Positions 1 through 64,000 of a stretch of 64,000 nt of DNA are shown here, in pieces. Made by a program: the position numbers and the translations under genes. Numbering within the stretch: the first letter of the stretch is position 1; the number at the start of each line of letters is the position of its first letter. Origin of the DNA: Coriobacteriia bacterium (GTDB taxonomy: Bacteria; Actinomycetota; Coriobacteriia; Anaerosomatales; JBAZZO01); assembly GCA_041658765.1 (NCBI GenBank), contig JBAZZO010000010.1:2360-66359 (forward strand), in the 5' to 3' direction. The notes under the pieces are model-generated. The model did no database searches. It saw only the letters and a list, made by a program, of their open reading frames with translations, and was not told the origin of the DNA.

Positions 1-1063
1 CGTCGTGTAGCGGCGATTGACACGACTCCGTGCGACGAAGCCTGCGACTGATAACGTCCTCCGCGAACACTGGAAAGAGCCATTGCTTCTCGCTAGATCC
101 AACCCGTTGCAGGATATCGTCGATGTCCAGAAGGTCGAAGTCTCGAGCCTTCTCAAGGTGGTACGAAGTCCCGAAGACCAAGGTGTCGCGCCACCCATAG
201 GGCCTTGTGCCTATCCGGTACTTCACGCGAGGATCGCGAAGACTCAGGGCTTTGTTAACCATCTGCCGCATGTTCGCTCCGAGCGAAGATGATGCACGCC
301 CGATACGCGAAAGTTGATCGTACTCGTCGATTCGGACGTAGACGGACGTCTCGTCCGAGACCACTCCCGCCTCAATCAAGGCCGATGCTGCGACCGAGAT
401 AGGCTCACCAATTGGGCTTATGCTTTCGGCCAGTCGGTTCGGCAATTCGCTGGAGCTGTAGTTCAAGTACCTTCGGTAGTCCGCGATTCTGCCACGCAGC
501 CGTTCCTCAAGTTGCTCTCGGTTCGTGACTCCATCAAGGTACCCCTGCCAGACATCACTCACCGCAATTCGCTTGGCGGCCTCGTCCATGCTCGCAGCCG
601 AGTAGCCCATCCCGATTCCTCGTCCGACAGCGCCCTCCAACTCAGTCCCAAGCGTGTCTGCCGAGTTCAGCATGTCGCGCACCAGCCAGTAGTTGAGGAA
701 GTCACCGAAGTAGATGGCCGCCAGGACTTCAGGGTCCTCCGATTCCGTCTTCGGAAGGCGCTGCCCGAAGTCCGCCGCAGCACTCCTCCGCAGGCTCATC
801 CCCGCCCCAATGAACGTCGAAAGGTCATCCGGGGCAGGAAAGGGAATGCCTCTGCGGTAGTAGGCCACCCGTACCTCTGGCTTGAGCAGGGCAAGAAGCA
901 TCGTCTTTCCTGCCCCCTCGGTTCCCTGCACAACCACATGGGTGTTCTTGAACATCGCAAGCGCATGATCCATCAGCTTCGGACTGAAGACATCGACGAA
1001 GTGCTCGTCGCTGACCATCTCGCCCACGTAGAGTTCTTCAAATGGGTTCTTCTCTCGTGCCAC
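1..1063 (-). CDS. P-loop NTPase (AAA/ORC-Cdc6-like), C-terminus outside window
   Basis: Not in the ORF track because it runs off the window. The reverse strand from GTG at 1063 stays open to position 1. That GTG lies 5 nt after the stop of 1069..2067, with a GAGGGTG SD-like sequence upstream. Translation: VAREKNPFEELYVGEM...HVVVQGTEGAGKTMLLALL (Walker A) ... SVYVRIDEYDQL (Walker B-like hhhhDE). The + strand ORFs 17..292 and 314..1120 are its shadows. Confidence 0.6.
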   Translation of the reverse strand, partial: MAREKNPFEELYVGEMVSDEHFVDVFSPKLMDHALAMFKNTHVVVQGTEGAGKTMLLALLKPEVRVAYYRRGIPFPAPDDLSTFIGAGMSLRRSAAADFGQRLPKTESEDPEVLAAIYFGDFLNYWLVRDMLNSADTLGTELEGAVGRGIGMGYSAASMDEAAKRIAVSDVWQGYLDGVTNREQLEERLRGRIADYRRYLNYSSSELPNRLAESISPIGEPISVAASALIEAGVVSDETSVYVRIDEYDQLSRIGRASSSLGANMRQMVNKALSLRDPRVKYRIGTRPYGWRDTLVFGTSYHLEKARDFDLLDIDDILQRVGSSEKQWLFPVFAEDVISRRLRRTESCQSPLHD

Positions 1064-1068
1064 CTAGA

Positions 1069-2067
1069 TCACACCCTCGATGAGCGGGGAAAAAGAGGTT
1101 TCCATGTGTCGGACGAGTAGTGCAGGAGCGGAAGCGAGTTGTCAGGAGTGTTGCTGTACATCACCAATAGCGACCCAGTTCCCTCGAAGCCATCTGGCCC
1201 GTACGGCTTCACGCATGGGTCTGGAGCGTGCTGACCGGTCATCGTCGTGTAGAGATCCGCTGCAATCTGCCTGATTCGAGGAAACAGGTCGCCCTGCGTC
1301 CCACTTGCGGGCAAGAGAACGGTCGCCCCACCCCGCAAGACAAAGACGGGACTGAACGTTAGCCGGCCGGGGTGAGCAGCTTGCAGTTCGAGTCCGCGTT
1401 GGTGCCCGTCTGGGCACACCAACAGCGGCACAAGCAGCACTTTGAATCTGTCGGGTAGCGCCAAGGCGCACGTAACGGCCGAGTTCATTTGGGATCCGCT
1501 GCCGACGAAGTCCTCTAGGAGTATTAGAAAGCGGAACCCGCAGGAGTCCATGTGGTTCTCGATCTTGGCCAGGTCACCAAGTCCACGTAGCGAGTACCAG
1601 TCGGGCCGAAAACGCGCGCCCTCGATGTTGTTCGCATGGTAGAAGCTGGCGATGTCCATGCTGTCAGTGACCGGACAGTACCAAGACAGCCTGGATGCGG
1701 CCTCTATTCTCTCGGCCAAGTCCTCATCGTCCAGGGAGAATGGCTCGCATTGTTCCAGCAGCCAGCGGGAAACCGGACCACGGAACGCAGCTCGGTACAG
1801 CGACACGAAGTCGCGGAAGCTAGCGAACATCAACTCGGGAACGAGGGCCAGCAGCAGTCTCTGTCGATCATCATCGACACAGTCGAGCCAATGGCGAAGC
1901 CGTGTCGTGAAGGGCGGGGCGGGAGGCCCGACCGCGGGGAGGTACTCACAGAAACGGTAATCGGCGAGAAACCGAACTTGCTCCAGCGTCGAGTGCGCCG
2001 TCGGGCCTTGCTGATCCTGACCCTCGGACCATCGGCTCACCCGATCCTGCAGACTCTCGTAAGGCAC
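1069..2067 (-). CDS. phosphoribosyltransferase-like (PRTase-fold) protein with unassigned N-terminal domain
   Basis: Track ORF, 332 aa. FRFLILLEDFVGSGSQMNS fits the PRPP-binding loop pattern of type I PRTases (hydrophobic x4, two acidic, xx, G/S-G-S/T). The N-terminal ~150 aa has no motif I recognise. There is a 5-nt gap to the downstream NTPase gene. Confidence 0.55.
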   Translation of the reverse strand: MPYESLQDRVSRWSEGQDQQGPTAHSTLEQVRFLADYRFCEYLPAVGPPAPPFTTRLRHWLDCVDDDRQRLLLALVPELMFASFRDFVSLYRAAFRGPVSRWLLEQCEPFSLDDEDLAERIEAASRLSWYCPVTDSMDIASFYHANNIEGARFRPDWYSLRGLGDLAKIENHMDSCGFRFLILLEDFVGSGSQMNSAVTCALALPDRFKVLLVPLLVCPDGHQRGLELQAAHPGRLTFSPVFVLRGGATVLLPASGTQGDLFPRIRQIAADLYTTMTGQHAPDPCVKPYGPDGFEGTGSLLVMYSNTPDNSLPLLHYSSDTWKPLFPRSSRV

Positions 2068-2396
2068 ATCGACCTCCTCCGCCTGTCAGGATAGCAGGTG
2101 CCCGCAGTTTCCTTGGCCCTTCGGTGCGGGCGTGTCTGATACGAGTGCCGAGGCTACGTGACGAACCGAACGTGCCTGCACGGTTTGGTGCGATGGCCCA
2201 AAGGAGCCGCTGGAGACCAGCGGCGTGAATCGCCGCCCACATTCGCATTACCGTTGCAACGCACAGGGACTTGCCCAGAACTCCCGGATTCGAGACCGAC
2301 AGACTGGGAGCCCTGCTGTCGCCGAACCAGTCGGGCACGTCGCGCTTCTCTGGCTTGACGTCGCCGAAGTTTCACTGATATGCTCTGTTTCACCGA

Positions 2397-3476
2397 TTGG
2401 TGAAAGGTGCATTTGCAGTGAAAGAACCTGAGATTCTCGAGAGACTCCCCGCCGCGCTGCAAGCATGCCTCGACGGGGTGCCGAAGACCGCGATCGGATC
2501 CGTGGAGCGAGAAGTCCGCGCAGGCGGCGCGACAGCCGACCTGGTGGTGCGGCTCCAGCTGCTCGGGCGCGCACGCTCCATGGTCGTCGAGGCGAAAAGC
2601 AGCGGCCAGCCGAAGAGTGCTCGAGTAGCGGTCGACCAGCTGCGACGTCTGCTCCTCGACGAGCGACTGAAAGGCGCCTACCCCGTCTTTGCGGCGCCCT
2701 ACGTGTCCGAGGCCGCCAGGATCATCTGTCGCGATTCTGGGTGTGGATACTTCGACCTGGCCGGGAACTGCCGCTTCTCTCTGGATGGCGTCTACATCGA
2801 ACGGGCGTCTGGGCCGAACCCCTTCAAAGAGAACCGGGGTGAGCCTTCGATCTTCTCAGCGAAGTCCTCTCGGATCCTGCGGCTGCTTCTCAACGAGCCT
2901 CGCCGCGAGTGGCGGGTGCAGCAGATCTCAAAGGTCGCTGGGGTGAGCATCGGTCTGGCATCCAGGATCAAGCGCCAGCTCGAGGAGCGGGAATGGATCG
3001 CGGCCGGAGAGGGCGGGGTGAGGCTTGCCCAGCCCGAGGTCATGCTCCAAGCGTGGGCCGCTGCGTACAGCTACAAACAGAATCGCGTCTTCCAGTACTA
3101 CACGCTCGACGAGATCGGCGAAGCGGAGACGTCCGTCGCGGAATGGTGCCGGGAGAGCGGCGTGGACTACGCACTGACCGGTTTCTCCGGCGCACGCCTG
3201 CTCGCCCCTCGAGTGCGGTACGACCGAGCCACCATCTACGTGAGTTCCCGCCTCGGCAGTGCAGCCGACGGTGCCCGGCTGAAACCGGTCGACACGGGAG
3301 CCAACGTTCTGCTGCTCCAGCCATTCGATGACGGCGTCTATGACGGGTCGGAGTATCGTTACGGACTTCGGACGGTCTCGGCCGTGCAGCTCTATCTGGA
3401 TCTACGTTCCATGCCGGGACGCGGAGAAGAGGCCGCTCAGGAGATCCTCGAGCGAGAGCTGCGGCCCTCATGGTGA
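2397..3476 (+). CDS. AbiEi-like wHTH antitoxin/regulator with extra N-terminal nuclease-like domain
   Basis: Track ORF, 359 aa (TTG 2397; GTG 2400 is possible). Central wHTH-like segment: SSRILRLLLNEPRREWRVQQISKVAGVSIGLASRIKRQLEEREWI. The N-terminal part contains D...VVEAK, reminiscent of PD-(D/E)xK. The stop overlaps the start of the next gene (3470..3476). Confidence 0.5.
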   Translation: MVKGAFAVKEPEILERLPAALQACLDGVPKTAIGSVEREVRAGGATADLVVRLQLLGRARSMVVEAKSSGQPKSARVAVDQLRRLLLDERLKGAYPVFAAPYVSEAARIICRDSGCGYFDLAGNCRFSLDGVYIERASGPNPFKENRGEPSIFSAKSSRILRLLLNEPRREWRVQQISKVAGVSIGLASRIKRQLEEREWIAAGEGGVRLAQPEVMLQAWAAAYSYKQNRVFQYYTLDEIGEAETSVAEWCRESGVDYALTGFSGARLLAPRVRYDRATIYVSSRLGSAADGARLKPVDTGANVLLLQPFDDGVYDGSEYRYGLRTVSAVQLYLDLRSMPGRGEEAAQEILERELRPSW

Positions 3477-4294
3477 AGAGCAGACTGGACTACCCGCCCG
3501 ACGCGGTCGAAGCAGCGAAGTCGGTGCTGGTGGAACTCGCCCACATCCTCGGCGAGTACCGCGACGAAATGGTCATCGTAGGCGGATGGGTGCCGTTCCT
3601 CCTCATGCCGGATGCTGCCGGGCACGTCGGCAGCACCGACGTCGACATCGCGCTCAACCACCTGGCGGAGACCGACGAGGTCTACGCCAGGATCAGCGAG
3701 TTGCTCAGGGACCACGGCTACGTGCAGGATGCACGCCAGCCTTTCATCTGGTTCAAGGACGTGGGGTTCGAAGGCGCGGATGCGGCAAGGGTCGAGGTCG
3801 ATTTCCTCGCCGGAGAGTACGGCGGCACGAACAAGGAGCACCGCACTCAGCGCATCCAGGACATGAGACCGCGGAAGGCGCGGGGCGCCGATCTGCTTCT
3901 CGATGGATCCGTCGAGCGTCAGATCGAGGCACGACTGCCGAACGGCGCGATCGACATGGTCACGGTGAAGGTCGCTGGCGTGGTGCCCTATCTGGTCATG
4001 AAGAGCTCGGCGCTGGGTTCCAGGGTCAAGGAGAAGGACGCGTACGACATCTGGTTCACGTTGGCCAACTACCCCGGCGGTGCCGCTGCTGTCGTCGAGG
4101 AGTTCAAGCTCTTCGCGACCCATGGGCTAGTACTCGAAGCTCTTGCACTCCTCGACGACAAGTTCGCCTCGCCACAGCATTTCGGTCCCGTATCGGTCGC
4201 CCTCTTCCTTGAAGCCGAAGGCGAGGAGGCTGAGCGTATCAAGCGCGACGCATACGAGCGGGTCCGGGCTCTCATCACAGAGCTTCGCGGCTGA
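3470..4294 (+). CDS. nucleotidyltransferase, AbiEii/MNT-like toxin candidate
   Basis: 274 aa. VIVGGWVPFLL...GSTDVDIAL matches the minimal NTase signature G[GS]-x(9-13)-DxD. It overlaps the upstream wHTH gene by 7 nt, which is the typical AbiE arrangement. Confidence 0.6.
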   Translation: MVKSRLDYPPDAVEAAKSVLVELAHILGEYRDEMVIVGGWVPFLLMPDAAGHVGSTDVDIALNHLAETDEVYARISELLRDHGYVQDARQPFIWFKDVGFEGADAARVEVDFLAGEYGGTNKEHRTQRIQDMRPRKARGADLLLDGSVERQIEARLPNGAIDMVTVKVAGVVPYLVMKSSALGSRVKEKDAYDIWFTLANYPGGAAAVVEEFKLFATHGLVLEALALLDDKFASPQHFGPVSVALFLEAEGEEAERIKRDAYERVRALITELRG

Positions 4295-4295
4295 C

Positions 4296-4360
4296 ATGGC
4301 CGGCCCCACATCGATCGAGTGGACCGAGGCGACCTGGAACCCGGTCACTGGGTGCCACCG
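4296..4360 (+). pseudogene. N-terminal remnant of a DUF5131 (phage Gp37/Gp68-like) gene
   Basis: MAGPTSIEWTEATWNPVTGCH reproduces the conserved N-terminus IEWT..TWNP.TGC of that family. Similarity stops after ~21 codons, and the rest of track ORF 4143..4511 is unrelated. Confidence 0.45.
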
Positions 4361-4581
4361 TGACCGTCTCACGCGCGCGGTCGATGAGCGTAACCACTTC
4401 GTCCTCGATGTGATGTCGAAGCCACGACTCTGGGTGACAGGTGATCGGGATGAGCTCGAGCGACTGGCTCGAGAAGGGTCGCATCAAGCGTCAAGCAGCG
4501 GATCGCGCTGAGATCCAGCGGCTGTTGGCGGTTGTCGACCGGGACCTCGCGGACGCGAGCGATCTCATGGTTAGGCCGATG

Positions 4582-4636
4582 GTTTCCTTAGTCCAAGGAC
4601 ACATCTGGCATATTGTTTCCTTGCGCCAAGGACACA
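4582..4636. repeat. tandem imperfect repeat, 2 copies, 32-bp period
   Basis: GTTTCCTTAGTCCAAGGACACAT (4582-4604) and GTTTCCTTGCGCCAAGGACACAT (4614-4636) are 20/23 identical. They sit in a locally AT-richer non-coding patch. Confidence 0.7.
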
Positions 4637-4721
4637 TTACGAAGACATCGACGTCGAAGGCGGCATCATTCACGTCATGCCCGCACGGGCTTGGATGCTA
4701 GGGGTGTAGGCGCCCTGCCGC

Positions 4722-5660
4722 CTATCCGACTAGATCGCGAACGCTCTGCGCTGCGACAGGCGAGATGCGATCGAGCGCGGAGGCCGACTTCGCCACCCGG
4801 CTCGCCCACGACTTTCCCCTCACGGCAAGCGCCTCCCAGGCAAGAACGAGATCCCCCGGCCGGTCTGCGTGCAGCACCTCGAGTATCTGCGCCGCCTGTG
4901 AAAGGTCCTTCTCCCGCTTCGGCTGCATCGCAACAGGACGCTCCCCCGCGATCATCAACTTGTGGAGAGCGAACCGCGCCGCATCCGGCACGTTCACCGC
5001 GACGACCCCGCCGCCGACCACTGCCGCCCTCACGGACGAGTCGATGAGATAGTCCAGGAATCTCAAGGGCTGCGCGGCGGCGGCGAACCTGGGCAGGCTC
5101 ACGGGACGCGATCGGGCCCTTGCGGCCGGCGTCAGAAGGTCCACCCGCAAGCTTCGCCCCCGCACCTTGAACGAGGTGGTCGGACTCTTGGGATCGAGAC
5201 CGGGGACCGGCAGGAACCCCATCTCCAGGCTATCCCGTGCTGAAGGCAGGTCGGCGTCGACGCCCGGAACCGCGATATCGAGCTTGGGATCGGCCGCTAT
5301 GTCGACATCCTGAGTCCTCAGAGAGGTGCCCCAGCGGACCCCGAGAAGGTTGCCGAGCACGACGAACGCGTGAGTCCCGACAAGGACTCCGCCGGCGTGG
5401 AACACCCCCGCGTCCGCGAGCGCACGAAGCACTCGGGCCGAGGGCGCATCGGTGACCATCGCGCCACCTGCGCGCAGCAGAGCCGCCAACCGCTCGATGG
5501 ATCGTTGGTCGGCGGCGACGTTGGCTCTCCCCTCGGCGAACCGATCGGCCAACTCGTCGAGCGCGGCGTCCCGACGGCCCAGATAGGTCTGGCGCTTCGT
5601 CCCGCCAGGCCCCATGTGCTGGAAGTAGTAGTACTCCTGGCCCTTCACCATCTTCGTCAC
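4722..5660 (-). CDS. GSU2403-family nucleotidyltransferase-fold protein (start possibly further upstream, up to 5765)
   Basis: Track ORF, 312 aa (GTG 5660). ...KGQEYYYFQHMGPGGTKRQTYLGRRD... and the overall layout match my recollection of this family. The frame stays open and protein-like upstream (LQRQPLEVQTIYAELLEQIAVYEASRTIGHTAGSFVTK). There AAGGAGG lies 7 nt before a CTG at 5765, with no ATG/GTG/TTG available. Confidence 0.55.
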   Translation of the reverse strand: MTKMVKGQEYYYFQHMGPGGTKRQTYLGRRDAALDELADRFAEGRANVAADQRSIERLAALLRAGGAMVTDAPSARVLRALADAGVFHAGGVLVGTHAFVVLGNLLGVRWGTSLRTQDVDIAADPKLDIAVPGVDADLPSARDSLEMGFLPVPGLDPKSPTTSFKVRGRSLRVDLLTPAARARSRPVSLPRFAAAAQPLRFLDYLIDSSVRAAVVGGGVVAVNVPDAARFALHKLMIAGERPVAMQPKREKDLSQAAQILEVLHADRPGDLVLAWEALAVRGKSWASRVAKSASALDRISPVAAQSVRDLVG

Positions 5661-5782
5661 GAAGGAGCCGGCGGTATGTCCGATGGTACGCGAGGCCTCA
5701 TAGACAGCGATCTGCTCAAGAAGCTCGGCGTAGATCGTCTGGACTTCGAGCGGCTGACGCTGCAGGGGTTCACCTCCTTGTA

Positions 5783-5816
5783 GTTATACGCACAATACGT
5801 CGATGCTGCGTATAAC
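5783..5816. promoter_or_regulatory. perfect 10-bp inverted repeat (operator or hairpin)
   Basis: GTTATACGCA (5783-5792) and TGCGTATAAC (5807-5816) with a 14-bp spacer. It is AT-rich and lies between the stop of the oxidoreductase gene and the SD of the NTase gene. Confidence 0.3.
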
Positions 5817-5828
5817 ACAAGTCGAGCG

Positions 5829-6749
5829 CTACGCCACGTTGATGATCACGTTGCCGCGCTTGTGCCCCGTGTCGACGTACCTGTGCGCGTCGACTATGTC
5901 GTCCAGTGCATAGGTGCGATCGATCACCGGCCTGATCTCACCGCGCGCCGCCAACTCGGCGAGCAACACCAGATCCTCGCGCCGGAGCTTCGGTGAGCCG
6001 TCGTCGACCGAGACGCAGGCTCCGCCGGGAGCCAGCACTCGCCGGCACCTCCGAAGGGCACTGGCGCTCTTGTTCTTGCCCACGGCGTCGAAGATCAGGT
6101 CGTAGCGCTCCGCCCCGTCCGCGAAGTCCTCGACGGTGTAGTCGACCACCCTCGTGGCGCCGAGAGATGTCACAAGCTCCACGTTCGCAGTGCTGCAGAC
6201 ACCCGTCACCTCCGCGCCGAGGTGCCGGGCGAGCTGCACCGCCGACGTGCCCACGGCCCCGGACGCCCCGAAGACGAGGACGCTTTGTCCCGCTCGAACG
6301 CCGGCCTTGCGAAGGTAGCTGAGAGCGAGGAGGCCACCGTAGGGAATGGCTGCCGCCTCCTCGTCGGTGAGGTTGGCCGGTCGCGTTGCCAGAAGTCCGT
6401 CTTCCGGCCAACACACGTACTGCGCATACGTCCCGAAGAGGTGCCGATTGAAGCCGAAGACGCGGTCGCCCGCCTTGAACGACCTAACGTCCGGTCCGAC
6501 CGCATCCACCACCCCTGAGAGCACCATGCCGAGAACCGGTTGCCTCGGTGCGTTCCAACCGAGCACGAGCCGCGCCATGATCCGGTAAGCGGGACTCAGT
6601 CTCAGCCCCCGGACGTAGGTATCACTCGATGCCACGGGGGTAGCCAAGATGCGTATGCGCACCTCGTTCTTCCGAGGAGCTGGAGTCGCGATCTCCTCGA
6701 CCCGGAGAACCTCAGGCGGGCCGTAGCGCGTGCAAACTACTGCTCTCAC
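5829..6749 (-). CDS. NAD(P)H-dependent medium-chain dehydrogenase/reductase (quinone oxidoreductase-like)
   Basis: Track ORF 5829..7037 trimmed to GTG 6749, which forms a GTGA overlap with the stop of the upstream gene. VRAVVCTRYGPPEVLRVEEI...VLVFGASGAVGTSAVQLARHLGAEVTGV is the MDR fold with a GxGxxG dinucleotide site. Confidence 0.75.
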   Translation of the reverse strand: MRAVVCTRYGPPEVLRVEEIATPAPRKNEVRIRILATPVASSDTYVRGLRLSPAYRIMARLVLGWNAPRQPVLGMVLSGVVDAVGPDVRSFKAGDRVFGFNRHLFGTYAQYVCWPEDGLLATRPANLTDEEAAAIPYGGLLALSYLRKAGVRAGQSVLVFGASGAVGTSAVQLARHLGAEVTGVCSTANVELVTSLGATRVVDYTVEDFADGAERYDLIFDAVGKNKSASALRRCRRVLAPGGACVSVDDGSPKLRREDLVLLAELAARGEIRPVIDRTYALDDIVDAHRYVDTGHKRGNVIINVA

Positions 6750-7447
6750 TCTGCGCCCTTGAGGGAAGCGATCGCGGATGGGCTGAACCCCTTGGCGATC
6801 AGCCACACCGCCAGAACCATCTCCTGCAAGAAGATCGGGAGATTCAAGACGATCTGGGGCGCCGACATGGGATCGATGGCCTGGAACACGACCAAGATGC
6901 TTGCCGTGAAGCCCAGCGTGACTGCAACGATCCCCCAACCGGACAACCATCGAGGGATGAGCCTCGATCGATAGAACACGAGGTAGTACATCAGGCCGGC
7001 TGGGTAGAAGGCCAAGGTCCCTGCCATGCCCGCCCAACTCCGGACCGCCATCAGCAGTGCGCCTGAGGCTTGAAGGTACGACGAAGCCGGAGCGCCGGCC
7101 TCCACGAGCCCACGACTCAATGTCACCATCGATAGCACCGCGATCGCCCCGATGCTGTAGAGAACTGCCTCGATGATCCTCAAGCCGACGGCGCCGAGCG
7201 ACAGACCCTCGCTGTATCGCCGCAACACGGGATACAGCGCGATCGCGATGCTGGCGGACGCGAAGAACGCGACCAGCCCGAAGAGCGCTCCCGCAGCCAC
7301 CTGGTTCTGGTGTGCGGCGATCTTGGCAAGGATGTCGGCCCCTTTGAGGATCGGATCCAGAAGCACCACCCTGCCGAGCAAGCTTGCAGTCGTAGCGACT
7401 ATGAAGAGCACTCCTGCGACTACCGCTGTTCGCCTGTCTTTGCTCAT
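6746..7447 (-). CDS. DUF4386-like polytopic membrane protein (paralog 1)
   Basis: Paralog of 8041..8742. Shared features: N-terminal DRR.A...GVL(F/Y)IV and C-terminal L(I/V)PRWLS.WG...QEMVLA(V/I)WLIAKGFSP. ATG 7447 is preferred over TTG 7471 because of an SD-like GGGAAG and because it aligns with the paralog start. Confidence 0.6.
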   Translation of the reverse strand: MSKDRRTAVVAGVLFIVATTASLLGRVVLLDPILKGADILAKIAAHQNQVAAGALFGLVAFFASASIAIALYPVLRRYSEGLSLGAVGLRIIEAVLYSIGAIAVLSMVTLSRGLVEAGAPASSYLQASGALLMAVRSWAGMAGTLAFYPAGLMYYLVFYRSRLIPRWLSGWGIVAVTLGFTASILVVFQAIDPMSAPQIVLNLPIFLQEMVLAVWLIAKGFSPSAIASLKGAE

Positions 7448-7549
7448 GATCGACTTCCCATTCCTCGTCAACTCTCGTGTGTCCCGTCCTGAGAACCTGA
7501 CCGAGACGTGTCAGGTTGAAGCTCTCTTGCTAGGTGGCGTGCTCCACCC

Positions 7550-7882
7550 CTAGACGAATGCCACAACGGCCAGGGTGCCTACGACGGCCGCTTCGGCGGC
7601 GAGAGCGCCCGCAGCAGCAGGACCGATCTTCCGGTACGTGTAGCCCGCCATGACCGAAAGCAGCACGAATCGCACGACCTGGCCCACGGCCGGTCCGCCA
7701 GCCTGAAGTCAGGCGAAGCCGGACGCGACCACGAGGCCCCCCGCCACCAGACAGACTCCCGCCAGCACCCGCGGCGACAACTGCTTGCGCCTGCCCCTCG
7801 CGGCGTACCAGATGGCGAAGGCGACGAACACGACGATCCCCGCGAGCATGGTTGCGATGGGCACAAAGAACTTGCTGTCCAC
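7550..7882 (-). pseudogene. small membrane-protein ORF interrupted by an in-frame TGA
   Basis: Not in the track because both halves are <60 aa. GGAGGTGA SD, then GTG 7882: VDSKFFVPIATMLAGIVVFVAFAIWYAARGRRKQLSPRVLAGVCLVAGGLVVASGFA, then TGA (7709-7711). The same frame continues LQAGGPAVGQVVRFVLLSVMAGYTYRKIGPAAAGALAAEAAVVGTLAVVAFV to a TAG at 7550-7552. Confidence 0.3.
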
Positions 7883-8040
7883 GCCGATCTCACCTCCGTC
7901 TGACGATGCTTGTCCCGTGCGGCGTGCCTGGCGTCTGGCGCTCGACCGCGCGCCGACACTGGCATAGAGCGCAAACCTTGAACGTACGTCAGGTTGACGT
8001 GCCTGCTACGCGCGCCCCAGCCCGCGAAGCCGGCCGCATC

Positions 8041-8742
8041 TCACGCAGCGAGTGGCAGCCGATCGCCTTCGGGAGCGATCGTGCCGGGGCTGAAGCCCTT
8101 GGCGATCAGCCAGATCGCGAGCACCATCTCCTGCACCGCGAGCGGGAACATCAGGAAGTCGAGCGAGAGGCCCGCCATCCGCGCGAGGGGCGCTACGAGG
8201 TAGAAGACCGCTCCGACAAGTCCCCAGATCGAGAGCCATCGAGGGACGAGTCGCGCGCGAAAGAGCAGCCAGTAGAACATGAGAGCGCCGATGACGAAGG
8301 GCAGCGCGATGAGCTGTTCCCACACCAGCCCCTCGGCGGTCTGCAGCATCGCCGCGACCGGAGCGGCCGCGGCCGACGGCGCGGCGCTCATGGCGATGAG
8401 CACGAGCCAGATGAATGCGCTGATGACGTACGTCATGCCCTCGAGTGCTCCTCGGAAGATGACGTAGCCCATCGAGAGCACTTCGCTGAAGCGGCGGCCG
8501 ATCGGATAGAAGACCGCGGGCAGAGCCGACAGCGCGAAGCCCATGGTGAGCACGAGGAGCGCGCCGACGACCGTCGCGGTGCGGTGAGCGGCGATCTGCG
8601 CCAGGATGTCCGTGCCGGCGGCGAACGAAGGCATGATGGCCATGCCTAGCACGCCCGAGGCGGTGCCGACGATGTAGAGCACGCCGATGATGGTGGCAGC
8701 CCGGCGATCGGTGATCGCGCCGTCCGTTCGCTTAGCCGACAT
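8041..8742 (-). CDS. DUF4386-like polytopic membrane protein (paralog 2)
   Basis: Track ORF, 233 aa, hydrophobic multi-pass, paralogous to 6746..7447. It is the last gene of the ArsR-led operon. Confidence 0.6.
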   Translation of the reverse strand: MSAKRTDGAITDRRAATIIGVLYIVGTASGVLGMAIMPSFAAGTDILAQIAAHRTATVVGALLVLTMGFALSALPAVFYPIGRRFSEVLSMGYVIFRGALEGMTYVISAFIWLVLIAMSAAPSAAAAPVAAMLQTAEGLVWEQLIALPFVIGALMFYWLLFRARLVPRWLSIWGLVGAVFYLVAPLARMAGLSLDFLMFPLAVQEMVLAIWLIAKGFSPGTIAPEGDRLPLAA

Positions 8743-8998
8743 CGCGCATCATCTTCTCGATGGACTCGACCGACGTGCGGATCGCGCCGATGTCGGCCTG
8801 CATGCTCGACTGCGTCTCGCGCGTCTCTTGGGCGAGTCTGGTGTACTCGGCGTTCAGCTCCTCGAACTGCGCGCCGCTGCGCGACTTGATCTCCTCCATC
8901 TGGATCTGGTGACGCCGACGCGAGGGCGTGGTGACCACGCTGATCCCCAGGATCACGAACATCACGACGAGAAACGCCGCGGGTCCATCGATCGTCAT
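8732..8998 (-). CDS. hypothetical single-TM coiled-coil protein
   Basis: Track ORF, 88 aa. N-terminal TM helix (AAFLVVMFVILGISVV) followed by a charged helical region. It overlaps both neighbours (4 nt and 11 nt), consistent with operon membership. Confidence 0.45.
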   Translation of the reverse strand: MTIDGPAAFLVVMFVILGISVVTTPSRRRHQIQMEEIKSRSGAQFEELNAEYTRLAQETRETQSSMQADIGAIRTSVESIEKMMRDVG

Positions 8999-9333
8999 TG
9001 CTTTCCCCTTCCGGTTGGTTCGCTGTCCGCGCTCAGGGTCTTCGTCGCATCGGTGACGCGCTCGGGCGTCAGGTGCTCGTCGAAGTCCGTCACGCTGAAG
9101 AAGCGAAGCGCCTTTCCGTCTTCCGAGATCTCGTGGCGTCCGACCACGAGTCCCGCCTTCTCCAGTACCTGCAGGTGCATGTGGAGGAGCGGACGTCCGA
9201 TCCCGAGCTCCCGGGCCAACTCGCTGACGTAGCTCTCACGACTTCTCAGGGCTGCGAGGATCCGCAGCCGATGAGGGTTCGCAAGGGCGCTCAGCATCTG
9301 GAGCAACTGGTCGCCGGTCCGATCGTCCGTCAT
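8995..9333 (-). CDS. ArsR/SmtB-family HTH transcriptional regulator
   Basis: Track ORF trimmed to ATG 9333 (AAAGGAGAGGAC SD). LSALANPHRLRILAAL...YVSELARELGIGRPLLHMHLQVLEKAGLV is the ArsR-type wHTH. Confidence 0.75.
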   Translation of the reverse strand: MTDDRTGDQLLQMLSALANPHRLRILAALRSRESYVSELARELGIGRPLLHMHLQVLEKAGLVVGRHEISEDGKALRFFSVTDFDEHLTPERVTDATKTLSADSEPTGRGKQ

Positions 9334-9549
9334 GTCCTCTCCTTTACCTGTCAGCGTATCCTGACACGTGATGTTCCAACGTGTCAACACCAATTCGCGA
9401 AGAATCTTCCGCCAGGGGCAAAGGAAGAAGCCCCGGTCAAAGCGACCGGGGCTTCGATCAGTTCGAGTGCGGGCGCGATCCTCCGTTTGCGTGTGTCAAC
9501 GCCGGGTAGTATTCTCGGTACTACCATCGGCACTACCGCAAGGACCACC

Positions 9550-9825
9550 ATGGGCAAGATCAACATCTCGCTTCCCGACGGCATGCTCGAGGAGATCGAC
9601 CGCCGAGCAAGCGCAGCCGGCGCCACCCGCAGCGGCTTCCTCCAGGACGCCGCGGGACACTACCTGACCGCGCTCGACGAAGAGGCGGCGTGCGCCGCCC
9701 GGGCCAAGCGTGTTGGTCACGCACTGCAGAAGATGCGCTCGCTCGCGCCGGTGGTGGGCGCGCCGGGCTCGGCGAAAGCCATCCGCGAGATCCGCGATGC
9801 ACCGTCGCGTTGGGAGCAGCGGTGA
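9550..9825 (+). CDS. vapB: ribbon-helix-helix (CopG/VapB-type) antitoxin
   Basis: C-terminal 91 codons of track ORF 8998..9825. MGKINISLPDGMLEEIDRRA...RSGFLQDAA is an RHH motif. GTGA overlap with the downstream PIN gene. Confidence 0.7.
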   Translation: MGKINISLPDGMLEEIDRRASAAGATRSGFLQDAAGHYLTALDEEAACAARAKRVGHALQKMRSLAPVVGAPGSAKAIREIRDAPSRWEQR

Positions 9826-10247
9826 GCGGCAGCGGTCCCCGCTATGTGGTTGTCGACAGCTCGGTCGCCTTCAAGTGGTTCTGCAGCGACGACGAGAGTT
9901 CCGTCGATGAGGCCCTCGCGCTGTTCGCCGACCACCTCTCGGGCCGCATCACACTCATCGCACCGGCCCACCTGCCCGCCGAGGTGCTCAATGCCCTGGG
10001 ATGCCGCCCGAAGGTGACCTCGACGCAACTGGTCACCGCCGCTGAAGGTCTGGCCGAGAGCGAACTGCTCTACCCTGCGTGGGACCGTGATCTCCTCTGC
10101 GAGGCCGCGGTGCTCGCTCGCAAGCACAAGCTCACCATCTACGACGCACTCTTCCCTGCGCTCGCGATCCAGCTCGGCTGCGAGTTGGTCACCGCGGACA
10201 GGGCTCACGCTCGGCTGAAGGAGTGCGCGGTCCGGCTACTGCCCTGA
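9822..10247 (+). CDS. vapC: PIN-domain ribonuclease toxin VapC
   Basis: Track ORF 9690..10247 trimmed to GTG 9822. YVVVDSSVAFKWF..., ...TIYDALFPALA... and ...LVTADRAHARL supply the conserved acidic residues of the PIN fold. Confidence 0.75.
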   Translation: MSGSGPRYVVVDSSVAFKWFCSDDESSVDEALALFADHLSGRITLIAPAHLPAEVLNALGCRPKVTSTQLVTAAEGLAESELLYPAWDRDLLCEAAVLARKHKLTIYDALFPALAIQLGCELVTADRAHARLKECAVRLLP

Positions 10248-10275
10248 GACGCCACAAGCCCCCGCCGGGCGCCGA

Positions 10276-10671
10276 CTACTCATGCTCCGCGAAGAGACGG
10301 CCATGAACCGCGAGCTCGACCACCGGGACTGCTTCGACTCTGTCGGCGAGCGGATAGCGCTTCTCACCAGGGTAGAGCACGGCGACGCGATCCAACCCCA
10401 AGTCATCCAGAGCGATCCTGATCGACGGCGTCATCTTCGGCGCATCGGAACGCTTGCACTCCACCCCCACCAAGCACTCTCCCCGGCGCAGGATCAGGTC
10501 GATCTCGGCACCCTGATGGGTCGCCCAGAAGAACGCCTCGTCATGCGGCTCGCTCGCCAACACCTGCTCGATCGCGAACCCCTCCCAGGACGCGCCGAGC
10601 TTCGGATGACTCACCAAGGCCTTCGGAGTGTCGATGTGGTCGGACAGCACCACGTGAATCCGCCATCGCAC
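10276..10671 (-). pseudogene. C-terminal fragment of an AAA_14/DUF4143 ATPase gene
   Basis: Only the DUF4143-like C-terminus is present (..HPKLGASWEGFAIEQVLA...). The Walker-A N-terminal two thirds seen in the full-length paralog 10806..12131 are missing. The break coincides with a decayed tRNA-end repeat (10697-10728). Confidence 0.5.
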
Positions 10672-10696
10672 AACTGTTTTTCATGGTGTTCCGGAT

Positions 10697-10728
10697 CCGG
10701 CCTGACCTGCGATTCCGGTAAGGTGGCC
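10697..10728. repeat. decayed copy of the tRNA-Met 3' flank plus 3' end (putative old att site)
   Basis: CCGGCCTGACCTGCGATTCCGGTAAGGTGGCC versus 13834-13869 CCGGTCTGACCTGCGATTTCTTTGGTAGCGGGGGCC. The first 19 nt match 18/19, then similarity to the tRNA 3' end is gapped. Confidence 0.45.
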
Positions 10729-10805
10729 ATGGTGACCCTACGCGAAGTACAGATTCCGCAGAATGCGCCCTTGACAGACGGACACCTGCGCTCTAGCGTG
10801 GCGGC

Positions 10806-12131
10806 ATGAGCCTGCACCCGGTACTCGACGAGAAGCTGAGCGCTGCACTGGCGGAAGTACCGCCGGTCGCGCTCACCCGGCGCGACGCCCGGCTGCCAGC
10901 CGTGGCCGGCAAGGTGCACGCGGTGATCGGGATGCGGCGCGCGGGGAAGACGATGTTCCTGCGCCAACTGCTGGACGAGCGCCGGGCTACCCTACCTGCT
11001 CCGCAGGCGGTCTATCTCAGCTTCGACGACGACCGGCTAGCCGGCCTCGAGTTGGAGCAGCTCGACTTCCTGCTCGAGGAATACTACCGGCGCTATCCCG
11101 CGATGCGAGGGCGCAAGACAGTGAGCTGGTTCCTCGACGAGATCCAGCTCGTGCCCGGCTGGGAGCGTTTCGTCCGACGGGTACTGGACTCAGAGAGAGT
11201 CGAGATCGTCGTCTCCGGCTCCTCGGCGCGTATGCTCTCGCGCGAGGTCCACACCTCCCTGCGCGGTCGCGGGATGGCGACCGTCATCCGGCCCTTCAGC
11301 TTCCGTGAGTTCCTGCGCTACCGAGGTGAGGAGCCCGGCAGCGAACCTCGACGCTGGACACCGGCCGAGCGGTCGCTGATCGAGAAGCGCTTTCGGGAGT
11401 ACCTGGTCGAGGGCGGGTTCCCCGAGACGCAGGGAATACCAGCCACGCTTCGAATCGAGCTCTTGCAGGGCTACGTGGATACCGTGCTCTTCCTCGACGT
11501 TGTCGAGCGCTACGGGGTGTCGCAGGTGGCGGCCCTCCGCTGGCTAGTGCGTCAATGTTTGCGCAATCCGGCCGGGAGCTTCAGCGTCCACCGCCTGCAC
11601 CAGGACCTGAAGGCCCAAGGGCACGGCGTGGCGAACGAGGCCGTGCACGCGATGCTCGGCCATCTCCTGGACGCCTTCCTGCTCAGCGCCGTGCCGCTTG
11701 CGACCGAATCGGAGCGCCGTCGCAACTCGAACCCGCGCAAGCTCTATCCCGCAGACCCTGGCCTCATCAAGGCCTTCGACGCCAGCGGCCGCTCGAACGT
11801 CGGACACGCACTCGAGACCGCCGTGCTCAACGAACTGGAGAGGCGCGGGATGGAGGTCGGCTACGTGAAGACGGGTGACGGGCTGGAGGTGGACTTCCTC
11901 GCGCGCCGACCGGCTGGCGGAGAGGAATTGATCCAGGTGTGCGCAGACCTGTCGAGTCCAGAGACGCGCGCGCGTGAGCTGCGAGCCTTGACCGCAGCAG
12001 CGGAAGACCATCCGCGTGCTACGCAACGATTGCTGGTGCTCGACCGGGATGCGCTCGCACGCGCCGACGCGCCAGGGGTCGACGTACTGCCTGCCTACGA
12101 GTGGCTCCTCGCGGCACCGGAAGACGACTGA
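10806..12131 (+). CDS. AAA+ ATPase with DUF4143 C-terminal domain (AAA_14 family)
   Basis: Track ORF, 441 aa. AVIGMRRAGKTMFLRQ is the Walker A. WFLDEIQ is the Walker B. The C-terminal part is DUF4143-like. Confidence 0.7.
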   Translation: MSLHPVLDEKLSAALAEVPPVALTRRDARLPAVAGKVHAVIGMRRAGKTMFLRQLLDERRATLPAPQAVYLSFDDDRLAGLELEQLDFLLEEYYRRYPAMRGRKTVSWFLDEIQLVPGWERFVRRVLDSERVEIVVSGSSARMLSREVHTSLRGRGMATVIRPFSFREFLRYRGEEPGSEPRRWTPAERSLIEKRFREYLVEGGFPETQGIPATLRIELLQGYVDTVLFLDVVERYGVSQVAALRWLVRQCLRNPAGSFSVHRLHQDLKAQGHGVANEAVHAMLGHLLDAFLLSAVPLATESERRRNSNPRKLYPADPGLIKAFDASGRSNVGHALETAVLNELERRGMEVGYVKTGDGLEVDFLARRPAGGEELIQVCADLSSPETRARELRALTAAAEDHPRATQRLLVLDRDALARADAPGVDVLPAYEWLLAAPEDD

Positions 12132-12137
12132 ACCAGC

Positions 12138-12199
12138 CCTTCGTTGGACAGCCCGTTGGACACTCGTGCGCCAAAGCGAACAGGCCAGACACGGTTACC
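12138..12199. repeat. 62-bp direct repeat, copy 1
   Basis: CCTTCGTTGGACAGCCCGTTGGACACTCGTGCGCCAAAGCGAACAGGCCAGACACGGTTACC. It has 3 mismatches to 13773-13834. It starts 6 nt after the ATPase stop. Confidence 0.85.
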
Positions 12200-12340
12200 G
12201 GAAAAAACCACACGCGCACTCCCACGAGACCAGCTTACCTTTGACGCCACGTGGGAGGCAGGTCTGACACGCAATCGGCGGGCGGTCACCAGCTTACGGG
12301 GGTCCGCGACGCGGAAGGCTTGCCAACGTTCTCCAGCTTA

Positions 12341-12382
12341 TTTAGACTTCAACCACGAAGTCTAAATAGCGCTCAACGCTAT
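12341..12382. promoter_or_regulatory. two adjacent palindromes upstream of fic
   Basis: TTTAGACTTC-aaccac-GAAGTCTAAA (12341-12366) is immediately followed by ATAGCG-ctcaa-CGCTAT (12366-12382). Both are AT-rich and lie 25-65 nt upstream of the fic start. Confidence 0.3.
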
Positions 12383-12407
12383 TCAACTCGGCTGAGTAGG
12401 GGGACTG

Positions 12408-13559
12408 ATGCGCCGAGGACTGTCGGGGAGGTACGAGGTCAGCACGATCGGCGGCGAGACCTTTCGCGCCTTCGTGCCGGAACCGTTGCCACCGAATCCC
12501 CCGCTTGACCTGTCCGCACTGCAAAGATCTCTCGAGCGCGCGTCCATCGCCATTGGCCGGCTGGACAGCGTTTCGACCCTGCTGCCGGACACGGCGCTGT
12601 TCCTATACACCTACGTACGCAAAGAGGCGGTGCTGTCTTCGCAGATCGAAGGCACCCAGTCCTCCCTCTCGGACTTGCTGCTGTTCGAACTCGAGGAAGC
12701 GCCGGGCGTACCGTTCGACGACGTGGTAGAAGTCAGCAACTACGTTGCCGCGCTGGATGAAGGCCTTGCTCGGCTGAGGGGCGGCTTCCCCATCAGCGCA
12801 CGACTCATTCGAGAGATCCATGCGGTTCTCCTCTCCCGAGGTCGCGGCAGTGAGAAGCAGCCCGGTGAGTTCCGCCGGAGTCAGAACTGGATCGGCGGGA
12901 CGAGGCCTGGGAACGCGGTCTACGTGCCTCCGCCTCACGAGGAGGTCCAGCCGTGCATCGCCGCGTTAGAGCGATTCCTCCACGACGAGGGCTCGAGCCT
13001 GCCCCTTCTGGTCAAGGCGGCGCTTGCACACGCCCAGTTCGAGACCATCCACCCTTTCCTTGACGGCAACGGGAGAGTGGGCCGACTCTTGGTCACGTTG
13101 CTGCTGTGCGAGGGCGGGGTGCTTCGTGAGCCGCTGCTCTATCTCAGTCTGTACATGAAGCAGAATCGGGATGAGTACTACCGTCTGCTCAGCAGGTGTC
13201 GAACCGAGGGCGAATGGGAGGCGTGGGTCGCCTTCTTCCTCGAGGGAGTCGCGGAAACGGCCGACGACGCGGTCGGGACGGCGCGCAGCCTGGTCGGCAC
13301 GTTCGAGAGTGATAGGCGACGGATCCAGGACCTCGGACGCAAGGCCGGCTCGGCTCTGCGCGTGCACGACGCTCTGAAGTCCAGGCCGGTCCTGCTGCTG
13401 CCCGATGTCGTGACACGCTCCGGGCTGTCGTTCCCAGCCGCTGCATCCGCGATGGACTCCCTTGAGAAACTGGGAATCGCTCGCGAGGTGACCGGCAAGA
13501 AGCGGAACCGCGTGTTCGCGTACTCGGAGTACCTTCGCCTGCTCTCGGAAGGAACCTGA
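12408..13559 (+). CDS. fic: Fic-family protein (AMPylase-type) with N-terminal inhibitory motif and C-terminal wHTH
   Basis: Track ORF, 383 aa. HPFLDGNGRVGR is the canonical Fic motif HxFx(D/E)GNGRxxR. SSQIEGT matches the (S/T)xxxE(G/N) auto-inhibition helix. AGGGGG SD. Confidence 0.85.
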   Translation: MRRGLSGRYEVSTIGGETFRAFVPEPLPPNPPLDLSALQRSLERASIAIGRLDSVSTLLPDTALFLYTYVRKEAVLSSQIEGTQSSLSDLLLFELEEAPGVPFDDVVEVSNYVAALDEGLARLRGGFPISARLIREIHAVLLSRGRGSEKQPGEFRRSQNWIGGTRPGNAVYVPPPHEEVQPCIAALERFLHDEGSSLPLLVKAALAHAQFETIHPFLDGNGRVGRLLVTLLLCEGGVLREPLLYLSLYMKQNRDEYYRLLSRCRTEGEWEAWVAFFLEGVAETADDAVGTARSLVGTFESDRRRIQDLGRKAGSALRVHDALKSRPVLLLPDVVTRSGLSFPAAASAMDSLEKLGIAREVTGKKRNRVFAYSEYLRLLSEGT

Positions 13560-13772
13560 CCCCGATGGCCCTGAACCCCATCGTCTTCACCGAGAACGTC
13601 GTCAGGAGCTTCCTGCGCTACCCGCTGACGGCCTACTCGCTGGCCAATCGCAGCACACGCCTGTAGCCGACGGCCTGAATCACCGATCGGCTTCGAGCGG
13701 AATGGGTGATCGGCTTGGACCGGAATACGCAGCTAGGGCAGCGTCAGGCGGTGCGGCGGCGGTCTGTCCCTA

Positions 13773-13834
13773 CCTTCGTTGGACAGCCCGTTGGACACTC
13801 GTGCGCCAAAGCAAACAGGTCAGACACGGTTGCC
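13773..13834. repeat. 62-bp direct repeat, copy 2 (21 nt from tRNA 3' end)
   Basis: CCTTCGTTGGACAGCCCGTTGGACACTCGTGCGCCAAAGCAAACAGGTCAGACACGGTTGCC, 59/62 identical to copy 1. Confidence 0.85.
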
Positions 13835-13855
13835 CGGTCTGACCTGCGATTTCTT

Positions 13856-13856
<1 letters not shown>
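13817..13856. terminator. bidirectional hairpin terminator downstream of tRNA-Met
   Basis: AGGTCAGAC (13817-25) pairs with GTCTGACCT (13837-45) around an 11-nt loop. On + it is followed by GCGATTTCTTT, and on the other strand by GTTTGCTTTGG. Confidence 0.45.
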
Positions 13857-13932
<76 letters not shown>

Positions 13933-14039
13933 ACGATTCCGGACTTCTCGCGCTAGCACACACCTTCTCCACAAGCGCGGACTAGGATGTTAGCACCCGC
14001 TCCAGTACGAGGCAACACGTGCCGATGTTCACATTCGGC

Positions 14040-14209
14040 AAGGTATTCGCAAGGAACCGGTAAGACGGCAAGCGTACGATCGGGGAGCCCACGGATTCTA
14101 AACCGGTTCTCGCTGGTAAGGGCCTCGCAAGCATGGTAAACTGTCGAACTGCCTTCTCCCCGCGGCGTGCCGCGGGATCCGGCAGGGGTGACGAGCAGGA
14201 AGGGACGGA
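14040..14209 (+). promoter_or_regulatory. structured 5' leader of the NlpC/P60 gene (possible riboswitch, class unresolved)
   Basis: GAACCGGT (14054-61) pairs with ACCGGTTC (14102-09), enclosing CGGGGAGCCCA (14081-91). GC hairpin CCCGCGG-cgtg-CCGCGGG at 14059... see finding; the second hairpin is at 14159-14176. CCTTC (14152-56) is complementary to the SD GAAGG (14199-203). Confidence 0.25.
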
Positions 14210-15475
14210 ATGGCGCGGTATCGCCGCACGGGCCTCGCGGCTCGAGCAACCGCACTCATAGCAGCGACGGCCTTACTGGTCGGCTCCTTGGCGTCGGTCG
14301 CTCCGGCGATGGCCGAGCCGAGGGACGCGACGTTCATCGAAGTCTCGCGCGCGCTGGTCGCGCGCAGCGGCGCCATCGCCACCACCACCGCCGACTCCAC
14401 CTCGGCCGTACCCGTCCCGGTCGACCCGCGCACCGCCGCCTTCCGTGAGGAACTCGCGCGGCGCCAGGCCCGGCTCGAGGAACTCAAGGCGCAACTCGAC
14501 GAACTCGATCGCCAGCTCGCCGTCGCCGCGGAGTCGTACAACCAGGCCTCCGACCAGCTGACTTCGTTCCAGGAGCAGCTCTCGATCACCGAGAACGACC
14601 TCGAGAACGCGAAACTCGCCTACGACCGGCAGTCGCGCATGCTCACCACGCGCGTCGGCGCCATGTACCGCGACGGCGACCTCGAGGAACTCAGCGCCAT
14701 GGGCGTCATCCTCGGCTCCAAGTCGCTGTCCGACTTCGTCTCGCGCTTGGCCTTCCTGCGCGCGCTCGGCGAGAACGACGCGGGCGTCGCGGCACAGATG
14801 CGCGCCCAGCGCGATGCGATCCTGCGCACGGCGGCGGACCTGAAGGACTCCAAGCAGCAGGCCGAGGGCCTCGAGTTCTCGCTGCACGCGCGCCAGATCG
14901 AGATAACGTTGCGCATCGAGGAGCGCCAGGAGCTCCTCGCTAACGCCCAGGCCGACCTGCTCAAACTCCTCGACGAGGAGGCCTCGCGCCGTTCCCAGGA
15001 GGAAGCCGCGCTGCTGCGCGCCATCCTCTCCGGCGTCGGCAAGGCGGGCATCCCCGTCGAGCCGAACTCGGTCGTCGAGACCGCGCTCTCCTACCACGGC
15101 GTCCCGTACCTCTGGGGCGGCGCCACCCCGGCCGCCTTCGACTGCTCCGGCCTCGTGCTCTACGTCTTCGGCCAGCACGGCGTCATCTTGCCGCACTACT
15201 CGGGCAGCCAGTTCCTGCTCGGCACGCCCGTCCAGTACGTCGACCTCCTCCCAGGCGACGTGGTCTTCTTCGGTTCGCCGATACACCACGTGGGCATCTA
15301 CATCGGCGGAGGCTACTTCGTACACGCACCGCGGACGGGTGACTTCGTGAAGGTCAGCCTTCTCGCCGACCGCTCAGACTTCGCCGGCGCGCGCAGGTAC
15401 CCGTGGGTGCCGCGTGTCGGGCCGGTGCAAGGCGCCGAGACCGTGACCACCACCCCGGCTCCGGCCGCTCGCTAG
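14210..15475 (+). CDS. secreted NlpC/P60 (C40) peptidoglycan endopeptidase with N-terminal coiled coil (RipA-like)
   Basis: Track ORF, 421 aa. Signal peptide, then a long coiled coil. The C-terminal YHGVPYLWGGATPAAFDCSGLVLYVF...HHVGIYIGGGYFVHAP carries the catalytic Cys/His of the NlpC/P60 domain. Confidence 0.85.
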   Translation: MARYRRTGLAARATALIAATALLVGSLASVAPAMAEPRDATFIEVSRALVARSGAIATTTADSTSAVPVPVDPRTAAFREELARRQARLEELKAQLDELDRQLAVAAESYNQASDQLTSFQEQLSITENDLENAKLAYDRQSRMLTTRVGAMYRDGDLEELSAMGVILGSKSLSDFVSRLAFLRALGENDAGVAAQMRAQRDAILRTAADLKDSKQQAEGLEFSLHARQIEITLRIEERQELLANAQADLLKLLDEEASRRSQEEAALLRAILSGVGKAGIPVEPNSVVETALSYHGVPYLWGGATPAAFDCSGLVLYVFGQHGVILPHYSGSQFLLGTPVQYVDLLPGDVVFFGSPIHHVGIYIGGGYFVHAPRTGDFVKVSLLADRSDFAGARRYPWVPRVGPVQGAETVTTTPAPAAR

Positions 15476-15509
15476 CCCCGGGGACAGCACCGAACGCAAG
15501 GGGGGATCC

Positions 15510-16958
15510 TTGCCCATGAGGGCTTTCGTCGTCACGTGCCTCGATGCCGCCGTCGCCTCCGGCGCGACCTACGCCGACGTGCGCATCGTCGACACCCGCT
15601 CCGAGGACATCTCCGTGCGCACGGGCCGCGTCGAAGGCGTCTCCTCGTCCGCGTCGCTCGGCTTCGGCGTCCGCGTGATCGTCGACGGCGCCTGGGGATT
15701 CGCCGCTTCCTCCGAGATGACCGAGGCCGCCGCTTCGCGCGTGGCCGCTCAAGCGGTCGCGATCGCGCGCGCCTCCGCCCTCGTTCGAGGCGAGTTCGTC
15801 CACCTCGAACCGCTCCCCGCGCAGACCGGCAGCTGGCGCGGCCCGTGCGAGATCGACCCGTTCGCGATAGGCGTCGAGGAGAAGCTCGCCGTCCTGCTCG
15901 CCGGCGACGAGGCGCTGCGCACCGCCCCCGACGTCCGCGTGAGCGAGGGCTCGATGAACTTCCTCGCGGTCTCCAAGACGTTCGCCTCCACCGAGGGCTC
16001 CTACCTCGAGCAGTCGTACGTCGAGTCGGGCGCGGGCATCACCGCGTACGCGCTCGGCGACGGCGAGCTGATGCGCCGCTCGTACCCGAACTCCCACGGC
16101 GGCCAGGTCGTTCAGGGCGGCTGGGAGGCGATTCTCGCGCTCGACCTGCCGGGTAACGCGCCCAGAGTCGCCGAGCAGGCAGCCGCGCTCCTGCGCGCGA
16201 AGCCGTGTCCGGCCGCGACGACGACCGTCGTCATCGACGGCAGCCAGCTCGCCCTCCAGGTCCACGAGTCGGTCGGCCACCCGACCGAGCTCGACCGCGT
16301 CCTCGGCGACGAGGCCGCCTTCGCCGGGACGTCGTTCGTCGGCGTCGGCGACCTCGGGCGCCTGACCTACGGCTCCCCCTACGTGACCGTCACCGCCGAC
16401 GCGACCGTCGCCGGATCGCTCGGCTCCTTCGGATGGGACGACGAAGGCGTGCCTGCGACGCGCGACCATCTCGTGCGCGACGGCGTGCTCGCGGGCTTCC
16501 TCGGCTCGCGCGAGGCCAGCGCCGCGATCGGCCGCCCGAGCAACGGCTGCATGCGCGCCGACGGCTGGAACCGCCTTCCCATCATCCGCATGACGACCGT
16601 CTCGCTCGAGCCCCGCGCGGGCACCTTCGACGAGCTGATCGCCGACACGGACGACGGCCTCTACCTCGAGACGAACAGTTCGTGGTCGATCGACGACCGG
16701 CGGCTCAACTTCCAGTTCGCCACCGAGATCGGCTGGGAGATACGCAAAGGCCGGCTCGGCGCGATGGTCCGCAACCCCAACTACACCGGCATCACCCCCG
16801 CCTTCTGGGGCTCGTGCGACGCGATCTGCGGCCCGAGCGAATGGCGGGTGTGGGGCCTTCCGAACTGCGGGAAGGGTCAGCCTATGCAGGTGGCGCACGT
16901 CGCGCACGGGGCCGCGCCCGCCAGGTTCCGCGACGTCCAGGTGGGGGTGGGCAAGTGA
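15510..16958 (+). CDS. tldD: TldD-family metalloprotease
   Basis: Track ORF, 482 aa. HESVGHPTELDR (HExxxH) and the TldD/PmbA fold pattern. The stop overlaps the start of the pmbA-like gene. Confidence 0.85.
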   Translation: MPMRAFVVTCLDAAVASGATYADVRIVDTRSEDISVRTGRVEGVSSSASLGFGVRVIVDGAWGFAASSEMTEAAASRVAAQAVAIARASALVRGEFVHLEPLPAQTGSWRGPCEIDPFAIGVEEKLAVLLAGDEALRTAPDVRVSEGSMNFLAVSKTFASTEGSYLEQSYVESGAGITAYALGDGELMRRSYPNSHGGQVVQGGWEAILALDLPGNAPRVAEQAAALLRAKPCPAATTTVVIDGSQLALQVHESVGHPTELDRVLGDEAAFAGTSFVGVGDLGRLTYGSPYVTVTADATVAGSLGSFGWDDEGVPATRDHLVRDGVLAGFLGSREASAAIGRPSNGCMRADGWNRLPIIRMTTVSLEPRAGTFDELIADTDDGLYLETNSSWSIDDRRLNFQFATEIGWEIRKGRLGAMVRNPNYTGITPAFWGSCDAICGPSEWRVWGLPNCGKGQPMQVAHVAHGAAPARFRDVQVGVGK

Positions 16959-18292
16959 TGACGCCGGACCAGGCGCGCGAGCTCGCCGCCCGCGCCGTGT
17001 CGCTCACGCCCGCCGACGAGGCCGAGGCTCTCGTCACGGCGGGAGTCGAGTCGCTCACGCGGTTCGCGGGCAACCGCATCCACCAGAACGTCTGTGAGGA
17101 GGACTCCCGCGTGAGCGTGCGCGCCGTCGTGGGCACGCGCGTCGGTGTGGCGAGCACGAACCGCCTCGACGACGACTCTCTGCTCGAATGCTGCGAGGCC
17201 GCGGCGCGCGCAGCGTCGCTCGCTCCCGACGACCCCAGCTTCCCCGGCCTCCCCGGCCCCGCGCCGCTCACCGCCCCCGACCGGGTCAGCGCCGCAGCGC
17301 GGGCCTTCGGGCCCGCCGAACGCGCGGCCGCCGTCGCGGCGATCGTCGCCCCGAGCGCCGAGCGTGGCCTGACCGCCGCGGGCGCGGTGGACGTCTCCGA
17401 CTCCGTGATCGCCGTCGCGAACTCGCGCGGCGTCGATGCGTGCGCGCCCGTCACGTCGGCGGGCGCGAGCGTGCTCGCGATGGGCGCGAGCGGCGGCTCG
17501 GGCTGGGCATCGTTCTCCGGCCTCGGTCCCGAGGCTCTCGACGCGGCCGCCCTCGGCGAGGAGGCCGCGCTCACCGCGGTGCGCTCCGCGGACCCCGAAG
17601 ACCTGCCGCCCGGCTCCTACACCGTGCTCCTTGGGCCGGAAGCGGTCGCCGACATCCTCTCGATGCTCGCGTATGCCGGCCTCTCGGCGAAAGCGCTCGA
17701 AGAAGGAAGCTCCTTCATGGCGGGCCACCTCGGGGAGCGGCTCTTCCCCGAATGGGTCACCATAGTCGACGACGCGCTCGCGCCTCACGCGACGGGCCTG
17801 CCGTTCGACTTCGAGGGATGCCCGAAGCGGCGCGTCGCGCTCGTCGAGCGCGGCGTGGTCTCCGGACCGGTCACCGACTCGTACTGGGCGGCGCGTACCG
17901 GCCGGCCGAACACCGGTCACGCTCTCCCGGCGCCGAACTCCTTCGGCCCGTACCCGCTCGACCTGGCGATGGAGCCCGGCGAACGCACGGCTGCGGAGCT
18001 GATCGCGAGTGTGGAGCGCGGGGTCTGGGTCTCGCGCTTCCACTACGTCAACGTCGAGGATCCGGTCACCGCCACACTCACCGGCATGACGCGCGACGGC
18101 ACGTTCCTCATCGAGGACGGGTCGCCGACTCGCCCTCTCAAGAACCTGCGCTTCACCCAGAGCGCCGTCGAGGCGCTCGCCCGAGTGACGGGCGTGGGGA
18201 GCGAGCGACGGCTGGCCGGAGAGCGGGGCTCGGCTTCGTTCGTGCCCGCGCTGCTCGTCGAGGGCTTCGCGTTCACCGGCCGCACGAGCTGA
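16958..18292 (+). CDS. pmbA: PmbA/TldE-family protein (TldD partner)
   Basis: Track ORF 16205..18292 trimmed to ATG 16958. The upstream part is R-rich and lies inside tldD. MTPDQARELAARAVSL...RFAGNRIHQN... is typical PmbA. It lacks HExxxH. Confidence 0.8.
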   Translation: MTPDQARELAARAVSLTPADEAEALVTAGVESLTRFAGNRIHQNVCEEDSRVSVRAVVGTRVGVASTNRLDDDSLLECCEAAARAASLAPDDPSFPGLPGPAPLTAPDRVSAAARAFGPAERAAAVAAIVAPSAERGLTAAGAVDVSDSVIAVANSRGVDACAPVTSAGASVLAMGASGGSGWASFSGLGPEALDAAALGEEAALTAVRSADPEDLPPGSYTVLLGPEAVADILSMLAYAGLSAKALEEGSSFMAGHLGERLFPEWVTIVDDALAPHATGLPFDFEGCPKRRVALVERGVVSGPVTDSYWAARTGRPNTGHALPAPNSFGPYPLDLAMEPGERTAAELIASVERGVWVSRFHYVNVEDPVTATLTGMTRDGTFLIEDGSPTRPLKNLRFTQSAVEALARVTGVGSERRLAGERGSASFVPALLVEGFAFTGRTS

Positions 18293-18558
18293 TCTCCCCC
18301 TGGAATGCGCTCGGGCCCCGGAGTCCGATCCTCTCGGGGCCCTCGCAATTGGTGGGAGCTTCTCCCGATTCGCGGAGGGGACCGCTCCCCGGGACCGTCT
18401 CCCGTACTCGTCAGGCGAAGTGGCGTTCGCCCCTGACAACCTGGTTATCGGCATCCTGGGCGGGCGCCGATGAGTCCCCGCTCGACGAGCGCACGCGACT
18501 ACTGACGGCCGGTTCCTGAGCGAACCTGAACGGCACTTTCTGGCCGACGGACGGCGCG

Positions 18559-19200
18559 TCAGTCGCGCGTCTCGTCGTCCTTGGCCGCGACCATCTCCTT
18601 GACCTTCATGAGACGGGTCAGGTTGCCGCGCTCGGCCTCGTCGAGCTTCATCTGGATGTCGCGCACGGTCTCCGTGATCTGCGGGATGAGGACGTACTCG
18701 AGCGCGTTCACGCGACGGCGCGTACGCTCGATCTCGGCCGCGAGCAGCTCGATCGCTTTCTCGCGCTCCGCGAGGTCGACCATCCTCGGCGCGACGTCGC
18801 GCAGGCTCGCCAAGGCGCGGTCGAGCACGGCGGGCGTCGTCGCCAGCGAGTAGCCCGCGCGAAGAGGAAGCTCGCCGACCTCGAAGACCGGCACGCGAAC
18901 GCTCATCACGTTGCGCTCGCCCACCGACAGCGCGTCGACCGGCTCGCCGGCGAGCAGCGCCCTCGAGAGCGCCGACCCGCCCGCCTCGCCTCGCGCGACC
19001 GCGAGCAGTCCGAAGGCGGAGGCGAGCTCGCGCTCGACCTCCGAGCGCAGACGGCGGTCCTGGGCGATGCGCGAGAGGAACGCCTTCATCAGTTCGTCGA
19101 GCTTGTCCTTGAGCAGCTTGTGGCCTCGCACCGCGACGTCGCCGCGCCGCTTGAGGCGCAGCAGCTCCATCCGGTTGGGGTTCACGCGCAGCGTCGCCAT
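18559..19200 (-). CDS. atpD: V/A-type ATP synthase subunit D
   Basis: Track ORF, 213 aa. MATLRVNPNRMELLRLKRR...KLLKDKLDELM... is the conserved subunit D N-terminus. It is the last gene of the operon. Confidence 0.85.
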   Translation of the reverse strand: MATLRVNPNRMELLRLKRRGDVAVRGHKLLKDKLDELMKAFLSRIAQDRRLRSEVERELASAFGLLAVARGEAGGSALSRALLAGEPVDALSVGERNVMSVRVPVFEVGELPLRAGYSLATTPAVLDRALASLRDVAPRMVDLAEREKAIELLAAEIERTRRRVNALEYVLIPQITETVRDIQMKLDEAERGNLTRLMKVKEMVAAKDDETRD

Positions 19201-19201
19201 G

Positions 19202-19390
19202 CTATCTGGTCGCCCCCCACACCACGAGCGCCGCCGCGACGAGAAGCAGCGTCACGTTCACCCATCGCAGCGCCGAGATCCAGCGCGCCGGGTCCGCGCC
19301 CGCCTGTCGCGCCGCGCGGGCGCTCGAGACCTGGAGCGCCACGACCGCCGCGAACAGCAGCGCGAGTATGAGGGTCAGCGCTTCGCGCAT
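19202..19390 (-). CDS. small two-TM protein inserted between atpB and atpD
   Basis: C-terminal 62 codons of track ORF 19202..19651: MREALTLILALLFAAVVALQVSS...VNVTLLLVAAALVVWGATR. It starts 4 nt after the atpB stop and ends 1 nt before the atpD start. Confidence 0.4.
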   Translation of the reverse strand: MREALTLILALLFAAVVALQVSSARAARQAGADPARWISALRWVNVTLLLVAAALVVWGATR

Positions 19391-19394
19391 CTTC

Positions 19395-20819
19395 TCAGGC
19401 CTTCCCCGCTTCCGCCCCGCCGGGCAGGTACTTCTCGACGAACTCGTCCTTGATGCGCTTGAGCTCGCTGCGCGGCAGGAGCGCCGCGAGTTCCCATCCG
19501 AGCGAGAGCGTCTCCTCGATGCTTCTCTCCTCGCCGTCGCCCTGGCGGATGAAGCGGTCCTCGAACGCGTCGGCGAAGGCGACGAACGCCTTGTCCGTGT
19601 CGGAGAGCGCGGCGTCGCCCAGGATGACGGCGAGTTCTTTCGCCGAGACACCGCGGGCGTACGCGCCGAAGAGCTGGTTGCTCAGGTCGGCGTGGTCCTC
19701 GCGCGTCTTGCCCGGCCCGATGCCCTTCTGCTTGAGGCGCGAGAGGCTCGGCAGCACCGCGATCGGCGGGTAGACGCCGCGGCGGTGGAGCGGGCGGTCG
19801 AGGATGATCTGGCCCTCGGTGATGTAGCCGGTAAGGTCGGGGATGGGGTGCGTCTTGTCGTCGTCCGGCATCGTGAGTATCGGCACCTGCGTGATCGATC
19901 CCGGCATCCCCTGCACGCGCCCGGCGCGTTCGTAGAGCGTGGCGAGGTCGGTGTAGAGGTAACCGGGATAGCCGCGCCGTCCCGGCACCTCTTTGCGCGC
20001 GGCCGAGACCTCGCGCAGCGCCTCGCAGTAGTACGTCATGTCCGTGAGGATGACGAGCACGTGCATGCCGAGGTCGAACGCGAGGTACTCCGCGCACGTC
20101 AGCGCCATTCTAGGCGTCGCGATCCGCTCGACGGCGGGGTCGTCCGCGAGGTTGAGGAAGAGCACCGAGCGCTCGACCGCCGCTGTGTCGCGCAACTCCG
20201 TCATGAAGAAGTCGGCGTCCTCGAAAGTGATGCCCATCGCCGCGAAGACGACGGCGAAGTCGCCTTCGGCCTTCTCGCCCGCCCGCGTCGGGTCGTCGCT
20301 GCGGGCCAGCACCGCCGCTTGACGCGCGATCTGCGCCGCGAGCTCGTTGTGCGGCAGGCCGCTTCCCGAGAAGATCGGCAGCTTCTGGCCGCGCACGAGC
20401 GGGTTGAGGCCGTCGATGGCCGACACACCCGTCTGGATGAAGTCGTCGGGGAAGTCGCGCGCCGTGGGGTTGATCGGGCTGCCGTAGACGGAGCGGCGCT
20501 GCTCGGCGATGATCTCCGGTCCGCCGTCGCGCGGCCGCCCCAGCCCGTCGAAGACGCGGCCGAGCATGTCGCGCGAGACGCCGATCTCCAGCCCGCGGCC
20601 GAGGAAGGTGACCTTCGTCTCGGACGGGTTCGACCCTCTCGTGCCGCCGAACGCCTGCACGAGCGCGACGTCGCCCGAGACCTCGAGCACGTTGCCGAGC
20701 GAGCGCACGCCGTTCGGGAACTCGAGCTCGACGAGCTCGCCGTACGTGACGTCGGCGACGCGCTCCACCAGAAGCAGCGGCCCGACGATGTCGCGGGTGG
20801 TGGTGTATTCGCGGCTCAT
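19395..20819 (-). CDS. atpB: V/A-type ATP synthase subunit B
   Basis: Track ORF, 474 aa, with a strongly conserved subunit B sequence (..[25 protein letters not shown].., ..[19 protein letters not shown]..). Confidence 0.95.
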
Positions 20820-22591
20820 CGCGCGCCCTCCTTCTTGCGCGGGGCCGCGCCCGCGACGAGCTGGGTCTCGATGTCGCCCGCCAGAGAGTCGAACAGCGCG
20901 TCCGCCTCTTCCTCGGCGACGTACTTCGCACGGGTGATGCGCTCGCGCACCTGCGCCGCGAGGATGTCGTCGAGCGACGCCCCCGCGCTGAGGGCGACCA
21001 GCGCGCGCTCGTGGAAGAGCAGGATCGTCTCGAGGAGCCGGTCCTGCTTTCGCAGGCTCGTGAACTGGTCGTCGTCCCGGAAGGCGTTCTGCTGGAGGAA
21101 GTCCTCCCGCAGCGACTTCGCACTCTCCATCAGCACCCGCTCCTCGGGGCTGATCGCCTCGAGGCCGACGAGACGCACGATCTCGGAGAGCTCGTTCTCG
21201 CGCTGCAGGATCGCCATCGCGCGGTCGCGGCGCTGCCGATACTCCAGCGAGACGTTCTCCTCCCAGAACGGCGTGACCTTGTCCAGATAGAGAGAGTAGC
21301 TGGTCAGCCAGTCGATGGCCGGGAAGTGTCTCTCATAGGCGAGGCTATCCTGGAGCGCCCAGAAGACCTTCACGACTCGCAGGGTGTTCTGCACGACCGG
21401 CTCGGAGAGGTCACCGCCGGGAGGCGAGACGCTGCCGACGACAGAGACCGAGCCGGAGCGGTCGCCGAGTGTGTCGACCTTCCCGGCGCGCTCGTAGAAC
21501 GCGGCGAGCTTCGTGCCGAGATACGCGGGGAAGCCCTCCTCGCCGGGCATCTCCTCGAGGCGGCCGGAGATCTCGCGCATCGCCTCGGCCCAGCGGCTCG
21601 TCGAGTCGGCTTGGAGCACGACCTCGTAGCCCATGTCGCGGAAGTACTCGGCGATGGTGATCCCCGTGTAGACGCTCGCCTCGCGCGCGGCGACCGGCAT
21701 GTTCGAGGTGTTGGCGACGAGCACCGTGCGCTCCATGAGCGGCCGGCCCGAGTACGGGTCGGTGAGCTCGGGGAACTCCATGAGCACGTCGGTCATCTCG
21801 TTGCCGCGCTCGCCGCATCCGATGAAGACGACGATCTGCGCGTTGCTCCACTTCGCGACCTGGTGCTGGGTGACCGTCTTGCCCGCGCCGAACGGCCCGG
21901 GGATGCACGCCGTGCCGCCCTTGACGAGCGGGAAGAACGTGTCGATGACGCGCGTGCCGGTGACGAGCGGCTCGCCCGACGCGACCTTGCGCCCGTAGGG
22001 GCGCCCGACGCGGACGGGCCAGACCTGCCGCATGGTGAGGTCCTTCTCGGCACCGTCGGCGGTGCGCACGCGCGCGACCGGGTCGAGCACCGTGTACGTG
22101 CCGCCCTCGATCGACTCGAGCACGCCGGAGACTCCCGGCGGCACCATGATGCGGTGCTCGATGACGGGGTTCTCCTGCACCGTGCCGATGACGTCGCCGG
22201 GAGAGACCTTAGCCCCGGACTTGAGCGTCGGCACGAACTCCCAGCGCGACGTCGGGTCGAGGCCCGGCGCCGTGATGCCGCGCGTGAGGAACGCGCCGGC
22301 CTGCGCCCGCAGCACGTCGAGCGGACGCTGCACGCCGTCGTAGACCGACCCCAACAGCCCCGGTCCCAGCTCGACCGAGAGCGGCGCGCCGGTCGCGAGC
22401 ACGGGGTGACCGGGGCCGAGGCCGTCGGTCTCCTCGTACACCTGGATCCACGCGCGGTCGCCCCGCATCTCGATGATCTCGCCCATGAGGCCGGCCTCGC
22501 CGACCCTGACCAGATCGAACATCCTCGCATGCGCGAGCCCGGACGCCACTACGAGCGGTCCGGCGACCTTGATGATCGTCCCTTGCTCCAT
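20816..22591 (-). CDS. atpA: V/A-type ATP synthase catalytic subunit A
   Basis: Track ORF, 591 aa. Walker A GPFGAGKT in ..[15 protein letters not shown].. and the conserved ..[24 protein letters not shown]... Confidence 0.95.
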
Positions 22592-22924
22592 CTAGCCTTC
22601 CTCCACTGAGAACGGGACCGACGTGCCGAGCGCGCGCTCCACGGCGCGCGCCAGCCTCGCCGCTCCCACCCCGCCGGCGCCGCCGGCGCCGGGGATGACG
22701 GTGACCGCGGGGACCGGACGGTCCGCGGCCTCGGCCACGAGGTCGTCGATCGCCTCGTAGACCGGTTCGGTGACGAATACGACGCCGTACGCGCCGCTCG
22801 CGAGCTCGTCCCAGAGCCCGCGCGCGTCCTCGGGCCTCTCGAGCGCGAACGCGGCGAACCCCAGCGGGCGGAATCCCGCCACGCTCACGGCGTCGCCGAC
22901 GATGGCGATGCGGGTCGCGCTCAC
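22592..22924 (-). CDS. atpF: V/A-type ATP synthase subunit F
   Basis: Track ORF, 110 aa. IAIVGDAVSVAGFRPLGF...VVFVTE is the subunit F pattern. Its position between C and A fits. Confidence 0.75.
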   Translation of the reverse strand: MSATRIAIVGDAVSVAGFRPLGFAAFALERPEDARGLWDELASGAYGVVFVTEPVYEAIDDLVAEAADRPVPAVTVIPGAGGAGGVGAARLARAVERALGTSVPFSVEEG

Positions 22925-23913
22925 CGGAAGGACCTCCTCAGCCGCGCGCGCAGCACCGCGGGATCGACGGAGGCGAGCTTGCCCAGCAGCAGTGAGCGCA
23001 GCGCGAGCGCCTCGCCCTCTCGGGCGAGCACGTACGCGATGACGGGGGCGGGTCCGTAGGGCACGCGGCGCGCGTCCGCGAGCTCGCTCGCCGCGAGATC
23101 GTCGAGCACGACGTCGAGGCCGTCCTGGTCGGCGAGTTCCGCGGCCGTCGCGCCGGTCAGCGTCGGCCGGGCCGCGATGCGCGCCGCCAGGTCGCCCAGC
23201 GGAAGCCGGACGTCCGCGGCGAGCGCGGCGAGTCCGGGATCGCCTCCGGGGATGACGCGCTCGAGCGCCTCCGCGGGAGAGAGGCCGAACGAGCCGGCGC
23301 GCAGGAGCGCCTTCGCGTTCGCGAGGTCGATGCGCATGGTCGCGAGCCGAGCGAGGAACGGGACGCGCGAAGACAGCGCGGCCTCGGTGAGCGATGCGTA
23401 CAGCGCCCGGTCGGCTAGCGTCTCGAGCCCGGCCGTCGTCGGAGGCGGGTCCGACGCGAGGACGCTCGCGGCGAACGGGCCGAGCCCAGCGGGCAGTTCG
23501 CCGAGGTCACCCGAGAGCGCCTCCAAAGCGACGCTGCCGAGCGGAGAGAGCAGCCCCTCCGGTTCGATGCCGAGAAGCCGGGCCTTGAGCACGGAGACGA
23601 CGTTGCCGAAGTCGTGCGGCAGCCGGAAGAAGCTCACGACGGACTCGGGCAGATCGGACGCCTCAAGGAACTCCTTGTAGAGGTCGGCGAGCGAGGCCGC
23701 CAGCCCGCGCTCGACGTCGGCGGAGGTCTGCGCGCCTTCGAGGTACCGGCCGACGTGGGTCTCGGACAGCACCCGGCGCTGTTCCGCGAACGTCGGCGCG
23801 TCGAGCAGGCGCTCGAACGTCGGGCGACCGAGCAGGCGCGTCTCGAGCACGCGGACGCGTCCGACGGCGAAGCCGTAGCGGATGGGGTCGGACAGGGCGG
23901 CGCGCATGCCCAT
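22921..23913 (-). CDS. atpC: V/A-type ATP synthase subunit C (d)
   Basis: Track ORF, 330 aa. Y.FAVGRVRVLE..LL is the N-terminus typical of subunit C. Operon position fits. Confidence 0.8.
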   Translation of the reverse strand: MGMRAALSDPIRYGFAVGRVRVLETRLLGRPTFERLLDAPTFAEQRRVLSETHVGRYLEGAQTSADVERGLAASLADLYKEFLEASDLPESVVSFFRLPHDFGNVVSVLKARLLGIEPEGLLSPLGSVALEALSGDLGELPAGLGPFAASVLASDPPPTTAGLETLADRALYASLTEAALSSRVPFLARLATMRIDLANAKALLRAGSFGLSPAEALERVIPGGDPGLAALAADVRLPLGDLAARIAARPTLTGATAAELADQDGLDVVLDDLAASELADARRVPYGPAPVIAYVLAREGEALALRSLLLGKLASVDPAVLRARLRRSFR

Positions 23914-23917
23914 CGTC

Positions 23918-24511
23918 TCAGGCGCCTCCCCCGGTCTCGTCGAACAGGATCCGCGCCGCTGCCAGGAGCGACTCCTCGCGGGCGTCGGCCAAGGCGGCCT
24001 CGGGCGAGATCTCCGCGCGGACGCCGGCCGAGAGCACGACGACTCCGCGATCGGTGTCCGCCGCCGCAGCGTCGAGCGTCACTTCCGCGCCGGCCGCCGC
24101 GAACGCGGCGGGCAGCGCGGCGCGCACCTTCGCGCTCTCCGACGCGCCCACGCGCACCGACTCGCCGCCACGCGAGACGGCCGCCACCCTCGCGGCGATC
24201 CAAGCGGCGTACGCGGCGGCGTCGAGCGCTAGCACCCTCTCGCGGGCCGCGTCGAGGACGCTCTCGGCGAGCTCGCGCTTCGCGACCAGCGTCGCGTCTC
24301 GCGAGGCGAGCCGGGCGGCAGCGACCGTCCGGCCGGCGTCGCGCGCGGCGGCCGTCTCGGCCGCGCCCACGATCCGCGCTCGTTCGGCCTCCGCGGACGC
24401 GCGGGCGGTCGAGACCAGGGCTTCCGCCTCCGCACGGGCGCCATCGAGCACGGCGCCCGCCTCCGCGGCGGCGTCGGCGCCTATCCTGTCCAGGATGTCC
24501 TGCAGCGCCAT
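23918..24511 (-). CDS. atpE: V/A-type ATP synthase subunit E
   Basis: Track ORF, 197 aa. Ala/Glu/Arg-rich N-terminal helix plus a globular C-terminus. Operon position fits. Confidence 0.75.
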   Translation of the reverse strand: MALQDILDRIGADAAAEAGAVLDGARAEAEALVSTARASAEAERARIVGAAETAAARDAGRTVAAARLASRDATLVAKRELAESVLDAARERVLALDAAAYAAWIAARVAAVSRGGESVRVGASESAKVRAALPAAFAAAGAEVTLDAAAADTDRGVVVLSAGVRAEISPEAALADAREESLLAAARILFDETGGGA

Positions 24512-24514
24512 GCC

Positions 24515-25021
24515 CTACGCCCCGAACGTCGCGCGCAGCGAGAGGAGCATGAGGATGGTGACGATGAGCGAGATGACCGCGTACGTCTCGACCAGCGCCG
24601 GGAAGATGAGCGCCTTGCCGGAGTCCTCGCCGCGCCGCGCCACGATCCCGGCGGCCGACGCGCCGGTGAGGCCCTGGTACACAGCGCTCACGCAGCATGC
24701 CCAGGCCACCGGCATGCACGCCAGGAAGACCTTGAATCCCTGCGGCGCCGTCAGCGTGGACGTCCCGCCGAGGATGTTGAAGAAGATGAGCACGAGCACT
24801 GCCGCGATGAAACCGTAGATGCCCTGCGTGCCCGGCATGGCGGCCAACGGAAGCAGCTTGCCGAACTTCTCGGAGTCCTCGGCGACGATGCCCGAGATGG
24901 TCGCGCTCGCTATCGCGATGCCCCAAGCCGAGCCGATGCCGCCGAGGATGGCGGCCAACCCTCCACCGAGCAACGCCCAATCGAGACCAGCGAGCCCTAG
25001 AAAAGTATCCTTCACGATCAC
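24515..25021 (-). CDS. atpK: V/A-type ATP synthase proteolipid subunit K (4-TM, NtpK-like)
   Basis: C-terminal 168 codons of track ORF 24515..26164, starting at GTG 25021 (GTGA overlap with the atpI stop). ..AAMPGTQGIYGF.., ..AVYQGLTGASAAG.. and ..FPALVETYAVISL.. align with Enterococcus hirae NtpK. Confidence 0.85.
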   Translation of the reverse strand: MIVKDTFLGLAGLDWALLGGGLAAILGGIGSAWGIAIASATISGIVAEDSEKFGKLLPLAAMPGTQGIYGFIAAVLVLIFFNILGGTSTLTAPQGFKVFLACMPVAWACCVSAVYQGLTGASAAGIVARRGEDSGKALIFPALVETYAVISLIVTILMLLSLRATFGA

Positions 25022-27186
25022 GCTCCTCCTTCCTGACCCGCACCCGGGTTTAGGACCAACGACTTCGTCCGATATCGGAACGGTGAGAACGGCTTTCCTC
25101 CGCCCTCGTAGAACTTGCTGAAGAACTCGACGAACTGCAGGCGCGCCGGGTGCACGAACGCGCCGAGCAGGTTGATCACCACGTTGAACGTGTGGCCGAC
25201 GAGCAGCAGCGCGACCCCCGCGACGATGCCCACGATGGTCGCGACGACCCCTCCCCGGATCGACCACAACATGCCGGTGAGGATATTGAAGACCATGCCG
25301 ACGAGCATGCCCGAGAGCCCGAGTGCGGCGAGGCGGGTGTACGAGAGGATGTCGCCGATCAGCCCCGACATCCCGTAGACCTCGTAGAGACCGCCCAAGG
25401 TGCCGAGGAACGCGGCGCGCACCGCTCGCGAAACGAACATGCCGACCAGCGTCGCCGCGAGCAGCGGCCATCCGAGCGACACCGGCACGGGGAACGCAAG
25501 CGCGAGCACCCACGCCGTGAGCAGCGCCGTCCAAGCGACCCCGGCCGCGCGGTCCCACGTCGCCGCGCCCTCGACCCGCCACGGCGCCTCGAAGACGTGG
25601 CCCTTCGCGAGGATCATCCCGGCGAGCGTGATCACCACGACCGCGACCCGCCCGGTCGGGAGCAGGAACCCCACCGGGACCGCCGCGAAGAGCAGCAGCG
25701 TCGAGAGCTGGTCGAGCACCGCCGAGTTCCAGTCGCCGTGGCGTGCGGCGTCGTAGGCGGCGATCAGCACGCCGAAGACCACCTGTGTCACGCCGAGGGC
25801 GAGGGTGATGGCGAGGAAGATCAGGAGCTGGTTGAGCGGGTCGAGCACGATGAGCGCGCGCAAGAACCCGGGAAGCAGGTCTGCCGGCGCCGCGAAATAC
25901 GACCCCGTCGGCACGCCGACGAGGATCGCGGCGACGCCGCCCATCATGAGCAGGTCCATGAAGCGCTTCACGCCCGGCGCGACGTCGAGACGCGTCTTGA
26001 TGAGCCAGGCCCCGACCATGAGGGCGACCCCGTAGCCGACGTCGCCGATGCAGATGCCGAAGAAGAGGAAGAAGAACGGCGCGAGCAGGGGCGTGGGGTC
26101 GAGACCCCCGTAGCTGGGCCTTCCGTAGAGGTCGGTGAGCGTCTCGAAGGGACGCAGGAACCACGGATTCTCGAGCTCGACCGGCGGCCGCTCCTCATCC
26201 GTCGGTTCCCGCAGGTCGATCTCGACCTCCTCGGCCAGGGGCGCGAGCGCGCGCTCGAGTCGGGGACGGGCGGACTCCGGCACCCAGCCGGAGACCACGA
26301 ACGTCCTCTCCGTCTCCGCGAACCGTTCGCGGATGGTGAGCGCCTCACGGGCCGTGGCGATCGCGTCGTCGAGCGCGACGACGTGGTCGAAGTTCTGGGC
26401 GGCCAACTCGCCGGCGCGCTTCGCCTGCGCCTCGCAGTCGTCCTCTATCGCCAGAAGCCTCGCCTCGGCCCGCGCGGACTCCTCGGCGGGATAGTCGGAC
26501 AGTCCCGCGAATCCGACCTCGGCGAAGTCCGAGGACGACAGCGCCGCGCGCACGGCTTCGAGCGACTCGCGATGGACGAGGACGGCCCATGCGGAGCGCG
26601 AGCCCACCGGGCCGAGCTCCTCGACCGTGACCTCGTCCGCGATCTCTCGCAGTCCCTGGCGGATGCGCGCGCCATCGTGCGCCGGCACCGTACCGGTGAT
26701 GAGGACCACGTGCTCGGTCCCGCGCCATTCGGCGATCTGCAGATGGAAGCCCACCCATGGGGCTAGGTCGGCGATCAGCCCGCGGAGGCGGGCGCGCTCG
26801 CGATCGAGCGAGGCCAACTTGTCGGAGATCGCCTCGCACCTTCGGTAGAGCCCCAAGAGACCCGTGTCCGGCTTCAGCCGCAGGAACTCCGCCTCGTCCA
26901 TGTGGAACTTCTCGCTCACGAACGAGGAGAACGGCTGTTCCGACGACCGATACTTGGACAGGAACGTGCGCAAGAAGTGGACGTCGGCCGCGTACTCGTC
27001 GAGACGCCGCAGACGCTCGTCGCCGGGCGCCGACGTGACGGCCGGCAACTCCTCGGCGTCCTCGCCGTGCGTGACCGGCTCGGCGGTGACCTCGATGACG
27101 CCCGCGCGCTGGAGCCGCGCCACCACGTCGTCGAGACGCGCCCGGTGCGCGAAGATGGTGACTCGCATCATCGTCGCGACGGACAT
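25018..27186 (-). CDS. atpI: V/A-type ATP synthase subunit I (a)
   Basis: Track ORF, 722 aa. Soluble N-terminal half (MMRVTIFAHRARLDDVVARLQRAGVIEV) plus a multi-TM C-terminal half. Confidence 0.85.
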   Translation of the reverse strand: MSVATMMRVTIFAHRARLDDVVARLQRAGVIEVTAEPVTHGEDAEELPAVTSAPGDERLRRLDEYAADVHFLRTFLSKYRSSEQPFSSFVSEKFHMDEAEFLRLKPDTGLLGLYRRCEAISDKLASLDRERARLRGLIADLAPWVGFHLQIAEWRGTEHVVLITGTVPAHDGARIRQGLREIADEVTVEELGPVGSRSAWAVLVHRESLEAVRAALSSSDFAEVGFAGLSDYPAEESARAEARLLAIEDDCEAQAKRAGELAAQNFDHVVALDDAIATAREALTIRERFAETERTFVVSGWVPESARPRLERALAPLAEEVEIDLREPTDEERPPVELENPWFLRPFETLTDLYGRPSYGGLDPTPLLAPFFFLFFGICIGDVGYGVALMVGAWLIKTRLDVAPGVKRFMDLLMMGGVAAILVGVPTGSYFAAPADLLPGFLRALIVLDPLNQLLIFLAITLALGVTQVVFGVLIAAYDAARHGDWNSAVLDQLSTLLLFAAVPVGFLLPTGRVAVVVITLAGMILAKGHVFEAPWRVEGAATWDRAAGVAWTALLTAWVLALAFPVPVSLGWPLLAATLVGMFVSRAVRAAFLGTLGGLYEVYGMSGLIGDILSYTRLAALGLSGMLVGMVFNILTGMLWSIRGGVVATIVGIVAGVALLLVGHTFNVVINLLGAFVHPARLQFVEFFSKFYEGGGKPFSPFRYRTKSLVLNPGAGQEGGA

Positions 27187-27188
27187 CG

Positions 27189-27494
27189 TCAGTCCGTCAG
27201 TCCGTGCACGACCGCGTCGAGTGCCGCGGGCACGCGGGTCTTCGCCGAGGCGAGCAGATCGGTCCGCTCGCGCTCGCCGGCGGAGACGATGTCCTCCGCC
27301 TGGGAAGCCGCCTCTCGCGCCGCCCGCTCGCGCAGGCCGGACGCCTCCGCGAGTGCCGACGCCCTCTCGCGCTCGATGAGGGCGGCCGCCTCAGCGCGAG
27401 CTTCCGCGACGATGCGGGCTGCATCCTCGCCGGCATCGCGGAGCAGGACCCTGCCTTCTTCCTCGGCGTGCAGGATGCTCTCTAGCTTCTCCAT
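27189..27494 (-). CDS. V/A-type ATP synthase peripheral-stalk subunit (G/H-like)
   Basis: Track ORF, 101 aa, an entirely Ala/Glu/Arg-rich helix. It is the first gene of the operon, ending 2 nt before atpI, matching the G-I-K-E-C-F-A-B-D order known from Thermus. Confidence 0.5.
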   Translation of the reverse strand: MEKLESILHAEEEGRVLLRDAGEDAARIVAEARAEAAALIERERASALAEASGLRERAAREAASQAEDIVSAGERERTDLLASAKTRVPAALDAVVHGLTD

Positions 27495-27625
27495 CCGGTC
27501 CCCCTTGCAGGTATCCGGCGGTCCCCCGGTCCGCTCGCACGACCGACCGCCGACGCCGATTGGCGTAGTATACTCGTTTTCGGTCTGTCCCCCCGCGCTT
27601 TCGCGCCTGTCTTCTTCGCGAGCCT

Positions 27626-28840
27626 ATGCCCCCCACAGTCGAGACCCGCACGGCCCGCCACGCCTCACGCCGCCGTCGCACCCGGGCGGCCCTGGTCCTC
27701 ACCCTTCTATCGATGGCTATCGTCATCGGCCTCGGCTCCTTGGCCTGGGCGCGCCGCAGCCGTGGCCCCACGCCCGACGCCGCGCCTCCCGTCTCGCGCG
27801 CCGCATCGCCGACACCCTCTCCCGCGTCGTCCACCGTCTCGCATCCGACGAGCGCTCCGGTGACGGCGCCGGTACCCGCCGTTGCGGCGACACTGACGGT
27901 CGCCGGGGTCGGAGACATGATCTTCGACCGCAACGTCGCCCTGCTCGTGCGCGACCGTGGGGGCGCGGCCCCGCTCGCGAGCGTCGCCGGGCTCCTCGCC
28001 CGCGCGGACGTGACGGCCGGCAACCTCGAGAGCCCGCTCTCGGTCCGCGGAGAGAGGTTCCCGGGCAAGGACGTCACCTTCCGCGGGGATCCCCGCGCGG
28101 TCGCGGGACTGCGCGCGGCCGGGTTCGACTTCATCTCGCTCGCGAACAACCACGTCCTCGACTACGGCGGCATCGCCCTGACGGACACCGTCTCGACGCT
28201 CGACGAGGCCGGGATCGCGCACGCCGGAGCAGGGGCCGACTCGGCCGCCGCACGGCGACCGGCTCTTGTGAGCCGCCGCGGCGCCAGAGTCGCCTACCTC
28301 GCCTTCAGCCACGTGCTGCCGCCGGGGTTCGTCGCCGACGCGGACAGCCCCGGGCTCGCGCCGGGACGGGGACGCCCCGGCGAGGTCGCCGCCGCCGTTC
28401 GGGCGGCGAAGCGGCGCGCCGACTACGTCGTCGTCTCCTTCCACTGGGGGGTCGAGTACAGTCCCGACGCGACGGCCGAACAGGTGCGGGACGCCCGCAG
28501 GGCCATCGACGCCGGGGCCGACCTCGTGCTCGCACACCACCCCCACGTCATCCAGGGCGTCGAGAGGTACCACGGCGGGCTGATCGCCTACTCTCTGGGC
28601 GACTTCGTCTTCGACCACTACTCCCGCGAGACCGGCGAGGCGTTCGTCCTCACCGCCGAGGTCGGTCCGAGCGGGGTCGGGTCGGTCGGGATCGTCCCGG
28701 TCTACCTCGACGGCCACGGCGCGCCGGCCGTCGTCACCGGCACCGCCGCGCAGAGGATCCTCGAGCGCCTTCGCCGGCTGAGCGCCGCGCGCGGGACCCG
28801 GATCGTCATCTCCGGCGACCGCGCCGAGGTCGCGCGATGA
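27626..28840 (+). CDS. CapA-family (PGA_cap metallophosphatase-like) membrane-anchored protein
   Basis: Track ORF, 404 aa. N-terminal TM, a P/S/T linker, then GDMIFDR...NLESPL...ISLANNHVLDYG...SFHWGVEY...LAHHPHVIQG, the CapA pattern. Confidence 0.8.
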   Translation: MPPTVETRTARHASRRRRTRAALVLTLLSMAIVIGLGSLAWARRSRGPTPDAAPPVSRAASPTPSPASSTVSHPTSAPVTAPVPAVAATLTVAGVGDMIFDRNVALLVRDRGGAAPLASVAGLLARADVTAGNLESPLSVRGERFPGKDVTFRGDPRAVAGLRAAGFDFISLANNHVLDYGGIALTDTVSTLDEAGIAHAGAGADSAAARRPALVSRRGARVAYLAFSHVLPPGFVADADSPGLAPGRGRPGEVAAAVRAAKRRADYVVVSFHWGVEYSPDATAEQVRDARRAIDAGADLVLAHHPHVIQGVERYHGGLIAYSLGDFVFDHYSRETGEAFVLTAEVGPSGVGSVGIVPVYLDGHGAPAVVTGTAAQRILERLRRLSAARGTRIVISGDRAEVAR

Positions 28841-29676
28841 ACGAGACCCCGCTCCCCCGCGTGCAGCCCCGCAAGGCCCGGCGTCCCGAGCCGTTCGTGA
28901 TCGCCGCGTGCGTGGTGCTCGCGCTCGGCGGCGGCGCGCTCGTCCTCACCCGTCTTCCCTCGAAGCCACCGCGTCCGGCGCGAGCGGCACGAGCGGTAGT
29001 GAGCCGTGCTGCGACCGGCGCCGTGGTCGTCGAGACCATCGAGACGCCGACACCGCTGTTCGCGACGTACCGCAGCCTCCCCCTGCGCCTGCCCGTCCGC
29101 CCACAGGACGTCACGCGCATCGCATACCACCAGGCTTCGGGGAAGAACGTGTTCCCGATCACCTCGCTCCTGCCCGAAGCGGGAGCGCCGCGTGGCGCCC
29201 TCGCGACGGTGACGCCCGCGACGGACGCGGCGGAGGTCTACGGGGCTGAGCAGGACGACCCCGCGGTCCTCCGCGGTGACGTCCTCAGGCTCTGGCGGAG
29301 CGGCAGGCGCGGCTTCCCGGACACCGCGGCGGACGTGGGCGCGGACGCGGGCACCCCCGTCTACTCGCCCGTGAGCGGCAAGGTCCTCGCCGTCCACCCG
29401 TACAAGCTCTACGACCGCTGGCCCGACGTCGAGGTCCATATCCAGCCGGACGGCTGGCCGGAGGTGGACGTGGTGCTGATCCACATCACCGGCGTCAGAG
29501 TCCGGGCCGGGGAACGGGTCGATGCCGGGACGACACGGATAGCGGCAGTGCGGCTCCTCTCGAACCGGGTCCACCACCAGCTGGCGGGATACACCGACAA
29601 CGGCGGCGACCACGTGCACGTGCAGCTGAACCGCATGCGGGTCCCCGGACGGATCGAGCGCATCGGCGGCTCGTAG
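28837..29676 (+). CDS. membrane-anchored M23/LytM-like domain protein (possibly degenerate active site)
   Basis: C-terminal 279 codons of track ORF 26902..29676, starting at ATG 28837 (ATGA overlap with capA). GTPVYSPVSGKVLAV...GDHVHVQL resembles the M23 core (HxH present). I did not find the first HxxxD His. Confidence 0.45.
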   Translation: MNETPLPRVQPRKARRPEPFVIAACVVLALGGGALVLTRLPSKPPRPARAARAVVSRAATGAVVVETIETPTPLFATYRSLPLRLPVRPQDVTRIAYHQASGKNVFPITSLLPEAGAPRGALATVTPATDAAEVYGAEQDDPAVLRGDVLRLWRSGRRGFPDTAADVGADAGTPVYSPVSGKVLAVHPYKLYDRWPDVEVHIQPDGWPEVDVVLIHITGVRVRAGERVDAGTTRIAAVRLLSNRVHHQLAGYTDNGGDHVHVQLNRMRVPGRIERIGGS

Positions 29677-29683
29677 CGCGACC

Positions 29684-29896
29684 CTACTCGGCGCCTTCGC
29701 CCGCTCGACGCAGGTAGCCGCGGAACCGGCGGTCGAAGTCGTATCGCAGCAGCCGCACCTTGCGGCCACAGCCGAGGCACGCCAACCCGATGTCCATCCC
29801 CACGCGCCAGACCTCCCACTCGTTCGCGCCGCACGGGTGGGCCTTCTTCAGCTTCACGACGTCGCCGGAGCGAACGGGCGTTATCGGGACGGGCAT
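29684..29896 (-). CDS. DUF951-family small protein
   Basis: C-terminal 70 codons of track ORF 29684..31729. GDVVKLKKAHPCGANEWEVWRVGMDIGLACLGCGRKVRL is the DUF951 pattern with a CxxxxxW...CxxC. Confidence 0.7.
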   Translation of the reverse strand: MPVPITPVRSGDVVKLKKAHPCGANEWEVWRVGMDIGLACLGCGRKVRLLRYDFDRRFRGYLRRAGEGAE

Positions 29897-30001
29897 CCGT
29901 ATCCTCCGCTTGAGGGAGCCGTTACTAGAGTATAGCCTGTGGGGACACGTCACCCGCCTTCGGCGCGCCGCGCCGGTGAGTCGACCGAGGAGGCATCCCC
30001 C

Positions 30002-30277
30002 ATGCAGACACGCGCCATACTTTCGGTGCTCGGCGAGGACCGCGTCGGGATCGTCGCGGGCGTCTCGGCCGCGCTCGCCGAGACCGGCTCCAACATCGAG
30101 GACATCCGGCAGACGATCATCTCGGGGGTCTTCTCCATGACGATGCTCGTCACGGTGGACGAGGACCGCACCCCGTTCGACGGGGTCCAGGCGCGCCTCG
30201 CCGCCGTCGCGGGCGAGCTCGGCCTGCAGATAACGCTCCAGCGGGAGGACGTCTTCCGCTACATGCACCGCGTGTAG
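30002..30277 (+). CDS. ACT-domain protein (UPF0237 family)
   Basis: Track ORF 29939..30277 trimmed to ATG 30002. AILSVLGEDRVGIVAGVSAALAETGSNIEDI is an ACT fold. It pairs with the downstream UPF0210 gene. Confidence 0.8.
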   Translation: MQTRAILSVLGEDRVGIVAGVSAALAETGSNIEDIRQTIISGVFSMTMLVTVDEDRTPFDGVQARLAAVAGELGLQITLQREDVFRYMHRV

Positions 30278-30286
30278 GGGGAGAGC

Positions 30287-31651
30287 ATGCAGATCAGCCC
30301 GGAGGAGATCCGCGAGACGCTGCTGATGATCACACAGCAGCACCTCGACATCCGCACGGTGACGCTCGGCATCTCGCTGATGGACTGCGCGACCGACTCG
30401 CTGCCCGAGATGGCGCGGCGCGTCTACGACCGCCTCACCGCGCGTGCCGCGAGGCTCGTGCCGGTGGCCGAGGCCCTCGAGCGCGAGTACGGGATCCCCA
30501 TCGTCAACAAGCGCATCTCCGTCACGCCCGCCGCGCATCTTGCGGCCGCTTGCCGCGAGGAGGACCTCACGCCTCTCGCCGAGGCGATGGACCGCGCCGC
30601 GAGCGAGGTCGGCGTCGACTTCATCGGCGGCTTCTCCGCGCTCGTGCACAAGGGCGTCGGCGACGGCGACCGCCGGCTCATCGACAGCATCCCGCGCGCT
30701 CTCGCGGCGACCCAGCGCGTCTGCTCGTCCGTGAACGTCGCCTCCACGCGCGCCGGGATCAACATGGACGCCGTCCTGCGCATGGCCGAGGTCGTGAAGG
30801 AGGCCGCCGCTCTCACCGCCGAGCGGGACGCGATCGGCTGCGCGAAGCTCGTCGTCTTCTGCAACATGGTCGAGGACAACCCGTTCATGGCGGGCGCCGT
30901 CCACGGCTCGGGCGAAGGGGACGCCGTCGTCAACGTGGGCATCTCGGGCCCCGGCGCGGTGCGCGCCGTCGTGCGCGCCCTTCCCGAGGACGCGGACCTC
31001 ACCACGGTAGCCGAGGCGATCAAGGCCACGTCGTTCAAGATCACCCGCGCCGGCGAGCTCATCGCTCGCGAGGCGGCGAAGCGCCTCGGCGTCGCGATGG
31101 GCATCGTCGACCTCTCGCTCGCGCCGACCCCCGCGGAGGGCGACAGTGTCGCCGACATCATCGAAGCCATCGGCGTGAAGCGGTGCGGCGGCCCCGGCAC
31201 GACCACCGCGCTCGCGCTCCTCAACGACGCCGTCAAGAAGGGCGGCGCGATGGGCACGAGCAGCATCGGGGGCCTCTCCGGCGCGTTCATCCCGGTCTCG
31301 GAGGACGCGGGGATGATCCGGGCGGTCGAGTCGGGCGCGCTGACCATCGAGAAGCTCGAAGCGATGACGAGCGTGTGCTCGGTCGGCCTCGACATGATCG
31401 CCGTGCCGGGCGACACCACGGTGGAGACCATCGCCGCCGTCATCTCGGACGTCTGCGCCATCGGCGTCATCAACCACAAGACGACCGCGGCCCGCCTGAT
31501 CCCGGCGCCCGGCAAGAGCGTCGGCGACCGCGTCGAGTTCGGCGGCCTCCTCGGCGCCGCGCCGGTGATGGCCGTCAACGGCTGGGCGGGCAGCGTGCTC
31601 GCGCACCGCGGCGGACGCTTCCCGGCCCCCTTGGGCAGCCTCCGCAACTGA
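30287..31651 (+). CDS. UPF0210/PFL-like (DUF711) family protein
   Basis: Track ORF, 454 aa. [28 protein letters not shown] is the conserved N-terminus of the UPF0210 family. This is its classic pairing with the ACT protein. Confidence 0.85.
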
Positions 31652-31762
31652 GGGCCAGGCCCATCTCCTTCCACACCGTCTGTCGCCGGAGCGTCCGCTC
31701 GTCGGCGTTCGCGGCATACATTGTGCCACCCGTCACGGTATCTTGCCGAACGGCGGAACAGC

Positions 31763-31778
31763 ACCCGTATATACGGGT
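31763..31778. promoter_or_regulatory. perfect 16-bp palindrome upstream of the secreted-protein locus
   Basis: ACCCGTATATACGGGT lies ~95 nt upstream of gene A. The half-site CACCCGT recurs at 31727-33. An 8-bp-stem hairpin ACGCACCC-acc-GGGTGCGT (31832-50) abuts the SD. Confidence 0.3.
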
Positions 31779-31872
31779 CGTGGCTCGCTTGATGCACTAG
31801 TGGGGTCCAGCACGCCAAAGAAAGCTTGCAGACGCACCCACCGGGTGCGTGCCCCACAAGGAGGGAACGGAC

Positions 31873-32283
31873 ATGAAGAGAGCCCTGCTGGTCGCCACGG
31901 TGGTCGCCGTCGCGATGTTCGGAATCGTCGCGTTCGCGATGGCAGCCAACCCGGAGAGCGTGGCGGTCACGGCGTTCGCCAACCCGAAGATCACGATGAC
32001 CGTCTCCACCACCACGGTCGACTTCGGCAACGTCGACCCGGGAGTGGCCCAGGCGACGAAGAACGTCTCGCTCAACGTCGACTCGAACAAGGACTTCACC
32101 GTGACGAAGAACAAGACCGCCGACGCCGCGATGGGGCTCACCACCTCCCTCGGGCTCTCGACCGCCGGCACCAAGGGCGCGGGGAACGCGTTCACCGACA
32201 CCTACGGCTTGACGCTCCCGTGGTCGGTCAGCGCGAGCAGCACGGCCAACACGACGATCGTCTACACCGCGGCGCAGAACTAG
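31873..32283 (+). CDS. small secreted beta-rich protein A (putative major surface/fibre subunit)
   Basis: Track ORF 31849..32283 trimmed to ATG 31873 (AAGGAGGG SD). Signal peptide MKRALLVATVVAVAMFGIVAFAMA|A. The mature ~112 aa are T/S/N/V-rich with no Cys. It is a paralog of B. Confidence 0.6.
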   Translation: MKRALLVATVVAVAMFGIVAFAMAANPESVAVTAFANPKITMTVSTTTVDFGNVDPGVAQATKNVSLNVDSNKDFTVTKNKTADAAMGLTTSLGLSTAGTKGAGNAFTDTYGLTLPWSVSASSTANTTIVYTAAQN

Positions 32284-32307
32284 CCCGCGCAGTACCTACC
32301 TCTCCCC

Positions 32308-32341
32308 GGACGCCCGCTCCCGCTTCTCGGGGCGGGCGTCC
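32308..32341 (+). terminator. GC-rich hairpin after gene A (attenuator/partial terminator candidate)
   Basis: GGACGCCCGC (32308-17) pairs with GCGGGCGTCC (32332-41), a 10-bp stem starting 25 nt after the stop of gene A. There is no clear U-tract. Confidence 0.35.
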
Positions 32342-32413
32342 GTGCGCGTGGAAGCCCGATGGCGGATACTTGTCCGCGAGGTCGCGATGGACTCGAGCAT
32401 GGGAGGTGACCAG

Positions 32414-32818
32414 GTGGGCTGGAAGCCGGTTCTGGCGCTCGCCGCGCTTCTCGCGTTCGCCGCCGCAGTGCCGCCGGCCCAGGCCGGCGTGGTCTCCTCC
32501 GCGGCCACGGGTCAGCTCACCGTCTCCGTCACCCCCACCTCATGGGCGGTCGGCTCGCTCGACCCCGGCAAGAGCGCCACGGCCACCGTCCAACTCTCGG
32601 TCACGTACAACAACGCGTACACCATCACCCGGGATGTGATCGAGAGCTCTCCGGAGACGATGGGGCTGTCGGTCAGCGGTCCCGGCGTGGGCGCGAAGCC
32701 CAGGACCGGCCCGCCGACCCGCACGTACACGGACACCGTCGTGGTCGCGATGCCTTGGACGGCGACGCCCGGCTCGTCTCACGCCGGCTCGATCCGCTAC
32801 ACCGTCGTCCCCCAGTAG
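32414..32818 (+). CDS. small secreted protein B (paralog of A)
   Basis: Track ORF 32342..32818. I prefer GTG 32414 (GGGAGGTG SD 5 nt upstream); ATG 32387 is an alternative. Signal peptide ..WKPVLALAALLAFAAAVPPAQA|G. It shares ..TV(S)V...(G)S(L)DPG.. and YTDT....MPWT....I.YTV with A. Confidence 0.55.
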   Translation: MGWKPVLALAALLAFAAAVPPAQAGVVSSAATGQLTVSVTPTSWAVGSLDPGKSATATVQLSVTYNNAYTITRDVIESSPETMGLSVSGPGVGAKPRTGPPTRTYTDTVVVAMPWTATPGSSHAGSIRYTVVPQ

Positions 32819-32994
32819 CGTCCTGGCGCTATCGCCCGCATCTCGCATCGTCCCGCCGAACGGTCGCCTCCGAGCGACCGCTCGTCGTTTCGTCGCGCTA
32901 GAATGACCGCTCCGCGCTAATCTCAGCCGTTCGTCTGCCGATAGGAGAGTGTGTAAGGATGAGCGGATAACCTGGTCTCGGGGAGGTGCGAGCG

Positions 32995-33291
32995 ATGCGG
33001 AGGACGCGGGTCACGACGGTCGTGGTGCTCGCTCTCGCACTGGCGCTCGGCACCGTGCCGTCCGCCATCGCCTCTTCCGCCGGTTCGGTCTCCGTCTCCG
33101 CGACGATCCGCCCTAGCGCCGTCTTCCGCCTCACCGACACCGCCGTGCTCGTGCGGGCCAACGCCGGGTGGCACCTCACCCTGGAGACCCCGCAGGGCGC
33201 GCGCACCGTGGAGGGTGCGCCGACATCGGGAGAGTGGAAGAACATCCCGCTGCCGGCCGGTTCGACCGGCTTCGCGCTCGCGCTCGACTAG
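32995..33291 (+). CDS. small secreted protein C
   Basis: Track ORF 32986..33291 trimmed to ATG 32995 (GGAGG SD 8 nt upstream). Signal peptide ..VVVLALALALGTVPSAIASS. The mature ~70 aa contain ANAGWHLTLE. The stop overlaps the stop of the convergent gene. Confidence 0.5.
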   Translation: MRRTRVTTVVVLALALALGTVPSAIASSAGSVSVSATIRPSAVFRLTDTAVLVRANAGWHLTLETPQGARTVEGAPTSGEWKNIPLPAGSTGFALALD

Positions 33292-34328
33292 GAGATCCCC
33301 CCGCCCGCCTGCTCGGCCTTGCGCGCGCGCTTCTCCGCTTGCCTGGCGGCGGATCTCACCGCGCCGCGCCACGCCAGCCACAAGGCCAGCCCCCCGGCCA
33401 CGACCGAGACGGCGACGGCAAGCCACAGCGGCACCACCCAGACCGTGCGCGTCTTCCTCACCTCGACGGGCAGCTCGCCGGGAGCGGCACCCTCCCGCGC
33501 GTACGACACGACCAGACGTACGGTGTATCGCCCGGGAGCGAGACCGCGAAGTCCCAGCTTCCCCGAGCGTTCGATGTTCGTCCCCGCGTACACGGGCGAC
33601 GACTCCAGCACACCCCGCCGGACGCGCTCCACTTCGTTGCCGTCCCAGACCGTGAGGGAACCGTCGACCACGGTGTCGACGTTGCCCAGGTTGTACACGT
33701 CGAAGACGTAGGGAAGCCTGTCGCCTATCAGCAGGTTGCGCACCACGAACGGCCGCACTTCGATACGCTGCGCGACGACGCCCTCGACGCGGAAGCGGAT
33801 CCGGGCGCCGAGACGGCCGGCGACGTTCGACGAGACACCGGGACTGTCCTTCGGCAGGTCGAACATCTCGAAGAAGAGGAGCACCTGATGGTCGCCGGGG
33901 GCCACGCCGGCGGGGACGGTGAACGAGAACTCCACCGGCACGCGCTGGCCGGGATCCAATTCCAGATAGGGTGTGTTGCCGATCGTCTTCGTCTGCTCGG
34001 GCACCTTGATCACGAGCCAGGACGCAGGCGAACGGAGGAACGTCTCCGGGTCGTTGCGGTCGGGAGCCACGTATCGCGGATTGCCCTTCGCGTCGACAGT
34101 CTGGTTCGCGGCATAGACGAGGACCTTTAGCGGCTCGTCTCCGTCGTTCGTCACCTCGAGCGTGCCCTCGCCCGACTGCCCCGACGCCACATGGAACTCG
34201 AACGTGCCCGTCGACAGGCCGACCGTGCGATCGGCGCGGGCGGACGGGGAGAGGGCCAGTAGGGAGAGCAGCGCCACGGTGGCCGCCGCCGCGAACCGTG
34301 CGCGGGCGGACCGGGCGGCGCGAGTCAT
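33288..34328 (-). CDS. large surface protein with signal peptide and C-terminal TM anchor (DUF916/DUF3324-like architecture)
   Basis: Track ORF, 346 aa. Signal peptide ..ATVALLSLLALSPSARA, then a beta-rich ectodomain (..YLELDPGQRVPVEFSFTVPAGVAPGDHQVLLFFE..). The C-terminal TM is VWVVPLWLAVAVSVVAGGLALWLAW, followed by a basic tail. The ATG shares 1 nt with the regulator stop. Confidence 0.6.
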   Translation of the reverse strand: MTRAARSARARFAAAATVALLSLLALSPSARADRTVGLSTGTFEFHVASGQSGEGTLEVTNDGDEPLKVLVYAANQTVDAKGNPRYVAPDRNDPETFLRSPASWLVIKVPEQTKTIGNTPYLELDPGQRVPVEFSFTVPAGVAPGDHQVLLFFEMFDLPKDSPGVSSNVAGRLGARIRFRVEGVVAQRIEVRPFVVRNLLIGDRLPYVFDVYNLGNVDTVVDGSLTVWDGNEVERVRRGVLESSPVYAGTNIERSGKLGLRGLAPGRYTVRLVVSYAREGAAPGELPVEVRKTRTVWVVPLWLAVAVSVVAGGLALWLAWRGAVRSAARQAEKRARKAEQAGGGIS

Positions 34329-35071
34329 CAGATGCCGACCGCCTCGCGGAACCCTCGCACCTGCCGCCGCGCGACCGGGATCTGGGTCTCGTCGCGATCG
34401 GCCACGACGACCGCATACCCGCCGTCGGCGCGCAGGATCTCCTTGATCCGGTTCAGGTTGATCATGTAGCTGCGGTGGATCCGGTTGAACGACTCCTTGG
34501 ACAGCTTCTCCTCGAGCTCGCTCACCGTGAGATCGACCAGGTACTGGTTCTCGAACGTGTGGACGTACGTCGACTTGTTCTTCGCCGAGACGTAGACGAC
34601 GTCGTCGATGGAGAGGAGCACCGTGCGGCCGCCTTTGCGCACGGCCAGCTTACGGAACTCGCCCTCGGCACCGCCGTCGCCCTCGACGGGACGCGGCCTG
34701 TTGCGCACGAGGCTCTTCACGCGCGCGGAGAGTTCGAGGATGTTGAACGGCTTGGTGACGTACTGCTGGACGCCCTGCTTGAACGCGAGGATCTTCGCGA
34801 GGTCCTGCGTCTTGGCGGTGAGCATGATGACCGGGAGGTGCGCCGTGTTCGGGTTGTTGCGGATCTCCATCAGGGTCATCCAACCATCGACCCTGGGCAT
34901 CATGATGTCGAGGATGACGACGTCTATCGTCTCACGGCCGATGATGTCGAGCGCCTCGGCGCCGTCACCGGCGCCGTAGACCTTCATCCCGTCGGTCTCG
35001 AGACCGAGCCGAATCATCTCGACGATCGAGGTGTCGTCGTCGACGACCAGGACATTGACGGCCGTGTCCAT
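34328..35071 (-). CDS. response regulator, REC + LytTR DNA-binding domain
   Basis: Track ORF 34328..35140 trimmed to ATG 35071. VLVVDDD...VVILDIMMPRVDG...MLTAK is the receiver domain. ..VVYVSAKNKSTYVHT......SFNRIHRSYMINLNRI is LytTR. Confidence 0.85.
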   Translation of the reverse strand: MDTAVNVLVVDDDTSIVEMIRLGLETDGMKVYGAGDGAEALDIIGRETIDVVILDIMMPRVDGWMTLMEIRNNPNTAHLPVIMLTAKTQDLAKILAFKQGVQQYVTKPFNILELSARVKSLVRNRPRPVEGDGGAEGEFRKLAVRKGGRTVLLSIDDVVYVSAKNKSTYVHTFENQYLVDLTVSELEEKLSKESFNRIHRSYMINLNRIKEILRADGGYAVVVADRDETQIPVARRQVRGFREAVGI

Positions 35072-35158
35072 CGGTCCCGCCCTTCCGTCTCCCCCAGTGA
35101 ACCGCACGTCGCCCCGGAGTATACCGCACGTCACCCACAACTAACCACGCGGACCATG

Positions 35159-36526
35159 CTATGGCGCGTTGAGCCGGGCGTCTATCGCGCGCGCGGCCTT
35201 CTTGCCCGCCCCCATCGCGAGGATGACCGTCGCCGAACCGGTCACGATGTCGCCGCCCGCGAAGACGCCGGGGCGGCTGGTCTCGCCGTCCTCGCCCGCG
35301 ATCACGTAACCTCGCCCGTCGAGTTCGAGACCGGGCGTCGCCCCGGTCAGCAGAGGGTTCGCGCGCGTTCCGATCGCCATGACCACCGTGTCGCATCCCA
35401 GGGTGAACTCGCTGCCGAGCACGCACATCGGCGCCCTGCGCCCGGACGCATCGGGCTCTCCGAGCTCCATGCGCGTCGCGGTGAGTCCGGTCACCCAGCC
35501 GTCGCGGCCGACCACCTCGACCGGAGAGCAGAGCGTCTCGAAGACCACGCCCTCCTGCTCGGCGTGATGCACCTCCTCGCGTCGCGCCGGCATCTCTTCG
35601 ACGCTGCGCCGGTAGACGAGGGAGACCGCGTCCGCGCCGAGACGGAGAGCGGTCCGCGCGGAGTCCATGGCGACGTTGCCGCCGCCGACCACCGCCACGT
35701 GCCGGCCGCGCAGCACCGGGGTGTCGTGGTGCGGGAAGTCGTAGGCGCGCATGAGGTTCACCCTGGTGAGGAACTCGTTCGCTGAGTAGACACCGTTGAG
35801 GTTCTCGCCGGGGATGCCCATGAAGACCGGAAGGCCCGCCCCGTTGCCGAGAAAGACGGCGTCGAAGCCCGACTCCCCGAGAAGCTCGTCGACCGTCACC
35901 GTGGCGCCGACGACCGTGTCGAGCACGATCTCGACTCCGGAGATCCGCAGCGCCTCGATCTCCGCCGCGACGATCGCCTTCGGGAGCCTGAACTCGGGGA
36001 TGCCGTAGACGAGCACGCCGCCCGCCGCGTGCAGGCCTTCGAAGACGGTGACGGCATGACCGAGACGGCGCAGTTCGCCGGCGCACGCGAGCCCGGCGGG
36101 GCCGGAGCCGACGACCGCGACACGGCGGCCGGTGTCCGCGCCGAGCACGGGGACGCACCGGTGCTCGAGGTCGCAGGCGAGGTCGAAGTCGCCGAGGAAC
36201 CGCTCGAGGCGTCCGATGGCGACCGGCTCGCCCTTGCGGGCGAGCACGCATGCCGCCTCGCACTGCTCCTCCTGCGGGCAGACGCGGCCGCAGACCGCCG
36301 GCAGGGCGTTGCGTTCCTTGAGGACCGCGACGCCCCCCGCCGGGTCGTCGTCGAGGATCCTTGCGATGAACGACTTGATGTCGACCTGCACCGGACAGCC
36401 GGCGATACATGTCGGGTTCGCGCATTGGAGACACCGCTCCGCCTCCGCCAGGGCTGTCGCCGCGTCGTATCCGAGCGAGACCTCGTCGAAGTCGGCCGCA
36501 CGCAGGAGCGGATCGCGCTCCGGCAT
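35159..36526 (-). CDS. NADPH-dependent oxidoreductase, GltD/SudA/NfnB-like (Fe-S + FAD/NAD(P) domains)
   Basis: Track ORF 35159..36892 trimmed to ATG 36526. CLQCANPTCIAGCPV...CGRVCPQEEQCEAAC are the cluster motifs. VAVVGSGPAGLACA and VAVVGGGNVAMD are dinucleotide folds. Confidence 0.8.
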   Translation of the reverse strand: MPERDPLLRAADFDEVSLGYDAATALAEAERCLQCANPTCIAGCPVQVDIKSFIARILDDDPAGGVAVLKERNALPAVCGRVCPQEEQCEAACVLARKGEPVAIGRLERFLGDFDLACDLEHRCVPVLGADTGRRVAVVGSGPAGLACAGELRRLGHAVTVFEGLHAAGGVLVYGIPEFRLPKAIVAAEIEALRISGVEIVLDTVVGATVTVDELLGESGFDAVFLGNGAGLPVFMGIPGENLNGVYSANEFLTRVNLMRAYDFPHHDTPVLRGRHVAVVGGGNVAMDSARTALRLGADAVSLVYRRSVEEMPARREEVHHAEQEGVVFETLCSPVEVVGRDGWVTGLTATRMELGEPDASGRRAPMCVLGSEFTLGCDTVVMAIGTRANPLLTGATPGLELDGRGYVIAGEDGETSRPGVFAGGDIVTGSATVILAMGAGKKAARAIDARLNAP

Positions 36527-36570
36527 CGGATTGCGCGGCTCCTTCGAGGCCCGGCGGCGACCCGGCCCCG

Positions 36571-37476
36571 TCACGTCGCCGGTCGGCACGCGCACTCCCG
36601 CTGGTAGTCGGCGTCCGCCTCGCGCTCGTCGTCGACGTAGACGCGCTGACGGCTCATGAGCTCCTCGAAGTCGACCTCGTGCCCGTCGAAGTCGGGCCCG
36701 TCCACGCAACCGAATCGCGTGACACCGCCGACCGTCACCCGGCAGGCGCCGCACATCCCGGTGCCGTCGACCATGATGGGGTTCAGGCTGACCGTGGTCG
36801 GCACCTCGTGTTCGCGGGTGGTCGCCGCGCAGAACTTCATCATCACCGCGGGGCCGATCGCCATGGCATGGTCGATGGTCCCCGCTTCGCACAGCTCCTT
36901 CAGCGGAGTGGTCACGAGCCCCTTCCGGCCGGCGCTGCCGTCGTCGGTGCAGACGACGAGGCCTTCAAGCGGCAGGGCACGGAACTCGTCCTCGAGTATG
37001 AGGAGGTCGGCGCTGCGCGCGCCGAGCACGACCGTCACGCGAGCGCCCGCGGCGCACATCGCCCGCGCAACGGGATAGGCGACCGCGGCGCCGACCCCGC
37101 CGCCGACGACGGCGACCCGGCCGAGCCCCCCGACGCTCGTCGGCGTTCCCAGCGGTCCGACTACGTCGGCGATCGAGTCACCGGTGTCGAGCGACGCGAG
37201 CTTGCGGGTGGTCTTGCCCACCACCATGAAGATGAAGCGGACCCACCCCTGCTCCACCGACCAGTCGGAGAACGTGAGCGGCACGCGTTCGCCCGTCTCG
37301 TCGATACGGAGCATGAGGAACTGGCCGGCGCGCACCTTGCGCGCGACGAGAGGGGCGGACACCCCCATCTCGAAGACCGCCTCCGAGAGACGGCGCTTGT
37401 GCACCACTTCGAACAACCCGGGCTCCCTGGAAGCGGTCCCCGCCTCAGTTTGGGCGACGTGTGAGCATGGTAGCAT
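36571..37476 (-). CDS. ferredoxin-NADP reductase-like small subunit (SudB/NfnA/PyrK-like)
   Basis: Track ORF 36571..37536. The start is uncertain (ATG 37476, or TTG 37416 preceded by AGGGAG). ..RVPLTFSD.., VAVVGGGVGAAVAYPVA and the C-terminal CGACRV..GC.DGP 2Fe-2S motif. Confidence 0.75.
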   Translation of the reverse strand: MLPCSHVAQTEAGTASREPGLFEVVHKRRLSEAVFEMGVSAPLVARKVRAGQFLMLRIDETGERVPLTFSDWSVEQGWVRFIFMVVGKTTRKLASLDTGDSIADVVGPLGTPTSVGGLGRVAVVGGGVGAAVAYPVARAMCAAGARVTVVLGARSADLLILEDEFRALPLEGLVVCTDDGSAGRKGLVTTPLKELCEAGTIDHAMAIGPAVMMKFCAATTREHEVPTTVSLNPIMVDGTGMCGACRVTVGGVTRFGCVDGPDFDGHEVDFEELMSRQRVYVDDEREADADYQRECACRPAT

Positions 37477-37520
37477 GGACCGGGGGCGACCCGCCCCAGG
37501 ATGGAGGGGCCCGATAACCC

Positions 37521-39851
37521 ATGCCGCGCGCGCCACGACCCCGCCGCTCCCGCGCCACGTTGCGGGTCGAGATGCTCTCCCTCACAGGCTTGGCGGCGGG
37601 AACGCTGATCGCGTTCAAGACGCTCGCTCAGGTCCGCGTCGGTCCCGGCTGGGACTCGTACGCCTTCCTGGTCAACGCCGCCGAGTTCGCCGGGAAGGGC
37701 GTCGGGTACACCGAGCTGCACCGCCCGCCGTTCCTCTCGTTCCTGGTCTCTCTCGTCTTCCGGTTCACCGCGCGCAACGCCGCGGTCGTCCAGTGGGCCG
37801 ACGCGGCTCTCTCGCTCGCGGCGATCGTCGCGTTCTACCTGCTGCTGCTGCGCCGGTTCTCCGCGCCCAAGGCGGCGACAGGAGCTCTCGCCCTGCTCGC
37901 CTTCCCGCCGCTCTGGGACTACATCGGGACCGGCTACACGGACTTCGCGTCAGTCGGCCTGAGCATGTGGGCCCTGGTCTTCCTCACCAAAGCGACCGAG
38001 GAGGACAGCCGCTGGTACCTGGCGGCGGCGCCCGTCTTCGTCCTCGCGGTCCTCACTCGCTACACGGCCCTGCTCTTCGCGTTCCCCATGCTGTTGTGGC
38101 TCGTCTTCCGAGCGCGCCCGTTCCGCGACGCAGGCCGCATCGGTGGCGCGATCGCGCTCGCCATCGCGACGTACGTGCCGGCGGGGGTCTTCTACCACCG
38201 TCGCTTCGCCGACATGCTCTTCCCGTTCGCCGTGGCACTCGGAGCGGTCCAGGACACGTCGGCGGTCACACCGGTCACAGCGGCCGGCCTGCTCGGGACC
38301 GGCTTCGCGGCACAGGCCAAGTCGCTCGCAGCGCTGGTGCTCCCGTCACCGGTCTCGCCGTTGGCCTGGCTCATCGTGGTCGGGGCGGCCGCGGGCCTGA
38401 TCTCGCGCGTCCTGCCGCCGAACCGGTCCCGGCTCCCGTGGAGCCGGATTCTCCTATCGGCTGCGGCGGTCGCCGGGCTCGGATACGGGCTGGTCAAGGG
38501 CGGGCTCTTCGCCGGCCAGTTCCTCATACCGATAGTCATCTACCTCGTGTGGAGATGGGTCGGCCCGCGTGACCTCGACGGCGCGGACCCGCGCACCCCG
38601 CGGGGAACCGCACTCGCCGGGGTCATGATCGCCTGGGCCCTCGCGTACGCGGACTTCCACGCCCTGGACCTCTTCCGGGTACCGCGCTACGTGATCATGG
38701 TCGCGCCGACGCTCGTCTTCCTGTGCCTGCTCGGCTGGGACTCCTGGTCCAAGACGCTCGGCGACCCGCGCGCGCGGACGGCGGGAGGCGCGCACCGATC
38801 GACTGCCGCCGTGTGGCTGTCCGCACCGCTCGTCGCGCTCGTACTCGCCTCCGTCGCGCTCAACGCCGCGCACACGTCGCGAACGCCGGACTACCTCGTC
38901 GCCGGGGCCAGATCGACGGCGCGATGGCTCGTGAAGCACGACCCCGGCGTCTCCTCCGAGACCGTCTACTCCGACCTCTGGCCGCTCACCAGCTGGTATC
39001 TCGGCTCGGCTGCTCGGCCCATGCCGTTCTTCACGAACCTCACGGCGTTCGACCACGAACTGGACAAGAACGCCGCGGCGTACTACGTGACGACCCGCTC
39101 CAAGCCGTTCAAGGGGTACGACGCCGTCGACGCGGCGCAAGGGGTCACCGTCCTCCGGCGTCGTCCCGGCGCCCGGCCCCGCCCCTTGCCGCGCGTCCTC
39201 TATCTCGGCCGATCGTGGCAGAACTACCTCGAGAGGCTCACCGGATACGGCATCTACCTCGATTTCGACGCGGGACAGTACGGCTGGGTCGGCACGGCCT
39301 ACCTCGATGCGTTCACCCCCGAGCAGCTGGCACGATACCCCGTGGTCGCCGCGTACGGCGTCAGATGGCACGAGCGCGACCGCATCGAGGGCCTACTCGC
39401 GCGATACGTGCGCGACGGCGGCTCTTTGATCCTCGACGCATCGCGCAACATGGGCGACCCGCCTTTCGTCCTCTCCGACACCATCCTCTTCGGCACCCTC
39501 ATCCGACGAGGCGGCGTCGAACCCGATGCGCCGCTCACCGTCGCGCCGTGGTTCGTCGAGCGCCATCCTGGACTCGGCCGGATCGCCGCCGCTCCTTTCG
39601 TCGACGAGGGAGGCGGCCGATGGTTCGGCGCTCTCTACGAACCCGTGCGCGTGACGACGCCCGTCCGCGTGCTCGCCCGGATCGCGGGCAAGCCGGCGAT
39701 CCTGATGCAGCCCTTGGGGAAGGGGCGCATCTACTGGATCGGGTACAACCTGGTGTGGCACGCGCAGCTCACAGACAACCGTTCCGAGATGCGGCTCGTC
39801 CGCGCGATAGTGGAAGACGCGCTCTCTCGCGAGACGACGCCGTCGCCATGA
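37521..39851 (+). CDS. GT-C-fold membrane glycosyltransferase (GT39/ArnT/PMT-like) with large C-terminal domain
   Basis: Track ORF, 776 aa. The N-terminal ~430 aa have >=10 TM helices with the loop pattern of polyprenyl-phosphate-sugar-dependent transferases. The soluble C-terminal ~330 aa are unassigned. Confidence 0.6.
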   Translation: MPRAPRPRRSRATLRVEMLSLTGLAAGTLIAFKTLAQVRVGPGWDSYAFLVNAAEFAGKGVGYTELHRPPFLSFLVSLVFRFTARNAAVVQWADAALSLAAIVAFYLLLLRRFSAPKAATGALALLAFPPLWDYIGTGYTDFASVGLSMWALVFLTKATEEDSRWYLAAAPVFVLAVLTRYTALLFAFPMLLWLVFRARPFRDAGRIGGAIALAIATYVPAGVFYHRRFADMLFPFAVALGAVQDTSAVTPVTAAGLLGTGFAAQAKSLAALVLPSPVSPLAWLIVVGAAAGLISRVLPPNRSRLPWSRILLSAAAVAGLGYGLVKGGLFAGQFLIPIVIYLVWRWVGPRDLDGADPRTPRGTALAGVMIAWALAYADFHALDLFRVPRYVIMVAPTLVFLCLLGWDSWSKTLGDPRARTAGGAHRSTAAVWLSAPLVALVLASVALNAAHTSRTPDYLVAGARSTARWLVKHDPGVSSETVYSDLWPLTSWYLGSAARPMPFFTNLTAFDHELDKNAAAYYVTTRSKPFKGYDAVDAAQGVTVLRRRPGARPRPLPRVLYLGRSWQNYLERLTGYGIYLDFDAGQYGWVGTAYLDAFTPEQLARYPVVAAYGVRWHERDRIEGLLARYVRDGGSLILDASRNMGDPPFVLSDTILFGTLIRRGGVEPDAPLTVAPWFVERHPGLGRIAAAPFVDEGGGRWFGALYEPVRVTTPVRVLARIAGKPAILMQPLGKGRIYWIGYNLVWHAQLTDNRSEMRLVRAIVEDALSRETTPSP

Positions 39852-40804
39852 GTGCTCCCACGCGACGCCGCATCGACAGAGGCTCGCTGCTCAAGGCCGC
39901 CGTGTCCGCGCTCGTCCTTCTCTACCTCCTGCGACTCGCCGACATCGGGCACATGCGCGAGGCCCTGCGCGAGGCCGACGCGCGCTTCCTCGCGCCCGCC
40001 GTCGCGCTCGTCGCCGCGAGCGTCGCGCTCAACGCCTGGCGGTGGCTCCTCGTCGTCAACCAGGACGGCGCCCGCCTCCGCTACCGTCAAGCGCTCGCGC
40101 TAACCGTCGTCGGGTCGGCGCTGAACACCTTCCTGCCAGCCTCGGGGGGCGACTTCGCCAAGTGCTACTACGGCTACCGATGGTACGGCGTGCGCGAGGA
40201 GCTCCTTGCGTCGAGCATGATCGACAAGGTCGCGGGCGCGCTCGCCCTCTTCCTCTTCGGCGCTCCCGCCGCATTGTCGCTGCACGTGCCCTACGCCGCG
40301 GCGCTCTTCGGCGCACTCGCCGTCGCCCTGTCGATCGTCTACACCGTGCCGCGCATCGTGCCCTGGCGGACGCTGGACCGCGTCACCACCGCGCTGTTCC
40401 GGGTCCATCTCGATCCCGAGCGCATGCTCGCAGGAGCCACGCTGTCGCCACGCAGGAGGACCGTGCTGCTGGGCATGGCGCTCGCCGGGTGGGTCATCGG
40501 CTTCGCCGACCTGTATTGCGTGTACCGCGTGTTCACCGAAGCCATCCCCTGGGCCTGGGTGATGGTCATCGGTCCGCTCACCAACCTTGCCTACCTCTTC
40601 CCGCTCACGCTCGCCGGCCTCGGCTCCGCCGAAGCGGTGATCGTCTGGTCGTTCGCGCGCTTCGGCGAGCCGGCCGCTGTGGCGCTGCTCTCGATCTTCC
40701 TGCTCCGCGTGATCGCCGCTCTACCCGCCGTCTTCGGTCTCGCGCTCTTGCTCTTCAAGCGGCCGGCCGATAGAGGAGACGAGGAGGTCCCGTGCGAGTC
40801 CTGA
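39848..40804 (+). CDS. flippase-like membrane protein (LPG_synthase_TM / UPF0104 family)
   Basis: C-terminal 318 codons of track ORF 38723..40804, starting at ATG 39848 (ATGA overlap). ..LNTFLPASGGDFAKCYY.. and 8 predicted TM helices are typical of this family. Confidence 0.6.
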   Translation: MSAPTRRRIDRGSLLKAAVSALVLLYLLRLADIGHMREALREADARFLAPAVALVAASVALNAWRWLLVVNQDGARLRYRQALALTVVGSALNTFLPASGGDFAKCYYGYRWYGVREELLASSMIDKVAGALALFLFGAPAALSLHVPYAAALFGALAVALSIVYTVPRIVPWRTLDRVTTALFRVHLDPERMLAGATLSPRRRTVLLGMALAGWVIGFADLYCVYRVFTEAIPWAWVMVIGPLTNLAYLFPLTLAGLGSAEAVIVWSFARFGEPAAVALLSIFLLRVIAALPAVFGLALLLFKRPADRGDEEVPCES

Positions 40805-41976
40805 TGCTCACCACCTCGTATCCCACACATCGAACGCCGACGCTCGGCGTCTTCATCCGCGACCACGCCGAGGCCCTCGCGGCGGCCGGGCACGACGTGA
40901 CGGTCCTCGCGCCGCGCCTGTTCTCCGACGACCCTCTCCTCGAACGGGACGGGGACGTGACCGTGCGCCGCTTCCGTTTCTGGTCGGCGCAACACCTGCT
41001 GGGGGAGTACGAGAGGATCCCCGTGCTCCGGGTCGCCACACTGCTCGTCTCGGGTCTCGCCGCCGCCGTCTGGATCGGACGCCGCGAGAGGTGCGACGTC
41101 CTCCACGGGCACTGGGTGATACCGACCGGCCTCATCGCCCTGCTGGCAGGCCGGTACCTCCTCCGCCGGCCCGTCGTCGTCACCGCCCACAGGGCCGACA
41201 TCGTCCTCGCGACCGAAGGCTCGCGCATCGCTCACTTCCTCACCGGCTTCACGCTCCGGCACGTCGACGCGACCATCGCGGTGAGCGAGGAGCTGGAGGA
41301 GATCATCGTCAGCGAGTTCTCGGCGCCCGCCGCGTCGGTGCACCGGTGGCCCGTCGGAGCCAACACCCGGATCTTCGTCCCCGGCGATCGCGTTCTCGCC
41401 CGCGAGCAAGAGGGACTCGCGGCGGACGTGCCGCTGGCGCTCTTCGTCGGAGACCTCACCGAGCGGAAGGGCATCCCCTTCCTCGTGGAAGCGATCCCGC
41501 AAGTCCTCGCCACCGTTCCGGACGCGCGATTCGTCCTGGCAGGGGGAGGACCGCTCACCGACTTCGTGCATGATCGCCTCGTGACCGAGATCGCGGCCGG
41601 GAGCGTGACCGTCCTCGGCGGGGTGCCGCACGAGAAGCTGCCGCGCTGGATGGACGCCGCCGACGTCCTCGTCCTGCCGAGCTGGAGCGAGGGTCTCCCC
41701 GTCTGCCTCATGGAAGCCGCCGCGGTCGGTCTGCCGGTCGTCACGACCCGCGTCGGGGGTTCCGCCGAGGTGGCGGCGCTGAACCCGAGGAGCAGCGTGG
41801 TGGATCCAGGAGACGTCTGCGACCTCGTCGACGCACTCGCGCGGGCGCTTGCGCATCCGCAGCCGGGCCGCCGCGAGCCCGACCTCGAGCCGGAGAGTCT
41901 CTTCGACCAGCGCGGCGTGATCGGCCGCATCGAGGCGCTCTACGAAGCGCTCGCCTCGCGGAAGACCGGCCGCTAG
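40792..41976 (+). CDS. glycosyltransferase family 4 (GT-B, RfaB-like)
   Basis: Track ORF, 394 aa (GTG). MRVLMLTTSYP... at the N-terminus and ..LVLPSWSEGLPVCLMEAAAVGLPVVTTRVGG.. (EX7E region). Confidence 0.8.
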   Translation: MRVLMLTTSYPTHRTPTLGVFIRDHAEALAAAGHDVTVLAPRLFSDDPLLERDGDVTVRRFRFWSAQHLLGEYERIPVLRVATLLVSGLAAAVWIGRRERCDVLHGHWVIPTGLIALLAGRYLLRRPVVVTAHRADIVLATEGSRIAHFLTGFTLRHVDATIAVSEELEEIIVSEFSAPAASVHRWPVGANTRIFVPGDRVLAREQEGLAADVPLALFVGDLTERKGIPFLVEAIPQVLATVPDARFVLAGGGPLTDFVHDRLVTEIAAGSVTVLGGVPHEKLPRWMDAADVLVLPSWSEGLPVCLMEAAAVGLPVVTTRVGGSAEVAALNPRSSVVDPGDVCDLVDALARALAHPQPGRREPDLEPESLFDQRGVIGRIEALYEALASRKTGR

Positions 41977-42774
41977 TCAGCGCCTGCCGACGGCGAGGAA
42001 GTACGCGGCGCCCTTCGCGCCGTCCTCGCTGAAGATCACGTCCTCGACTCGCAGGGGCGGCGGCCCGCCGACGAGCACGGCGCGCGCGAGACGCACGACC
42101 AGCCCATCGGGCCGCAGCCGCGTCGTCAGGGCCTTCAGCGGCCCGGGAAGCCGGCTCCGGATGCCGTCTACCCTGGCCTGGTAGCCCTCCGCGTCGGCGT
42201 CGGCGACGGACTCGCCGTACACCACGACATCGCCGAACCGGGCGCGAAGTGCGTCCCCCAACTCATCGTGTGAGAACTCGTGGGTGTGGAAGGGGTTCTC
42301 GGGATGCCCGGCCTCACGCATCCATGTGCCGTTCGGCGTGGTGAGCACGAGCGTCCCACCGGGGACCAGCACGCGACGCGCTTCGTCGAGGTAGGCTTCC
42401 TGCCGCTCGAGATGCTCCACGACCTCGACCGAGACGACCAGTTCGAAAACCGCGTCCTCGAACGGGAGCCGCGCGGCGTCCGCCACCTCGAAACGAACGT
42501 CCGGCGAAGCGAACGACCCGCGCGCGAAGCCGATCGCGTCTTCCGAGACGTCGACCCCGACCGTCGTCCCCCTCAGACGCTCGGCCAGAAGAGCCGTGCC
42601 GTATCCGGTACCGCATCCATCGTCGAGAACGCGGGCGCCCAAGGAGGCCTGCCGCGCCGCGAACTCGTATCGCGCAAGGTGACGCGTCCACCACAGCGAC
42701 GGTCGCTCACCGGGCTTCGGAGGATGGGTGCGCTCCCCCGTGTCGGGCAGGTCGATCCCGCCGTGGCGGCTCAC
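41977..42774 (-). CDS. class I SAM-dependent methyltransferase
   Basis: C-terminal 265 codons of track ORF 41977..43704, starting at GTG 42774 (GTGA overlap). VLDDGCGTGYG is motif I. LVPGGTLVLTTPN is the post-II motif. Confidence 0.75.
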   Translation of the reverse strand: MSRHGGIDLPDTGERTHPPKPGERPSLWWTRHLARYEFAARQASLGARVLDDGCGTGYGTALLAERLRGTTVGVDVSEDAIGFARGSFASPDVRFEVADAARLPFEDAVFELVVSVEVVEHLERQEAYLDEARRVLVPGGTLVLTTPNGTWMREAGHPENPFHTHEFSHDELGDALRARFGDVVVYGESVADADAEGYQARVDGIRSRLPGPLKALTTRLRPDGLVVRLARAVLVGGPPPLRVEDVIFSEDGAKGAAYFLAVGRR

Positions 42775-43727
42775 GGCGTGGCCGCCGTCCCGTTGTCGAC
42801 TTCGGAACGCCGCAGGACGCAGTAGGCCGTGTCGCTCGCAAGCGGGACGCACGCCCGGTAATCGAGCGGGGCGAGGACGTGCTGGAGTCGAAGCGGGACC
42901 AGGCGCCCGAGGCCGGGAACGCGTCCGGACGGCAGCGTATGGTGCATCGTGCCCGCCTCGACGACTTCGAGCCCCGCGGCTCGAGCCGCTTCGGTCACTT
43001 CGCGCAACCTGAAGCGCGTCGTGGGCACGCGGCTGAAGTACGTGTCGGAGAGGTGCAGGTGGAATGCCCCCGCGACAGCATGGCCGATGGCGGCCTCCAC
43101 CGCGCGGAGGCTGCCCCTCAGGGGAATGCCGCCGAGGAACACTCGACCTCCCCCACACAGCACGCGCCGGACCTCGGCCAGGAAGACGACGACCTCGGGC
43201 AGCGTGAGGTAGTGCAGCATCTCGATGCTCACGACCCGGTCGACGCTCCCATCCGCTATCGGCAAGGCCGCGGCCTCGGCCTGCGCCAACACGACGCCGG
43301 CATCGCCGATGTTCGCTCGGGCGCGGCGCAGCATGCTCGCCGACAGGTCGACGCCGATCGCCTCGCAGACACGATGCGCGAGGCGACCCAGGAACAGACC
43401 GTTGCCGCATCCGATGTCGAGCAGCACGTCGCCGGGACCGGGCTCGAGCAGACGCTCGACCGCCGCCACATCGATCTCGAAGAGCCGCTCGTGCCATCTC
43501 GAGGAGAAGCCGCGCAGCACCTGCTCGTCGCCGATGTGCTCGGCTCTTTCGTCGAACCAGGCCTCGACCTCGTCCACCCCGGCCGCTCCGCCGGTGCCGG
43601 TGCGCAACCGCCAGATCCCGTCCGTCGACACGAAACGTCTCCCGCACGACGGACAGGTCGCCGTATCGGACGCGTGATCTAGCGGCGAGTGGTCGACCGG
43701 ACACGCCAGGCGTGTCTCGGCGCTCAT
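42771..43727 (-). CDS. class I SAM-dependent methyltransferase with N-terminal Trm112-like zinc ribbon
   Basis: Track ORF trimmed to ATG 43727 (ATGA overlap). LACPVDHSPL...TCPSCGRRF is the ribbon. VLLDIGCGNGLF is motif I. Confidence 0.75.
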   Translation of the reverse strand: MSAETRLACPVDHSPLDHASDTATCPSCGRRFVSTDGIWRLRTGTGGAAGVDEVEAWFDERAEHIGDEQVLRGFSSRWHERLFEIDVAAVERLLEPGPGDVLLDIGCGNGLFLGRLAHRVCEAIGVDLSASMLRRARANIGDAGVVLAQAEAAALPIADGSVDRVVSIEMLHYLTLPEVVVFLAEVRRVLCGGGRVFLGGIPLRGSLRAVEAAIGHAVAGAFHLHLSDTYFSRVPTTRFRLREVTEAARAAGLEVVEAGTMHHTLPSGRVPGLGRLVPLRLQHVLAPLDYRACVPLASDTAYCVLRRSEVDNGTAATP

Positions 43728-45475
43728 CCGCAAATCACCTCGGTGCTCGACCCCGGCGGCAAGACCGGCAGGACCGCGAGAACGCGACCCGCACGCCGCA
43801 CCAGAGGAAGGCCGACGCCACCGACCGCCACGCTCTCGGGCGCGGCGTCGTCGGGCCACGCCAGGGTCACCCCATCGATCCCGGTCGCTCCCCGGTTGAC
43901 GACGCGCACCGGACCTCCGTTCCGCGCGGGCACGGCGAGCACCTCCTCCCGGGCGATCCACCACGAGGCGACCTCTCCCATCGGGACGCGCCACACGTCC
44001 TCACCTGACGTCTCCAGGATCACGCGGCGCAGAAGGCGCATCCGGGTCTCCAGGTCGTCCCGGCCGTAGACTCCCGCATGTACCAGCATGACCCCGAGCG
44101 AAGCCGTATCGCGGACCCACCCGATCTTGCGCGCGAAGACGTCCTCGGCTTCGCCGACCGACAGTCCGGCGAAGACAGGCTCCATGTCCTGTGGGCCACA
44201 GACCGGAAGCTCGAGGATCCCGTGCCTGCCGACGAGCCCGAAGGGGTGGAAGGGCAGGAGGTAGCCGACGCCCGTACCGTGCCAGCCCGCCTTGAGGGAG
44301 GTATCGGCGTCCACCGTGGACGACCCGTATGCGAGCCCCGCCTCCTCGAGCGCGGCGGGCAGGTCGGGCGTGCGCATGAGCCACGGCGCCCGGAAACCGC
44401 GCACGGGCGCACCGACGGTCGAGCGCAACCGATCCACGGAGACCCGCACCTCCACGGCCCGCTGGTCGGGTGCGATACCGAAGAACGACGCGTCGTGGCG
44501 CAGGCCATGAGAGACGATCTCGTGTCCGTCCCCCGCAGCGCGGCGCAGCGTCTCGCGCGGGAGCGGGAATCCAGGATCCGCCACGACGTCGACAGACGAG
44601 CGCACCCCCGCGGCGCGCAACTCGTCGAGGAGTCGGGGCAGGCCCTTCTCGAAAGCGAACCTGCGTGGCTCGATGTCGTGTGTGAGACACACGGCGGAAC
44701 CCGCCGCCGACGGCCATCTCCAGACCCGGGGCACCGTTCCCGAGACTGAATCCAAGGCCTCGACGACGAGACTCTGCAGGGAGAAACCGGACGGCTCGAT
44801 GGGAGACTTGGTCGAGAACCTCGCGCTCGCCTCGACGTCACGCCGCAAGGACCGCAGGAGTCTCGAGTACGCGAGCAGCCTCAACCGCCACGGCGCATGG
44901 CGGTACGCAGCCGCGAGGAACCCGGGCAACGGGATCGCCCCGGAATCTCGCTGCGCGTACGCCTCGGAGAGCAGGTCCGCCATGGACCGCCCCGCGTCGA
45001 AGGCGACCACCACCGTGCTGCCGGATCGGATCGATGCGGGCAGCACCGCACCCTCTGTCTCGAAGACCGCGAGCACCTCCGCGTCCCGCCGCGGCTCGCA
45101 CACGGCTATCCCGCGGATCGGCACCCTGGCTGGATCGAGTCCGTACTCCCGCAACGTCGCCCCCGCACGCGAACGGTCCGCCCAGCGGATCTCCGCGAAG
45201 TCCGCGGAAAGACGGCCGGTGACGTCGCAGACCCCGCGATCGGAGGCGAGCTGCGCCAACCGGCCGCCTTCGTCGAGGACGACGACGAGCGCGGACGCCT
45301 CGGCGGCGACCGCGGCGTCCGCCGTCAGGAGTACCGCTGCGTCCTTCATCGCGACGCGCGGCGCGGATCCGCCGACGTCTCCGTCGACAGCGACAGCGAA
45401 CCCTTCGGCTTGCAGGACCGTCAGGAGCCCGGCGAGCGACCCGGGCGAGGCGACTACCGTGACCTGCGGCGCCAT
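43724..45475 (-). CDS. polysaccharide deacetylase (NodB-fold) with unassigned N-terminal domain
   Basis: Track ORF trimmed to ATG 45475. ..AVCLTHDIEP.., ..IVSHGLRHD.. and ..GFRAPW.. match NodB motifs 1-3. The N-terminal ~250 aa are unassigned. Confidence 0.6.
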   Translation of the reverse strand: MAPQVTVVASPGSLAGLLTVLQAEGFAVAVDGDVGGSAPRVAMKDAAVLLTADAAVAAEASALVVVLDEGGRLAQLASDRGVCDVTGRLSADFAEIRWADRSRAGATLREYGLDPARVPIRGIAVCEPRRDAEVLAVFETEGAVLPASIRSGSTVVVAFDAGRSMADLLSEAYAQRDSGAIPLPGFLAAAYRHAPWRLRLLAYSRLLRSLRRDVEASARFSTKSPIEPSGFSLQSLVVEALDSVSGTVPRVWRWPSAAGSAVCLTHDIEPRRFAFEKGLPRLLDELRAAGVRSSVDVVADPGFPLPRETLRRAAGDGHEIVSHGLRHDASFFGIAPDQRAVEVRVSVDRLRSTVGAPVRGFRAPWLMRTPDLPAALEEAGLAYGSSTVDADTSLKAGWHGTGVGYLLPFHPFGLVGRHGILELPVCGPQDMEPVFAGLSVGEAEDVFARKIGWVRDTASLGVMLVHAGVYGRDDLETRMRLLRRVILETSGEDVWRVPMGEVASWWIAREEVLAVPARNGGPVRVVNRGATGIDGVTLAWPDDAAPESVAVGGVGLPLVRRAGRVLAVLPVLPPGSSTEVICG

Positions 45476-45476
45476 G

Positions 45477-46529
45477 TCAGTCCGCCCGTCTCGCGATGGG
45501 CGCACCTGCGAGCCGCGTCAGCCACAGCGGAAGACAGCTCCAAGCCCTGCGCGCGAACCGGAACCCGGGAGCGTTGCTGTCGCGCTCGGGAAGGGGCCGC
45601 CCGGCCAGGACGCGCCGGTAGCTCGGAAGGTCGACCTCTTGCCCGCCCCATTTCGCCTTGAACGCCCGAAGACCGGTCTGGTATGGCGAGCTGGCCCCGA
45701 AGTCGAACACGGCGAGCCCCTCCTCGACCGCGGCTTCCAGGCATCGCCACACGAGCAGGTCGCCGATGTGCATCTTGGAGAAGCGCTCATCGGCCGCGAC
45801 GTAGCCGTACACCGCCCTGCCGCCCGAGACGAGGACGATCACCCCACCGACCGCCTGCCCGTCCACGCGAGCCAGCACCAGCCGCGCGAGACCGGCGGGG
45901 ACGAGGGCCGACCTCATCGCTTCGAAGAACTCGAGCGGGTAGGGGGGCACTCCGAGTCTCCTCCTCGTCCGGAGGAAGACGCCGTAGAACGCACGCATCG
46001 CGGACGCGTCCGTCTCCCAACCGGTCTCGACGCCGTACCGTTCGGCCTTTCGCACCGAAGCGCGTTCGTCCGAGTCTAGCCCCGCCCACAGACTCCCGGC
46101 GTCACGGCCCGCAAGGTCGATGGCCGACGTCGAATAGTGGCGACGCTCCTCGAATCCGGCGACCACCGCGGGGGGCAACCCTCCGACCGAACGCAGTTCG
46201 ACGTGGCGCGCTCCTGCGCGCTCCCCGAGCGACACCGCGGCCTCGACGAGTCCCCTAGCACTCGCTTCGTCCGCGGCGAGCGGGCCGCCCCTGTCCCGCG
46301 CGGGCACGGAGACGAGCTTCCGCGCACGGCGCGGGCCAGTCTCGTACAGGGGAAGCACGCCGCTCACGGCGTCGCCGTCGAGGGCGAGAAGATGGCGCGG
46401 GATCTGCCCGAGAACGGCCGCCGGACGCTCCCACTCCAGGTGGTGGTACGGGCCGGCGCCGGCGGTCCGCTCCACGAACGTCCGCCAAGCGTCCTCGTAC
46501 TCGGGAGTCAGCTCGACGAATGCCTTCAT
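45477..46529 (-). CDS. FemAB/GNAT-type (Acetyltransf_6-like) acyl/aminoacyl transferase
   Basis: Track ORF, 350 aa. ..PYHHLEWER.., ..FLRTRRRLGVPPYPLEFFEA.. and ..YQTGLRAFKAKWGG.. resemble FemAB-related/BioF2-like acetyltransferase proteins of exopolysaccharide loci. Confidence 0.55.
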   Translation of the reverse strand: MKAFVELTPEYEDAWRTFVERTAGAGPYHHLEWERPAAVLGQIPRHLLALDGDAVSGVLPLYETGPRRARKLVSVPARDRGGPLAADEASARGLVEAAVSLGERAGARHVELRSVGGLPPAVVAGFEERRHYSTSAIDLAGRDAGSLWAGLDSDERASVRKAERYGVETGWETDASAMRAFYGVFLRTRRRLGVPPYPLEFFEAMRSALVPAGLARLVLARVDGQAVGGVIVLVSGGRAVYGYVAADERFSKMHIGDLLVWRCLEAAVEEGLAVFDFGASSPYQTGLRAFKAKWGGQEVDLPSYRRVLAGRPLPERDSNAPGFRFARRAWSCLPLWLTRLAGAPIARRAD

Positions 46530-46533
46530 CCCG

Positions 46534-47502
46534 CTAACCGTCGCCGCCGGCGCGTCCGCCGCGCCGAAGCGCGAGGACGTCCCGCTGGATGCGAAGAAGC
46601 TCTCGCTGGACCTGGATCGTCTGCGTCGCGAGGACCGCGAACCCGAGCGCGCTCTGTCCGCCGAGGAAGAGCACGACGGCGACCGTCACGAGCGGCCTCT
46701 CGGGATTCAGGCCCCCCGTGAGGAAGACGTGGATCAAGTAGACCCCGATGGAGACCCCGGCGAGCACGAGCGCGAGCCCGAGCCACGCGAAGAGCATCGC
46801 CGGGCGGGCGAGGACGGTGAAGAGAAGATGGCTCGCGACCGTCGCCCCCATCCTGTGGTGCGAGGATCCGCGCGTGCGCGCCGTCAGCGTCGCCGGGACC
46901 TCGGCCGAGCGAAACCCAAGGGAGAGCGCCTTGGACAACACCTCGAGGTGGATATCCTTGTCGTCCGACTCCAGATCCAGCGCCTGCAGCACCTCGATGC
47001 GGTACGCGCGCAGGATGCCGGTACTCGTGTAGATCGGCTCGGAGAACGCATTGCGCAGCACCCGGTTGCCGAGACGCGAGACGGCCAGGCGGAAGCGAGG
47101 GACTCCGATCCAGCCCCCGCCCGGCATGTACGGGGAGCCGAGGACGAAGTCGATACCGGGGTGCTCGAGCAGGTGGTCCACGAGCGCGACCACATGGTCG
47201 GGCGAGTACGAGAGGTCCGCGTCGAGCGTGGCTACGAACCGGCCGCACGCGAGCGCGAATCCCTGGCGCAGGGCGTAGCCGCGACCTCGATTCACCGGGT
47301 AGATGACGGGTCGCACGCGAGAGTCCTGCACGGAGAGCGTCTCCAAGACGGCGGGTGTCGCGTCGTGGCTGCCGTCGCTCACCGGGATGAGCTCGTACTC
47401 CCACCCGCGACGCCCGAGCGTCTCGCCGACCTCAGCGAGCGTCCGGGCCGCTCCCGCCGCCTCGTCATACATCGGAATGACCACCGAAACGAGGACGCCC
47501 AT
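46534..47502 (-). CDS. GT2 polyprenyl-phosphate glycosyltransferase (DPM1/GtrB-like) with C-terminal TM helices
   Basis: Track ORF trimmed to ATG 47502. VSVVIPMYDE..., ..LDADLSY.. (DxD) and two C-terminal TM helices. Confidence 0.8.
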   Translation of the reverse strand: MGVLVSVVIPMYDEAAGAARTLAEVGETLGRRGWEYELIPVSDGSHDATPAVLETLSVQDSRVRPVIYPVNRGRGYALRQGFALACGRFVATLDADLSYSPDHVVALVDHLLEHPGIDFVLGSPYMPGGGWIGVPRFRLAVSRLGNRVLRNAFSEPIYTSTGILRAYRIEVLQALDLESDDKDIHLEVLSKALSLGFRSAEVPATLTARTRGSSHHRMGATVASHLLFTVLARPAMLFAWLGLALVLAGVSIGVYLIHVFLTGGLNPERPLVTVAVVLFLGGQSALGFAVLATQTIQVQRELLRIQRDVLALRRGGRAGGDG

Positions 47503-47584
47503 TGGAGTATCATAACTCACCCCACTCCCCTCGTCGGCAGGAGTGCTACTCTTCCGTGTCGAACATACCTTCGAGGAGACCCCG

Positions 47585-48670
47585 ATGAGCCCACACATGC
47601 GCAAGACCGGACCCCGTCCGCGGATCGCTGCGCCCCTGATCCTCGTCCTGGTCTCGACCGCCCTTCTCGCCACCGGGTGCTCGCGCCTCGGACTAGGACG
47701 GGCCCCGGCGACGACCGTCAGCCGCTCCACGCTCGGGACCGTCGTGACCATCACCGTATACGGCAGGGACAGGGCGGCGGTGAGCGCAGTCGTCGACCGC
47801 GCCTTCCGCGCGATCGACGTGCTCGACCGAGAGCTCGATCCGTACACCGCGAGCTCGATGATCTCTCGCTTCAACGCCGACCCCTACGCTTGGCAGCGGC
47901 TCCCGGCCGGTGCCGTCACGGTCTTCGACGAGATGGACCGTCTCGGCGTTGGCGGGGCCTTCGTGCCGACGCTGTGGGGCGCAACGCGACTCTACGACTT
48001 CGGCGGTACCGGAAGCGTGCCGGACCCCGGCGAGCTGCGGCGCGTCGTGGCGGCCTCCGGGATGTTCGAGCGTCGCGGCGCATCTGCACGCTTCCGTGGC
48101 GCTCCAGACTCCGAGAGCACATCCGCGTCTCTGCCCGGGATCGACCTCGGCGGCGCCGTGAAGGGCCTCGCGATCGAGCGGGCGGGCGAGATCATCGGGA
48201 CGGCTCCCTCGATCGACGGCGCGCTGCTCTCGGCGGGGAGCACCGTCCTCGCTGTCGGGCGGAAACCCGGGGGCGCCTGGCGTATCGGCATCGAGGATCC
48301 GCGCGAACCGGCGAGGATCGTCGCGGTGGTGAAAGGTACGACGACGCTCGGTTCGGTGTCGACGTCCGGCGACTACCAGCTGGGATTCGTGCGCGACGGT
48401 GTGCGGTACCACCACATCCTCGATCCTCGCACGGGGAAGCCGGTGCGGGGACTACGCTCGCTGACCGTGGCGGGAGCGATGTCTGCGCTGGATTCGGACA
48501 TCCTCTCCACGGCGCTCTTCGTCATGGGTGTCGAGAAGGCCCACGCCTATGCACGCGACCATGGGCTGGCGCTCTACACGGTCGACGACGAGGGGCATGC
48601 CCGGATCACACCGGCCCCGCCCGACGAGCGCTTCGTGCTCGAGACCGTCGCCGAACCGCGCTCGCGCTGA
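47585..48670 (+). CDS. apbE: FAD:protein FMN transferase ApbE, lipoprotein
   Basis: Track ORF trimmed to ATG 47585. Lipobox LLATGC. ..GIDLGGAVKGLAIE.., ..VSTSGDY.. and ..HHILDPRTGKP.. are ApbE signatures. Confidence 0.85.
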   Translation: MSPHMRKTGPRPRIAAPLILVLVSTALLATGCSRLGLGRAPATTVSRSTLGTVVTITVYGRDRAAVSAVVDRAFRAIDVLDRELDPYTASSMISRFNADPYAWQRLPAGAVTVFDEMDRLGVGGAFVPTLWGATRLYDFGGTGSVPDPGELRRVVAASGMFERRGASARFRGAPDSESTSASLPGIDLGGAVKGLAIERAGEIIGTAPSIDGALLSAGSTVLAVGRKPGGAWRIGIEDPREPARIVAVVKGTTTLGSVSTSGDYQLGFVRDGVRYHHILDPRTGKPVRGLRSLTVAGAMSALDSDILSTALFVMGVEKAHAYARDHGLALYTVDDEGHARITPAPPDERFVLETVAEPRSR

Positions 48671-48672
48671 CG

Positions 48673-49026
48673 CTACCGGATGTAGCTCTTCACCAAGTCG
48701 TAGACCAGCGGCATCTGGGCGAGTTCGCCGTTGTAGGCCTTCACGGCCCAGAGGACGGCGATCACGAACCAGGCGAGGGATACGATCGTGGTGCCGATCA
48801 GCGGCACGACCACCGCGACGGTCGACAGGACCGCCATCCCAAAGCTGAACCCGAGCGCCTGCACGGCGTGGAACTTGACGTAGTGCTCCGCCTTGTAGGG
48901 CTCGATGAGGACCGCGACGAGCGCGACGGGCCACACGACGTAGCCCAGAGCGGCAAGCAGCTTGCTAGTGTCTGACGCAGGACCCGACTGATCCTGCGAG
49001 AAGACCGGAGCCTCGTTCTCTGCCAT
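48673..49026 (-). CDS. DUF4870-like small membrane protein
   Basis: Track ORF, 117 aa. ..LAALGYVVWPVALVAVLIEPYKAEHYVKFHAVQALGFSF.. is the pattern I associate with DUF4870. Confidence 0.6.
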   Translation of the reverse strand: MAENEAPVFSQDQSGPASDTSKLLAALGYVVWPVALVAVLIEPYKAEHYVKFHAVQALGFSFGMAVLSTVAVVVPLIGTTIVSLAWFVIAVLWAVKAYNGELAQMPLVYDLVKSYIR

Positions 49027-49029
49027 GGA

Positions 49030-49177
49030 CCCACCTCTCTCGTGTCATGCGGCCGCCGGACCGCCGGACCCCATGGATTGCATCTTCCCCGTTCGCGGCG
49101 GTAGAATCCAGGGCGACCGGCGCCTTCCGGCGGAAGAACACGTCGTAGCAGCCAGCTCGACCGGAGGAACCGCAGCA
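49030..49177 (+). ncRNA. candidate c-di-AMP (ydaO-type) riboswitch leader of the M23 peptidase gene
   Basis: Four elements occur in the order they have in Bacillus subtilis ydaO: GGACCCCA (49066-73), GGTAGAATCC (49100-09), GGGCGA (49111-16) and CAGCTCGACC (49153-62). The Bacillus counterparts are GGGGGACCCA, GGGGUGAAUCC, GGGCGA and CAGCUAACC. Comparison was by eye only. Confidence 0.3.
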
Positions 49178-50380
49178 ATGCTTCGCAGCCGCGCCATCAT
49201 GATCCTCGTCGCCGCATCCCTCGCGGCGCTCGTCCTCTCGCCGCCCGCGTCCGCCGTGACGCGCGCCGATCTCGATGCCGCACGTCGTCGCGCCGAAGCC
49301 GCGCGTCTCGCGGCCCGGGAAGCCGAGGCGCGAGCCGATCGCCTGCTCGCCGAGACGCGCGCCCTCGAGACTCAGATCGCGGGCATCCAGAGCCAGGTCG
49401 CCGCTCTCGAGTCACAGATCGCGAGCGTCTCGGTCCGCCGCGCCAGACTCGAAGCGGAACTCGCGCATCTGCGCGCGGACGTCGCGGAACGCGAGGACGA
49501 GATCGCCCGCACGCAATCCGCGTACGAGGCCCAGCAAGAGGTGCTCGCTCAGCGCATCCGCAACTCCTACAAGCAGGGCGATCTCTTCTATCTGGAGCTA
49601 CTGCTCGGCAGCGCCGACATCGGCGACCTCATAGCGCGCACGTCGCTGGTGGAGCGCGTCGTCGAGCGCGACCGCCAGATCGCCGACGACCTCGCCGACA
49701 CGCGCGTCTCCCTAGAGAACGCCAAGATCGCGCTCGAACGCGACCTCGAAGCCGTGGCGACGAAACGCGCGGAGTCCAACGTCGAGGAGCGCGCACTCCG
49801 CGGCCTCGATGCCGCTCACCGCGGCCGCCTGGCCCAGGAACAGGCCGCCAAGGACGAGAAGGCGCGCCTGGTCACGGAGAACCGGGCGAACGCCGCGCGC
49901 CTGCGCGCGCAGGCCGAGGCCGAGGACCGCGAGAGCGAGCGCATCGCCGCCGAACTGGCGAACACCTCACACGGTGGAGGCCACTACAACGGCGTGATGG
50001 CCTGGCCGGTCCCCTCCAGCGAACGCATCACCTCGCCGTTCGGCTACCGGATCCACCCTATCCTCAACGTCAGGCGCCTGCACACGGGGATCGACATCGG
50101 GGCCGCAGAAGGCAGCGCTATCGTGGCGGCGGGTGGCGGAGCGGTGATCTCCGCGGGATACCGCGGCGGCTACGGCAACACGGTGATGATCGACCACGGT
50201 GACGGCGTGGTGACCCTCTACGCGCACCAGAGGGCGATCGCCGTCTCGGTCGGCTCGCGGGTCACGCGCGGGCAGCGCATCGGAGCCGTGGGCACGACCG
50301 GCCTCTCCACCGGCCCGCACCTTCACTTCGAGGTGCGTGTCAACGGCGCGCCAGTCAATCCGATGGGCTACCTGGACTGA
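49178..50380 (+). CDS. secreted M23 peptidoglycan metalloendopeptidase with N-terminal coiled coil (EnvC-like)
   Basis: Track ORF trimmed to ATG 49178 (GGAGGA SD). Signal peptide, coiled coil, then HTGIDIGAAEGSAIVAA...LYAHQ...GLSTGPHLHFEVR (HxxxD and HxH). Confidence 0.85.
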   Translation: MLRSRAIMILVAASLAALVLSPPASAVTRADLDAARRRAEAARLAAREAEARADRLLAETRALETQIAGIQSQVAALESQIASVSVRRARLEAELAHLRADVAEREDEIARTQSAYEAQQEVLAQRIRNSYKQGDLFYLELLLGSADIGDLIARTSLVERVVERDRQIADDLADTRVSLENAKIALERDLEAVATKRAESNVEERALRGLDAAHRGRLAQEQAAKDEKARLVTENRANAARLRAQAEAEDRESERIAAELANTSHGGGHYNGVMAWPVPSSERITSPFGYRIHPILNVRRLHTGIDIGAAEGSAIVAAGGGAVISAGYRGGYGNTVMIDHGDGVVTLYAHQRAIAVSVGSRVTRGQRIGAVGTTGLSTGPHLHFEVRVNGAPVNPMGYLD

Positions 50381-50404
50381 CGAGAACGACCCAGAACGCC
50401 CAGG

Positions 50405-50971
50405 CTAACCCGCGTTGTATTCCGCCATCGCACTGTCGACACCGTGCTCGAGCACGTGCACGACCGCCTGCGCCGCCTCCGGCAGCACCGCGGCGAGCCT
50501 GTCCGCCGCCTCTCGGCGCAGCGGTTCGAGGACGTAGTCCGCGGGGTCCATCCGTCCAGGCGGCCTTCCGACCCCCACGCGGACCCTCGCCCAGTCTCCG
50601 CTGCCGAGGGTCTCGACCAGCGAGCGCAGTCCGTTGTGACCACCGTGGCCGCCCGCCCACTTAACGCGCACGCATCCCTCCGGCAGATCGATGTCGTCGT
50701 GGACGACGACGAGGTCGGAGAGCGAGGCCTCGTAGGACCTCATCAGCCGAGCGACGGACTTGCCTGAGACGTTCATGAACGTCTGAGGCTTCGCGAGCAC
50801 CAGGTCCTCGTCCCCTATCCGCACGAGAGCCGCCTTCGCTCCGGCGAGGTCCTTCCAGTACGCCGCGCGAAGGTTCTCGGCGAGAAGGTCCACGACCATG
50901 AACCCGGCGTTGTGCCGGGTCTCGACGTACTCGGGACCGGGGTTGCCCAGACCGACGACTAGTCGGGCCAT
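50405..50971 (-). CDS. pth: peptidyl-tRNA hydrolase
   Basis: Track ORF trimmed to ATG 50971. LVVGLGNPGPEYVETRHNAGF...VVHDDIDLP...GGHGGHNGLRS. Confidence 0.9.
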   Translation of the reverse strand: MARLVVGLGNPGPEYVETRHNAGFMVVDLLAENLRAAYWKDLAGAKAALVRIGDEDLVLAKPQTFMNVSGKSVARLMRSYEASLSDLVVVHDDIDLPEGCVRVKWAGGHGGHNGLRSLVETLGSGDWARVRVGVGRPPGRMDPADYVLEPLRREAADRLAAVLPEAAQAVVHVLEHGVDSAMAEYNAG

Positions 50972-50979
50972 TCTCTCGA

Positions 50980-51615
50980 TCAGGCCTCTTCCTCGCCGGA
51001 ACCGATGACCTCGGGCTCCGGTGCCTCCTCGCCGACGACCTCTTCCTCTTCGAGCGCGAGGCTCGGCGCGGCGACCGAGCACACGATGGCGTCGAGTTCG
51101 TCGAGGACGGTGACACCCGCCGGGACCGATATGTCCGAGACGTGGAGGTTGTCGCCGACCTCGAGGGCCGACACGTCCGCTTCGAGGCTCTCGGGGAGGT
51201 CGCTCGGCAGCGCCGCGATATGCAGCTCGCGCAGCGTGTGCATCAGGACGCCACCGGTACGCTCGCCGACAGCCTGCCCCACGAAGTGGATCGAGACGGA
51301 GGTGTGCAGCTCGGCCTTCATGTCCACGGCCTGAAAGTCGACGTGCTCGATGGAGCCGCGCACGGGATCGAGCCGGATCTCCTTGACGATGACGTTGACC
51401 GGCTCGCGCCCCTCGACGTGGAGCATGACGAGCGTCGAGGTGATGCCTCCATGCTGGTACATCTTGTCGAAGTCGCGCTTGTCGAGAGAGAGCGGCGTCG
51501 ACGCAAGGCCCTGTCCGTACAGGACAGCGGGAAGCTTGCCTTCGGCGACAAGACGCCTGCTGGTCTTGCCCACGAGCTCACGGGGCTGCGCGGTGATGTC
51601 CATGCCTTCTGCCAC
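50980..51615 (-). CDS. rplY: 50S ribosomal protein L25 / general stress protein Ctc
   Basis: Track ORF, 211 aa. ..R..GKLPAVLYG.. and the long Ctc form with an acidic tail. Confidence 0.9.
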   Translation of the reverse strand: MAEGMDITAQPRELVGKTSRRLVAEGKLPAVLYGQGLASTPLSLDKRDFDKMYQHGGITSTLVMLHVEGREPVNVIVKEIRLDPVRGSIEHVDFQAVDMKAELHTSVSIHFVGQAVGERTGGVLMHTLRELHIAALPSDLPESLEADVSALEVGDNLHVSDISVPAGVTVLDELDAIVCSVAAPSLALEEEEVVGEEAPEPEVIGSGEEEA

Positions 51616-51653
51616 GGGGATCCCTCCTCACGCGGGCGACGAAGCCCGCTCGG

Positions 51654-52616
51654 TCACAACTGGAAATCGGGGTCGAACAACTCGGAGACGCTCTCGTCCG
51701 CGAACACGTTCTGTATCGCGTGAGCGAACAACGGCGCCACGCTCAGCACTCGGATCTTGTCGTGCAGCCGCGCCTCCGGAACGGGGAGCGTGTTCGTGAC
51801 GACGATCTCGACGATGTCCGAGCCTTCGATCCGCTCGTACGCGGGAGGCGAGAAGAGCCCGTGCGTCGCGCAGACGTAGACGTCCTTGGCGCCCTGCTTC
51901 GCGAGGACCTTCGCGCCCTCGATGACGGACCCCGCCGTGTCGATCATGTCGTCGATCATGATGCACGTCCGGCCCTCGACCTCACCGATCACGTGCGTGA
52001 TCTCCGCCACGTTGTGCTCCGGACGACCCTTGTGAAGGATGGCGAGGCCCCCGCCGAGCATGTCGGCGAACTTCTTGGCGACCTTCACGCGTCCGACATC
52101 CGGCGACACGACCGTGACATCCTCGAGTTCGTGGCTGTCGAAGTAGTCGGCGAGGATCGGCAGAGCGGTGAGGTGGTTCACGGGGAGATTGAAGAAGCCC
52201 TGGATCTGGCCCTGGTGAAGGTCCATGGTGATGACGCGGTCGGTGCCCGCCGTCGTGAGCAGGTCCGCGACGAGTTTCGCGGTGATGGGCTCGCGAGCCG
52301 CCGTCTTCTTGTCCTGGCGCGCGTAAGCGTAGTGGCTGATCACGGCCGTGATGGACCTCGCGCTCGCCCGCTTCGCGGCGTCGATCATGATGAGGATCTC
52401 CATGATGCTCGCGTTGACCTGTCCGCACATCGACTGGACGATGAAGACGTCGGCGCCGCGCACGCTCTCGAGGTAGCGGACGTAGATCTCGCCGTTGGCG
52501 AAGCGCTTGATCTTGATGTTGCCCAGTTCGACGCCGAGATGGCTCGCGATACCCTCCGCGAGCTCGGGGTTGTGCGAGCCCGCGAAGACCAGCATCCGCT
52601 TGCCGGCTTGACTCAT
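51654..52616 (-). CDS. prs: ribose-phosphate pyrophosphokinase
   Basis: Track ORF trimmed to ATG 52616. ..FANGEIYVRYLESVRGADVFIVQS.. and ..CIMIDDMIDTAGS.. (PRPP loop). Confidence 0.95.
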   Translation of the reverse strand: MSQAGKRMLVFAGSHNPELAEGIASHLGVELGNIKIKRFANGEIYVRYLESVRGADVFIVQSMCGQVNASIMEILIMIDAAKRASARSITAVISHYAYARQDKKTAAREPITAKLVADLLTTAGTDRVITMDLHQGQIQGFFNLPVNHLTALPILADYFDSHELEDVTVVSPDVGRVKVAKKFADMLGGGLAILHKGRPEHNVAEITHVIGEVEGRTCIMIDDMIDTAGSVIEGAKVLAKQGAKDVYVCATHGLFSPPAYERIEGSDIVEIVVTNTLPVPEARLHDKIRVLSVAPLFAHAIQNVFADESVSELFDPDFQL

Positions 52617-54007
52617 CACTGCGCGCTCTCCTCGCTGTCGTCCCCTCGGCCGGCCCGCTTCGCGGCCCACCCCTGTACCGTGCGCTGTTCGCTCCGTTCC
52701 ACCGCGAGGGACCCCGGCGGCACGTCTCGCGTGATCGCGCTGCCTGCGGCCGTTGTCGCTCCCTCGCCCACGGTCACCGGCGCCACGAGCATCGTGTCGG
52801 AGCCGATGAAGGCGCCGTCGCCGATGACCGTGGGGTGCTTCTCGCGTCCGTCGTAGTTGCACGTGATCGTGCCGGCTCCGACGTTCACGTCCGCGCCGAT
52901 GGTCGCATCTCCAATATAGGACAAGTGAGGCACCTTGGAGCCTTCACCGACGGTGGAGTTCTTGATCTCCACACATGCGCCGGCCTTCGCGCCGTCGGCA
53001 AGGACGGTGCCTTGCCGCAGGTAAGCCACGGGACCCACGCTCGCACCGGCACCGACCCGGGCACCTACCAGCACGGACGAGTCCACGACAGCGCCGGGCC
53101 CTACATGAGCGTCGGTCAGGCGCGCGTTCGGCCCGATCGTCGCCGCGTCACCGACCACGGTGGATCCCATCAGGAACGACATGGGCTCGATGACGACGTC
53201 GCGCCCGATACGCACCGATGGCGCGATCCACACCAGGTCGGGAGCGGTCATCGTGACGCCGGCGAGCATGTGCGACTCGTTGACCCAGCGCTGGAGCGTC
53301 CGCGCCGCATCGGCGAGCTGGACACGGCTATTGACGCCCATCGCCTCGAGGGGCTCGTCGGTCTCGACGGCGATCACCTTCATGCCCTCAGAGCGGAACA
53401 GGGCGATCATGTCGGTCAAGTACAGCTCCCCTTGCGCGTTGTCGTCCGAGATCCGATGCAGGTGCGCGAAGAGAGCGGCTGCGTCGAAGCAGTACGTTCC
53501 CGTGCTGACCTCGCCTATCGCTTCCTGACCCGGCGCGAGGTCCTTCTGCTCGACGATCGCCTCGAGGTCCCCCCCGTCGTCGCGGACGATGCGGCCGTAT
53601 CCGGCGGTGTTCTCCGGTCGCGAGGTGAGCACGACAGCAGCGGCCGATGTCGAGCGCTGGGTCTCGACGAGCCGACCGATCGTCTGAGGTCGCATCAGCG
53701 GCGTGTCGCCGGACAGCACGACGAGCGGCCCGTCCAACCCGGCGAGGGAGTCCTCGGCACACATCACGGCGTGCCCCGTGCCCAACTGCCGGTCCTGGCG
53801 GACGAAGCGTCCTCCTGGTAGCAGCGATTCGACGATCTCGGCCCCGTGTCCGGTGACGACGATGATGGGGTCGCATCCGGCTTGTCGAGCGCCATCGACG
53901 GCGAGCTCGATGAGCGGGACTCCGAGGATGCGGTGCGCGACCTTCGGGAGGTCCGATCGCATGCGGGTCCCCTCGCCGGCCGCGAGTATGAGTGCTGCCG
54001 CGCCCAA
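52616..54007 (-). CDS. glmU: bifunctional UDP-N-acetylglucosamine pyrophosphorylase / GlcN-1-P acetyltransferase
   Basis: Track ORF, 463 aa (TTG start). LILAAGEGTRMRSDLPKV, followed by left-handed beta-helix hexapeptide repeats. Confidence 0.95.
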   Translation of the reverse strand: MGAAALILAAGEGTRMRSDLPKVAHRILGVPLIELAVDGARQAGCDPIIVVTGHGAEIVESLLPGGRFVRQDRQLGTGHAVMCAEDSLAGLDGPLVVLSGDTPLMRPQTIGRLVETQRSTSAAAVVLTSRPENTAGYGRIVRDDGGDLEAIVEQKDLAPGQEAIGEVSTGTYCFDAAALFAHLHRISDDNAQGELYLTDMIALFRSEGMKVIAVETDEPLEAMGVNSRVQLADAARTLQRWVNESHMLAGVTMTAPDLVWIAPSVRIGRDVVIEPMSFLMGSTVVGDAATIGPNARLTDAHVGPGAVVDSSVLVGARVGAGASVGPVAYLRQGTVLADGAKAGACVEIKNSTVGEGSKVPHLSYIGDATIGADVNVGAGTITCNYDGREKHPTVIGDGAFIGSDTMLVAPVTVGEGATTAAGSAITRDVPPGSLAVERSEQRTVQGWAAKRAGRGDDSEESAQ

Positions 54008-54053
54008 CTGCGCTCCTATGCGGTAGGAGGACTGCCGCCTCCGGGGGCCGACC

Positions 54054-54128
54054 TGGCTGGGGCGGTAGGATTCGAACCTACGGATGGAGGATCCAAAGTC
54101 CTCTGCCTTGCCGCTTGGCTACGCCCCA
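54054..54128 (-). tRNA. tRNA-Gln(TTG)
   Basis: The reverse complement reads TGGGGCGTAGCCAAGCGGCAAGGCAGAGGACTTTGGATCCTCCATCCGTAGGTTCGAATCCTACCGCCCCAGCCA. It folds as a cloverleaf with anticodon loop cuUUGga and an encoded CCA. Confidence 0.85.
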
Positions 54129-54245
54129 TCGACACGCGTCGCGACCGGCACGAACGCCGACCGTGACCGCGCGAAGTATAGCATACGGAAAGCGCGCCGC
54201 CCTCTCGGTCGGAGCGTCACGGCGAAGCTGGACGGGAGCCGGACT

Positions 54246-54545
54246 TCAGGACGGAGCGGGAGCCGCGTCCGCGGCGGCACTGAACGCCTCGACTCCGCCG
54301 TCCGCCTCGAACTGCGAGAGCACCGCCTGTTGGATCGCGGCGCGCGCGTCCGTGTTGATCGGATGGCACACGTCGCGGAACTCGCCGCTCGGCAGCTTGC
54401 GCGAGGGCATCGCGACGAAGAGCCCCTTGTCTCCGTTCACCACCCGCAGGTCGTGTATCACGAACTCGTCATCAATGACGATGCTCGCGATCGCGCAGAC
54501 CTTGTTCATGGCGACGGGGCGCAGCGTGACCTTCGTGATGTCCAT
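54246..54545 (-). CDS. spoVG: septation/regulatory protein SpoVG
   Basis: Track ORF trimmed to ATG 54545. MDITKVTLRPV...KVCAIASIVIDDEFVIHDLRVVNGDKGLFVAMPSRK. Confidence 0.9.
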   Translation of the reverse strand: MDITKVTLRPVAMNKVCAIASIVIDDEFVIHDLRVVNGDKGLFVAMPSRKLPSGEFRDVCHPINTDARAAIQQAVLSQFEADGGVEAFSAAADAAPAPS

Positions 54546-54662
54546 GGATCCCCCCGAAGAACAGAGCTCCGGCGCGCCCGGCGAACGCGTCGATCCTCTC
54601 CGCTCATCATCATCTTTCGACGCCCGCGGGTCAAACACCTTCCCCCGCAGCGTAAGACATCG

Positions 54663-55427
54663 CTAGACGAACCGATCGGCGGCGGTGCCCAGCATCCTTT
54701 CGGCGAGCACGACGTCGGCCGGCTTGTCGACATCCATGCCGAGCGCCGCCCGGTGCGTCACGATCGCGGCGCCGGTGCCTCCGAGCAGCTGACCGAGCTT
54801 CTTCTCGACCATCGCCGGGTCGAGACGACCCGTTGCGAGCTTGAAGAAGAACCGGACGCCGAGCACCTTCGCCATGGCGGCGGGGCTCTTGCGCGTGTCG
54901 AACATCCGCTGGCCGATCCCGCGGATCGCCGGGACGAGAGACGGGTTGACGAGCATCATGTTCCCGCCGGTGACCCTGCCCGTCGACAGCTTGACGAATG
55001 TGCGCTCGCCGCCCGGGAAGGCGGCGACCATGTCCTGCTCGGGGATGAGCGGATATGTGAAGTCCGCCCCGGTCGCAAGAGAGGCTCGCACGAAGTCGTC
55101 GACGTCTTCCCCCCGCAGGAGCGGAAGATCCCCGGTCACGACCAACACCGGCCGGTCCACGCGGAACGCGACGATGCCCGCGACGACGTTGTCCATGAAG
55201 GAGCGGTCGGAGACAACGACCTTGTCGACCTTGTCCGCCCAGCCGCCGAGGTCCTCCGCGGTGGGAACGACGACCGCGAGACCCTCCACCATCTCCGCTT
55301 CACGCATGGCGTCGACGACCCATTCGACCATCGGTCGACCGGCGACATTGACGAGTCCCTTGAAGCGGCATCCAGGGTCGATGACCGCGCCGTCGCCACC
55401 GGCGAGCACGATCGCGTCGACCCTCAC
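54663..55427 (-). CDS. MobA-like NTP-transferase-fold nucleotidyltransferase
   Basis: Track ORF, 254 aa. AIVLAGGDG....K.L..VAGRPMV is a glycine-rich NTP-binding N-terminus. 4-nt overlap with ispE. Confidence 0.6.
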   Translation of the reverse strand: MRVDAIVLAGGDGAVIDPGCRFKGLVNVAGRPMVEWVVDAMREAEMVEGLAVVVPTAEDLGGWADKVDKVVVSDRSFMDNVVAGIVAFRVDRPVLVVTGDLPLLRGEDVDDFVRASLATGADFTYPLIPEQDMVAAFPGGERTFVKLSTGRVTGGNMMLVNPSLVPAIRGIGQRMFDTRKSPAAMAKVLGVRFFFKLATGRLDPAMVEKKLGQLLGGTGAAIVTHRAALGMDVDKPADVVLAERMLGTAADRFV

Positions 55428-56323
55428 TCGCCGCCCCCGTCCCCGTCACCGGTCACGACGGCACCGAGGGGGCTCGTACGAGTGACCCACGCTCTCCACC
55501 CGCGCACGGTGGCCCGATCGGCCACGGCTTTGGCGGCATCCTCGCTCTCGGCGATAGCGAAGACGCAGCTTCCCGACCCCGCCATCGCCGCCCCCAGAAC
55601 GCCCGGCGAGCTGCCGAGCATGCCGAGAGCATCCGCGATGCTGGGAAGCAGTCCGCAGCTGGCGGCGGATAGGTCGTTGCGCAGGCGCGAGCCGATGAGC
55701 GCGAGATCGCCGGCCTGCAGCGCCTCGACCATCCCCGTGGCTTCTGTCACCTGTGAAGGCGCGACGTCCAACGCGGCGTAGACGGCCGCGGTCGAGACGG
55801 GCTCGCCGACGTCCACGACGACGATGTCGGCCTCGGGCGTCGGCATGCGGGCGACGAGTTCGTCCCCGCGAGACTTGTACAGCCCGGTGCCTCCGGTCAG
55901 GAAGAAGGGCACGTCGGCGCCGAGACGGGCCGCGACTGCCCGTACGACGGCGGAATGCGGGTCCACCTCCCAGAGGCTGCACAGTCCCAGGATCACCGCG
56001 GCGGCATCGGAACTCCCGCCGCCGAGGCCCCCGCCCACGGGAAGGCGCTTGACCACTCGCAGTGCGACGGCGAGCGGGCGCTCCAGACTCGAAGACAGCG
56101 CCACCGCCGCCGCGCACGCGAGATTGCGTTCGGGGAATACGGCGATCTCGGGCTCGCACACGAAGCTGAAGCCCGCTGCGGGAGTGACGGTGACCGTGTC
56201 GTGGAGCGAGAGCGCTGTGAGCACGGTGGACACGTCGTGGAAGCCGTCGTCGCGACGGCGGCCCACGGACAAGAAGAGGTTGACTTTGGCGGGCGCGGCG
56301 AGCTTCAAGCCCATCCCGGTCAT
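55424..56323 (-). CDS. ispE: 4-diphosphocytidyl-2-C-methyl-D-erythritol kinase
   Basis: Track ORF, 299 aa. APAKVNLFLSV..RRDDGFH and PVGGGLGGGSSDAAAV (GHMP kinase motif). Confidence 0.9.
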   Translation of the reverse strand: MTGMGLKLAAPAKVNLFLSVGRRRDDGFHDVSTVLTALSLHDTVTVTPAAGFSFVCEPEIAVFPERNLACAAAVALSSSLERPLAVALRVVKRLPVGGGLGGGSSDAAAVILGLCSLWEVDPHSAVVRAVAARLGADVPFFLTGGTGLYKSRGDELVARMPTPEADIVVVDVGEPVSTAAVYAALDVAPSQVTEATGMVEALQAGDLALIGSRLRNDLSAASCGLLPSIADALGMLGSSPGVLGAAMAGSGSCVFAIAESEDAAKAVADRATVRGWRAWVTRTSPLGAVVTGDGDGGGE

Positions 56324-56327
56324 CGGA

Positions 56328-56609
56328 TCAGTTGAGCCAGGGGAAGACGCTCTCGCCGCTGTCCGGGTGCGTAAGCTCGACCGTGCCTGTGAGGATGTCC
56401 ACGTAGCTGTACGACACGCGGGCGGTGCGCTCGCGCTTCTCCTCGACTTTGACCACGAATAGACTCGGGTGCGTCTGCTCGAGCACGCCCTCGCGCTCTA
56501 CGATCTTGGACCGCCCCATGTTCGCCTTCAGGCGCATGCGGGCGCCCATCAACGACTGGAGGTCGCTTCGGATACGTCCGACGACCTCCGCCTGCTGTAT
56601 AGCGTCCAT
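56328..56609 (-). CDS. veg: Veg-family protein
   Basis: Track ORF, 93 aa. ..G.R..LKANMGRSKIVEREGVLEQTHPSLFVV... is the Veg/DUF1021 pattern. Its position between ksgA and ispE matches Bacillus. Confidence 0.8.
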   Translation of the reverse strand: MDAIQQAEVVGRIRSDLQSLMGARMRLKANMGRSKIVEREGVLEQTHPSLFVVKVEEKRERTARVSYSYVDILTGTVELTHPDSGESVFPWLN

Positions 56610-56657
56610 GAACCCCTCCTCACAATAGAGGGATTATACACGACAGGGCCCTCGCCC

Positions 56658-57524
56658 TCAACCGAGAAGACCCGCGGTATGCAGCGCCTCCCCGAGCGCG
56701 ACGAACTCCTCGACCTCGAGGGTCTCGGCGCGGCGCGCGGGCTCGATCCCGGCCGACTCGATAGCCGTGTCGACCGCCGCGACCGGGATTCCGAGCGAGG
56801 CGGCGACGCTGTTGCCGAGCCGCTTGCGGCGCTGGGCGAACCCCGCTGTGGCGGCCCGCGCGGCGCGGCCGAGGACCTCCGCCGGCTCGGGACGGGTCGC
56901 GCGCTCGAGCCGTAGGACAGCCGAATCGACCCTCGGCGGCGGCAGGAAGCACGTCCTCGCGACCGCGAACCTGCCGCTCGCCCGCGCGAGCAACCGCAAC
57001 TTGACCGTGTACGCCCCGTATTCCTTCGTGCCGGGGACCGCGCACATCCGATCCGCCACCTCCGACTGGACCATCACCGTCGCGGTGCGCAGCCCTGGCA
57101 GACACTCCAAGAAGCGCAAGACGACAGTCGCGGCGACGGCATACGGAAGGTTCGCCACGAGGGCGGTGGGTGGTCCGAGCGCAGTGACGAGCCTATCGGG
57201 ATCGACCGAGACCGCGTCAGCGTGCACGATCTCGAGGCCCGGACACCCCTCGGTCGTCCTCCGAAGGACGGGGATGAGCCGATCGTCGCGCTCGACGGCG
57301 ACCACGGCGCCCGCATGGGAGCACAGGGGTATCGTCAGCGTCCCGATGCCCGGCCCGACCTCGAGGACGACGTCGGAGAGCGAGAGACCGGCGAGAGTCA
57401 GGATGCGCCCTATGACGTTGTCGTCGACGAGAAGGTGCTGCCCGTAGGCCTTCCGCGTGAACAGCCCGTTCTCGCGGAGCACGGCGATGGCGGCCGAAGG
57501 AGAGGCCAGGGGCGAGTGCGCCAC
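56658..57524 (-). CDS. rsmA: 16S rRNA (adenine1518/1519-N6)-dimethyltransferase
   Basis: Track ORF 56658..58613 trimmed to GTG 57524. ..KAYGQHLLVD...VLEVGPGIGTLT...ANLPY.... Confidence 0.9.
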   Translation of the reverse strand: MAHSPLASPSAAIAVLRENGLFTRKAYGQHLLVDDNVIGRILTLAGLSLSDVVLEVGPGIGTLTIPLCSHAGAVVAVERDDRLIPVLRRTTEGCPGLEIVHADAVSVDPDRLVTALGPPTALVANLPYAVAATVVLRFLECLPGLRTATVMVQSEVADRMCAVPGTKEYGAYTVKLRLLARASGRFAVARTCFLPPPRVDSAVLRLERATRPEPAEVLGRAARAATAGFAQRRKRLGNSVAASLGIPVAAVDTAIESAGIEPARRAETLEVEEFVALGEALHTAGLLG

Positions 57525-57532
57525 AGGGAACC

Positions 57533-58561
57533 CTAGGGGAGTACGACGATGGTGACCGAACGCCGCCCCCAGGCGAGGGCCTCGCGGACCGTGTCGAAGC
57601 AGACGTCGATGCGATTCCCGCGGATGGCGGAGCCGGTGTCGGCCGCGACAGCGTACCCGTAGCCGGGGATGTACACGCGGGTCCCGAGAGGGATGACGTC
57701 GGGGTCGACCGCGACGATACCGTACCCGGCATGCGCTCCGGTCGCGGTGTGGTTGCCCGCTCCGCCGCCGGGTGCGTACGCAGTCGAATCGACGCGCAAC
57801 CGCGTACCGCCCGACGGGGCCGCGGCGGCGGAGACGCGCGCGGGGACCCTGCTGGCGACCTGACGGCTGACAACGCGCTTCGTGCCCACGGCGACGACCT
57901 CGTCTATCGGCGCCTCGACGACGCGCTGCGCGCGAAGCCTGAGAGCGCCCTGACGGCCGTCGACCACGAGAGCCTGGAAGATTCGCAGCACCCTGCCCGC
58001 CACCCCGCGCACGACGACGCGGCGCGTGCCGATCGCGAGCTCGGGATCGTCGACCTTCACCGTCTTGAACGGCACGACCGCGGAGTGTTCGATGACGCGA
58101 AGGAAGACGTCGGTCGCCGTGATCGTCATGCCCGAGACGAGACGGGCGTCGATAGCGGGAGAGACGTGCAGGCCGCTGCCCGGGTCGAGCCCTGCGGCGA
58201 CGAGCGCGTCGGCGACGGTCGTCCCGATCACCCTCAACGAGAAGCGCTTTCCCGCGGCCTCGAGGCGCACGGGCACGGCGTGGCGGACCACGACCTTCAT
58301 CCCGTCGCGAAGACGCGTGGCGGGCACAGGGGAGACGATGTCGCCCTCGCGTGCGCGGACGCCGGTCTGCGAGAGCAGACCGGCCACGTCGCTTGCCTGG
58401 GTCTTGTGATAGGCCGCACGCCCGTCGACGACGAGCGTGACGCCCTTGTTGGCCCAAACGAATCCGGTGATGCAGAGTATGGCGACTGCTACGACGAAGG
58501 CTGCTGCTATGGCGTAATGGGTCTTCTGGAATCGTGCCGGGCCACCCGGCAGTCGTCCCAT
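57533..58561 (-). CDS. YabE-like cell-wall protein (TM + DUF348 repeats + G5 + 3D domain)
   Basis: Track ORF trimmed to ATG 58561. N-terminal TM, then ..VTLVVDGR..., then a G5-like middle. The C-terminal ..GIVAVDPDVIPLGTRVYIPGYGYAVAADTGSAIRGNRIDV is a 3D domain. Confidence 0.8.
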   Translation of the reverse strand: MGRLPGGPARFQKTHYAIAAAFVVAVAILCITGFVWANKGVTLVVDGRAAYHKTQASDVAGLLSQTGVRAREGDIVSPVPATRLRDGMKVVVRHAVPVRLEAAGKRFSLRVIGTTVADALVAAGLDPGSGLHVSPAIDARLVSGMTITATDVFLRVIEHSAVVPFKTVKVDDPELAIGTRRVVVRGVAGRVLRIFQALVVDGRQGALRLRAQRVVEAPIDEVVAVGTKRVVSRQVASRVPARVSAAAAPSGGTRLRVDSTAYAPGGGAGNHTATGAHAGYGIVAVDPDVIPLGTRVYIPGYGYAVAADTGSAIRGNRIDVCFDTVREALAWGRRSVTIVVLP

Positions 58562-58715
58562 ACGGCCCTTTCGTCCGCCCGATGTCACATGGAAATCCGT
58601 CACGCGCGTGCACGCCGGTGCGTTGCGACGGCCCCCCTCATGCGGGGTCGATTCTACCGCAACCCGTCGACGGCCCACAAACGAGCAGGTCGCCACGGAA
58701 CGGTCACGCGGGCTC

Positions 58716-59324
58716 TCAGCCTGCGTCCCCCGAGAGTCGCGCGGCGGCCTCCTTCACGAGCGTCGCGCCCGTCTCGCGAGCTCGCGCCAGACCTTCAGGA
58801 TGCCGTCCGAGGTCCGACGGGGAGTCGACGGGCTCGACCTCGACAGGCGGGAGGCAGTCGACGCCGAGCACGGCGAAGACGCTCTTCGTCGTGAGCTTCG
58901 CGGCCTCGAAACCGTACGGGTCGCCTCCGCCTCGCACCAGCAGCATCGCGCCCGGCCGCCGCCGGGGCGCGGGCTCGAGCAGGACATGCCGGCGCGCCCA
59001 GTAGGGCTGGCAGCGGTCGTAGATCGTCTTGAGCACGGCGGGCACCGTGGCGAAGTAGACCGGGCTGCCGACGACGATCGCGTCGGCGGCGTCGAGAAGC
59101 CGGTAGACTTCCCGCATCCCGTCTCTCACCACACACTCGCCGGTGAGCGAGCACGCGTTGCAGCCCCGGCATGGCAGGACGCCTGTCTGGCTCGCGACGA
59201 CCTTCACGATCTCGCCGCCCACCTCCGCTGCGCTCGACAGGCACGCGTCGAGAAGCTGTTCGCTGTTGCCGTGACGGCGCGGGCTGCCGGCGATCCCGAG
59301 GACGACCGGGACACGCGGGGTCAC
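58716..59324 (-). CDS. flavodoxin-like FMN reductase / iron-sulfur flavoprotein family
   Basis: C-terminal 202 codons of track ORF 58716..59657, starting at GTG 59324 (GTGA overlap with tatD). ..VLGIAGSPRRHGNSEQL.., ..CRGCNAC..GECV.. and ..IVVGSPVYF... Confidence 0.7.
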   Translation of the reverse strand: MTPRVPVVLGIAGSPRRHGNSEQLLDACLSSAAEVGGEIVKVVASQTGVLPCRGCNACSLTGECVVRDGMREVYRLLDAADAIVVGSPVYFATVPAVLKTIYDRCQPYWARRHVLLEPAPRRRPGAMLLVRGGGDPYGFEAAKLTTKSVFAVLGVDCLPPVEVEPVDSPSDLGRHPEGLARARETGATLVKEAAARLSGDAG

Positions 59325-60187
59325 GGCTTCGACTCCGGCGCGAGGGCGAACAGACGCCGGGCGTTCGCTAGCACGGCGCGAGCGAGATCCTCGGGATCTT
59401 CGCCGCGGACCTCGGCGAGACGGGCCGTCGTGAGAGCGACGTTCGCCGGCTCGTTCGGACGGCCTCTGAACGGGACGGGGGCGAGGAACGGGCAGTCCGT
59501 CTCGGCCAGCAGCTTCTCGATCGGCACCACGGCCGCGGCCTCGCGCACGCGATCGGCCTTGGCGAACGTGACTGGACCGGCGAACGACACGTGACAGCCG
59601 AGTTCGAGGAAACGCAGCGCGAGCTCCGGCCCTTCGGTGAAGCAGTGGATGACGCAACCGGCGGGAGGGACACCGACCTCCGAGAGGATCCGCAGCCCCT
59701 CCTCGTGGGCCTCGCGCAGGTGCACCACGATGGGGCGGGAGGCGCGGCGCGCGGCGACGAGATGATCGGCGAACATCGCCCGCTGCGCGTCCCGAGGCGA
59801 GTGGTCGTAGTGGAAATCGAGCCCGGCCTCGCCGACCGCGACGATGCGCCGGTCGGCGGCGAGAAGCTCGTCGAGACGGGCCGCGACGTCAGCGTCGTGC
59901 TTGCTCGCATCGTGGGGATGCACGCCGGCGACGATGCGCACCTCGGGTACCGAGAGGTCCTTCCGGCCGGCGTCGCGAAGGATGCGCGCCGCGTCCTCCC
60001 GCCAGCCGTCGAGCCCGCGCAGCGTGCGTTCGGGCTGCTCGGTGATGTCGACGACCGAGAGGACGAGCTCGAGACCCGCCAGCGCGGCCGCCGCCAGCGC
60101 GGCCGCGGGATCGTCGAGCATGTCGAGATGCGCGTGCGTGTCGGCAAGCGGGCCGATGCGCGGCAGGACTACCTGCTGTGGGACCAT
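59321..60187 (-). CDS. tatD: TatD-family metal-dependent DNase/hydrolase
   Basis: Track ORF 59321..61609 trimmed to ATG 60187. LADTHAHLD..., ..AVGEAGLDFHY.., ..VVHLREA.., ..IHCFTEG.. and ..LAETDCPFLAP... Confidence 0.9.
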   Translation of the reverse strand: MVPQQVVLPRIGPLADTHAHLDMLDDPAAALAAAALAGLELVLSVVDITEQPERTLRGLDGWREDAARILRDAGRKDLSVPEVRIVAGVHPHDASKHDADVAARLDELLAADRRIVAVGEAGLDFHYDHSPRDAQRAMFADHLVAARRASRPIVVHLREAHEEGLRILSEVGVPPAGCVIHCFTEGPELALRFLELGCHVSFAGPVTFAKADRVREAAAVVPIEKLLAETDCPFLAPVPFRGRPNEPANVALTTARLAEVRGEDPEDLARAVLANARRLFALAPESKP

Positions 60188-60192
60188 CCCGC

Positions 60193-61740
60193 TCACGCCT
60201 CGACGATGCGAGGGAAGAGCGATTCGCCCTTCGTGACGCGCAGTCCGGCGGGAAGACCGCCCCAAGCGGCCGCCGAGTCGAGGTCGCGCACGGCGGTCAC
60301 GTCCGAGAGACCGAGCCGGCGCCACACCTCGGCGCTCGCGGAGGGCATGACCGGTTCGGTGAAGAGCGCGGCGATACGCACCGCTTCGAGAGCGTGCGCG
60401 AGCACCGCGCGAAGCCGAGGAAGGGTCTCCTCCTCCTTGGCGAGGTTCCACGGCGCACAGTCCTCGATGTAACGGTTGGTCCGCTTCACCAGGTCCCAGA
60501 CCGCTTCGAGCGCACCGGCATAGTCGAGGTCCTCCATCGCCGCGCCGTAGCGCCCGGGCAGAGCCGCCGCGATCGCGACGAGTTCCTCGTCGTCGCCGGT
60601 CTCCGGCGTCGCCGGCTCGGGAGTCACGCCGTCGAGGTACTTCTCGGTCATGTTGAGCAACCGGGAGACGAGGTTTCCCCAGTCGTTGGCGAGATCGCCG
60701 TTGTAGCGCTGGACCATCCCCTCCATCGAGATCGAGCCGTCCGAGCCGAACTGCACGTCGCGAAGGAAGTAGTAGCGGTACGCGTCCACACCGAACCTCT
60801 CGACGAGGTCCGCGGGCGCCATGACGTTGCCCTTGCTCTTGCTCATCTTCTCGCCTTTTGCGAGGAGGAACCCGTGCGCGAATACCCGCTCGGGCAGCGG
60901 CAGGTCGGCGGCCATGAGCATCGCCGGCCATATCACGCAGTGGAAGCGGATGATGTCCTTCCCGACGAAGTGGACCTGCGCCGGCCAGCGACGCTCGAAC
61001 GTCTCGGCCGCTTCCGGATCGCCGTAGCCGATCGCGGTGATGTAGTTGAGGAGTGCGTCGAACCAGACGTACATCACATGGTCCGGGTCGAACGGCAGCG
61101 GGATGCCCCAGGCGAACGCCGTGCGGGAGATCGACAGGTCCTTGAGCCCGCCGCGGACGAAGGAGACCACCTCGTTGCGGCGCGTCTCGGGCCGGACGAA
61201 GCCGGGATGCGACTCGTAGTGTTCGAGAAGGCGGTCCTCGTACGCGGAGAGGCGGAAGAACCAGTTGTCCTCCCGAACGAGCTGCACCTCGCGGCCGCAG
61301 TCGGGGCAGCGACCGTCTACGAGCTGCTCCTCCGTGAAGAACGTCTCGTCGGGGACGCAGTACCAGCCCTCGTAGTGACCGCGGTAGATGTCTCCCCGCT
61401 CGTGGAGCGCCGAGAGGAAGGCGCCGGCCCCGCGTTCGTGACGATGCTCCGTCGTGCGGATGAAGTCGTCGTTGCTGACGCCGAGGAGCTCCCACGTCTC
61501 GAGGAAGCTGGGCGCGATCGAGTCGCACCACTCCTGCGGGGTCATGCCGTGCTCCTCCGCGGCCTGCGCGACCTTCTGGCCGTGTTCGTCGAGACCGGTG
61601 AGGAAGCACACGTCGTCACCGAGGAGGCGACGGTAGCGCGCGAGCGCGTCGGCCGCCACGGTCGTGTACGCGGTACCCAGGTGCGGAACGGAGTTCACGT
61701 AGTATATCGGGGTGGTGATGTAGAAACTGCGGGCTGTCAT
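60193..61740 (-). CDS. metG: methionine--tRNA ligase (short form)
   Basis: Track ORF, 515 aa. ..TTPIYYVNSVPHLGTAYT.. (HIGH region) and ..KMSKSKGN.. (KMSKS). Confidence 0.95.
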   Translation of the reverse strand: MTARSFYITTPIYYVNSVPHLGTAYTTVAADALARYRRLLGDDVCFLTGLDEHGQKVAQAAEEHGMTPQEWCDSIAPSFLETWELLGVSNDDFIRTTEHRHERGAGAFLSALHERGDIYRGHYEGWYCVPDETFFTEEQLVDGRCPDCGREVQLVREDNWFFRLSAYEDRLLEHYESHPGFVRPETRRNEVVSFVRGGLKDLSISRTAFAWGIPLPFDPDHVMYVWFDALLNYITAIGYGDPEAAETFERRWPAQVHFVGKDIIRFHCVIWPAMLMAADLPLPERVFAHGFLLAKGEKMSKSKGNVMAPADLVERFGVDAYRYYFLRDVQFGSDGSISMEGMVQRYNGDLANDWGNLVSRLLNMTEKYLDGVTPEPATPETGDDEELVAIAAALPGRYGAAMEDLDYAGALEAVWDLVKRTNRYIEDCAPWNLAKEEETLPRLRAVLAHALEAVRIAALFTEPVMPSASAEVWRRLGLSDVTAVRDLDSAAAWGGLPAGLRVTKGESLFPRIVEA

Positions 61741-61874
61741 CGCGTTACAAGGCCCCTTAGATGGGCAATCATGGAAATGACGGAGTACGGCACATACGAT
61801 GGCACGGGTGGACCGGCGTGCACGCCCTATCGTCGGTCACGCGCATCGGGCACGTCAATCGAAAGGCGGTCGCG

Positions 61875-62117
61875 ATGAGCGACACTGGCATCGTGCGTCG
61901 CGTGGACGACCTCGGCAGGATAGTGATCCCCATGGAGCTTCGCCGCACCCTCGGGATCAAGGTGAAGGATCCCATGGCGATCTTCGTCGAGGGCGAGCGG
62001 ATCATCCTCACGAAGCACCACGACGCGTGCGTGATCTGCGGACGACAGGACGACGTCGCGAGCGTCAAGGGCCGTCCCGTGTGCGCGGAGTGCGTGCGCG
62101 AGATCAAGAACGGCTAG
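61875..62117 (+). CDS. abrB: AbrB/SpoVT-type transition-state regulator with C-terminal four-Cys motif
   Basis: Track ORF 61761..62117 trimmed to ATG 61875. TGIVRRVDDLGRIVIPMELRRTLGI is near-identical in pattern to the B. subtilis AbrB N-domain. The C-terminus is CVICG...CAEC. It is divergent from metG, as in Bacillus. Confidence 0.8.
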   Translation: MSDTGIVRRVDDLGRIVIPMELRRTLGIKVKDPMAIFVEGERIILTKHHDACVICGRQDDVASVKGRPVCAECVREIKNG

Positions 62118-62126
62118 GGCGACGCT

Positions 62127-62969
62127 TCACGCCCTGTCCCGCGAGGTGACGATCGCGTAGAGCGCGTTCCGGCGCACCCCTCTCTCCTTCGCGACCGCGC
62201 GCACGGCCTCGGAACGGGACGTGCCGCCCGATACGAGCGCGTCCACCGCCGCGAGCAACGCCTCTTCTTCGAGCGGTTCGGCCGGTGCATCCCGCGAGGG
62301 CGGACCGACCAGAAGGACCACCTCGCCCTTCAACTCGCATCCGGCATACCGCTGGGCGAGATCCGCGACGTCGCCCCTCTCGACCTCCTCGAAGAGCTTG
62401 GTCAGCTCGCGCGCGAGCGCGGCGCGGCGGCCCGGCATGACCTGGGCCATGACGGCGAGTGAGGCGGCCGCCCGCCGAGGTGATTCGTAGAAGACCAGCG
62501 TCGCATCGAGCCCCCCTACCGCTTCGAGCGCCTTTCGGATCTCCCCGCGCTTGCGCGGGAGGAAGCCACCGAAATAGAAGGCGTGCGTCGGCAGGCCCGA
62601 GGCGACGAGCGCCGTGAGGATGGCCGAGGGGCCGGGGAGGACCTCGACCGGCAGCCCCGCCTCGAGACATGCGTCGACCAGGTGGGCGCCGGGGTCCGAC
62701 ACGCCTGGAGTCCCCGCATCGGAGACCAGAGCGACACGCTGTCCGGCCTCGACGCGCGCGACCACCTCCGGCGTCCTGCGGACCAGGTTGCGCGCGTGGT
62801 AGGGCTCGAGACGCGTGGTGATCCCGTGGCGCGCGAGCAGGCGGCGTGTCACCCGCGTGTCCTCGGCCTCGATGACGTCGGCGTCCCTGAGCGCGTCCAG
62901 CACGCGCAGCGTGACGTCGCCCAGGTTCCCGATGGGCGTCGCGCAGACGACGAGGAGACCGTCGCCCAC
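62127..62969 (-). CDS. rsmI: 16S rRNA (cytidine1402-2'-O)-methyltransferase
   Basis: Track ORF 62127..63878 trimmed to GTG 62969. LLVVCATPIGNLGDVTLR...EDTR...SDAGTP.VSDPG. Confidence 0.9.
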   Translation of the reverse strand: MGDGLLVVCATPIGNLGDVTLRVLDALRDADVIEAEDTRVTRRLLARHGITTRLEPYHARNLVRRTPEVVARVEAGQRVALVSDAGTPGVSDPGAHLVDACLEAGLPVEVLPGPSAILTALVASGLPTHAFYFGGFLPRKRGEIRKALEAVGGLDATLVFYESPRRAAASLAVMAQVMPGRRAALARELTKLFEEVERGDVADLAQRYAGCELKGEVVLLVGPPSRDAPAEPLEEEALLAAVDALVSGGTSRSEAVRAVAKERGVRRNALYAIVTSRDRA

Positions 62970-62974
62970 GGGCG

Positions 62975-63979
62975 CTACCCTGCCGCGGCGGGCTGCTCGA
63001 CGGCGGACACGAGGGCCTCCCGCCCCGTGAGCCGCCTGAAGAAGACCGTCCACGCGGCCGAGACGTACGTCCCGTAGACCGCCGAGAGCAGGAGCATGAC
63101 GGCGATGAGGATGGCGCAGAGGACCGCGACCACCATCCAGGCGCTGGCGATGACGGCTACGACGACAGGGACGGCCAGTATGGCCGCGACGACCCCGACG
63201 GCGAGACCGAAAGCCATGCCCGTGACGAGCATCGTGAGCCACATGAGCACCACGTCCTTGAAGCGATGGCGCACGTCCCGCCATGCGGCTCCGAGCGCGT
63301 GTCCGACGGTCAGTCCGCCCAGGACCCCGTAGCGCAGGGCGAGCGGCTCCACGAGACCGATGAGGAACGCGAGCGCGGTGAACGCCACGACCGAGAGGGC
63401 CAGGACGCCGCAACCGCCGGCGAGAAGAGCGCCGGCGGCGGCCCTCGCTATGTCGCCGCTGCTCGAGAAGCCCGCGGCCGCGGCCCCCGCGATCGCGACG
63501 GCCACCACGGCGCCGACGACCAGCGCGAGGATGATGATCGGCAGCGCGACGACGAACTCGATGAGGAAGACTCGGCCCCACTTCGAGAAGCCCGCGTCCC
63601 ACCCCGCGAGCGCGCGGACCGGACGGCCCTCCTCGGCTTCCTCTACGAGATGGACGAGCCCGCCTCTGGCCGCGACCCCGAGGATCCACAACACGAGCGA
63701 AAGGACGAGGAACGCGACGGCCACTCCGACGAGCAGCGCGACGTTGTCGCGGACGAACGCCTGGGCGCGCAAGGCGGCCGCCGAGCTTCCGGAGAAGTCC
63801 TCTTTCCCGAATCGGTATCCGGAGTTCCCTCCTCCGCCACCCATGCCCGACGCGCCGACGAAGACCCCGAAGATCCACAGCACCTTGTAGCGCCAGGTCA
63901 CCCCGATCGCGCGCTTGACGATGTCGACGTAGTCCACGGGTCTCCTCCTGTCGAGTGTCGGTTCAGTCCACCGTGACAA
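62975..63979 (-). CDS. polytopic membrane protein, function unknown
   Basis: Track ORF, 334 aa, with at least 6 hydrophobic helices and Gly-rich loops. It lies upstream of rsmI on the same strand. The start is uncertain. Confidence 0.5.
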   Translation of the reverse strand: MSRWTEPTLDRRRPVDYVDIVKRAIGVTWRYKVLWIFGVFVGASGMGGGGGNSGYRFGKEDFSGSSAAALRAQAFVRDNVALLVGVAVAFLVLSLVLWILGVAARGGLVHLVEEAEEGRPVRALAGWDAGFSKWGRVFLIEFVVALPIIILALVVGAVVAVAIAGAAAAGFSSSGDIARAAAGALLAGGCGVLALSVVAFTALAFLIGLVEPLALRYGVLGGLTVGHALGAAWRDVRHRFKDVVLMWLTMLVTGMAFGLAVGVVAAILAVPVVVAVIASAWMVVAVLCAILIAVMLLLSAVYGTYVSAAWTVFFRRLTGREALVSAVEQPAAAG

Positions 63980-64000
63980 GCTCGTACGCGCGCGAACCGA

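Follow-up and report, generated by a model that had tools for sequence, protein, structure and literature searches.

Does the PRTase-like gene that lies beside a P-loop NTPase gene at one edge of a 64,000-nt stretch of Coriobacteriia DNA (the window) belong to a defence module and, if so, of which kind? A sequence-only reading of this stretch had proposed an uncharacterised conflict module, pairing an NTPase sensor with a nucleotide-targeting effector.

The locus at the window edge

The features of the locus are as follows, in window coordinates:
1..1063, minus strand: first 354 codons of the NTPase gene (686 aa; the remainder lies past the window, the whole gene being at 11005-13065 of the parent contig), by translation and Pfam PF24389
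317..343, minus strand: Walker B region VYVRIDEYD, residues 241-249 of the NTPase (translation and alignment A3)
902..925, minus strand: Walker A motif GTEGAGKT, residues 47-54, of which G47, G50, G52 and K53 are invariant (alignment A3)
1069..2067, minus strand: PRTase-like gene, 332 aa, PF24390 PRTase-CE (ORF, Pfam and AF2 model)
1129..1191, minus strand: C-terminal motif G293-x14-P308-D-N-S-L-P313 of the PRTase-like protein (alignment and PADLOC PRTase_III-A HMMs)
1489..1536, minus strand: PRPP-loop-like motif FRFLILLEDFVGSGSQ, residues 178-193 (alignment A1)
2068..2396, no strand: region of 329 nt upstream of the PRTase-like gene, the site of a methylase gene in relatives (tblastn)
2073-2080: Shine-Dalgarno sequence GGAGGAGG of the PRTase-like gene, 5 nt before its GTG start
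2397-3476: AbiEi_2 gene, divergent, beyond the 329-nt region (Pfam)
13856-13932: tRNA-Met

The PRTase-like gene is an intact ORF in the ORF list of the window and encodes, as read earlier, a 332-aa protein with a PRPP-loop-like motif. The second ORF of the proposed pair, carrying both Walker motifs, was also recovered where expected, with a GTG start at 1063, 5 nt past the PRTase stop; it leaves the window at its edge. Leftward extension on the parent contig (L001) yielded the full 686-aa NTPase and a third gene, outside the window, which overlaps the NTPase stop (GTGA) and encodes a CARF6 protein. On this contig, the genes occupy 10001-10999 (PRTase), 11005-13065 (NTPase) and 13062-14108 (CARF), and they are co-directional and abutting in that order.

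The GC content is 0.59 in this cassette, rises to 0.63-0.67 as far as about 14 kb and reaches 0.70-0.75 past that, and AbiEi, NTP_transf_8, PIN, Fic and AAA_14/DUF4143 genes lie between the cassette and tRNA-Met. A position inside a low-GC island next to tRNA-Met is therefore plausible. The earlier description of a tRNA-anchored island thus finds plausible support in the GC step, the tRNA and the AbiE, PIN and Fic genes; no integrase was seen, and the left boundary lies past the contig end.

The PRTase-like protein matches Pfam PF24390 with 83.2 bits (cut-off 27), residues 58-328 aligning with positions 2-253 of the 253 of the model, and its AF2 model (pLDDT 91.2) forms a single compact unit; the separate, unassigned N-domain of ~150 aa that had been proposed was thus not retained. 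The best fold matches of this model in the PDB were OPRT and UPRT. They were weak (E of at least 0.02, with local cores at RMSD 1.9-2.7 Å), so that catalytic competence is not assured, and the OPRT PRPP loop (IIEDVVTSGSS) likewise matched the profile weakly. A profile search of PDB sequences returned no relatives of the PRTase, the NTPase or the CARF protein, the P-loop region of the NTPase being its sole match. In the homologue alignment, E185, D186, G191 and Q193 of the PRPP loop are invariant, as are G293, N306, P308 and N310, and the window protein keeps all 27 columns that are at least 95% conserved among 80 homologues.

The sequence-only reading had connected the PRTase fold to retron effectors, and several similarities bear this out. 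The loop pattern matches the retron-Eco11 effector motif reported as VVILTDTIGSGNQ (PMC12746101), in the form h-h-h-h-[TE]-D-x-[IV]-G-S-G-x-Q. The C-terminal motif described for retron type III-A effectors is Gx14PNNxP (PMC12746101), and G-x14-P-[DN]-N is common to both. The PADLOC PRTase_III-A HMMs match residues 293-330 (E 9.5e-13), i.e. the C-terminal ~40 residues only. These matches show that the PRTase-like protein and retron type III-A effectors are homologous. Activation of the retron-Eco11 effector is reported to deplete PRPP and to cause abortive infection (PMC12746101). By analogy, the PRTase-like protein is predicted to be a PRPP-consuming or nucleotide-targeting effector, and its output would likely be the same, a collapse of PRPP or of the nucleotide pool. 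The partners differ: an ORC/Cdc6-like ATPase and a tandem-CARF protein here, joined in relatives by an m5C methylase. The adjacent ORFs encode the NTPase and AbiEi, no reverse transcriptase family was found among the neighbouring proteins scanned, and an Rfam scan of positions 1-14500, with the limited Rfam coverage of retron ncRNAs, gave tRNA only. With no adjacent RT or msr/msd, the locus is not a retron, in agreement with the earlier reading.

The NTPase matches PF24389 (ORC-CDC6-like AAA+ ATPase) with 67.1 bits for the part inside the window and with 118.7 bits over its full length (cut-off 27; residues 36-636 on positions 28-566 of 571), and its length falls in the range of its family, 670-700 aa. 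Its identification as mad8 (MADS) was rejected, the match (E 6e-4) covering the P-loop only. We infer that it acts as the sensor.

A four-gene cassette in related loci

The family was sampled through about 90 related loci, which come from one archaeon and from bacteria of many phyla, and the gene order does not vary among them. In all 80 genome loci with sufficient contig reach, the PRTase gene is followed on the same strand by the NTPase gene and then by the CARF gene, and an m5C methylase gene lies immediately upstream of the PRTase gene in 78 of them; the exceptions are L074, cut at the contig start and not assessable, and L042, which has no methylase. The same upstream methylase was found in all seven further metagenome loci and in the nearest relatives (P0003, P0005 and P0007). 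Overall, about 98% of loci have the methylase, and the two assessable loci that lack it are L042 and the window copy.

This methylase possesses all canonical m5C motifs and matches TIGR00675 (dcm). In several loci, a gene for Vsr or a HhH-GPD glycosylase directly follows the CARF gene; Vsr and T:G glycosylases classically accompany genuine DNA m5C methylation. The canonical cassette is therefore composed of four co-directional, abutting genes (about 5 kb), encoding a Dcm-type m5C methylase, a PF24390 PRTase, a PF24389 NTPase and a CARF6 protein, with no recognisable restriction nuclease or nucleotide cyclase. The invariant order, the upstream methylase and the occasional Vsr or glycosylase point to an R-M-like cassette without a recognisable nuclease. 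The PRTase and NTPase families co-localise strictly in all assessable loci; the idea of a two-gene pair does not stand, given the third gene and the methylase of nearly all relatives. The likely logic accordingly shifts away from an NTPase sensor with its effector and towards an R-M-like cassette linked to methylation.

Such an operon resembles type II m5C R-M systems with Vsr, in which a Dcm-type methylase likewise leads, and Vsr or a T:G glycosylase comes last in some loci of the cassette. Three non-nuclease genes take the place of a recognisable restriction endonuclease, however, and the target-recognition region (TRD) of the methylase is as conserved across phyla as its catalytic core. This conservation contrasts with typical R-M systems, whose specificities diversify, and counts against an R-M-like reading; the window copy lacks a methylase altogether.

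The surroundings of the cassette also cut both ways. Its flanks in relatives contain integrases, transposases and AbiE, Fic, DruA, PIN and OLD/UvrD genes; they are not conserved, and many of the flanking genes are housekeeping genes, which counts against a defence reading. Searches of PLSDB plasmids and INPHARED phages yielded no copy, and this counts against a mobile-defence reading. The family is large (about 314 clusters at 50% identity, E <= 1e-30) and its distribution across phyla is patchy. With flanks that are variable and often mobile or defence-rich, and with homology to retron effectors, the conflict-type character first proposed is maintained, and from gene context the cassette probably has a role in defence.

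The same data decide against a housekeeping enzyme. A PRTase of nucleotide salvage or competence (pur/pyr/ComF), lying by chance beside an unrelated ATPase, could be invoked from the PRPP-loop-like motif and the weak OPRT/UPRT fold matches only. The PRTase-like protein matched no NCBIfam equivalog of a housekeeping PRTase, as the sequence-only reading would have it; its flanks differ between genomes, its phyletic spread is patchy and the window copy sits in a low-GC island. This explanation is refuted by how strictly the gene is linked to those of the NTPase, the CARF protein and the methylase, and it retains practically no probability.

An R-M-like layout with the methylase first and no nuclease would also fit restriction by base chemistry. 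PRTases catalyse a substitution at ribose C1', and the PRTase could then act on unmethylated DNA, either removing bases in the manner of a glycosylase or modifying it by phosphoribosyl transfer, with the AAA+ protein as loader or motor and m5C protecting self DNA. PRTase-fold proteins are reported to recur beside the DNA-handling partners ComFC/ComFA and DprA (PMC5512222), and DS-32 is described as combining a PRTase with a NADAR protein resembling DarG, an antitoxin that reverses DNA ADP-ribosylation. However, no DNA-binding domain was identified in the PRTase protein, the similarity to DS-32A amounts to only 19.9 bits, and the activities reported as measured for relatives are PRPP depletion (retron-Eco11, PMC12746101) and disruption of purine metabolism (ShosT). 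We consider such a nuclease-free restriction unlikely.

The third protein is related to CARF proteins by its match to the PADLOC CARF6 model PDLC01923 (E 1.8e-67, residues 6-315 on positions 2-297 of 299); this census model was the only CARF match, no Pfam CARF model being hit. The model of the homologue P0122 (pLDDT 90.5) shows two Rossmann-like domains, and Foldseek found it to resemble Can1 (6sce, TMq 0.51) and Csa3, the latter as a single-domain match. The CARF signature is reportedly defined by Makarova et al. 2014 as [DN]x[ST]xxx[RK], and the family alignment conserves D-x-S-x3-K-R (LDVSSLPKR). Two CARF domains per polypeptide are thus shared with Can1, but the cassette protein has no fused effector domain and no Cas10 or cyclase nearby.

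From this assignment, the protein might sense cOA made elsewhere by a type III CRISPR or CBASS system and activate the PRTase, the methylase being incidental. The similarity to cA4-activated Can1 and to Csa3 is in favour of such an accessory, and CARF effectors in general are described in reviews as responding to cOA. Yet no cyclic-oligonucleotide synthase (cyclase, Cas10 or CD-NTase) was found among the conserved genes or among the 25 PADLOC families that the 129 nearest neighbours matched most often. In addition, a methylase carried by about 98% of loci is not incidental, and the cassette forms a self-contained unit that moves from phylum to phylum. This makes a cOA accessory very unlikely.

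State of the window copy

The window locus is a copy of the cassette that has lost its methylase and whose NTPase is unusually diverged. Three family methylases searched by tblastn against the 64-kb window and the parent contig gave nothing below E=4, either as a gene or as a remnant. The NTPase departs from the family at 9 of 55 near-invariant columns (next worst 4, median 0), which makes it the top outlier of the family. Two of these nine departures, Q247E and E249D, lie in the Walker B region, where the family consensus IDQYE is replaced by IDEYD. A scan of metagenomes found no close relative of this copy above 41% identity.

A methylase-less locus with a diverged NTPase could be a decaying relic, inactivated after methylase loss, the changes in the NTPase reflecting relaxed or suppressor evolution. 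Decay of the cassette by insertion or frameshift does occur in other loci (L003, L014 and L072). Against this, the three ORFs of the window copy are intact and full-length, a strong Shine-Dalgarno sequence and tight gene coupling are kept, and near-invariant columns are preserved in the PRTase (27/27) and in the CARF protein (26/27, with one departure). In the NTPase itself, Walker A is intact and the replacement of DQYE by DEYD creates a canonical DE. Decay of the window copy is possible but doubtful.

The cassette persists without methylase in two loci, and the NTPase of L042, the other methylase-less locus, is normal; both observations speak against a simple lethal-restriction logic. Given the loss of the methylase and the divergence of the NTPase, the window copy may have been rewired to work without methylation, may be attenuated, or may rely on a methylase encoded at another site of the genome.

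Possible mechanism and relation to known systems

We see about even chances that a conserved, horizontally mobile, R-M-like anti-invader cassette with a PRTase effector and no nuclease is present here, in a copy devoid of the methylase. In such a cassette, the methylase would mark self DNA, and the AAA+ protein would survey DNA and assemble on unmarked molecules. This assembly would turn on the PRTase-like enzyme, which would use up PRPP or form a phosphoribosyl product and so starve replication, comparably to the effectors of retron-Eco11 and ShosT. The tandem-CARF protein would bind a nucleotide ligand and tune or end the response.

Among known systems, BREX (BrxC) and Ssp (SspC) are comparable, for which a self-marking DNA modification enzyme is reported to be encoded with an ORC/Cdc6-clade AAA+ protein (PMC12839542, PMC10853773), the killing mechanism of BREX being described as still unresolved (PMC12839542). 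Like these systems, the cassette is mobile and island-borne and combines a modification enzyme with an ATPase of this clade. It differs from them by its methylase (m5C, Dcm-type, instead of an N6-adenine or phosphorothioate enzyme), by the absence of PglZ, BrxA/B/L and SspABDE, and by its ATPase of 670-700 aa with its own Pfam family; conversely, PRTase and CARF proteins are absent from BREX and Ssp.

The toxic arm resembles that described for ShosTA and DS-32, in which a PRTase-family enzyme is paired with a nucleotide-handling partner; the partners and the gene number differ. ShosT (PRTase) and ShosA (DprA-like) are reported as a toxin-antitoxin defence pair (PMC11961720, PMC12961424). On this model, the ATPase and the Rossmann-fold (CARF/SLOG-like) protein would restrain the PRTase, a toxin, and the methylase would have another role, e.g. 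epigenetic regulation. The island of the window is full of TA-like genes, and the three-gene module persists without methylase in two loci. However, PADLOC at E <= 1 matched the PRTase to PRTase_III-A models only and the third protein to CARF6 models only, with no match to ShosT or ShosA, and the four genes are strictly conserved together, with Vsr or a glycosylase as companion, an indication that DNA methylation is integral. A toxin-antitoxin arrangement of this type is quite unlikely. Assignment to DS-32 (DefensePredictor; NF053875) was likewise rejected, since DS32_1 scored 19.9 bits (cut-off 250) and no NADAR gene was found.

A further variant is epigenetically gated, nuclease-free immunity in which the PRTase, in place of a cyclase, would make a phosphoribosyl-derived messenger that the tandem-CARF protein reads or degrades. 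CARF signalling would then be independent of Cas10 and CD-NTases and coupled to m5C self-marking, and the window copy would be a variant whose gating was rewired via the NTPase. We give this variant a low probability.

As the sequence-only reading had anticipated, no named system was matched in PADLOC v2 or NCBIfam (June 2026). We found no description of the cassette in the literature that was searched, and Makarova et al. 2020 (CARF census) and Burroughs et al. 2015 may already describe this neighbourhood. Since the PRTase and the NTPase have Pfam families and the third protein a PADLOC/CARF-census model, the parts are already catalogued; the cassette is widespread, and no named or tested system corresponding to it was found.

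Under the anti-invader reading that we prefer, a working cassette would wire methylation-based discrimination of self and non-self to a metabolic (PRPP/nucleotide) effector and not to DNA cleavage, and would help to answer what CARF domains sense without a cyclase. Being compact, widespread and present in culturable strains of Pseudomonas, Sphingomonas, Rhizobium and Ruegeria, it is tractable. The window copy is a natural methylase knock-out with a uniquely diverged ATPase, and it hints at which component couples to methylation.

Genes of the cassette at the window edge

The sequence-only reading had placed two ORFs and three motifs at the left edge of the window, and all of them are present. 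The PRTase gene starts with GTG, with GGAGGAGG standing 5 nt before it, and the second ORF, which leaves the window, starts with GTG at position 1063, 5 nt past the PRTase stop.

1069-2067, minus strand: PRTase ORF, 332 aa
PRTase residues 178-193: PRPP-loop-like motif, FRFLILLEDFVGSGSQ
NTPase residues 47-54: Walker A, GTEGAGKT
NTPase residues 241-249: Walker B region, VYVRIDEYD

The PRTase matches PF24390 (PRTase-CE) with 83.2 bits, for a cut-off of 27, and the in-window NTPase fragment matches PF24389 (ORC-CDC6-like) with 67.1 bits. The complete NTPase, found on the parent contig (686 aa), is matched end to end (118.7 bits). Judging by these matches to curated Pfam families, well above threshold, the two ORFs are real genes and not a chance pair; the two families carry adjacent accession numbers. 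Although both genes of the proposed sensor–effector pair are thus real, the unit is not just a pair, since a CARF gene and usually a methylase gene also belong to it.

The PRTase is homologous to retron effectors: the PADLOC HMMs for PRTase_III-A match its C-terminus, and it shares the two hallmarks given for the retron-Eco11 effector in PMC12746101, the PRPP motif VVILTDTIGSGNQ and the Gx14PNNxP motif. Its AF2 model (pLDDT 91.2) has orotate and uracil PRTases as top PDB fold matches, which are weak (E at least 0.02), and good superposition is confined to a core of about 65 residues around the PRPP loop. A profile search of PDB sequences aligned the PRTase motif with the PRPP loop of OPRT. In the NTPase, the P-loop was the only part matching any solved structure. 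The sole strong viral structural relative of the PRTase is a phage protein of 512 aa whose annotation names a PRTase-CE domain (BFVD A0A8S5PFV6, Siphoviridae sp. ctvNP11; TMq 0.57), of longer architecture. Relatives of the PRTase therefore occur in phages too.

The parent contig, retrieved by exact-sequence look-up, is an ENA metagenome contig of 80 kb, and NCBI assigns the protein to a Coriobacteriia MAG. It ends 2.4 kb beyond the window edge and carries a third gene adjoining the NTPase gene. Its likeliest start is a GTG overlapping the NTPase TGA (GTGA), giving 348 aa, a choice supported by homologues that align from about residue 5. The protein has no match in Pfam or NCBIfam, and the PADLOC CARF6 model PDLC01923 matches it over its full length (E 1.8e-67). 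The model of a homologue (P0122; pLDDT 90.5) has two tandem Rossmann-like domains, similar to tandem USP domains, Can1 (TMq 0.51) and Csa3. The CARF signature, [DN]x[ST]xxx[RK], is kept in the family as LDVSSLPKR, and the second domain has a conserved G-P-K-x-x-S motif. Outside the window, the last part of the CARF gene is overlapped by an 86-aa ORF (14059-14319 of the parent-contig locus) that looks protein-like and has no family match; this could be either a fourth, small gene or spurious.

With Pfam families for two proteins and a CARF-census model for the third, the components are already catalogued. We found no system-level model for the cassette in PADLOC v2. In NCBIfam (June 2026), which includes recent anti-phage models such as DS-32, neither the NTPase nor the CARF protein has a model. 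No description of the cassette was found in the literature searched; an earlier published computational mention may nevertheless exist.

Linkage across genomes and the upstream methylase

Scanning one genome per species with a degenerate pattern derived from 35 aligned PRTase sequences gave 80 loci. Their hosts are Alpha-, Beta- and Gammaproteobacteria, Acidobacteriota, Planctomycetota, Verrucomicrobiota, Bacteroidota, Desulfobacterota, Chloroflexota, Actinomycetota, Saccharibacteria and the archaeon Nitrosocosmicus. When iterated HMMs for the three proteins were run against six-frame ORFs, the order PRTase→NTPase→CARF, on one strand with abutting or overlapping genes, was found in every locus with a long enough contig. 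The exceptions lie at contig ends (L002, L043, L031, L056, L077) or are broken copies (L003, L014, L072 and others), in which insertions of 1-2.3 kb or frameshifts disrupt one or other of the three genes. The cassette thus decays in some genomes.

L003, 10293-12638: cassette interruption
L072, 5816-6911: cassette interruption
L014, 8796-10059: cassette interruption

In gene tables with precomputed Pfam hits, a DNA methylase of about 395 aa (PF00145) ends 3-20 nt before the PRTase gene in all six diverse relatives. A co-directional methylase lies directly upstream in 78 of the 80 genome loci, and an upstream methylase was found in 7/7 further metagenome loci. Of the other two, L074 is truncated by its contig start, and only in L042 is the gene truly missing. 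The methylase matches TIGR00675 (dcm) and retains all canonical m5C motifs (FSGCGG, PCQ, ENV, QxRxR, REAARiQGFpD, GNAVPPP), so that its sequence bears the hallmarks of a true m5C enzyme. Its target-recognition domain, between motifs VIII and IX, shows the same degree of conservation across phyla as the catalytic core (79-locus alignment, L002-L098), which suggests a single target motif common to the whole family. Such uniformity is not what R-M systems usually show.

Directly after the CARF gene, about nine loci carry either Vsr (about six by clustering, L089 being confirmed by TIGR00632) or an HhH-GPD glycosylase.

L089, 12059-12514: Vsr
L004, 8354-9049: HhH-GPD glycosylase
L084, 14010-14678: HhH-GPD glycosylase
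L090, 5427-6098: HhH-GPD glycosylase

Genes of both kinds typically accompany true m5C methylation of DNA, which implies that the cassette methylase really makes m5C in DNA. Apart from these genes and a recurrent Thy1/ThyX, no conserved flanking gene was seen in the loci compared. The nearest neighbours include mobile elements (integrases in 7/129, also transposases or resolvases), defence genes (AbiE, Fic, DruA, PIN, OLD/UvrD) and ordinary metabolic genes. Given the upstream methylase, the occasional Vsr or glycosylase and the otherwise variable flanks, the canonical unit is a self-contained, mobile four-gene cassette with a restriction-modification-like layout and no recognisable nuclease.

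Thy1/ThyX, a flavin-dependent thymidylate synthase, recurs in unrelated phyla just downstream of the cassette, encoded on the opposite strand (5/129 nearest neighbours; ThyA is one neighbour). It may be a cassette accessory or an insertion-site coincidence.

L006/L082, 14526-15956, minus strand: Thy1/ThyX
L084, 14689-15321, minus strand: Thy1/ThyX
L090, 6123-6763, minus strand: Thy1/ThyX (others also occur)

The window copy and its surroundings

The window copy is atypical, as the methylase is absent: a 329-nt spacer separates the PRTase gene from a divergent AbiEi gene upstream, and tblastn with three family methylases found none in the whole 64-kb window or the contig end. This copy in particular might be decayed, as copies elsewhere are. 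Scored against columns at least 95% conserved in the other homologues, its PRTase keeps 27/27, its CARF protein 26/27 and its NTPase 46/55, the last being the top outlier among 77 sequences (the runner-up departs at 4 columns, the median at 0). The nine changes are G41T, Q247E, E249D, E323S, K450P, E451D, F487L, R544L and K637Q. Two of them convert the family-wide D-Q-Y-E of Walker B (residues 246-249) to a D-E-Y-D seen in this copy only; the canonical Walker B is D-E. The ATPase is therefore changed, though not obviously broken. Any link from the missing methylase to the diverged NTPase is only suggestive, because the sole other locus without an upstream methylase (L042, Litorimonas MAG, 6902-10935) has three intact genes and a normal NTPase; a divergent 232-aa gene of unassigned family lies upstream there. 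No close relative of the window copy was found in the collections searched, the best match, on a 1.4-kb contig, having 47% identity and the metagenome scan giving 41% at most.

2397-3476: AbiEi_2 gene
3470-4294: 274-aa gene with weak AbiEii similarity, overlapping the AbiEi_2 gene
4722-5660, minus strand: separate NTP_transf_8 nucleotidyltransferase gene (182 bits)
12408-13559: Fic protein
13856-13932: tRNA-Met

The stretch 2397-5660 may hold two adjoining AbiE-like modules. Positions 8041-13932 contain DUF4386 paralogues, a PIN gene with a HicB-like partner, an AAA_14/DUF4143 ATPase and the Fic gene, and no integrase was seen there; GC rises from about 0.65 to more than 0.70 just past the tRNA-Met.

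Possible mode of action

We rate the cassette as a probable methylation-linked, multi-gene defence cassette built of known conflict-system domains. The data show its gene layout, its tie to the methylase, the homology of the PRTase to retron effectors and the CARF fold. In the proposed mechanism, m5C would mark self DNA, the ORC/Cdc6-like protein would be a DNA-facing, ATP-dependent switch, and the PRTase would be the effector, with PRPP and the nucleotide pools as its targets. Activation of the retron-Eco11 effector lowers PRPP and leads to abortive infection (PMC12746101). Alternatively, the PRTase might act directly on DNA, or the whole, with its three linked genes and usual methylase, might be a ShosTA-like TA module.

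For the PRPP-directed mechanism, a nucleotide ligand bound by the CARF protein would modulate the response. No cyclase is encoded in the cassette, and the ligand might instead be a PRTase product, RNA ends carrying a cyclic phosphate, which PMC11090510 proposes for RtcR-like CARFs, or cOA made by other systems; the cassette could also be a cOA accessory module.

Follow-up and report, generated by a model that had tools for sequence, protein, structure and literature searches.

The window analysed here is a 64,000-nt stretch of a contig from an uncultured, high-GC lineage of the Coriobacteriia. It carries an initiator-type tRNA-Met gene (anticodon CAT) on the minus strand at positions 13856-13932 (ARAGORN; Rfam tRNA, 63 bits), with the initiator hallmarks of a GGG/CCC anticodon stem and no Watson-Crick pair at 1:72. 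The Rfam scan of the window returned two tRNAs and nothing further. On the 3' side of tRNA-Met and on the same strand lies a terminator-like hairpin (13814-13848) with the arms CAGGTCAGAC and GTCTGACCTG and the tetranucleotide CCGG inside its loop. Two blocks form this hairpin, a 62-mer at 13773-13834, termed B2 below, and an 18-mer at 13834-13851, termed A. Folded together they reach -31.8 kcal/mol (z = -6.7), with UUUGCUUU next to the structure, and we propose that they act as the predicted terminator of the tRNA-Met transcript. The hairpin is conserved 3' of tRNA-Met in L009, L011, L024 and L025, the last of which has a tandem GTCTAACAC pair where the window has a TGTCCAACG pair.

The DNA to the left of the tRNA (1-13855) is a foreign island of low G+C content with defence and toxin-antitoxin genes, as seen from its composition and gene content, and its right-hand limit is the 3' end of tRNA-Met. 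G+C content is 0.59-0.67 to the left of the tRNA and about 0.70 to the right, with the compositional break at the tRNA itself. GC3 is 0.79-0.87 in the island compared with 0.90-0.93, and the tetranucleotide distances lie 4-6 SD outside those of the core chunks; the G+C values in that comparison were 0.64 and 0.70. The DNA between the two repeats described below is foreign in composition as well. Beyond the left edge of the window the island runs on for another 2373 nt, where the source contig stops, so its total length is at least 16.2 kb. Its distal boundary lies past the contig end, and no tRNA fragment that might represent a distal repeat of the tRNA 3' end was found within the 16.2 kb. The island genes include PRTase-CE, an ORC/Cdc6-like gene, a CARF-like gene, AbiEi/NTP_transf_8, HicB-PIN, DUF4143 ATPases and SoFic. 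No Phage_integrase match was obtained among the called genes of the window and the left end of the contig, nor did a tblastn search of the same DNA with the recombinase of L009 (see below) give a match. A transposase was likewise absent from the window according to Pfam.

The fic gene (12408-13559, plus strand) encodes a class II Fic AMP-transferase of the SoFic type with the Pfam domains Fic_N and Fic. The PADLOC model for SoFic was matched over its full length (E = 8e-120, residues 19-381). SoFic proteins are recognised by a Fic motif HPFx(D/E)GN(G/K)RxxR and an N-terminal inhibitory motif (S/T)xxxE(G/N); the translation contains the active-site motif HPFLDGNGRVGR and the inhibitory motif SSQIEG. 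In the NCBIfam SoFic equivalog model the protein scored 153.6 bits against a cut-off of 550 and is thus a member of the family, not an equivalog. Homologues from other phyla are 72-83% identical, and the fic DNA of the window had no match in E. coli genomes. Upstream of the gene lies a promoter/operator region (12320-12407, plus strand; fold z = -4.68), in which a promoter-like TTGCCA-17-TAGACT overlaps a palindrome with a 13-bp stem (12340-12372) and which contains a second short palindrome. This region is conserved upstream of SoFic in L011, L014 and L017 and partly in L009. SoFic of E. coli is described as a single-gene anti-phage toxin acting by abortive infection, and a small antitoxin, AS1, has been reported downstream of it (PMC12249575). 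We propose that the gene in the window encodes a putative abortive-infection AMPylating toxin that may be expressed from its own operator-controlled promoter. It has in common with the SoFic/AS1 system the full-length model match, the class II motif, the Fic motif and a short downstream ORF (PMC12249575). The differences are that the equivalog cut-off is missed and that the short ORF of the window can be shown to be what remains of a helicase gene.

This ORF of 33 codons (13565-13666, plus strand) starts 6 nt past the fic stop codon. In a tblastn search it was 69% identical over 32 amino acids to the N-terminus of a helicase in L012/L013 (14295-14390), where the reading frame runs on into a full DEAD/DEAH helicase (COG1205-like) that follows SoFic in other genomes. 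The suggestion of an earlier note, made from the letters of the window alone, that the ORF is the cut-short N-terminus of a helicase was borne out, and the remainder of the gene is deleted after these 33 codons. A stub of 17 codons is found at the same place in L013. The ORF is followed by an orphan spacer of 106 nt (13667-13772), within which two 19-nt units (13685-13703 and 13708-13726; 89% identical) recur with a period of 23 nt. They are possibly arm-type sites of a recombinase.

The fic segment is bracketed by two 62-nt direct repeats, which are given here on the minus strand: B1 (12138-12199) and the tRNA-proximal B2 (13773-13834). They are identical at 59 of 62 positions, including the first 40, and their starts are 1635 nt apart. 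B2 ends 21 nt from the 3' end of tRNA-Met as placed by ARAGORN and Rfam. The earlier note had described both the repeats and this distance, and its account of what lies between the copies, namely fic with a palindromic promoter region, the 33-codon ORF and the repeat with the 23-nt period, also holds. There is no third full copy in the window: a search of the 64 kb with the 40-mer, allowing up to 3 mismatches, returned B1 and B2 alone, with 0 expected in 100 shuffles. What had been overlooked was that the 62-mer belongs to a terminator hairpin, that a third partial copy lies at 10697-10714, and that the foreign DNA reaches from the tRNA past the left end of the contig.

The 62-mer contains no tRNA sequence. 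It takes in the loop and the descending arm of the tRNA-Met terminator hairpin, together with some 40 nt that flank the hairpin on its 3' side. B1, which was recognised by nhmmer with a profile of native flanks (E = 3.9e-7), is a displaced copy of the tRNA-Met 3' flank made up of the hairpin loop, the descending arm, a T-rich tail and tandem TGTCCAACG. Because it has no partner arm, B1 forms no hairpin, and its fold is no better than that of shuffled sequences (z = +0.31). The similarity between B1 and B2 extends for 3-4 nt more with a 1-nt indel and reaches a common CCGG. Flanks like that of the window are also present in family-level relatives. As to which copy of the 62-mer is ancestral, the evidence points both ways, since B1 retains the arm variant of the relatives and B2 yields a perfect stem. 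The arrangement of the repeats is not due to assembly collapse, as the k-mer used for assembly (141) is longer than the repeat; in Logan unitigs (k = 31) the breaks fall precisely on the identical 40-nt core.

The third, partial copy of the tRNA flank (A', 10697-10714, minus strand) comprises the spacer, the ascending arm and the loop CCGG and is identical to A at 17 of 18 positions. By itself it has a BLAST E value of 0.03-0.08; it is on the same strand as the native copy and 1.5 kb from B1. A' ends at the same loop CCGG where the 62-mer starts, so that the ATPase gene between A' and B1 is bracketed by complementary half-sites, and the three repeat pieces have their breakpoint in common at this CCGG. 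The bracketed module is of the size of a gene (10760-12136, plus strand) and consists of a palindromic promoter region and an ORF (10806-12131) for an AAA_14-DUF4143 ATPase (Pfam), the candidate single-gene defence system PDC-S01 (PADLOC, E = 3.8e-92). Homologues of the ATPase are 80-90% identical across phyla, and the DNA homology of the module to other genomes ends at 10760/10769 and at 12131/12136. Joined to each other, A' and B1 would fold about as well as the native hairpin (-24.7 vs -27.3 kcal/mol). Neither A' nor B1 was found with the ATPase module in other genomes. The idea that the ATPase is a repeat-flanked mobile unit elsewhere was rejected because L103-L108 share only the ORF and 37-46 nt upstream of it; in P0292 the ATPase had a single context in 15 of 15 contigs.

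On the far side of A' lies a truncated DUF4143 ATPase gene (10276-10671, minus strand), a C-terminal fragment that covers only positions 94-160 of the Pfam DUF4143 profile. An in-frame stop codon is found immediately upstream, and the absent 5' part would be expected at the present position of A'. Neither coding continuity of this gene across the junction nor continuity across a reconstructed empty site was detected. A remnant of the tRNA 3' end beside A' was considered and rejected, the alignment scoring no better than shuffles. Searches for homologues of the orphan spacers at 12204-12320, 13667-13772 and 10715-10759 returned none.

When the tRNA-Met flanks were compared in relatives, all of them related to the window organism at the family level only (L009, L011 and L024), occupancy of the site was found to vary. 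L024 is free of an island, with core genes next to the tRNA and a flat G+C content, and L009 and L011 carry different islands. In L009 (ENA ERZ27297473, k141_3255867) SoFic is the sole gene between repeats of 105 nt that comprise the 3' half of tRNA-Met and its terminator, and a gene for a Xer-like tyrosine recombinase is located 1.3 kb upstream of the tRNA. The repeat begins in the anticodon loop, after a pseudo anticodon stem, which is the signature of a site-specific attP. This islet resembles that of the window in its tRNA, its terminator hairpin, its SoFic cargo (78% amino acid identity) with a promoter/operator of its own, and the lack of an integrase inside; its size is 1394 bp compared with 1635 bp. 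It differs in the 105-nt repeats that start from the anticodon loop, in the lack of a helicase stub and in the opposite orientation of fic, which points away from the tRNA. An inversion between the hairpin arms was rejected as a cause of this orientation, since it would invert one copy of the flank and the copies are direct. In L011 the SoFic island is closed by a pseudo-tRNA-Met att site whose repeat, like that of L009, begins at the canonical point of crossover in the anticodon loop, and SoFic is also bracketed by a direct repeat in which 467 nt or more of a NERD gene are duplicated. No closer relatives were found (the best NlpC/P60 homologue was 62% identical, the best TldD 70%), and the window organism was found in one sample only. 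Flanking repeats were absent from four complete plasmid SoFic loci and from L017 and L101, and this weakens the notion that SoFic has a mechanism of its own for generating long duplications of the target.

The pattern in the window is the ordinary footprint of elements inserting in turn at a tRNA gene; the twist lies in where the copies split. The best explanation, to which we would give about an even chance, is that elements were inserted serially at a tRNA-proximal att site, and that the fic segment is the latest of these and has since decayed. The repeats and their match to the tRNA flank, the foreign composition, the genes and the helicase stub, and the parallels in relatives are observed; that elements integrated at all, where crossover took place, in what order and by which enzyme is what we infer from the arrangement. 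Each incoming circular element would recombine with the tRNA-proximal site, the crossover being at the CCGG of the hairpin loop, and the 62-nt flank would be the identity block of the attachment site used by integrative elements landing beside tRNA-Met. At the outset the old end of the island (now ...TTCCGGAT plus the truncated DUF4143 gene) would have been joined to the ascending arm. A' and B1 would then have been left behind by the entry of a 1.5-kb element that bore the gene for the PDC-S01 ATPase together with its att site, A'|B1. The next arrival would have been an element with SoFic and the helicase, whose att site ended in B2; B2 would have rebuilt the tRNA terminator, and B1 would have been pushed 1635 nt away. 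Decay of this last element, in which the helicase was cut to 33 codons and the recombinase gene was lost, would have left an integrase-less islet of the CIME type. Cis-mobilizable elements (CIMEs) have kept their att sites and lost their integration genes, and the window segment is similar in that only SoFic and the helicase stub lie between the 62-nt repeats derived from the flank. The islet could still be excised as a 1635-bp circle, through recombination of B1 with B2 by RecA or by a tyrosine recombinase acting in trans.

Serial insertion of this kind has the advantage that three successive integrations with crossover in the loop would reproduce the order A'-ATPase-B1-fic-B2-A-tRNA without any extra deletion. 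It is also favoured by the nature of SoFic and PDC-S01 as mobile defence cargo with sharp module edges and homologues in other phyla, and by the parallels at the same tRNA in L009 and L011 together with the island-free site of L024. Counting against it are the lack of a recombinase gene in the island of the window and in the contig to its left, the shortness of A', the occurrence of the ATPase module elsewhere without A' and B1, the fact that neither a circle junction nor an empty site was seen, relatives too distant to order the events, and the fact that a single insertion of the ATPase segment would give the same structure. Since no tRNA sequence is repeated in the window, and the repeats of L009 and L011 start at the anticodon loop, the crossover in the hairpin loop is deduced from the breakpoints only. 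The earlier note had read the segment either as a decayed integrative islet or as a duplication of the tRNA-distal flank. The foreign DNA, the missing integrase and the helicase stub agree with the former, except that the supposed islet is the tRNA-proximal 1.6 kb of an island of at least 16.2 kb. The latter was not upheld, because a single copy of fic does not fit a simple tandem duplication.

As the third partial copy brackets the adjacent ATPase with the same site, two rival orders of insertion have to be considered. It is conceivable, though somewhat unlikely, that a 1.5-kb ATPase circle with one complete att-like site, A'|B1, was cut at the CCGG of the loop and entered an unrelated site that lay 1.6 kb away from the tRNA in an older island which already bore fic. 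The fic bracket would then be incidental, B2 being the resident flank and B1 the end of the neighbouring insert, and a prior junction without the ATPase, ...GGTGTTCCGGATCCGGAAAAAACC..., would have joined fic to the truncated DUF4143 gene. One event would account for both partial copies, and the half-sites are indeed circularly permuted, with A' to the left of B1 and both ending at CCGG. The joined A'+B1 hairpin is on a par with the native one, genes of the ATPase family are clearly highly mobile, and removal of 10701-12201 leaves a perfect 14-nt palindrome (TTCCGGATCCGGAA), although most of this palindrome pre-exists on one side of the junction. However, the target has just CCGG in common with the att site, so that the event would have been illegitimate or at a pseudo-site. 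Besides, no recombinase was found, the module occurs elsewhere without A' and B1, and the parallel with L009 (SoFic alone, the same tRNA, att repeats) would be a coincidence. The canonical repeats which start in the anticodon loop of this tRNA in L009 and L011 suggest yet another origin, in which tandem att repeats like those of L009 were trimmed to half-copies by later, independent deletions, which the fragile palindrome of the hairpin would have promoted, and the loop was a hotspot of deletion, not of crossover. Palindromes are deletion hotspots, and the truncated DUF4143 gene and the helicase stub testify to other decay in the island. We nevertheless consider trimming unlikely: at least three separate deletions would be needed, two of which would have had to stop at one and the same CCGG, each coming from a different side, nothing of the 3' half of the tRNA was seen beside A' or B1, and the hairpin is short, with arms of 10-14 bp.

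Insertion of a fic circle by RecA-dependent, Campbell-type recombination through the conserved tRNA-Met flank would require no site-specific enzyme. Such a process would suit the occurrence of SoFic between repeats of local DNA of varied length at three unrelated loci (62 nt in the window, 105 nt in L009 and at least 467 nt in L011), and a divergence of 3-10% between the copies is what one would see between donor and recipient. It is very unlikely all the same, since 62 nt with a perfect core of 40 nt is a poor substrate for RecA, the four complete plasmid loci, L017 and L101 are without flanking repeats, the L009 repeat starts in the anticodon loop after a pseudo anticodon stem, the mark of a site-specific attP, and A' and the common CCGG breakpoint are left unexplained. 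That the 62-mer is a dispersed REP- or MITE-like repeat, a chance match or an assembly artefact appears extremely improbable, even considering that the examined part of the genome amounts to only about 80 kb. Two copies in 64 kb contrast with 0 expected, and the assembly k-mer exceeds a repeat whose sequence is that of a conserved tRNA flank. Its 22-nt core is absent from 185,579 GTDB species genomes and from viral contigs, and the copies with their flanks (12100-12420 and 13560-13860) had no match in plasmids or phages. Four matches in JGI metagenomes represent one homologous locus with the 22-mer inside a gene and no similarity in the flanks, and are due to chance. There is no hairpin in the 62-mer alone, and the ends of the segment have no terminal inverted repeats. 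Across the window and these collections of species genomes, viral contigs, plasmids, phages and metagenomes, the 62-mer, which the earlier note allowed might be dispersed, is a locus-specific copy of the tRNA-Met flank. A transposon or IS with target duplication was rejected as well, because the repeat is 62 nt long instead of 2-15 bp and both inverted repeats and a transposase are lacking.

Returning to serial insertion, the locus belongs to a structure type that is already known. Accretion and integrase-less CIMEs are established for islands linked to tRNA or tmRNA genes, for instance the ICESt1-related elements of Streptococcus thermophilus and the ssrA islands of Dehalococcoides (PMC5704250, PMC3146451). 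As in those islands, foreign DNA is found at the 3' end of a tRNA, its modules are delimited by direct repeats of the target flank, the module adjacent to the tRNA is without integration genes, and relatives possess other elements or none. The window is different in that its repeat contains no tRNA sequence and starts in the terminator loop, 21 nt beyond the gene, in that the ATPase module has the halves of the site in permuted order, and in that each module, at 1.5-1.6 kb, holds a single gene and the contig has no integrase. It presents a case of an initiator tRNA-Met as landing pad of a defence island in this lineage, where attachment-site scars mark the limits of SoFic and of the candidate PDC-S01 ATPase. 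Routine annotation would reveal neither the CCGG break shared by three scar pieces nor the recurrence of a minimal SoFic islet at the same tRNA in L009. The same is true of the homologues of both genes in other phyla, which are 72-90% identical, with edges tens of bases beyond the ORF. If the breakpoints are a real crossover site, the locus would be a compact system for the exchange of single defence genes without a recombinase of their own.

A more far-reaching and quite unlikely reading is that the terminator hairpin is a core site similar to Xer/dif, at which a trans-acting tyrosine recombinase stacks integrase-less minicircles of 1.4-1.6 kb. Each minicircle would bring a single defence gene with a promoter of its own, along with one site copy, as exemplified by SoFic in the window and in L009 and by the PDC-S01 ATPase in the window. 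If true, the locus would be a platform for cassettes of single-gene defence systems in the manner of integrons or IMEX, which would explain how such genes travel across phyla with gene-sharp edges. IMEX are integrative elements that exploit the Xer recombinases of the host at dif. Both would involve small circles that lack an integrase, bear a copy of an inverted-repeat site of the chromosome and insert one after another into a single place, and the hairpin of the window can be read as arm, spacer of 6-7 nt and arm. This resemblance is architectural only, and the site in the window is a tRNA terminator, not dif. An integron cassette is one ORF with one attC, and cassettes are arrayed beside attI. 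The units of gene and site copy proceeding from a fixed anchor are comparable, as is the L009 recombinase gene, which lies beyond the anchor and not within the array. The 62-mer, by contrast, is not an imperfect palindrome like attC, there is no IntI, the cassettes have promoters of their own, and the window contains at most two units, most of the island genes not being separated by repeats. Words resembling GTTRRRY occur in direct orientation only.

The direct repeats at 12138-12199 and 13773-13834, which the earlier note had placed beside a tRNA-Met gene as two 62-bp copies, were confirmed by repeat search: each is 62 nt long, 59/62 positions are identical and no mismatch falls within the first 40 nt. 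If one 1-nt indel is allowed, the similarity extends as far as a common CCGG. The sequence comes from an 80-kb contig (NCBI name Coriobacteriia MAG) assembled by megahit with k=141, which exceeds the repeat length. Logan unitigs from the same sample break off at precisely this identical 40-nt core, the behaviour expected of a true repeat.

Copy 2 lies next to tRNA-Met(CAT) (13856-13932, minus strand), which shows the hallmarks of an initiator: an anticodon stem GGG/CCC and a 1:72 position without a Watson-Crick pair. Read on the tRNA strand, the 3' end of the gene is followed by AAAGAAATCG, the ascending arm CAGGTCAGAC, the loop CGGGCAACCGT and the descending arm GTCTGACCTG; beyond these come TTTGCTTTGG... 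and then two TGTCCAACG. The strong fold of this flank (-31.8 kcal/mol, z -6.7) and the U-rich tail next to it make the hairpin terminator-like. Because the 62-mer comprises the loop, the descending arm and about 40 nt beyond, copy 2 completes the tRNA-Met hairpin. In copy 1 the partner arm is absent and there is no fold (z +0.3). Four family-level relatives (contigs L009, L011, L024 and L025) carry this hairpin after their tRNA-Met as well, and in L025 a tandem GTCTAACAC pair is found at a matching distance from the tRNA gene. Conservation of the hairpin in these relatives identifies the 62-mer as the tRNA-Met 3' flank of this Coriobacteriia lineage. The tandem 9-mer, possibly a protein-binding site, is present in two distant relatives at 19-20 nt past the terminator; it consists of TGTCCAACG twice with a 12-nt period in the window (13776-13798 and 12141-12163) and of GTCTAACAC twice with an 11-nt period in L025 (about 1462-1482).

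That the 62-mer might be a dispersed REP/MITE-like repeat was rejected on the strength of the window, which belongs to the roughly 80 kb of this genome that could be covered, and of database searches with its 22-nt core. It is tRNA-Met flank, and the 64-kb window holds no copy besides the two (none is expected by chance either). Its core had zero matches among 185,579 species genomes and in viral contigs, while the sole occurrence in JGI metagenomes was one chance match within a gene. Nor did either copy with its flanks (12100-12420, 13560-13860) match any plasmid or phage.

The DNA between the copies comprises a promoter-like site over a strong palindrome, a gene for a 383-aa Fic protein (fic, 12408-13559), a 33-codon ORF and a 19-nt unit that recurs with a period of 23 nt, the last found by repeat search. 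PADLOC labelled the Fic protein SoFic (E 8e-120), which has been described as a toxin that AMPylates and acts by abortive infection (PMC12249575); SSQIEG, the inhibitory motif of class II, and the active-site motif HPFLDGNGRVGR are both present in it. SoFic loci are homologous from about 70 nt before the ATG, a stretch with promoter and operator, to a few tens of bases beyond the stop. At 12340-12395 the -10-like box of the fic promoter is overlapped by two adjoining palindromes, TATTTAGACTTC...GAAGTCTAAATA and AATAGCG...CGCTATT, in a region kept upstream of SoFic in L011, L014 and L017; the palindromes are probably an operator for autoregulation.

The 33-codon ORF (13565-13666) starts 6 nt past the fic stop and matches the first part of a DEAD-domain helicase gene in contigs L012/L013 with 69% identity across 32 aa, which bears out its description in the earlier note as a cut-short helicase N-terminus. 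A 17-codon stub immediately follows fic in L013 (8271-8321). These remnants indicate that fic formerly had a helicase partner, the remainder of which has since been deleted. The gene after SoFic begins with ATGGCC or GTGGCC, 2-6 nt past the stop in the window, L011, L013 and L014 (after 9149) and 57 nt past it in L017 (9210-9341). It is often a mere stub, of 33 or 17 codons for the helicase and of 43 or 4 for NERD. L013 has a complete helicase 6 kb beyond its stub (14295-), and in L011 (1-482, 1841-) fic is flanked on either side by a repeat of at least 467 nt from the NERD 5' end. A 47-aa ORF 3' of E. coli SoFic has been reported as its antitoxin (PMC12249575), a role that the stubs might conceivably share.

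Composition marks the DNA between the copies as foreign. So is everything left of the tRNA, namely 13.9 kb of the window and 2.4 kb up to the contig end, with a GC of 0.64 vs 0.70 and a GC3 of 0.79-0.87 vs 0.90-0.93; in tetranucleotide distance the fic and ATPase segments lie 6 SD and 4 SD, respectively, outside core chunks. The island encodes PRTase-CE, an ORC/Cdc6-like ATPase, a CARF-like protein, AbiEi/NTP_transf_8, HicB-PIN, ArsR, two DUF4386 proteins, an AAA_14-DUF4143 ATPase and Fic. No integrase was found in it, either in the window or in the left end of the contig, in agreement with the earlier note. That note's reading of a decayed integrative islet is supported in part: the structure, of a known kind, is an attachment-site scar with a decayed, integrase-less module, which is the tip of a larger tRNA-linked defence island. 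At the island's far end (window 1-2100 and left end of the contig, L098 10001-14108) the PRTase-CE gene, followed by those for the ORC/Cdc6-like ATPase and the CARF-like protein, forms a conflict-system trio. The high-GC core carries a V-type ATPase operon (subunits D, B, A, F, C/AC39, K, I; about 18560-23560, L001 16152-21152), in this Coriobacteriia MAG directly past NlpC/P60-TldD-PmbA.

For the AAA_14-DUF4143 ATPase (10806-12131, in a module at 10760-12136; PADLOC PDC-S01, E 4e-92), more than 6000 homologues reach E<=1e-60, and the best 120 of them are 80-90% identical. Homologues at this identity occur in other phyla, the few with a named source being Acidobacteriota and Nitrospira; many lie on contigs 1.5-1.7 kb long. 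At the DNA level, similarity to other genomes, including L103 and L108, begins 37-46 nt ahead of the ATG and ends 0-5 nt past the stop. Those 37-46 nt hold a palindrome around a TTGACA box. The ATPase is a gene-sized, very mobile module without visible ends. On the side of the ATPase gene away from copy 1 lies an 18-nt piece, A' (10697-10714), on the same strand as the native 18-mer at 13834-13851, 17/18 identical to it and corresponding to the other half of the hairpin. Taken alone A' is marginal (E 0.03-0.08). Its distance of 1.5 kb from copy 1, its end on the CCGG where the 62-mer starts and its position against the breakpoint of a truncated DUF4143 gene led us to take it as a genuine third piece of tRNA flank. 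A tRNA 3' remnant supposed beside A' was not significant. The plus-strand order A', ATPase, copy 1, fic, copy 2, native 18-mer, tRNA means that the site halves around the ATPase are permuted.

No close relative is present in the databases. The tRNA-fMet flanks were compared at family level, and at that level the site varies. L024, with tRNA-Met and hairpin followed by core-like genes of flat GC, is an empty site. L009 has a lone SoFic (78% identity) between 105-nt repeats that start in the anticodon loop and extend through the terminator. A pseudo anticodon stem stands before the distal copy, and a gene for a Xer-like tyrosine recombinase is found 1.3 kb upstream of the tRNA. In L011 a SoFic-NERD island is closed at 7520-7631 by a pseudo anticodon stem, a tRNA-Met 3' half and the hairpin, with TetR and sulfate-transporter genes next. 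No intact tRNA is present on that contig, and the stretch is the distal att site of a third tRNA-Met island, one that contains SoFic. Together these states suggest that the initiator tRNA-Met is a recurrent integration site in the lineage and SoFic a recurrent passenger. A 13-mer of L009, CCGGAATCGCAGG (5431-5443, plus strand), sits beside the recombinase stop codon, where the att site of the recombinase-bearing segment would be expected; it is identical to the window junction at A' (10702-10718, reverse strand), a statistically weak match (E 0.32).

The explanation to which we give roughly even odds is accretion at the tRNA-proximal site, as described, like CIMEs (elements that keep att sites after loss of integration genes), for tRNA/tmRNA islands (PMC5704250, PMC3146451). 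Every incoming circle would recombine with the site beside the tRNA, the crossover supposedly lying at the loop CCGG. An old island ending in the truncated DUF4143 gene would have been joined by an ATPase element carrying the att site A'|copy 1, and then by a fic-helicase element whose att site ends in copy 2 and which would finally have lost its helicase and any recombinase. With the crossover at CCGG, three such events give the present order and no extra deletion is needed; independent deletions at a fragile hairpin seem to us improbable. In the main rival, somewhat less unlikely than such deletions, a 1.5-kb ATPase circle would have opened at CCGG and entered an unrelated site in one event, fic being no insert at all. 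Excising this insert indeed leaves a palindrome, TTCCGGATCCGGAA, but the parallel in L009 then becomes a coincidence. Less probable still is RecA-mediated Campbell insertion, an idea prompted by the repeats that flank SoFic in three loci (62 nt, 105 nt and at least 467 nt) and weakened by six loci that have none.

What is unusual here is the breakpoint shared within a terminator loop together with modules of single-gene size. With its possible division into arm, 6-7-nt spacer and arm, the hairpin resembles the core site of a tyrosine recombinase, a likeness of architecture only.

In L101 (744-3390) a SoFic homologue of 83% identity and an unknown gene, with no flanking repeats, interrupt the conserved actinobacterial yvcK-whiA-gap cluster, where they are inserted between yvcK (CofD) and whiA. 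In L014 a stretch of about 140 nt (6450-6580 and 9350-9480; about 75% identity, 20-nt exact core) occurs once upstream of a PIN7-Fic block and once within an ABC-2 permease gene downstream of it, and is a diverged fragment of the target gene flanking the inserted block.

Follow-up and report, generated by a model that had tools for sequence, protein, structure and literature searches.

Gene content and conservation of the locus

The window analysed here is a 64,000-nucleotide stretch of a Coriobacteriia contig. Five open reading frames (A to E) were found in its ORF list where a sequence-only reading had located them, and the same genes were called by an independent gene caller on the public contig (136, 143, 98, 346 and 247 aa for A to E). 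Both sources agree in coordinates with the earlier placement of C, D and the REC-LytTR gene E. The genes, together with a hairpin, are:

31873..32283, + strand: gene A, a small secreted protein of 136 aa (ORF, gene call)
32307..32342, + strand: GC-rich hairpin 3' of A, 11+4 bp stem, no U tract
32414..32818, + strand: gene B, a paralogue of A (BLASTP, A-type HMM; 143 aa in the gene call)
32995..33291, + strand: gene C, a 98-aa secreted protein with a mature part of ~70 aa
33288..34328, - strand: gene D, a 346-aa WxLIP-like protein (PF06030, AF2, Foldseek)
34328..35071, - strand: gene E, a REC-LytTR response regulator of 247 aa (Pfam)

Signal peptides were assigned only by eye and by the N-terminal helices of AF2 models. 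The start of B is ambiguous: the gene caller chose ATG 32387, whereas GTG 32414 has the better Shine-Dalgarno spacing. The stop codons of C and D overlap in CTAG (33288-33291), and the stop of E overlaps the start of D (TGATG), base 34328 being common to both. Both overlaps had been claimed by the sequence-only reading, as had the lack of kinase, sortase and LPXTG genes nearby, none of which was called within +/-10 kb of the locus. The E/D overlap is kept in all 15 loci described below, and in each of them E is translationally coupled to D. The GC hairpin reported right after A is also present: for its 77-nt region a folding energy of -43.5 kcal/mol (z=-4.0) was computed, which none of 200 shuffles equalled, and a terminator consensus scan did not call it.

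The cassette E-D plus C-A-(second A-type protein) is conserved in ~20 Coriobacteriia genomes, including that of the cultured Anaerosoma tenue, at one chromosomal slot. The search via D yielded 15 non-redundant loci with E-D and convergent C, small A-type and multi-domain A-type genes, while the reciprocal search from A-type proteins yielded 3 loci with the same gene set; the slot was identical in both sets. Every related genome examined had the genes together. The gene order in relatives is large-small-C, which gives no sign that the position of the hairpin is conserved, and the earlier reading of the hairpin as setting apart major and minor fibre subunits is a conjecture. The relatives encode a multi-domain A-type protein of 260-930 aa together with one to three small ones; one multi-domain A-type protein was found alone, distant from any D gene. 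Across loci, the identity was 76% for E (median 76.5%), 49% for D, and 36% for A and C.

The anchored protein D and its secreted neighbours

D starts with a signal peptide and continues with two beta-sandwich domains of Ig-like type, of which the first is a divergent DUF916; a TM helix and a basic tail on the cytoplasmic side complete it. Its AF2 model (pLDDT 93) shows an N-terminal signal helix, two beta sandwiches and a C-terminal helix (301-345), bearing out the signal peptide, beta-rich ectodomain and single C-terminal TM described earlier. The D family comprises 93 homologues. PF06030 (WxLIP_PGBD) was matched by 28 of 38 D homologues (best E 7.6e-8), and D itself reached E=0.0057 and 17.1 bits, under the Pfam threshold of 27.3 bits. 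No DUF3324 model matched the second domain, and the D-family profile found no solved structure by sequence. Foldseek matched D at E ~1e-8 to the solved E. faecium WxLIP 9i1y and to 9i25_C (WxLIP bound to long WxL), which gave the highest query-normalised TM (0.44-0.45), and also to the chaperone-usher chaperones CfaA, FimC, CsuC and DraB (TMt 0.5-0.59). Ig-like folds match promiscuously: RbmA was the top match by E-value, and a transglutaminase also scored. D is a remote, divergent WxLIP/DUF916-type protein with a C-terminal anchor. It had been proposed to be of the DUF916/DUF3324 type; PF06030 and the fold support the DUF916 part and the anchor, but the DUF3324 part was left unmatched.

33369..33440, - strand: C-terminal TM helix of D, ~residues 297-320 (AF2 helix 301-345)
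33786..33896, - strand: long beta-hairpin of D, residues 145-181, a candidate complementing strand

The TM helix (VWVVPLWLAVAVSVVAGGLALWLAW) is followed by the conserved basic cytoplasmic tail (RGAVRSAARQAEKRARK). The hairpin (GDHQVLLFFEM..loop..GRLGARIRFRV) consists of strands 145-157 and 168-181 in the AF2 model, and its tip is flexible, with residues 161-170 the one stretch of the ectodomain at low pLDDT. Along the second strand, hydrophobic residues alternate with Arg, and G145, D146, F152, F153, R172, R176 and R180 are invariant in the alignment. Like the WxLIP hairpin (PMC10599100) and the G1 strand of PapD-like chaperones, this hairpin may supply the complementing strand.

31948..31989, + strand: N-terminal segment of mature A, residues 26-39, a candidate donor strand (conservation)

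In A, the signal peptide is followed by the segment SVAVTAFANP and a ~107-aa Ig-like domain that ends C-terminally (..IVYTAAQN). A and B share 30% identity over 105 aa (BLASTP, E=2e-10) in an alignment that contains both blocks from which a duplication had been claimed, and B scores 103 bits with the A-type HMM (positions 2-111). AF2 folds A into a beta sandwich of seven strands (pLDDT 84 overall and >90 for the mature part). The best Foldseek matches of this model are weak, all above E=8e-3 with TM 0.4-0.56; they are the chaperone-usher pilins CfaB, FimG, FimF, PapE and CsuA/B, besides PapD/MSP-type Ig domains. The A-type family profile found 374 cluster representatives, and in 150 of the 150 listed the domain lies at the extreme C-terminus of host proteins of 98-770 aa. 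Large forms contain FixG_C, Ig_VWA7 and MG2 Ig-like repeats, and the domain also ends 900-aa Ig-repeat proteins. A lone conserved W (PW, position W88) precedes its last strands. No Pfam family matched A; this ~107-aa C-terminal Ig-like domain is a new, previously undescribed family.

The N-terminal segment, with the family consensus GxVxVTAxVN and alternating hydrophobic residues, is conserved across small A-type and C-type proteins. The profile match begins at position 2-7 in small A-type proteins and at position 9-17 in 19 of 25 multi-domain members, the segment being mostly absent from the match there. Its function as a donor strand is a candidate one. C carries an A-like N-terminal segment and an invariant A-N-x-x-W motif, and belongs to a small family of its own (11 homologues aligned) whose HMM matches in 12 of the 15 loci. 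There was no BLASTP match between A and C and no Pfam family for C; hhalign links the A and C families over the first ~44 residues of the mature proteins (75%, E=2.5e-5). The GWHLTL of C is part of the conserved ANTPWxL motif of the C family, at most a candidate WxL domain; a second W near the C-terminus is frequent.

The earlier assignment of A, B and C to W-x-L-type proteins was rejected: 21 A-type and 11 C-type sequences left PF13731 unmatched at E<=10, Pfam searches found no sequence similarity of the A-type domain to WxL, and the best 50 fold matches of the A model do not include the WxL chain of PDB 9i25.

The regulator E and a candidate LytTR operator

E matched Response_reg (3e-27) and LytTR (7e-25) in Pfam, as well as the BtsR model (E=1e-30), and its receiver domain is complete: the acidic pocket is present, as is the aspartate of ILD-IMMP. 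A 10-nt motif, GAYGWNYGGY, is present in every intergenic region of the module. Its density on the same strand is 1.94/kb inside the module versus 0.23/kb outside (p=8e-27, a value that overstates independence because the loci are related), and its commonest spacing is 20-22 bp.

35123-35132 and 35101-35110, - strand: two exact direct repeats of GACGTGCGGT in the E promoter region, a predicted LytTR operator
32877..32935, - strand: motif copies upstream of C, in the B-C spacer (regex and PWM scans)
31694..31734, - strand: two weak motif copies upstream of A, GACGAGCGGA (31694-31703) and GACGGGTGGC (31725-31734)

The two repeats in the E promoter (10 bp each, 12-bp spacer) have no further exact copy anywhere in the 64 kb; the first abuts TATACT, a -10-like hexamer (35118-35123), and relatives have kept the motif upstream of E. 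The B-C spacer holds GACGAACGGC (32926-32935), the weak GCGGAGCGGT (32906-32915) and GACGAGCGGT (32877-32886), with TAGAAT at 32899-32904 (+ strand) among them, and the motif upstream of C is placed alike in 12 loci. The copies upstream of A (PWM 9.0 and 6.9 bits) fall short of the other sites in strength and may be chance matches. Motif copies are arranged in direct as well as inverted fashion and, at E, lie around or downstream of the -10-like element, a geometry that departs from the classical LytTR activator layout. Given its presence at the E promoter and in every intergenic region of the module, GAYGWNYGGY is likely to be a LytTR operator, with predicted binding of E.

A candidate surface-display module and its relation to known systems

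With a probability that we put a little above even, the five genes constitute a self-contained, self-regulated surface-display module of Gram-positive (monoderm) Coriobacteriia, in which D would capture the A-type domain by beta-strand complementation and E would bind the motif. The observations above show which genes are present, that A and B are paralogues, that synteny is conserved, how D folds and to which family it is linked, that the C-terminal domain forms a new family and that the motif is enriched; we infer a physical D-A interaction, strand complementation and binding of E to the motif. D would be Sec-exported and held in the membrane by its C-terminal helix, with its two Ig-like domains exposed. 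A and B, and in relatives also the 260-930-aa multi-domain Ig-repeat protein, would be secreted and then caught at the cell surface via their common C-terminal ~107-aa Ig-like domain. Most likely, D would insert a beta-strand or hairpin into the sandwich of its A-type partner, a mode that was predicted and is now crystallised for WxLIP-WxL (PMC10599100; PDB 9i25) and is alike in PapD-type chaperone-subunit complexes. C, a half-size relative retaining the N-terminal segment of A, may be an accessory subunit. By binding the repeats in its own promoter and those that precede C, A and the large gene, E would govern the whole module, while the kinase feeding E would be encoded elsewhere. Surface display of a kind known from Firmicutes would then reach into Actinomycetota, where the partner domain is a different one.

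An unlikely yet serious alternative is an usher-less donor-strand-exchange fibre, in which A (and B) would polymerise head-to-tail, with GxVxVTAxVN entering the Ig groove of the next subunit. D, anchored in the membrane, would serve both as a PapD-like chaperone and as the platform for assembly, the multi-domain A-type protein found in relatives, without the N-terminal segment, would be the tip adhesin, and C, or the N-terminus of D, would end and anchor the fibre. The chaperones and RbmA among the top fold matches of D, as well as the pilins and PapD/MSP-type Ig domains that head the weak matches of A, are consistent with such a fibre. So are the alternating-hydrophobic segment, kept in small A-type proteins and C and mostly absent from the multi-domain profile match, and the hydrophobic/Arg alternation of GRLGARIRFRV in the hairpin of D. 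The conserved extreme C-terminus of A-type proteins (aromatic-T-x-x-Q) resembles the C-terminal strand of chaperone-usher pilins. The precedent and model are the Pam pili of CPR bacteria, in which membrane-anchored FimC/PapD-like chaperones end in a TM helix and an RbmA-like protein serves as TM anchor (bioRxiv 10.64898/2026.03.03.709456). However, the fold matches of A are poor by both E-value and TM, AF2 shows A as an apparently complete sandwich whose N-terminal segment is confidently placed but not a strand, and each locus has a single chaperone-like gene. Moreover, the polymer is hypothetical here, and fibre formation is not known from WxL systems, to which D is most closely related.

It is doubtful that the surface-display module is an extremely diverged true WxL cluster. 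The A-type domain, perhaps also C (ANTPWxL ... YWVV), would then be homologous to the WxL domain, and attachment to peptidoglycan would be non-covalent and WxLIP-stabilised, exactly as in Lactobacillales. D is a WxLIP homologue, and small and large partners share a strictly C-terminal domain, which is the logic of the Csc/WxL clusters with which the sequence-only reading had compared the locus; W88 of A-type domains and the invariant W of C in A-N-x-x-W-x-L, often with the second W, also point this way. Nevertheless, the A-type domain measures ~107 aa versus ~180 aa for the small WxL domain (PMC9772566). PF13731 was unmatched by all 32 sequences at E<=10, A and B are without the dual W-x-L motif, and the solved long-WxL chain of 9i25 lies outside the best 50 fold matches of A. 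Membrane inhibitors occur in streptococcal LytTR systems, and we give very little credence to D being mainly a comparable membrane sensor or anti-regulator of E, with A, B and C as secreted effectors or signals rather than D cargo: the strict E/D overlap (15/15 loci), the orphan state of E (kinase-free within +/-10 kb), its far better conservation than D, A or C, the conserved basic tail of D and the motif sites suggesting autoregulation would fit, but the complete receiver points to ordinary phosphorylation control, the large Ig-Ig ectodomain and WxLIP kinship of D are better explained by a structural role, and the 900-aa Ig-repeat proteins that end in an A-type domain are not signals.

Among known systems, the WxL/Csc clusters of Lactobacillales and Listeria consist of a small WxL, a large WxL and a WxLIP protein, the latter being DUF916-DUF3324-TM (PMC1534035, PMC9772566, PMC10599100; PDB 9i1y, 9i25), and their small/large arrangement has been described (PMC9772566, PMC10599100). 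As in these clusters, there is one ~340-380-aa protein with a signal peptide, an Ig-Ig ectodomain, a C-terminal TM and a DUF916-type first domain, and the neighbouring secreted partners share a domain that is always extreme C-terminal; the small partner is that domain only, the large one adds N-terminal Ig-like or A2M-type repeats, and there is no dedicated secretion machinery. In contrast, the partner domain here is a different, shorter (~107 aa) family with neither PF13731 nor a dual W-x-L, the second domain of D has no DUF3324 match, and the locus lacks an LPXTG protein. The host is an actinomycetotal one (Coriobacteriia, ~70% GC, environmental) instead of Bacilli, a LytTR response regulator is translationally coupled to the WxLIP-like gene, and there is an extra protein of 70 aa when mature (C).

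The Pam pili of the Candidate Phyla Radiation share a monoderm-type envelope, Ig-like secreted subunits, the absence of an usher, a PapD/FimC-like two-domain protein with a TM helix at its C-terminus, and a TM-anchored protein resembling RbmA, which is the top match of D by E-value. Whereas A has a single domain, Pam pilins have two and a linker strand, and they are reported to be CPR-exclusive (bioRxiv 10.64898/2026.03.03.709456); Pam operons have two chaperones and a separate anchor, whereas one D gene is present here, and filaments with donor-strand exchange have been shown by cryo-EM for Pam and are a hypothesis here. Similarly, the Gram-negative chaperone-usher pili (Fim, Pap, CFA/I, Csu) resemble the module in the fold of D (CfaA, FimC, CsuC, DraB), weakly in that of A (CfaB, FimG, PapE, CsuA/B), in small subunits with an alternating-hydrophobic N-terminal segment, and in the tip-adhesin logic of a multi-domain protein that ends in a subunit domain without the N-terminal extension. 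They differ in that the outer membrane, the usher and sequence similarity are absent here, the chaperone-like D is membrane-anchored and polymerisation of A is hypothetical. Finally, E shares with LytTR regulators such as AgrA, ComE, PlnC/D, AlgR and BtsR the REC + LytTR architecture, a promoter with 10-bp direct repeats and a ~12-bp spacer, and the predicted control of adjacent secreted or surface protein genes. Unlike them, it has no adjacent histidine kinase or peptide pheromone genes, its repeats overlap or follow the -10-like element, sometimes as inverted pairs, and it is encoded by a gene overlapping the one for a surface-anchored Ig protein.

Gene content and conservation of the module

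An independent gene caller returned the same five genes that the sequence-only reading had described in the module region, whose G+C content is ~70%. Each is supported both as an open reading frame and by the gene caller, and each is preceded by a Shine-Dalgarno-like sequence.

Genes of the module
31873-32283, + strand: gene A, small secreted protein
32414 (or 32387)-32818, + strand: gene B, small secreted protein
32995-33291, + strand: gene C, small secreted protein
33288-34328, - strand: gene D, membrane-anchored Ig-Ig protein
34328-35071, - strand: gene E, REC-LytTR regulator

The proposed paralogy of A and B was borne out (30% identity, E=2e-10), as were the overlap of the C and D stop codons in CTAG and the single base shared by the E stop and the D start. 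A hairpin had also been placed past gene A; the 77-nt region around it (hairpin at 32307-32342) folds at -43.5 kcal/mol (z=-4). This hairpin has no U tract, and a terminator scan gave a single terminator-like site, inside gene A and on the wrong strand. E matched PF00072 (E=3e-27) and PF04397 (LytTR, E=7e-25), both above the gathering scores, and is by its domain sequence a canonical REC-LytTR regulator. The neighbourhood had been described as kinase-less, and none of the genes called up to 10 kb either side of the window locus, or in five related loci, is a histidine kinase. Overall, what the sequence-only reading observed is confirmed, and its interpretation is partly supported.

The D protein is 100% identical to WC971_07155, an NCBI 'hypothetical protein' of a Coriobacteriia MAG, and has 93 homologues, nearly all of them from Coriobacteriia/Actinomycetota MAGs, with Parvivirga hydrogeniphila in addition. 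A scan of species-representative genomes with a 10-sequence D alignment yielded 15 loci, whose module content was determined by six-frame BLAST and HMM searches. The results showed that the genes co-occur in related genomes, with the same module at all 15 loci, a point on which the earlier interpretation depended. At the nucleotide level, the E stop codon overlaps the start of the D gene behind it in 15 of 15 cases (TGATG at 11 loci, namely the window and 10 relatives; TAGTG at 1; GTGA at 3). Every locus has at least one small A-type gene, that is, one whose product ends in the ~107-aa Ig-like domain of A and B, on the strand opposite to D and converging on it, and a C-type gene is placed likewise at 12 of the 15. 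A second protein ending in the A-type domain, of either ~260-330 aa or ~930 aa, is frequent among these loci. When the search started from A-type proteins, not from D, the same module was recovered in two more genomes, those of the cultured Anaerosoma tenue and of another MAG; in A. tenue (JALNTY010000002.1, 62-75 kb) D and E are accompanied by three small A-type proteins and by one protein of 892 aa. The slot occupied by the module is constant, with a gltD-like/DHODB pair on one side and DUF711-ACT, DUF951, PGA_cap and V-ATPase on the other, while the gene number varies in the surface-protein half. Relative to the window proteins, E is retained at a median of 76.5% identity, D at 49%, and A and C at 36% each. 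At the sequence level, then, the module is a conserved regulator combined with fast-evolving surface components. Synteny in ~20 loci rules out the chance co-location of unrelated open reading frames.

The A-type domain is not strictly tied to this module, since a 770-aa A-type protein stands alone in the related locus L022 (4209-6521 of a Logan SRR28374726 contig), among GDP-mannose and glycosyltransferase genes, and D and E genes are both absent from the surrounding 6 kb. In one relative (L001/L002, MAG RCMX01000006.1; coordinates 2189-4846 and 1593-2195), the stretch directly upstream of E encodes an 885-aa FixG_C/Ig_VWA7 Ig-repeat protein, which gave no A-type domain match, together with a 200-aa protein showing a weak exosortase (EpsH) match and a family-2 glycosyltransferase. 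These genes may represent a second surface-protein sorting system beside the module.

A PMT_2-family (GT39/ArnT-like) glycosyltransferase of 776 aa is encoded 2.4 kb from E (37521-39851, + strand), with LPG_synthase_TM, GT4, methyltransferase and polysaccharide deacetylase genes as neighbours up to ~44 kb, and a PMT_2 gene lies near the module in L002 too (position 1-48). Since A and B are rich in Thr, Ser and Asn, O-glycosylation of the secreted subunits is conceivable. Elsewhere in the window, positions 1-14000 have a G+C content of 59-66%, compared with ~70% in the rest. The whole window contains just two tRNAs (13859-13932 and 54057-54128), and the first sits at this compositional boundary near 14 kb, which could mean that the low-G+C part is an integrated element or a gene block of different composition.

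The anchored protein D and its candidate partners

D matched no NCBIfam family. Against WxLIP_PGBD (PF06030, formerly DUF916), the first domain of WxL-interacting proteins (WxLIPs), D alone scored E=0.0057, which is subthreshold (17.1 vs 27.3 bits). The same family was matched by 28 of its 38 full-length homologues (38-49% identity) at E<=0.01, with a best value of 7.6e-8, and it is already present in the precomputed annotation of several of them. In contrast, none of the 38 matched DUF3324 (PF11797), the second WxLIP domain, at E<=0.01. The PF06030 matches support the earlier comparison of D with anchored proteins of the DUF916 type.

The AF2 model of D, based on the 38-sequence alignment, has a pLDDT of 93. 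It begins with a signal helix (residues 3-25), continues with two beta-sandwich domains and closes with a C-terminal helix (301-345) and a basic tail. The signal peptide and single C-terminal transmembrane helix predicted by this model, in a protein of 346 aa (337-407 aa among the homologues), agree with the WxLIP layout of 320-380 aa. A Foldseek comparison of the model with the PDB returned Vibrio cholerae RbmA, the class-5 fimbrial chaperone CfaA, the Enterococcus faecium WxLIP structures 9i1y and 9i25_C, FimC, CsuC and DraB. Fold-match E values were ~1e-8 for the WxLIP chains and 4e-9 to 5e-7 for CfaA, FimC and CsuC, the latter denoting fold similarity only. The best query-normalised TM was obtained with the WxLIP chains (0.44-0.45), and target-normalised values for WxLIP and chaperones were 0.5-0.59. 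The second domain of D is modelled confidently as an Ig-like sandwich, and both domains align to the WxLIP chains over 277-284 columns (target-normalised TM 0.54-0.59). By sequence, solved chains gave nothing meaningful with the D-family profile, the A-family profile or the Parvivirga homologue P0043. Taken together, the homologue matches and the fold match to 9i1y/9i25_C firmly identify D as a remote WxLIP-type protein in its first domain and overall architecture; the modelled second domain matches WxLIPs at the fold level only. A study describing DUF916 beside 'anglerase' metalloproteins (PMC12537917) has no bearing on this locus.

Pfam and NCBIfam families gave no match to A, B or C. A word-indexed search found few relatives. 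When the mature A-type domain was used as a profile in an exhaustive search, 374 representatives of clusters defined at 50% identity were obtained at E<=1e-3, 148 of them at <=1e-10. The 150 representatives listed of these 374 are 98 to 770 aa long, and in all 150 the A-type domain reaches the C-terminus to within a few residues. Large forms carry Ig-like repeats (FixG_C, Ig_VWA7, NPCBM_assoc, MG2), and DUF2808 occurs on some mid-size forms. Relatives encode A-type proteins of 130-160 aa plus others of 260-930 aa; the window has two small ones and no large one. A 761-aa A-type protein (MDA3792924.1, in the cluster of P0189) is labelled as coming from an Elusimicrobia MAG, which reflects either a binning error or an occurrence of the domain outside Actinomycetota. 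The mature part of C is ~70 residues long and contains an invariant A-N-x-x-W (ANAGWHL in the window), and in most relatives it also has a C-terminal AYWVV motif.

WxL clusters combine one WxLIP (DUF916-DUF3324-TM) with a small and a large protein that each have a strictly C-terminal WxL domain, and AlphaFold predictions have a WxLIP hairpin completing the WxL sandwich (PMC9772566, PMC10599100); a WxLIP-long-WxL complex is in the PDB (9i25). On this model, D would sit anchored in the membrane as a scaffold or chaperone and capture the A-type domain through beta-strand complementation, thereby displaying A and B, and in relatives the large Ig-repeat protein too. On balance we find it likely that D captures and displays the A-type domain in this way. 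The candidate complementing element is a long hairpin at D residues 145-181, whose tip is the sole low-confidence part of the ectodomain in the AF2 model and whose second strand, GRLGARIRFRV, alternates hydrophobic residues with invariant Arg.

The main alternative, possible though rather unlikely, is an usher-less donor-strand-exchange pilus of Actinomycetota, in which D would be a membrane-anchored PapD-like chaperone and anchor, the small subunits would polymerise via an N-terminal strand, and the tip would be a multi-domain protein ending in an A-type domain and lacking that strand. The fold matches of D to chaperones and RbmA fit such a fibre, and the Pam pili model proposed in 2026 provides a precise precedent (bioRxiv 10.64898/2026.03.03.709456). 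The distribution of a mature N-terminal segment, GxVxVTAxVN, fits as well: it is conserved in small A-type proteins and common to the C family (hhalign 75%, E=2.5e-5, 44 columns), and the C HMM matches the N-terminus of an A-type protein. The A-type profile match begins at position 2-7 in small proteins and usually at 9-17 in multi-domain ones (19 of 25), or at 11-14 in the HMM search of related loci. The AF2 model of A, a seven-strand sandwich (pLDDT 84, >90 in the mature part), is matched by pilins, with CfaB, FimG and FimF leading and PapE, CsuA/B and MSP/PapD-like Ig domains lower down. However, this fold evidence is weak, with all PDB matches of A at E>=8.5e-3 and those to CfaB, FimG and PapE between 8e-3 and 0.1. 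Several other surface routes were ruled out: lipoproteins, as A, B and C are Cys-free and have no lipobox Cys; sortase-dependent pili, as there is no sortase, LPXTG or Cys-containing pilin motif; and a TasA/SipW-type fibre, as no SipW-type peptidase is nearby and no camelysin/TasA family matched.

It is improbable that the A-type domain is a true WxL domain diverged past recognition. Such a partner would suit a WxLIP-type D, but WxL (PF13731) matched none of A, B and C at E<=1 and none of 21 A-type and 11 C-type sequences at E<=10, and the WxL chain of 9i25 falls outside the top 50 fold matches of A. These results do not bear out the description of A, B and C as W-x-L-type proteins; A and B have one W each and no W-x-L pair.

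Operator-like repeats and the LytTR regulator

Alignment of the regions upstream of E revealed a 10-nt motif, GAYGWNYGGY. Its form GACGTGCGGT has just two exact copies in 64 kb (35123-35132 and 35101-35110), arranged as GACGTGCGGT-N12-GACGTGCGGT. The copies are thus 22 bp apart (a 10-bp repeat plus a 12-bp spacer) and fall within the 87-bp gap before the E start codon, the first abutting TATACT. Further copies were located by regex/PWM scans.

Additional motif copies in the window
32926-32935: copy upstream of C
32877-32886: copy upstream of C, with a weak one between the two
31694-31734: two weak copies upstream of A

Across the 15 loci, copies of the motif consistently occupy the E/D strand, upstream of E, C, small A-type and large genes. 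On this strand, 66 hits fall in 34 kb of module and 43 in 187 kb of flanks, or 1.94 vs 0.23 per kb (~8-fold, binomial p=8e-27), compared with 0.62 vs 0.26 per kb on the opposite strand. The most frequent spacing of neighbouring sites is 20-22 bp (20 bp, n=9; 21-22 bp, n=3), with 28-29 bp (n=6) and 49 bp (n=4) also recurring, and some loci have inverted pairs. Searching 31500-35400 against Rfam gave no family, and the motif is therefore no known riboswitch or leader. A longer consensus, GGAATAGnGTGACGAGCGGCACA, is common to sites upstream of A-type and large genes, and upstream of C in L010, L012 and L013 the motif forms a 16-bp palindrome, CGAACGGTACCGTTCG. Upstream of A in the window there is a perfect 16-bp palindrome with a central TATATA (ACCCGTATATACGGGT, 31763-31778), and a 7-bp inverted repeat (CGCACCC-ACC-GGGTGCG, 31838-31856) immediately precedes the Shine-Dalgarno sequence.

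LytTR operators consist of imperfect 9-10-bp direct repeats about two helical turns apart at regulated promoters (AgrA, ComE, PlnC), and the window shows direct repeats of this length and spacing. By analogy, E probably binds the GAYGWNYGGY repeats; because this is a known operator design and E is the sole DNA-binding protein of the module, E would be expected to autoregulate and to control the surface genes. The sites lie around the -10-like element and on its downstream side, a placement that hints at a possible repression by E of its own promoter. A sigma-70 consensus scan found no promoter, so the TATACT and TAGAAT elements are our own reading. The compact motif offers a predicted regulon for an orphan response regulator. 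If the module were a donor-strand-exchange pilus, its chaperone gene would be translationally coupled to its own LytTR regulator, which might provide a feedback from assembly to transcription. A circuit in which D mainly senses for E, or inhibits it, is very improbable.

Relation to known surface systems

Hassan & Williamson define a WxL/Csc cluster by at least one WxLIP and at least two WxL proteins within four genes. The module reproduces the logic of these clusters, in which a WxLIP-type protein is combined with small and large proteins that have the same domain strictly at their C-termini. The partner domain, however, differs: this role falls to the A-type domain and not to WxL, and no adjacent proteins ending in WxL domains were found. 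Because WxL partners are missing, the module is not filed as a WxL cluster, though D does belong to the WxLIP family as a distant member. Such clusters, whose construction is just beginning to be resolved, have been seen as a trait of gut and food Firmicutes, the source of 91% of known WxL sequences (PMC9772566). A remote WxLIP relative with another partner domain in environmental Coriobacteriia implies a greater age and versatility of the scaffold than the name would suggest, and the A-type family itself, with its 374 clusters, is sizeable and unannotated.

Unlike chaperone-usher pili, the module has no usher gene called within +/-10 kb or in relatives, and the organism carrying it is a monoderm actinobacterium. 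In the Pam pili of CPR bacteria, the chaperones are FimC/PapD-like and end in TM helices, and the TM anchor is RbmA-like (bioRxiv 10.64898/2026.03.03.709456). The architecture and fold matches of D fit a membrane-anchored PapD/FimC-like or RbmA-like protein, with a C-terminal TM helix and beside genes for Ig-like subunits, a resemblance of design only, by description; however, Pam pilins have two domains, a linker strand and donor-strand exchange, whereas A and B are single-domain. Together with the CPR work, these data point to a second monoderm lineage with membrane-anchored PapD-like Ig-Ig proteins beside small Ig-like subunits, which makes usher-free strand complementation directly testable as a general Gram-positive assembly route; cultured hosts exist in Anaerosoma tenue and Parvivirga hydrogeniphila. 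If the fibre interpretation were true, WxL clusters, Pam pili and chaperone-usher pili would be variants of one ancient strand-complementation principle.

Compared with typical LytTR response regulators, E has both defining domains and no cognate kinase alongside. We found no paper describing the module. Its design principle is already known, and we infer all of its functional steps; what is new is the pairing of a WxLIP-type anchor with a novel, unannotated family of C-terminal Ig-like domains, the phylum for such a system, and the dedicated LytTR regulator with a recognisable operator motif. Overall, the module is well conserved and coherent, and its mechanism is testable.
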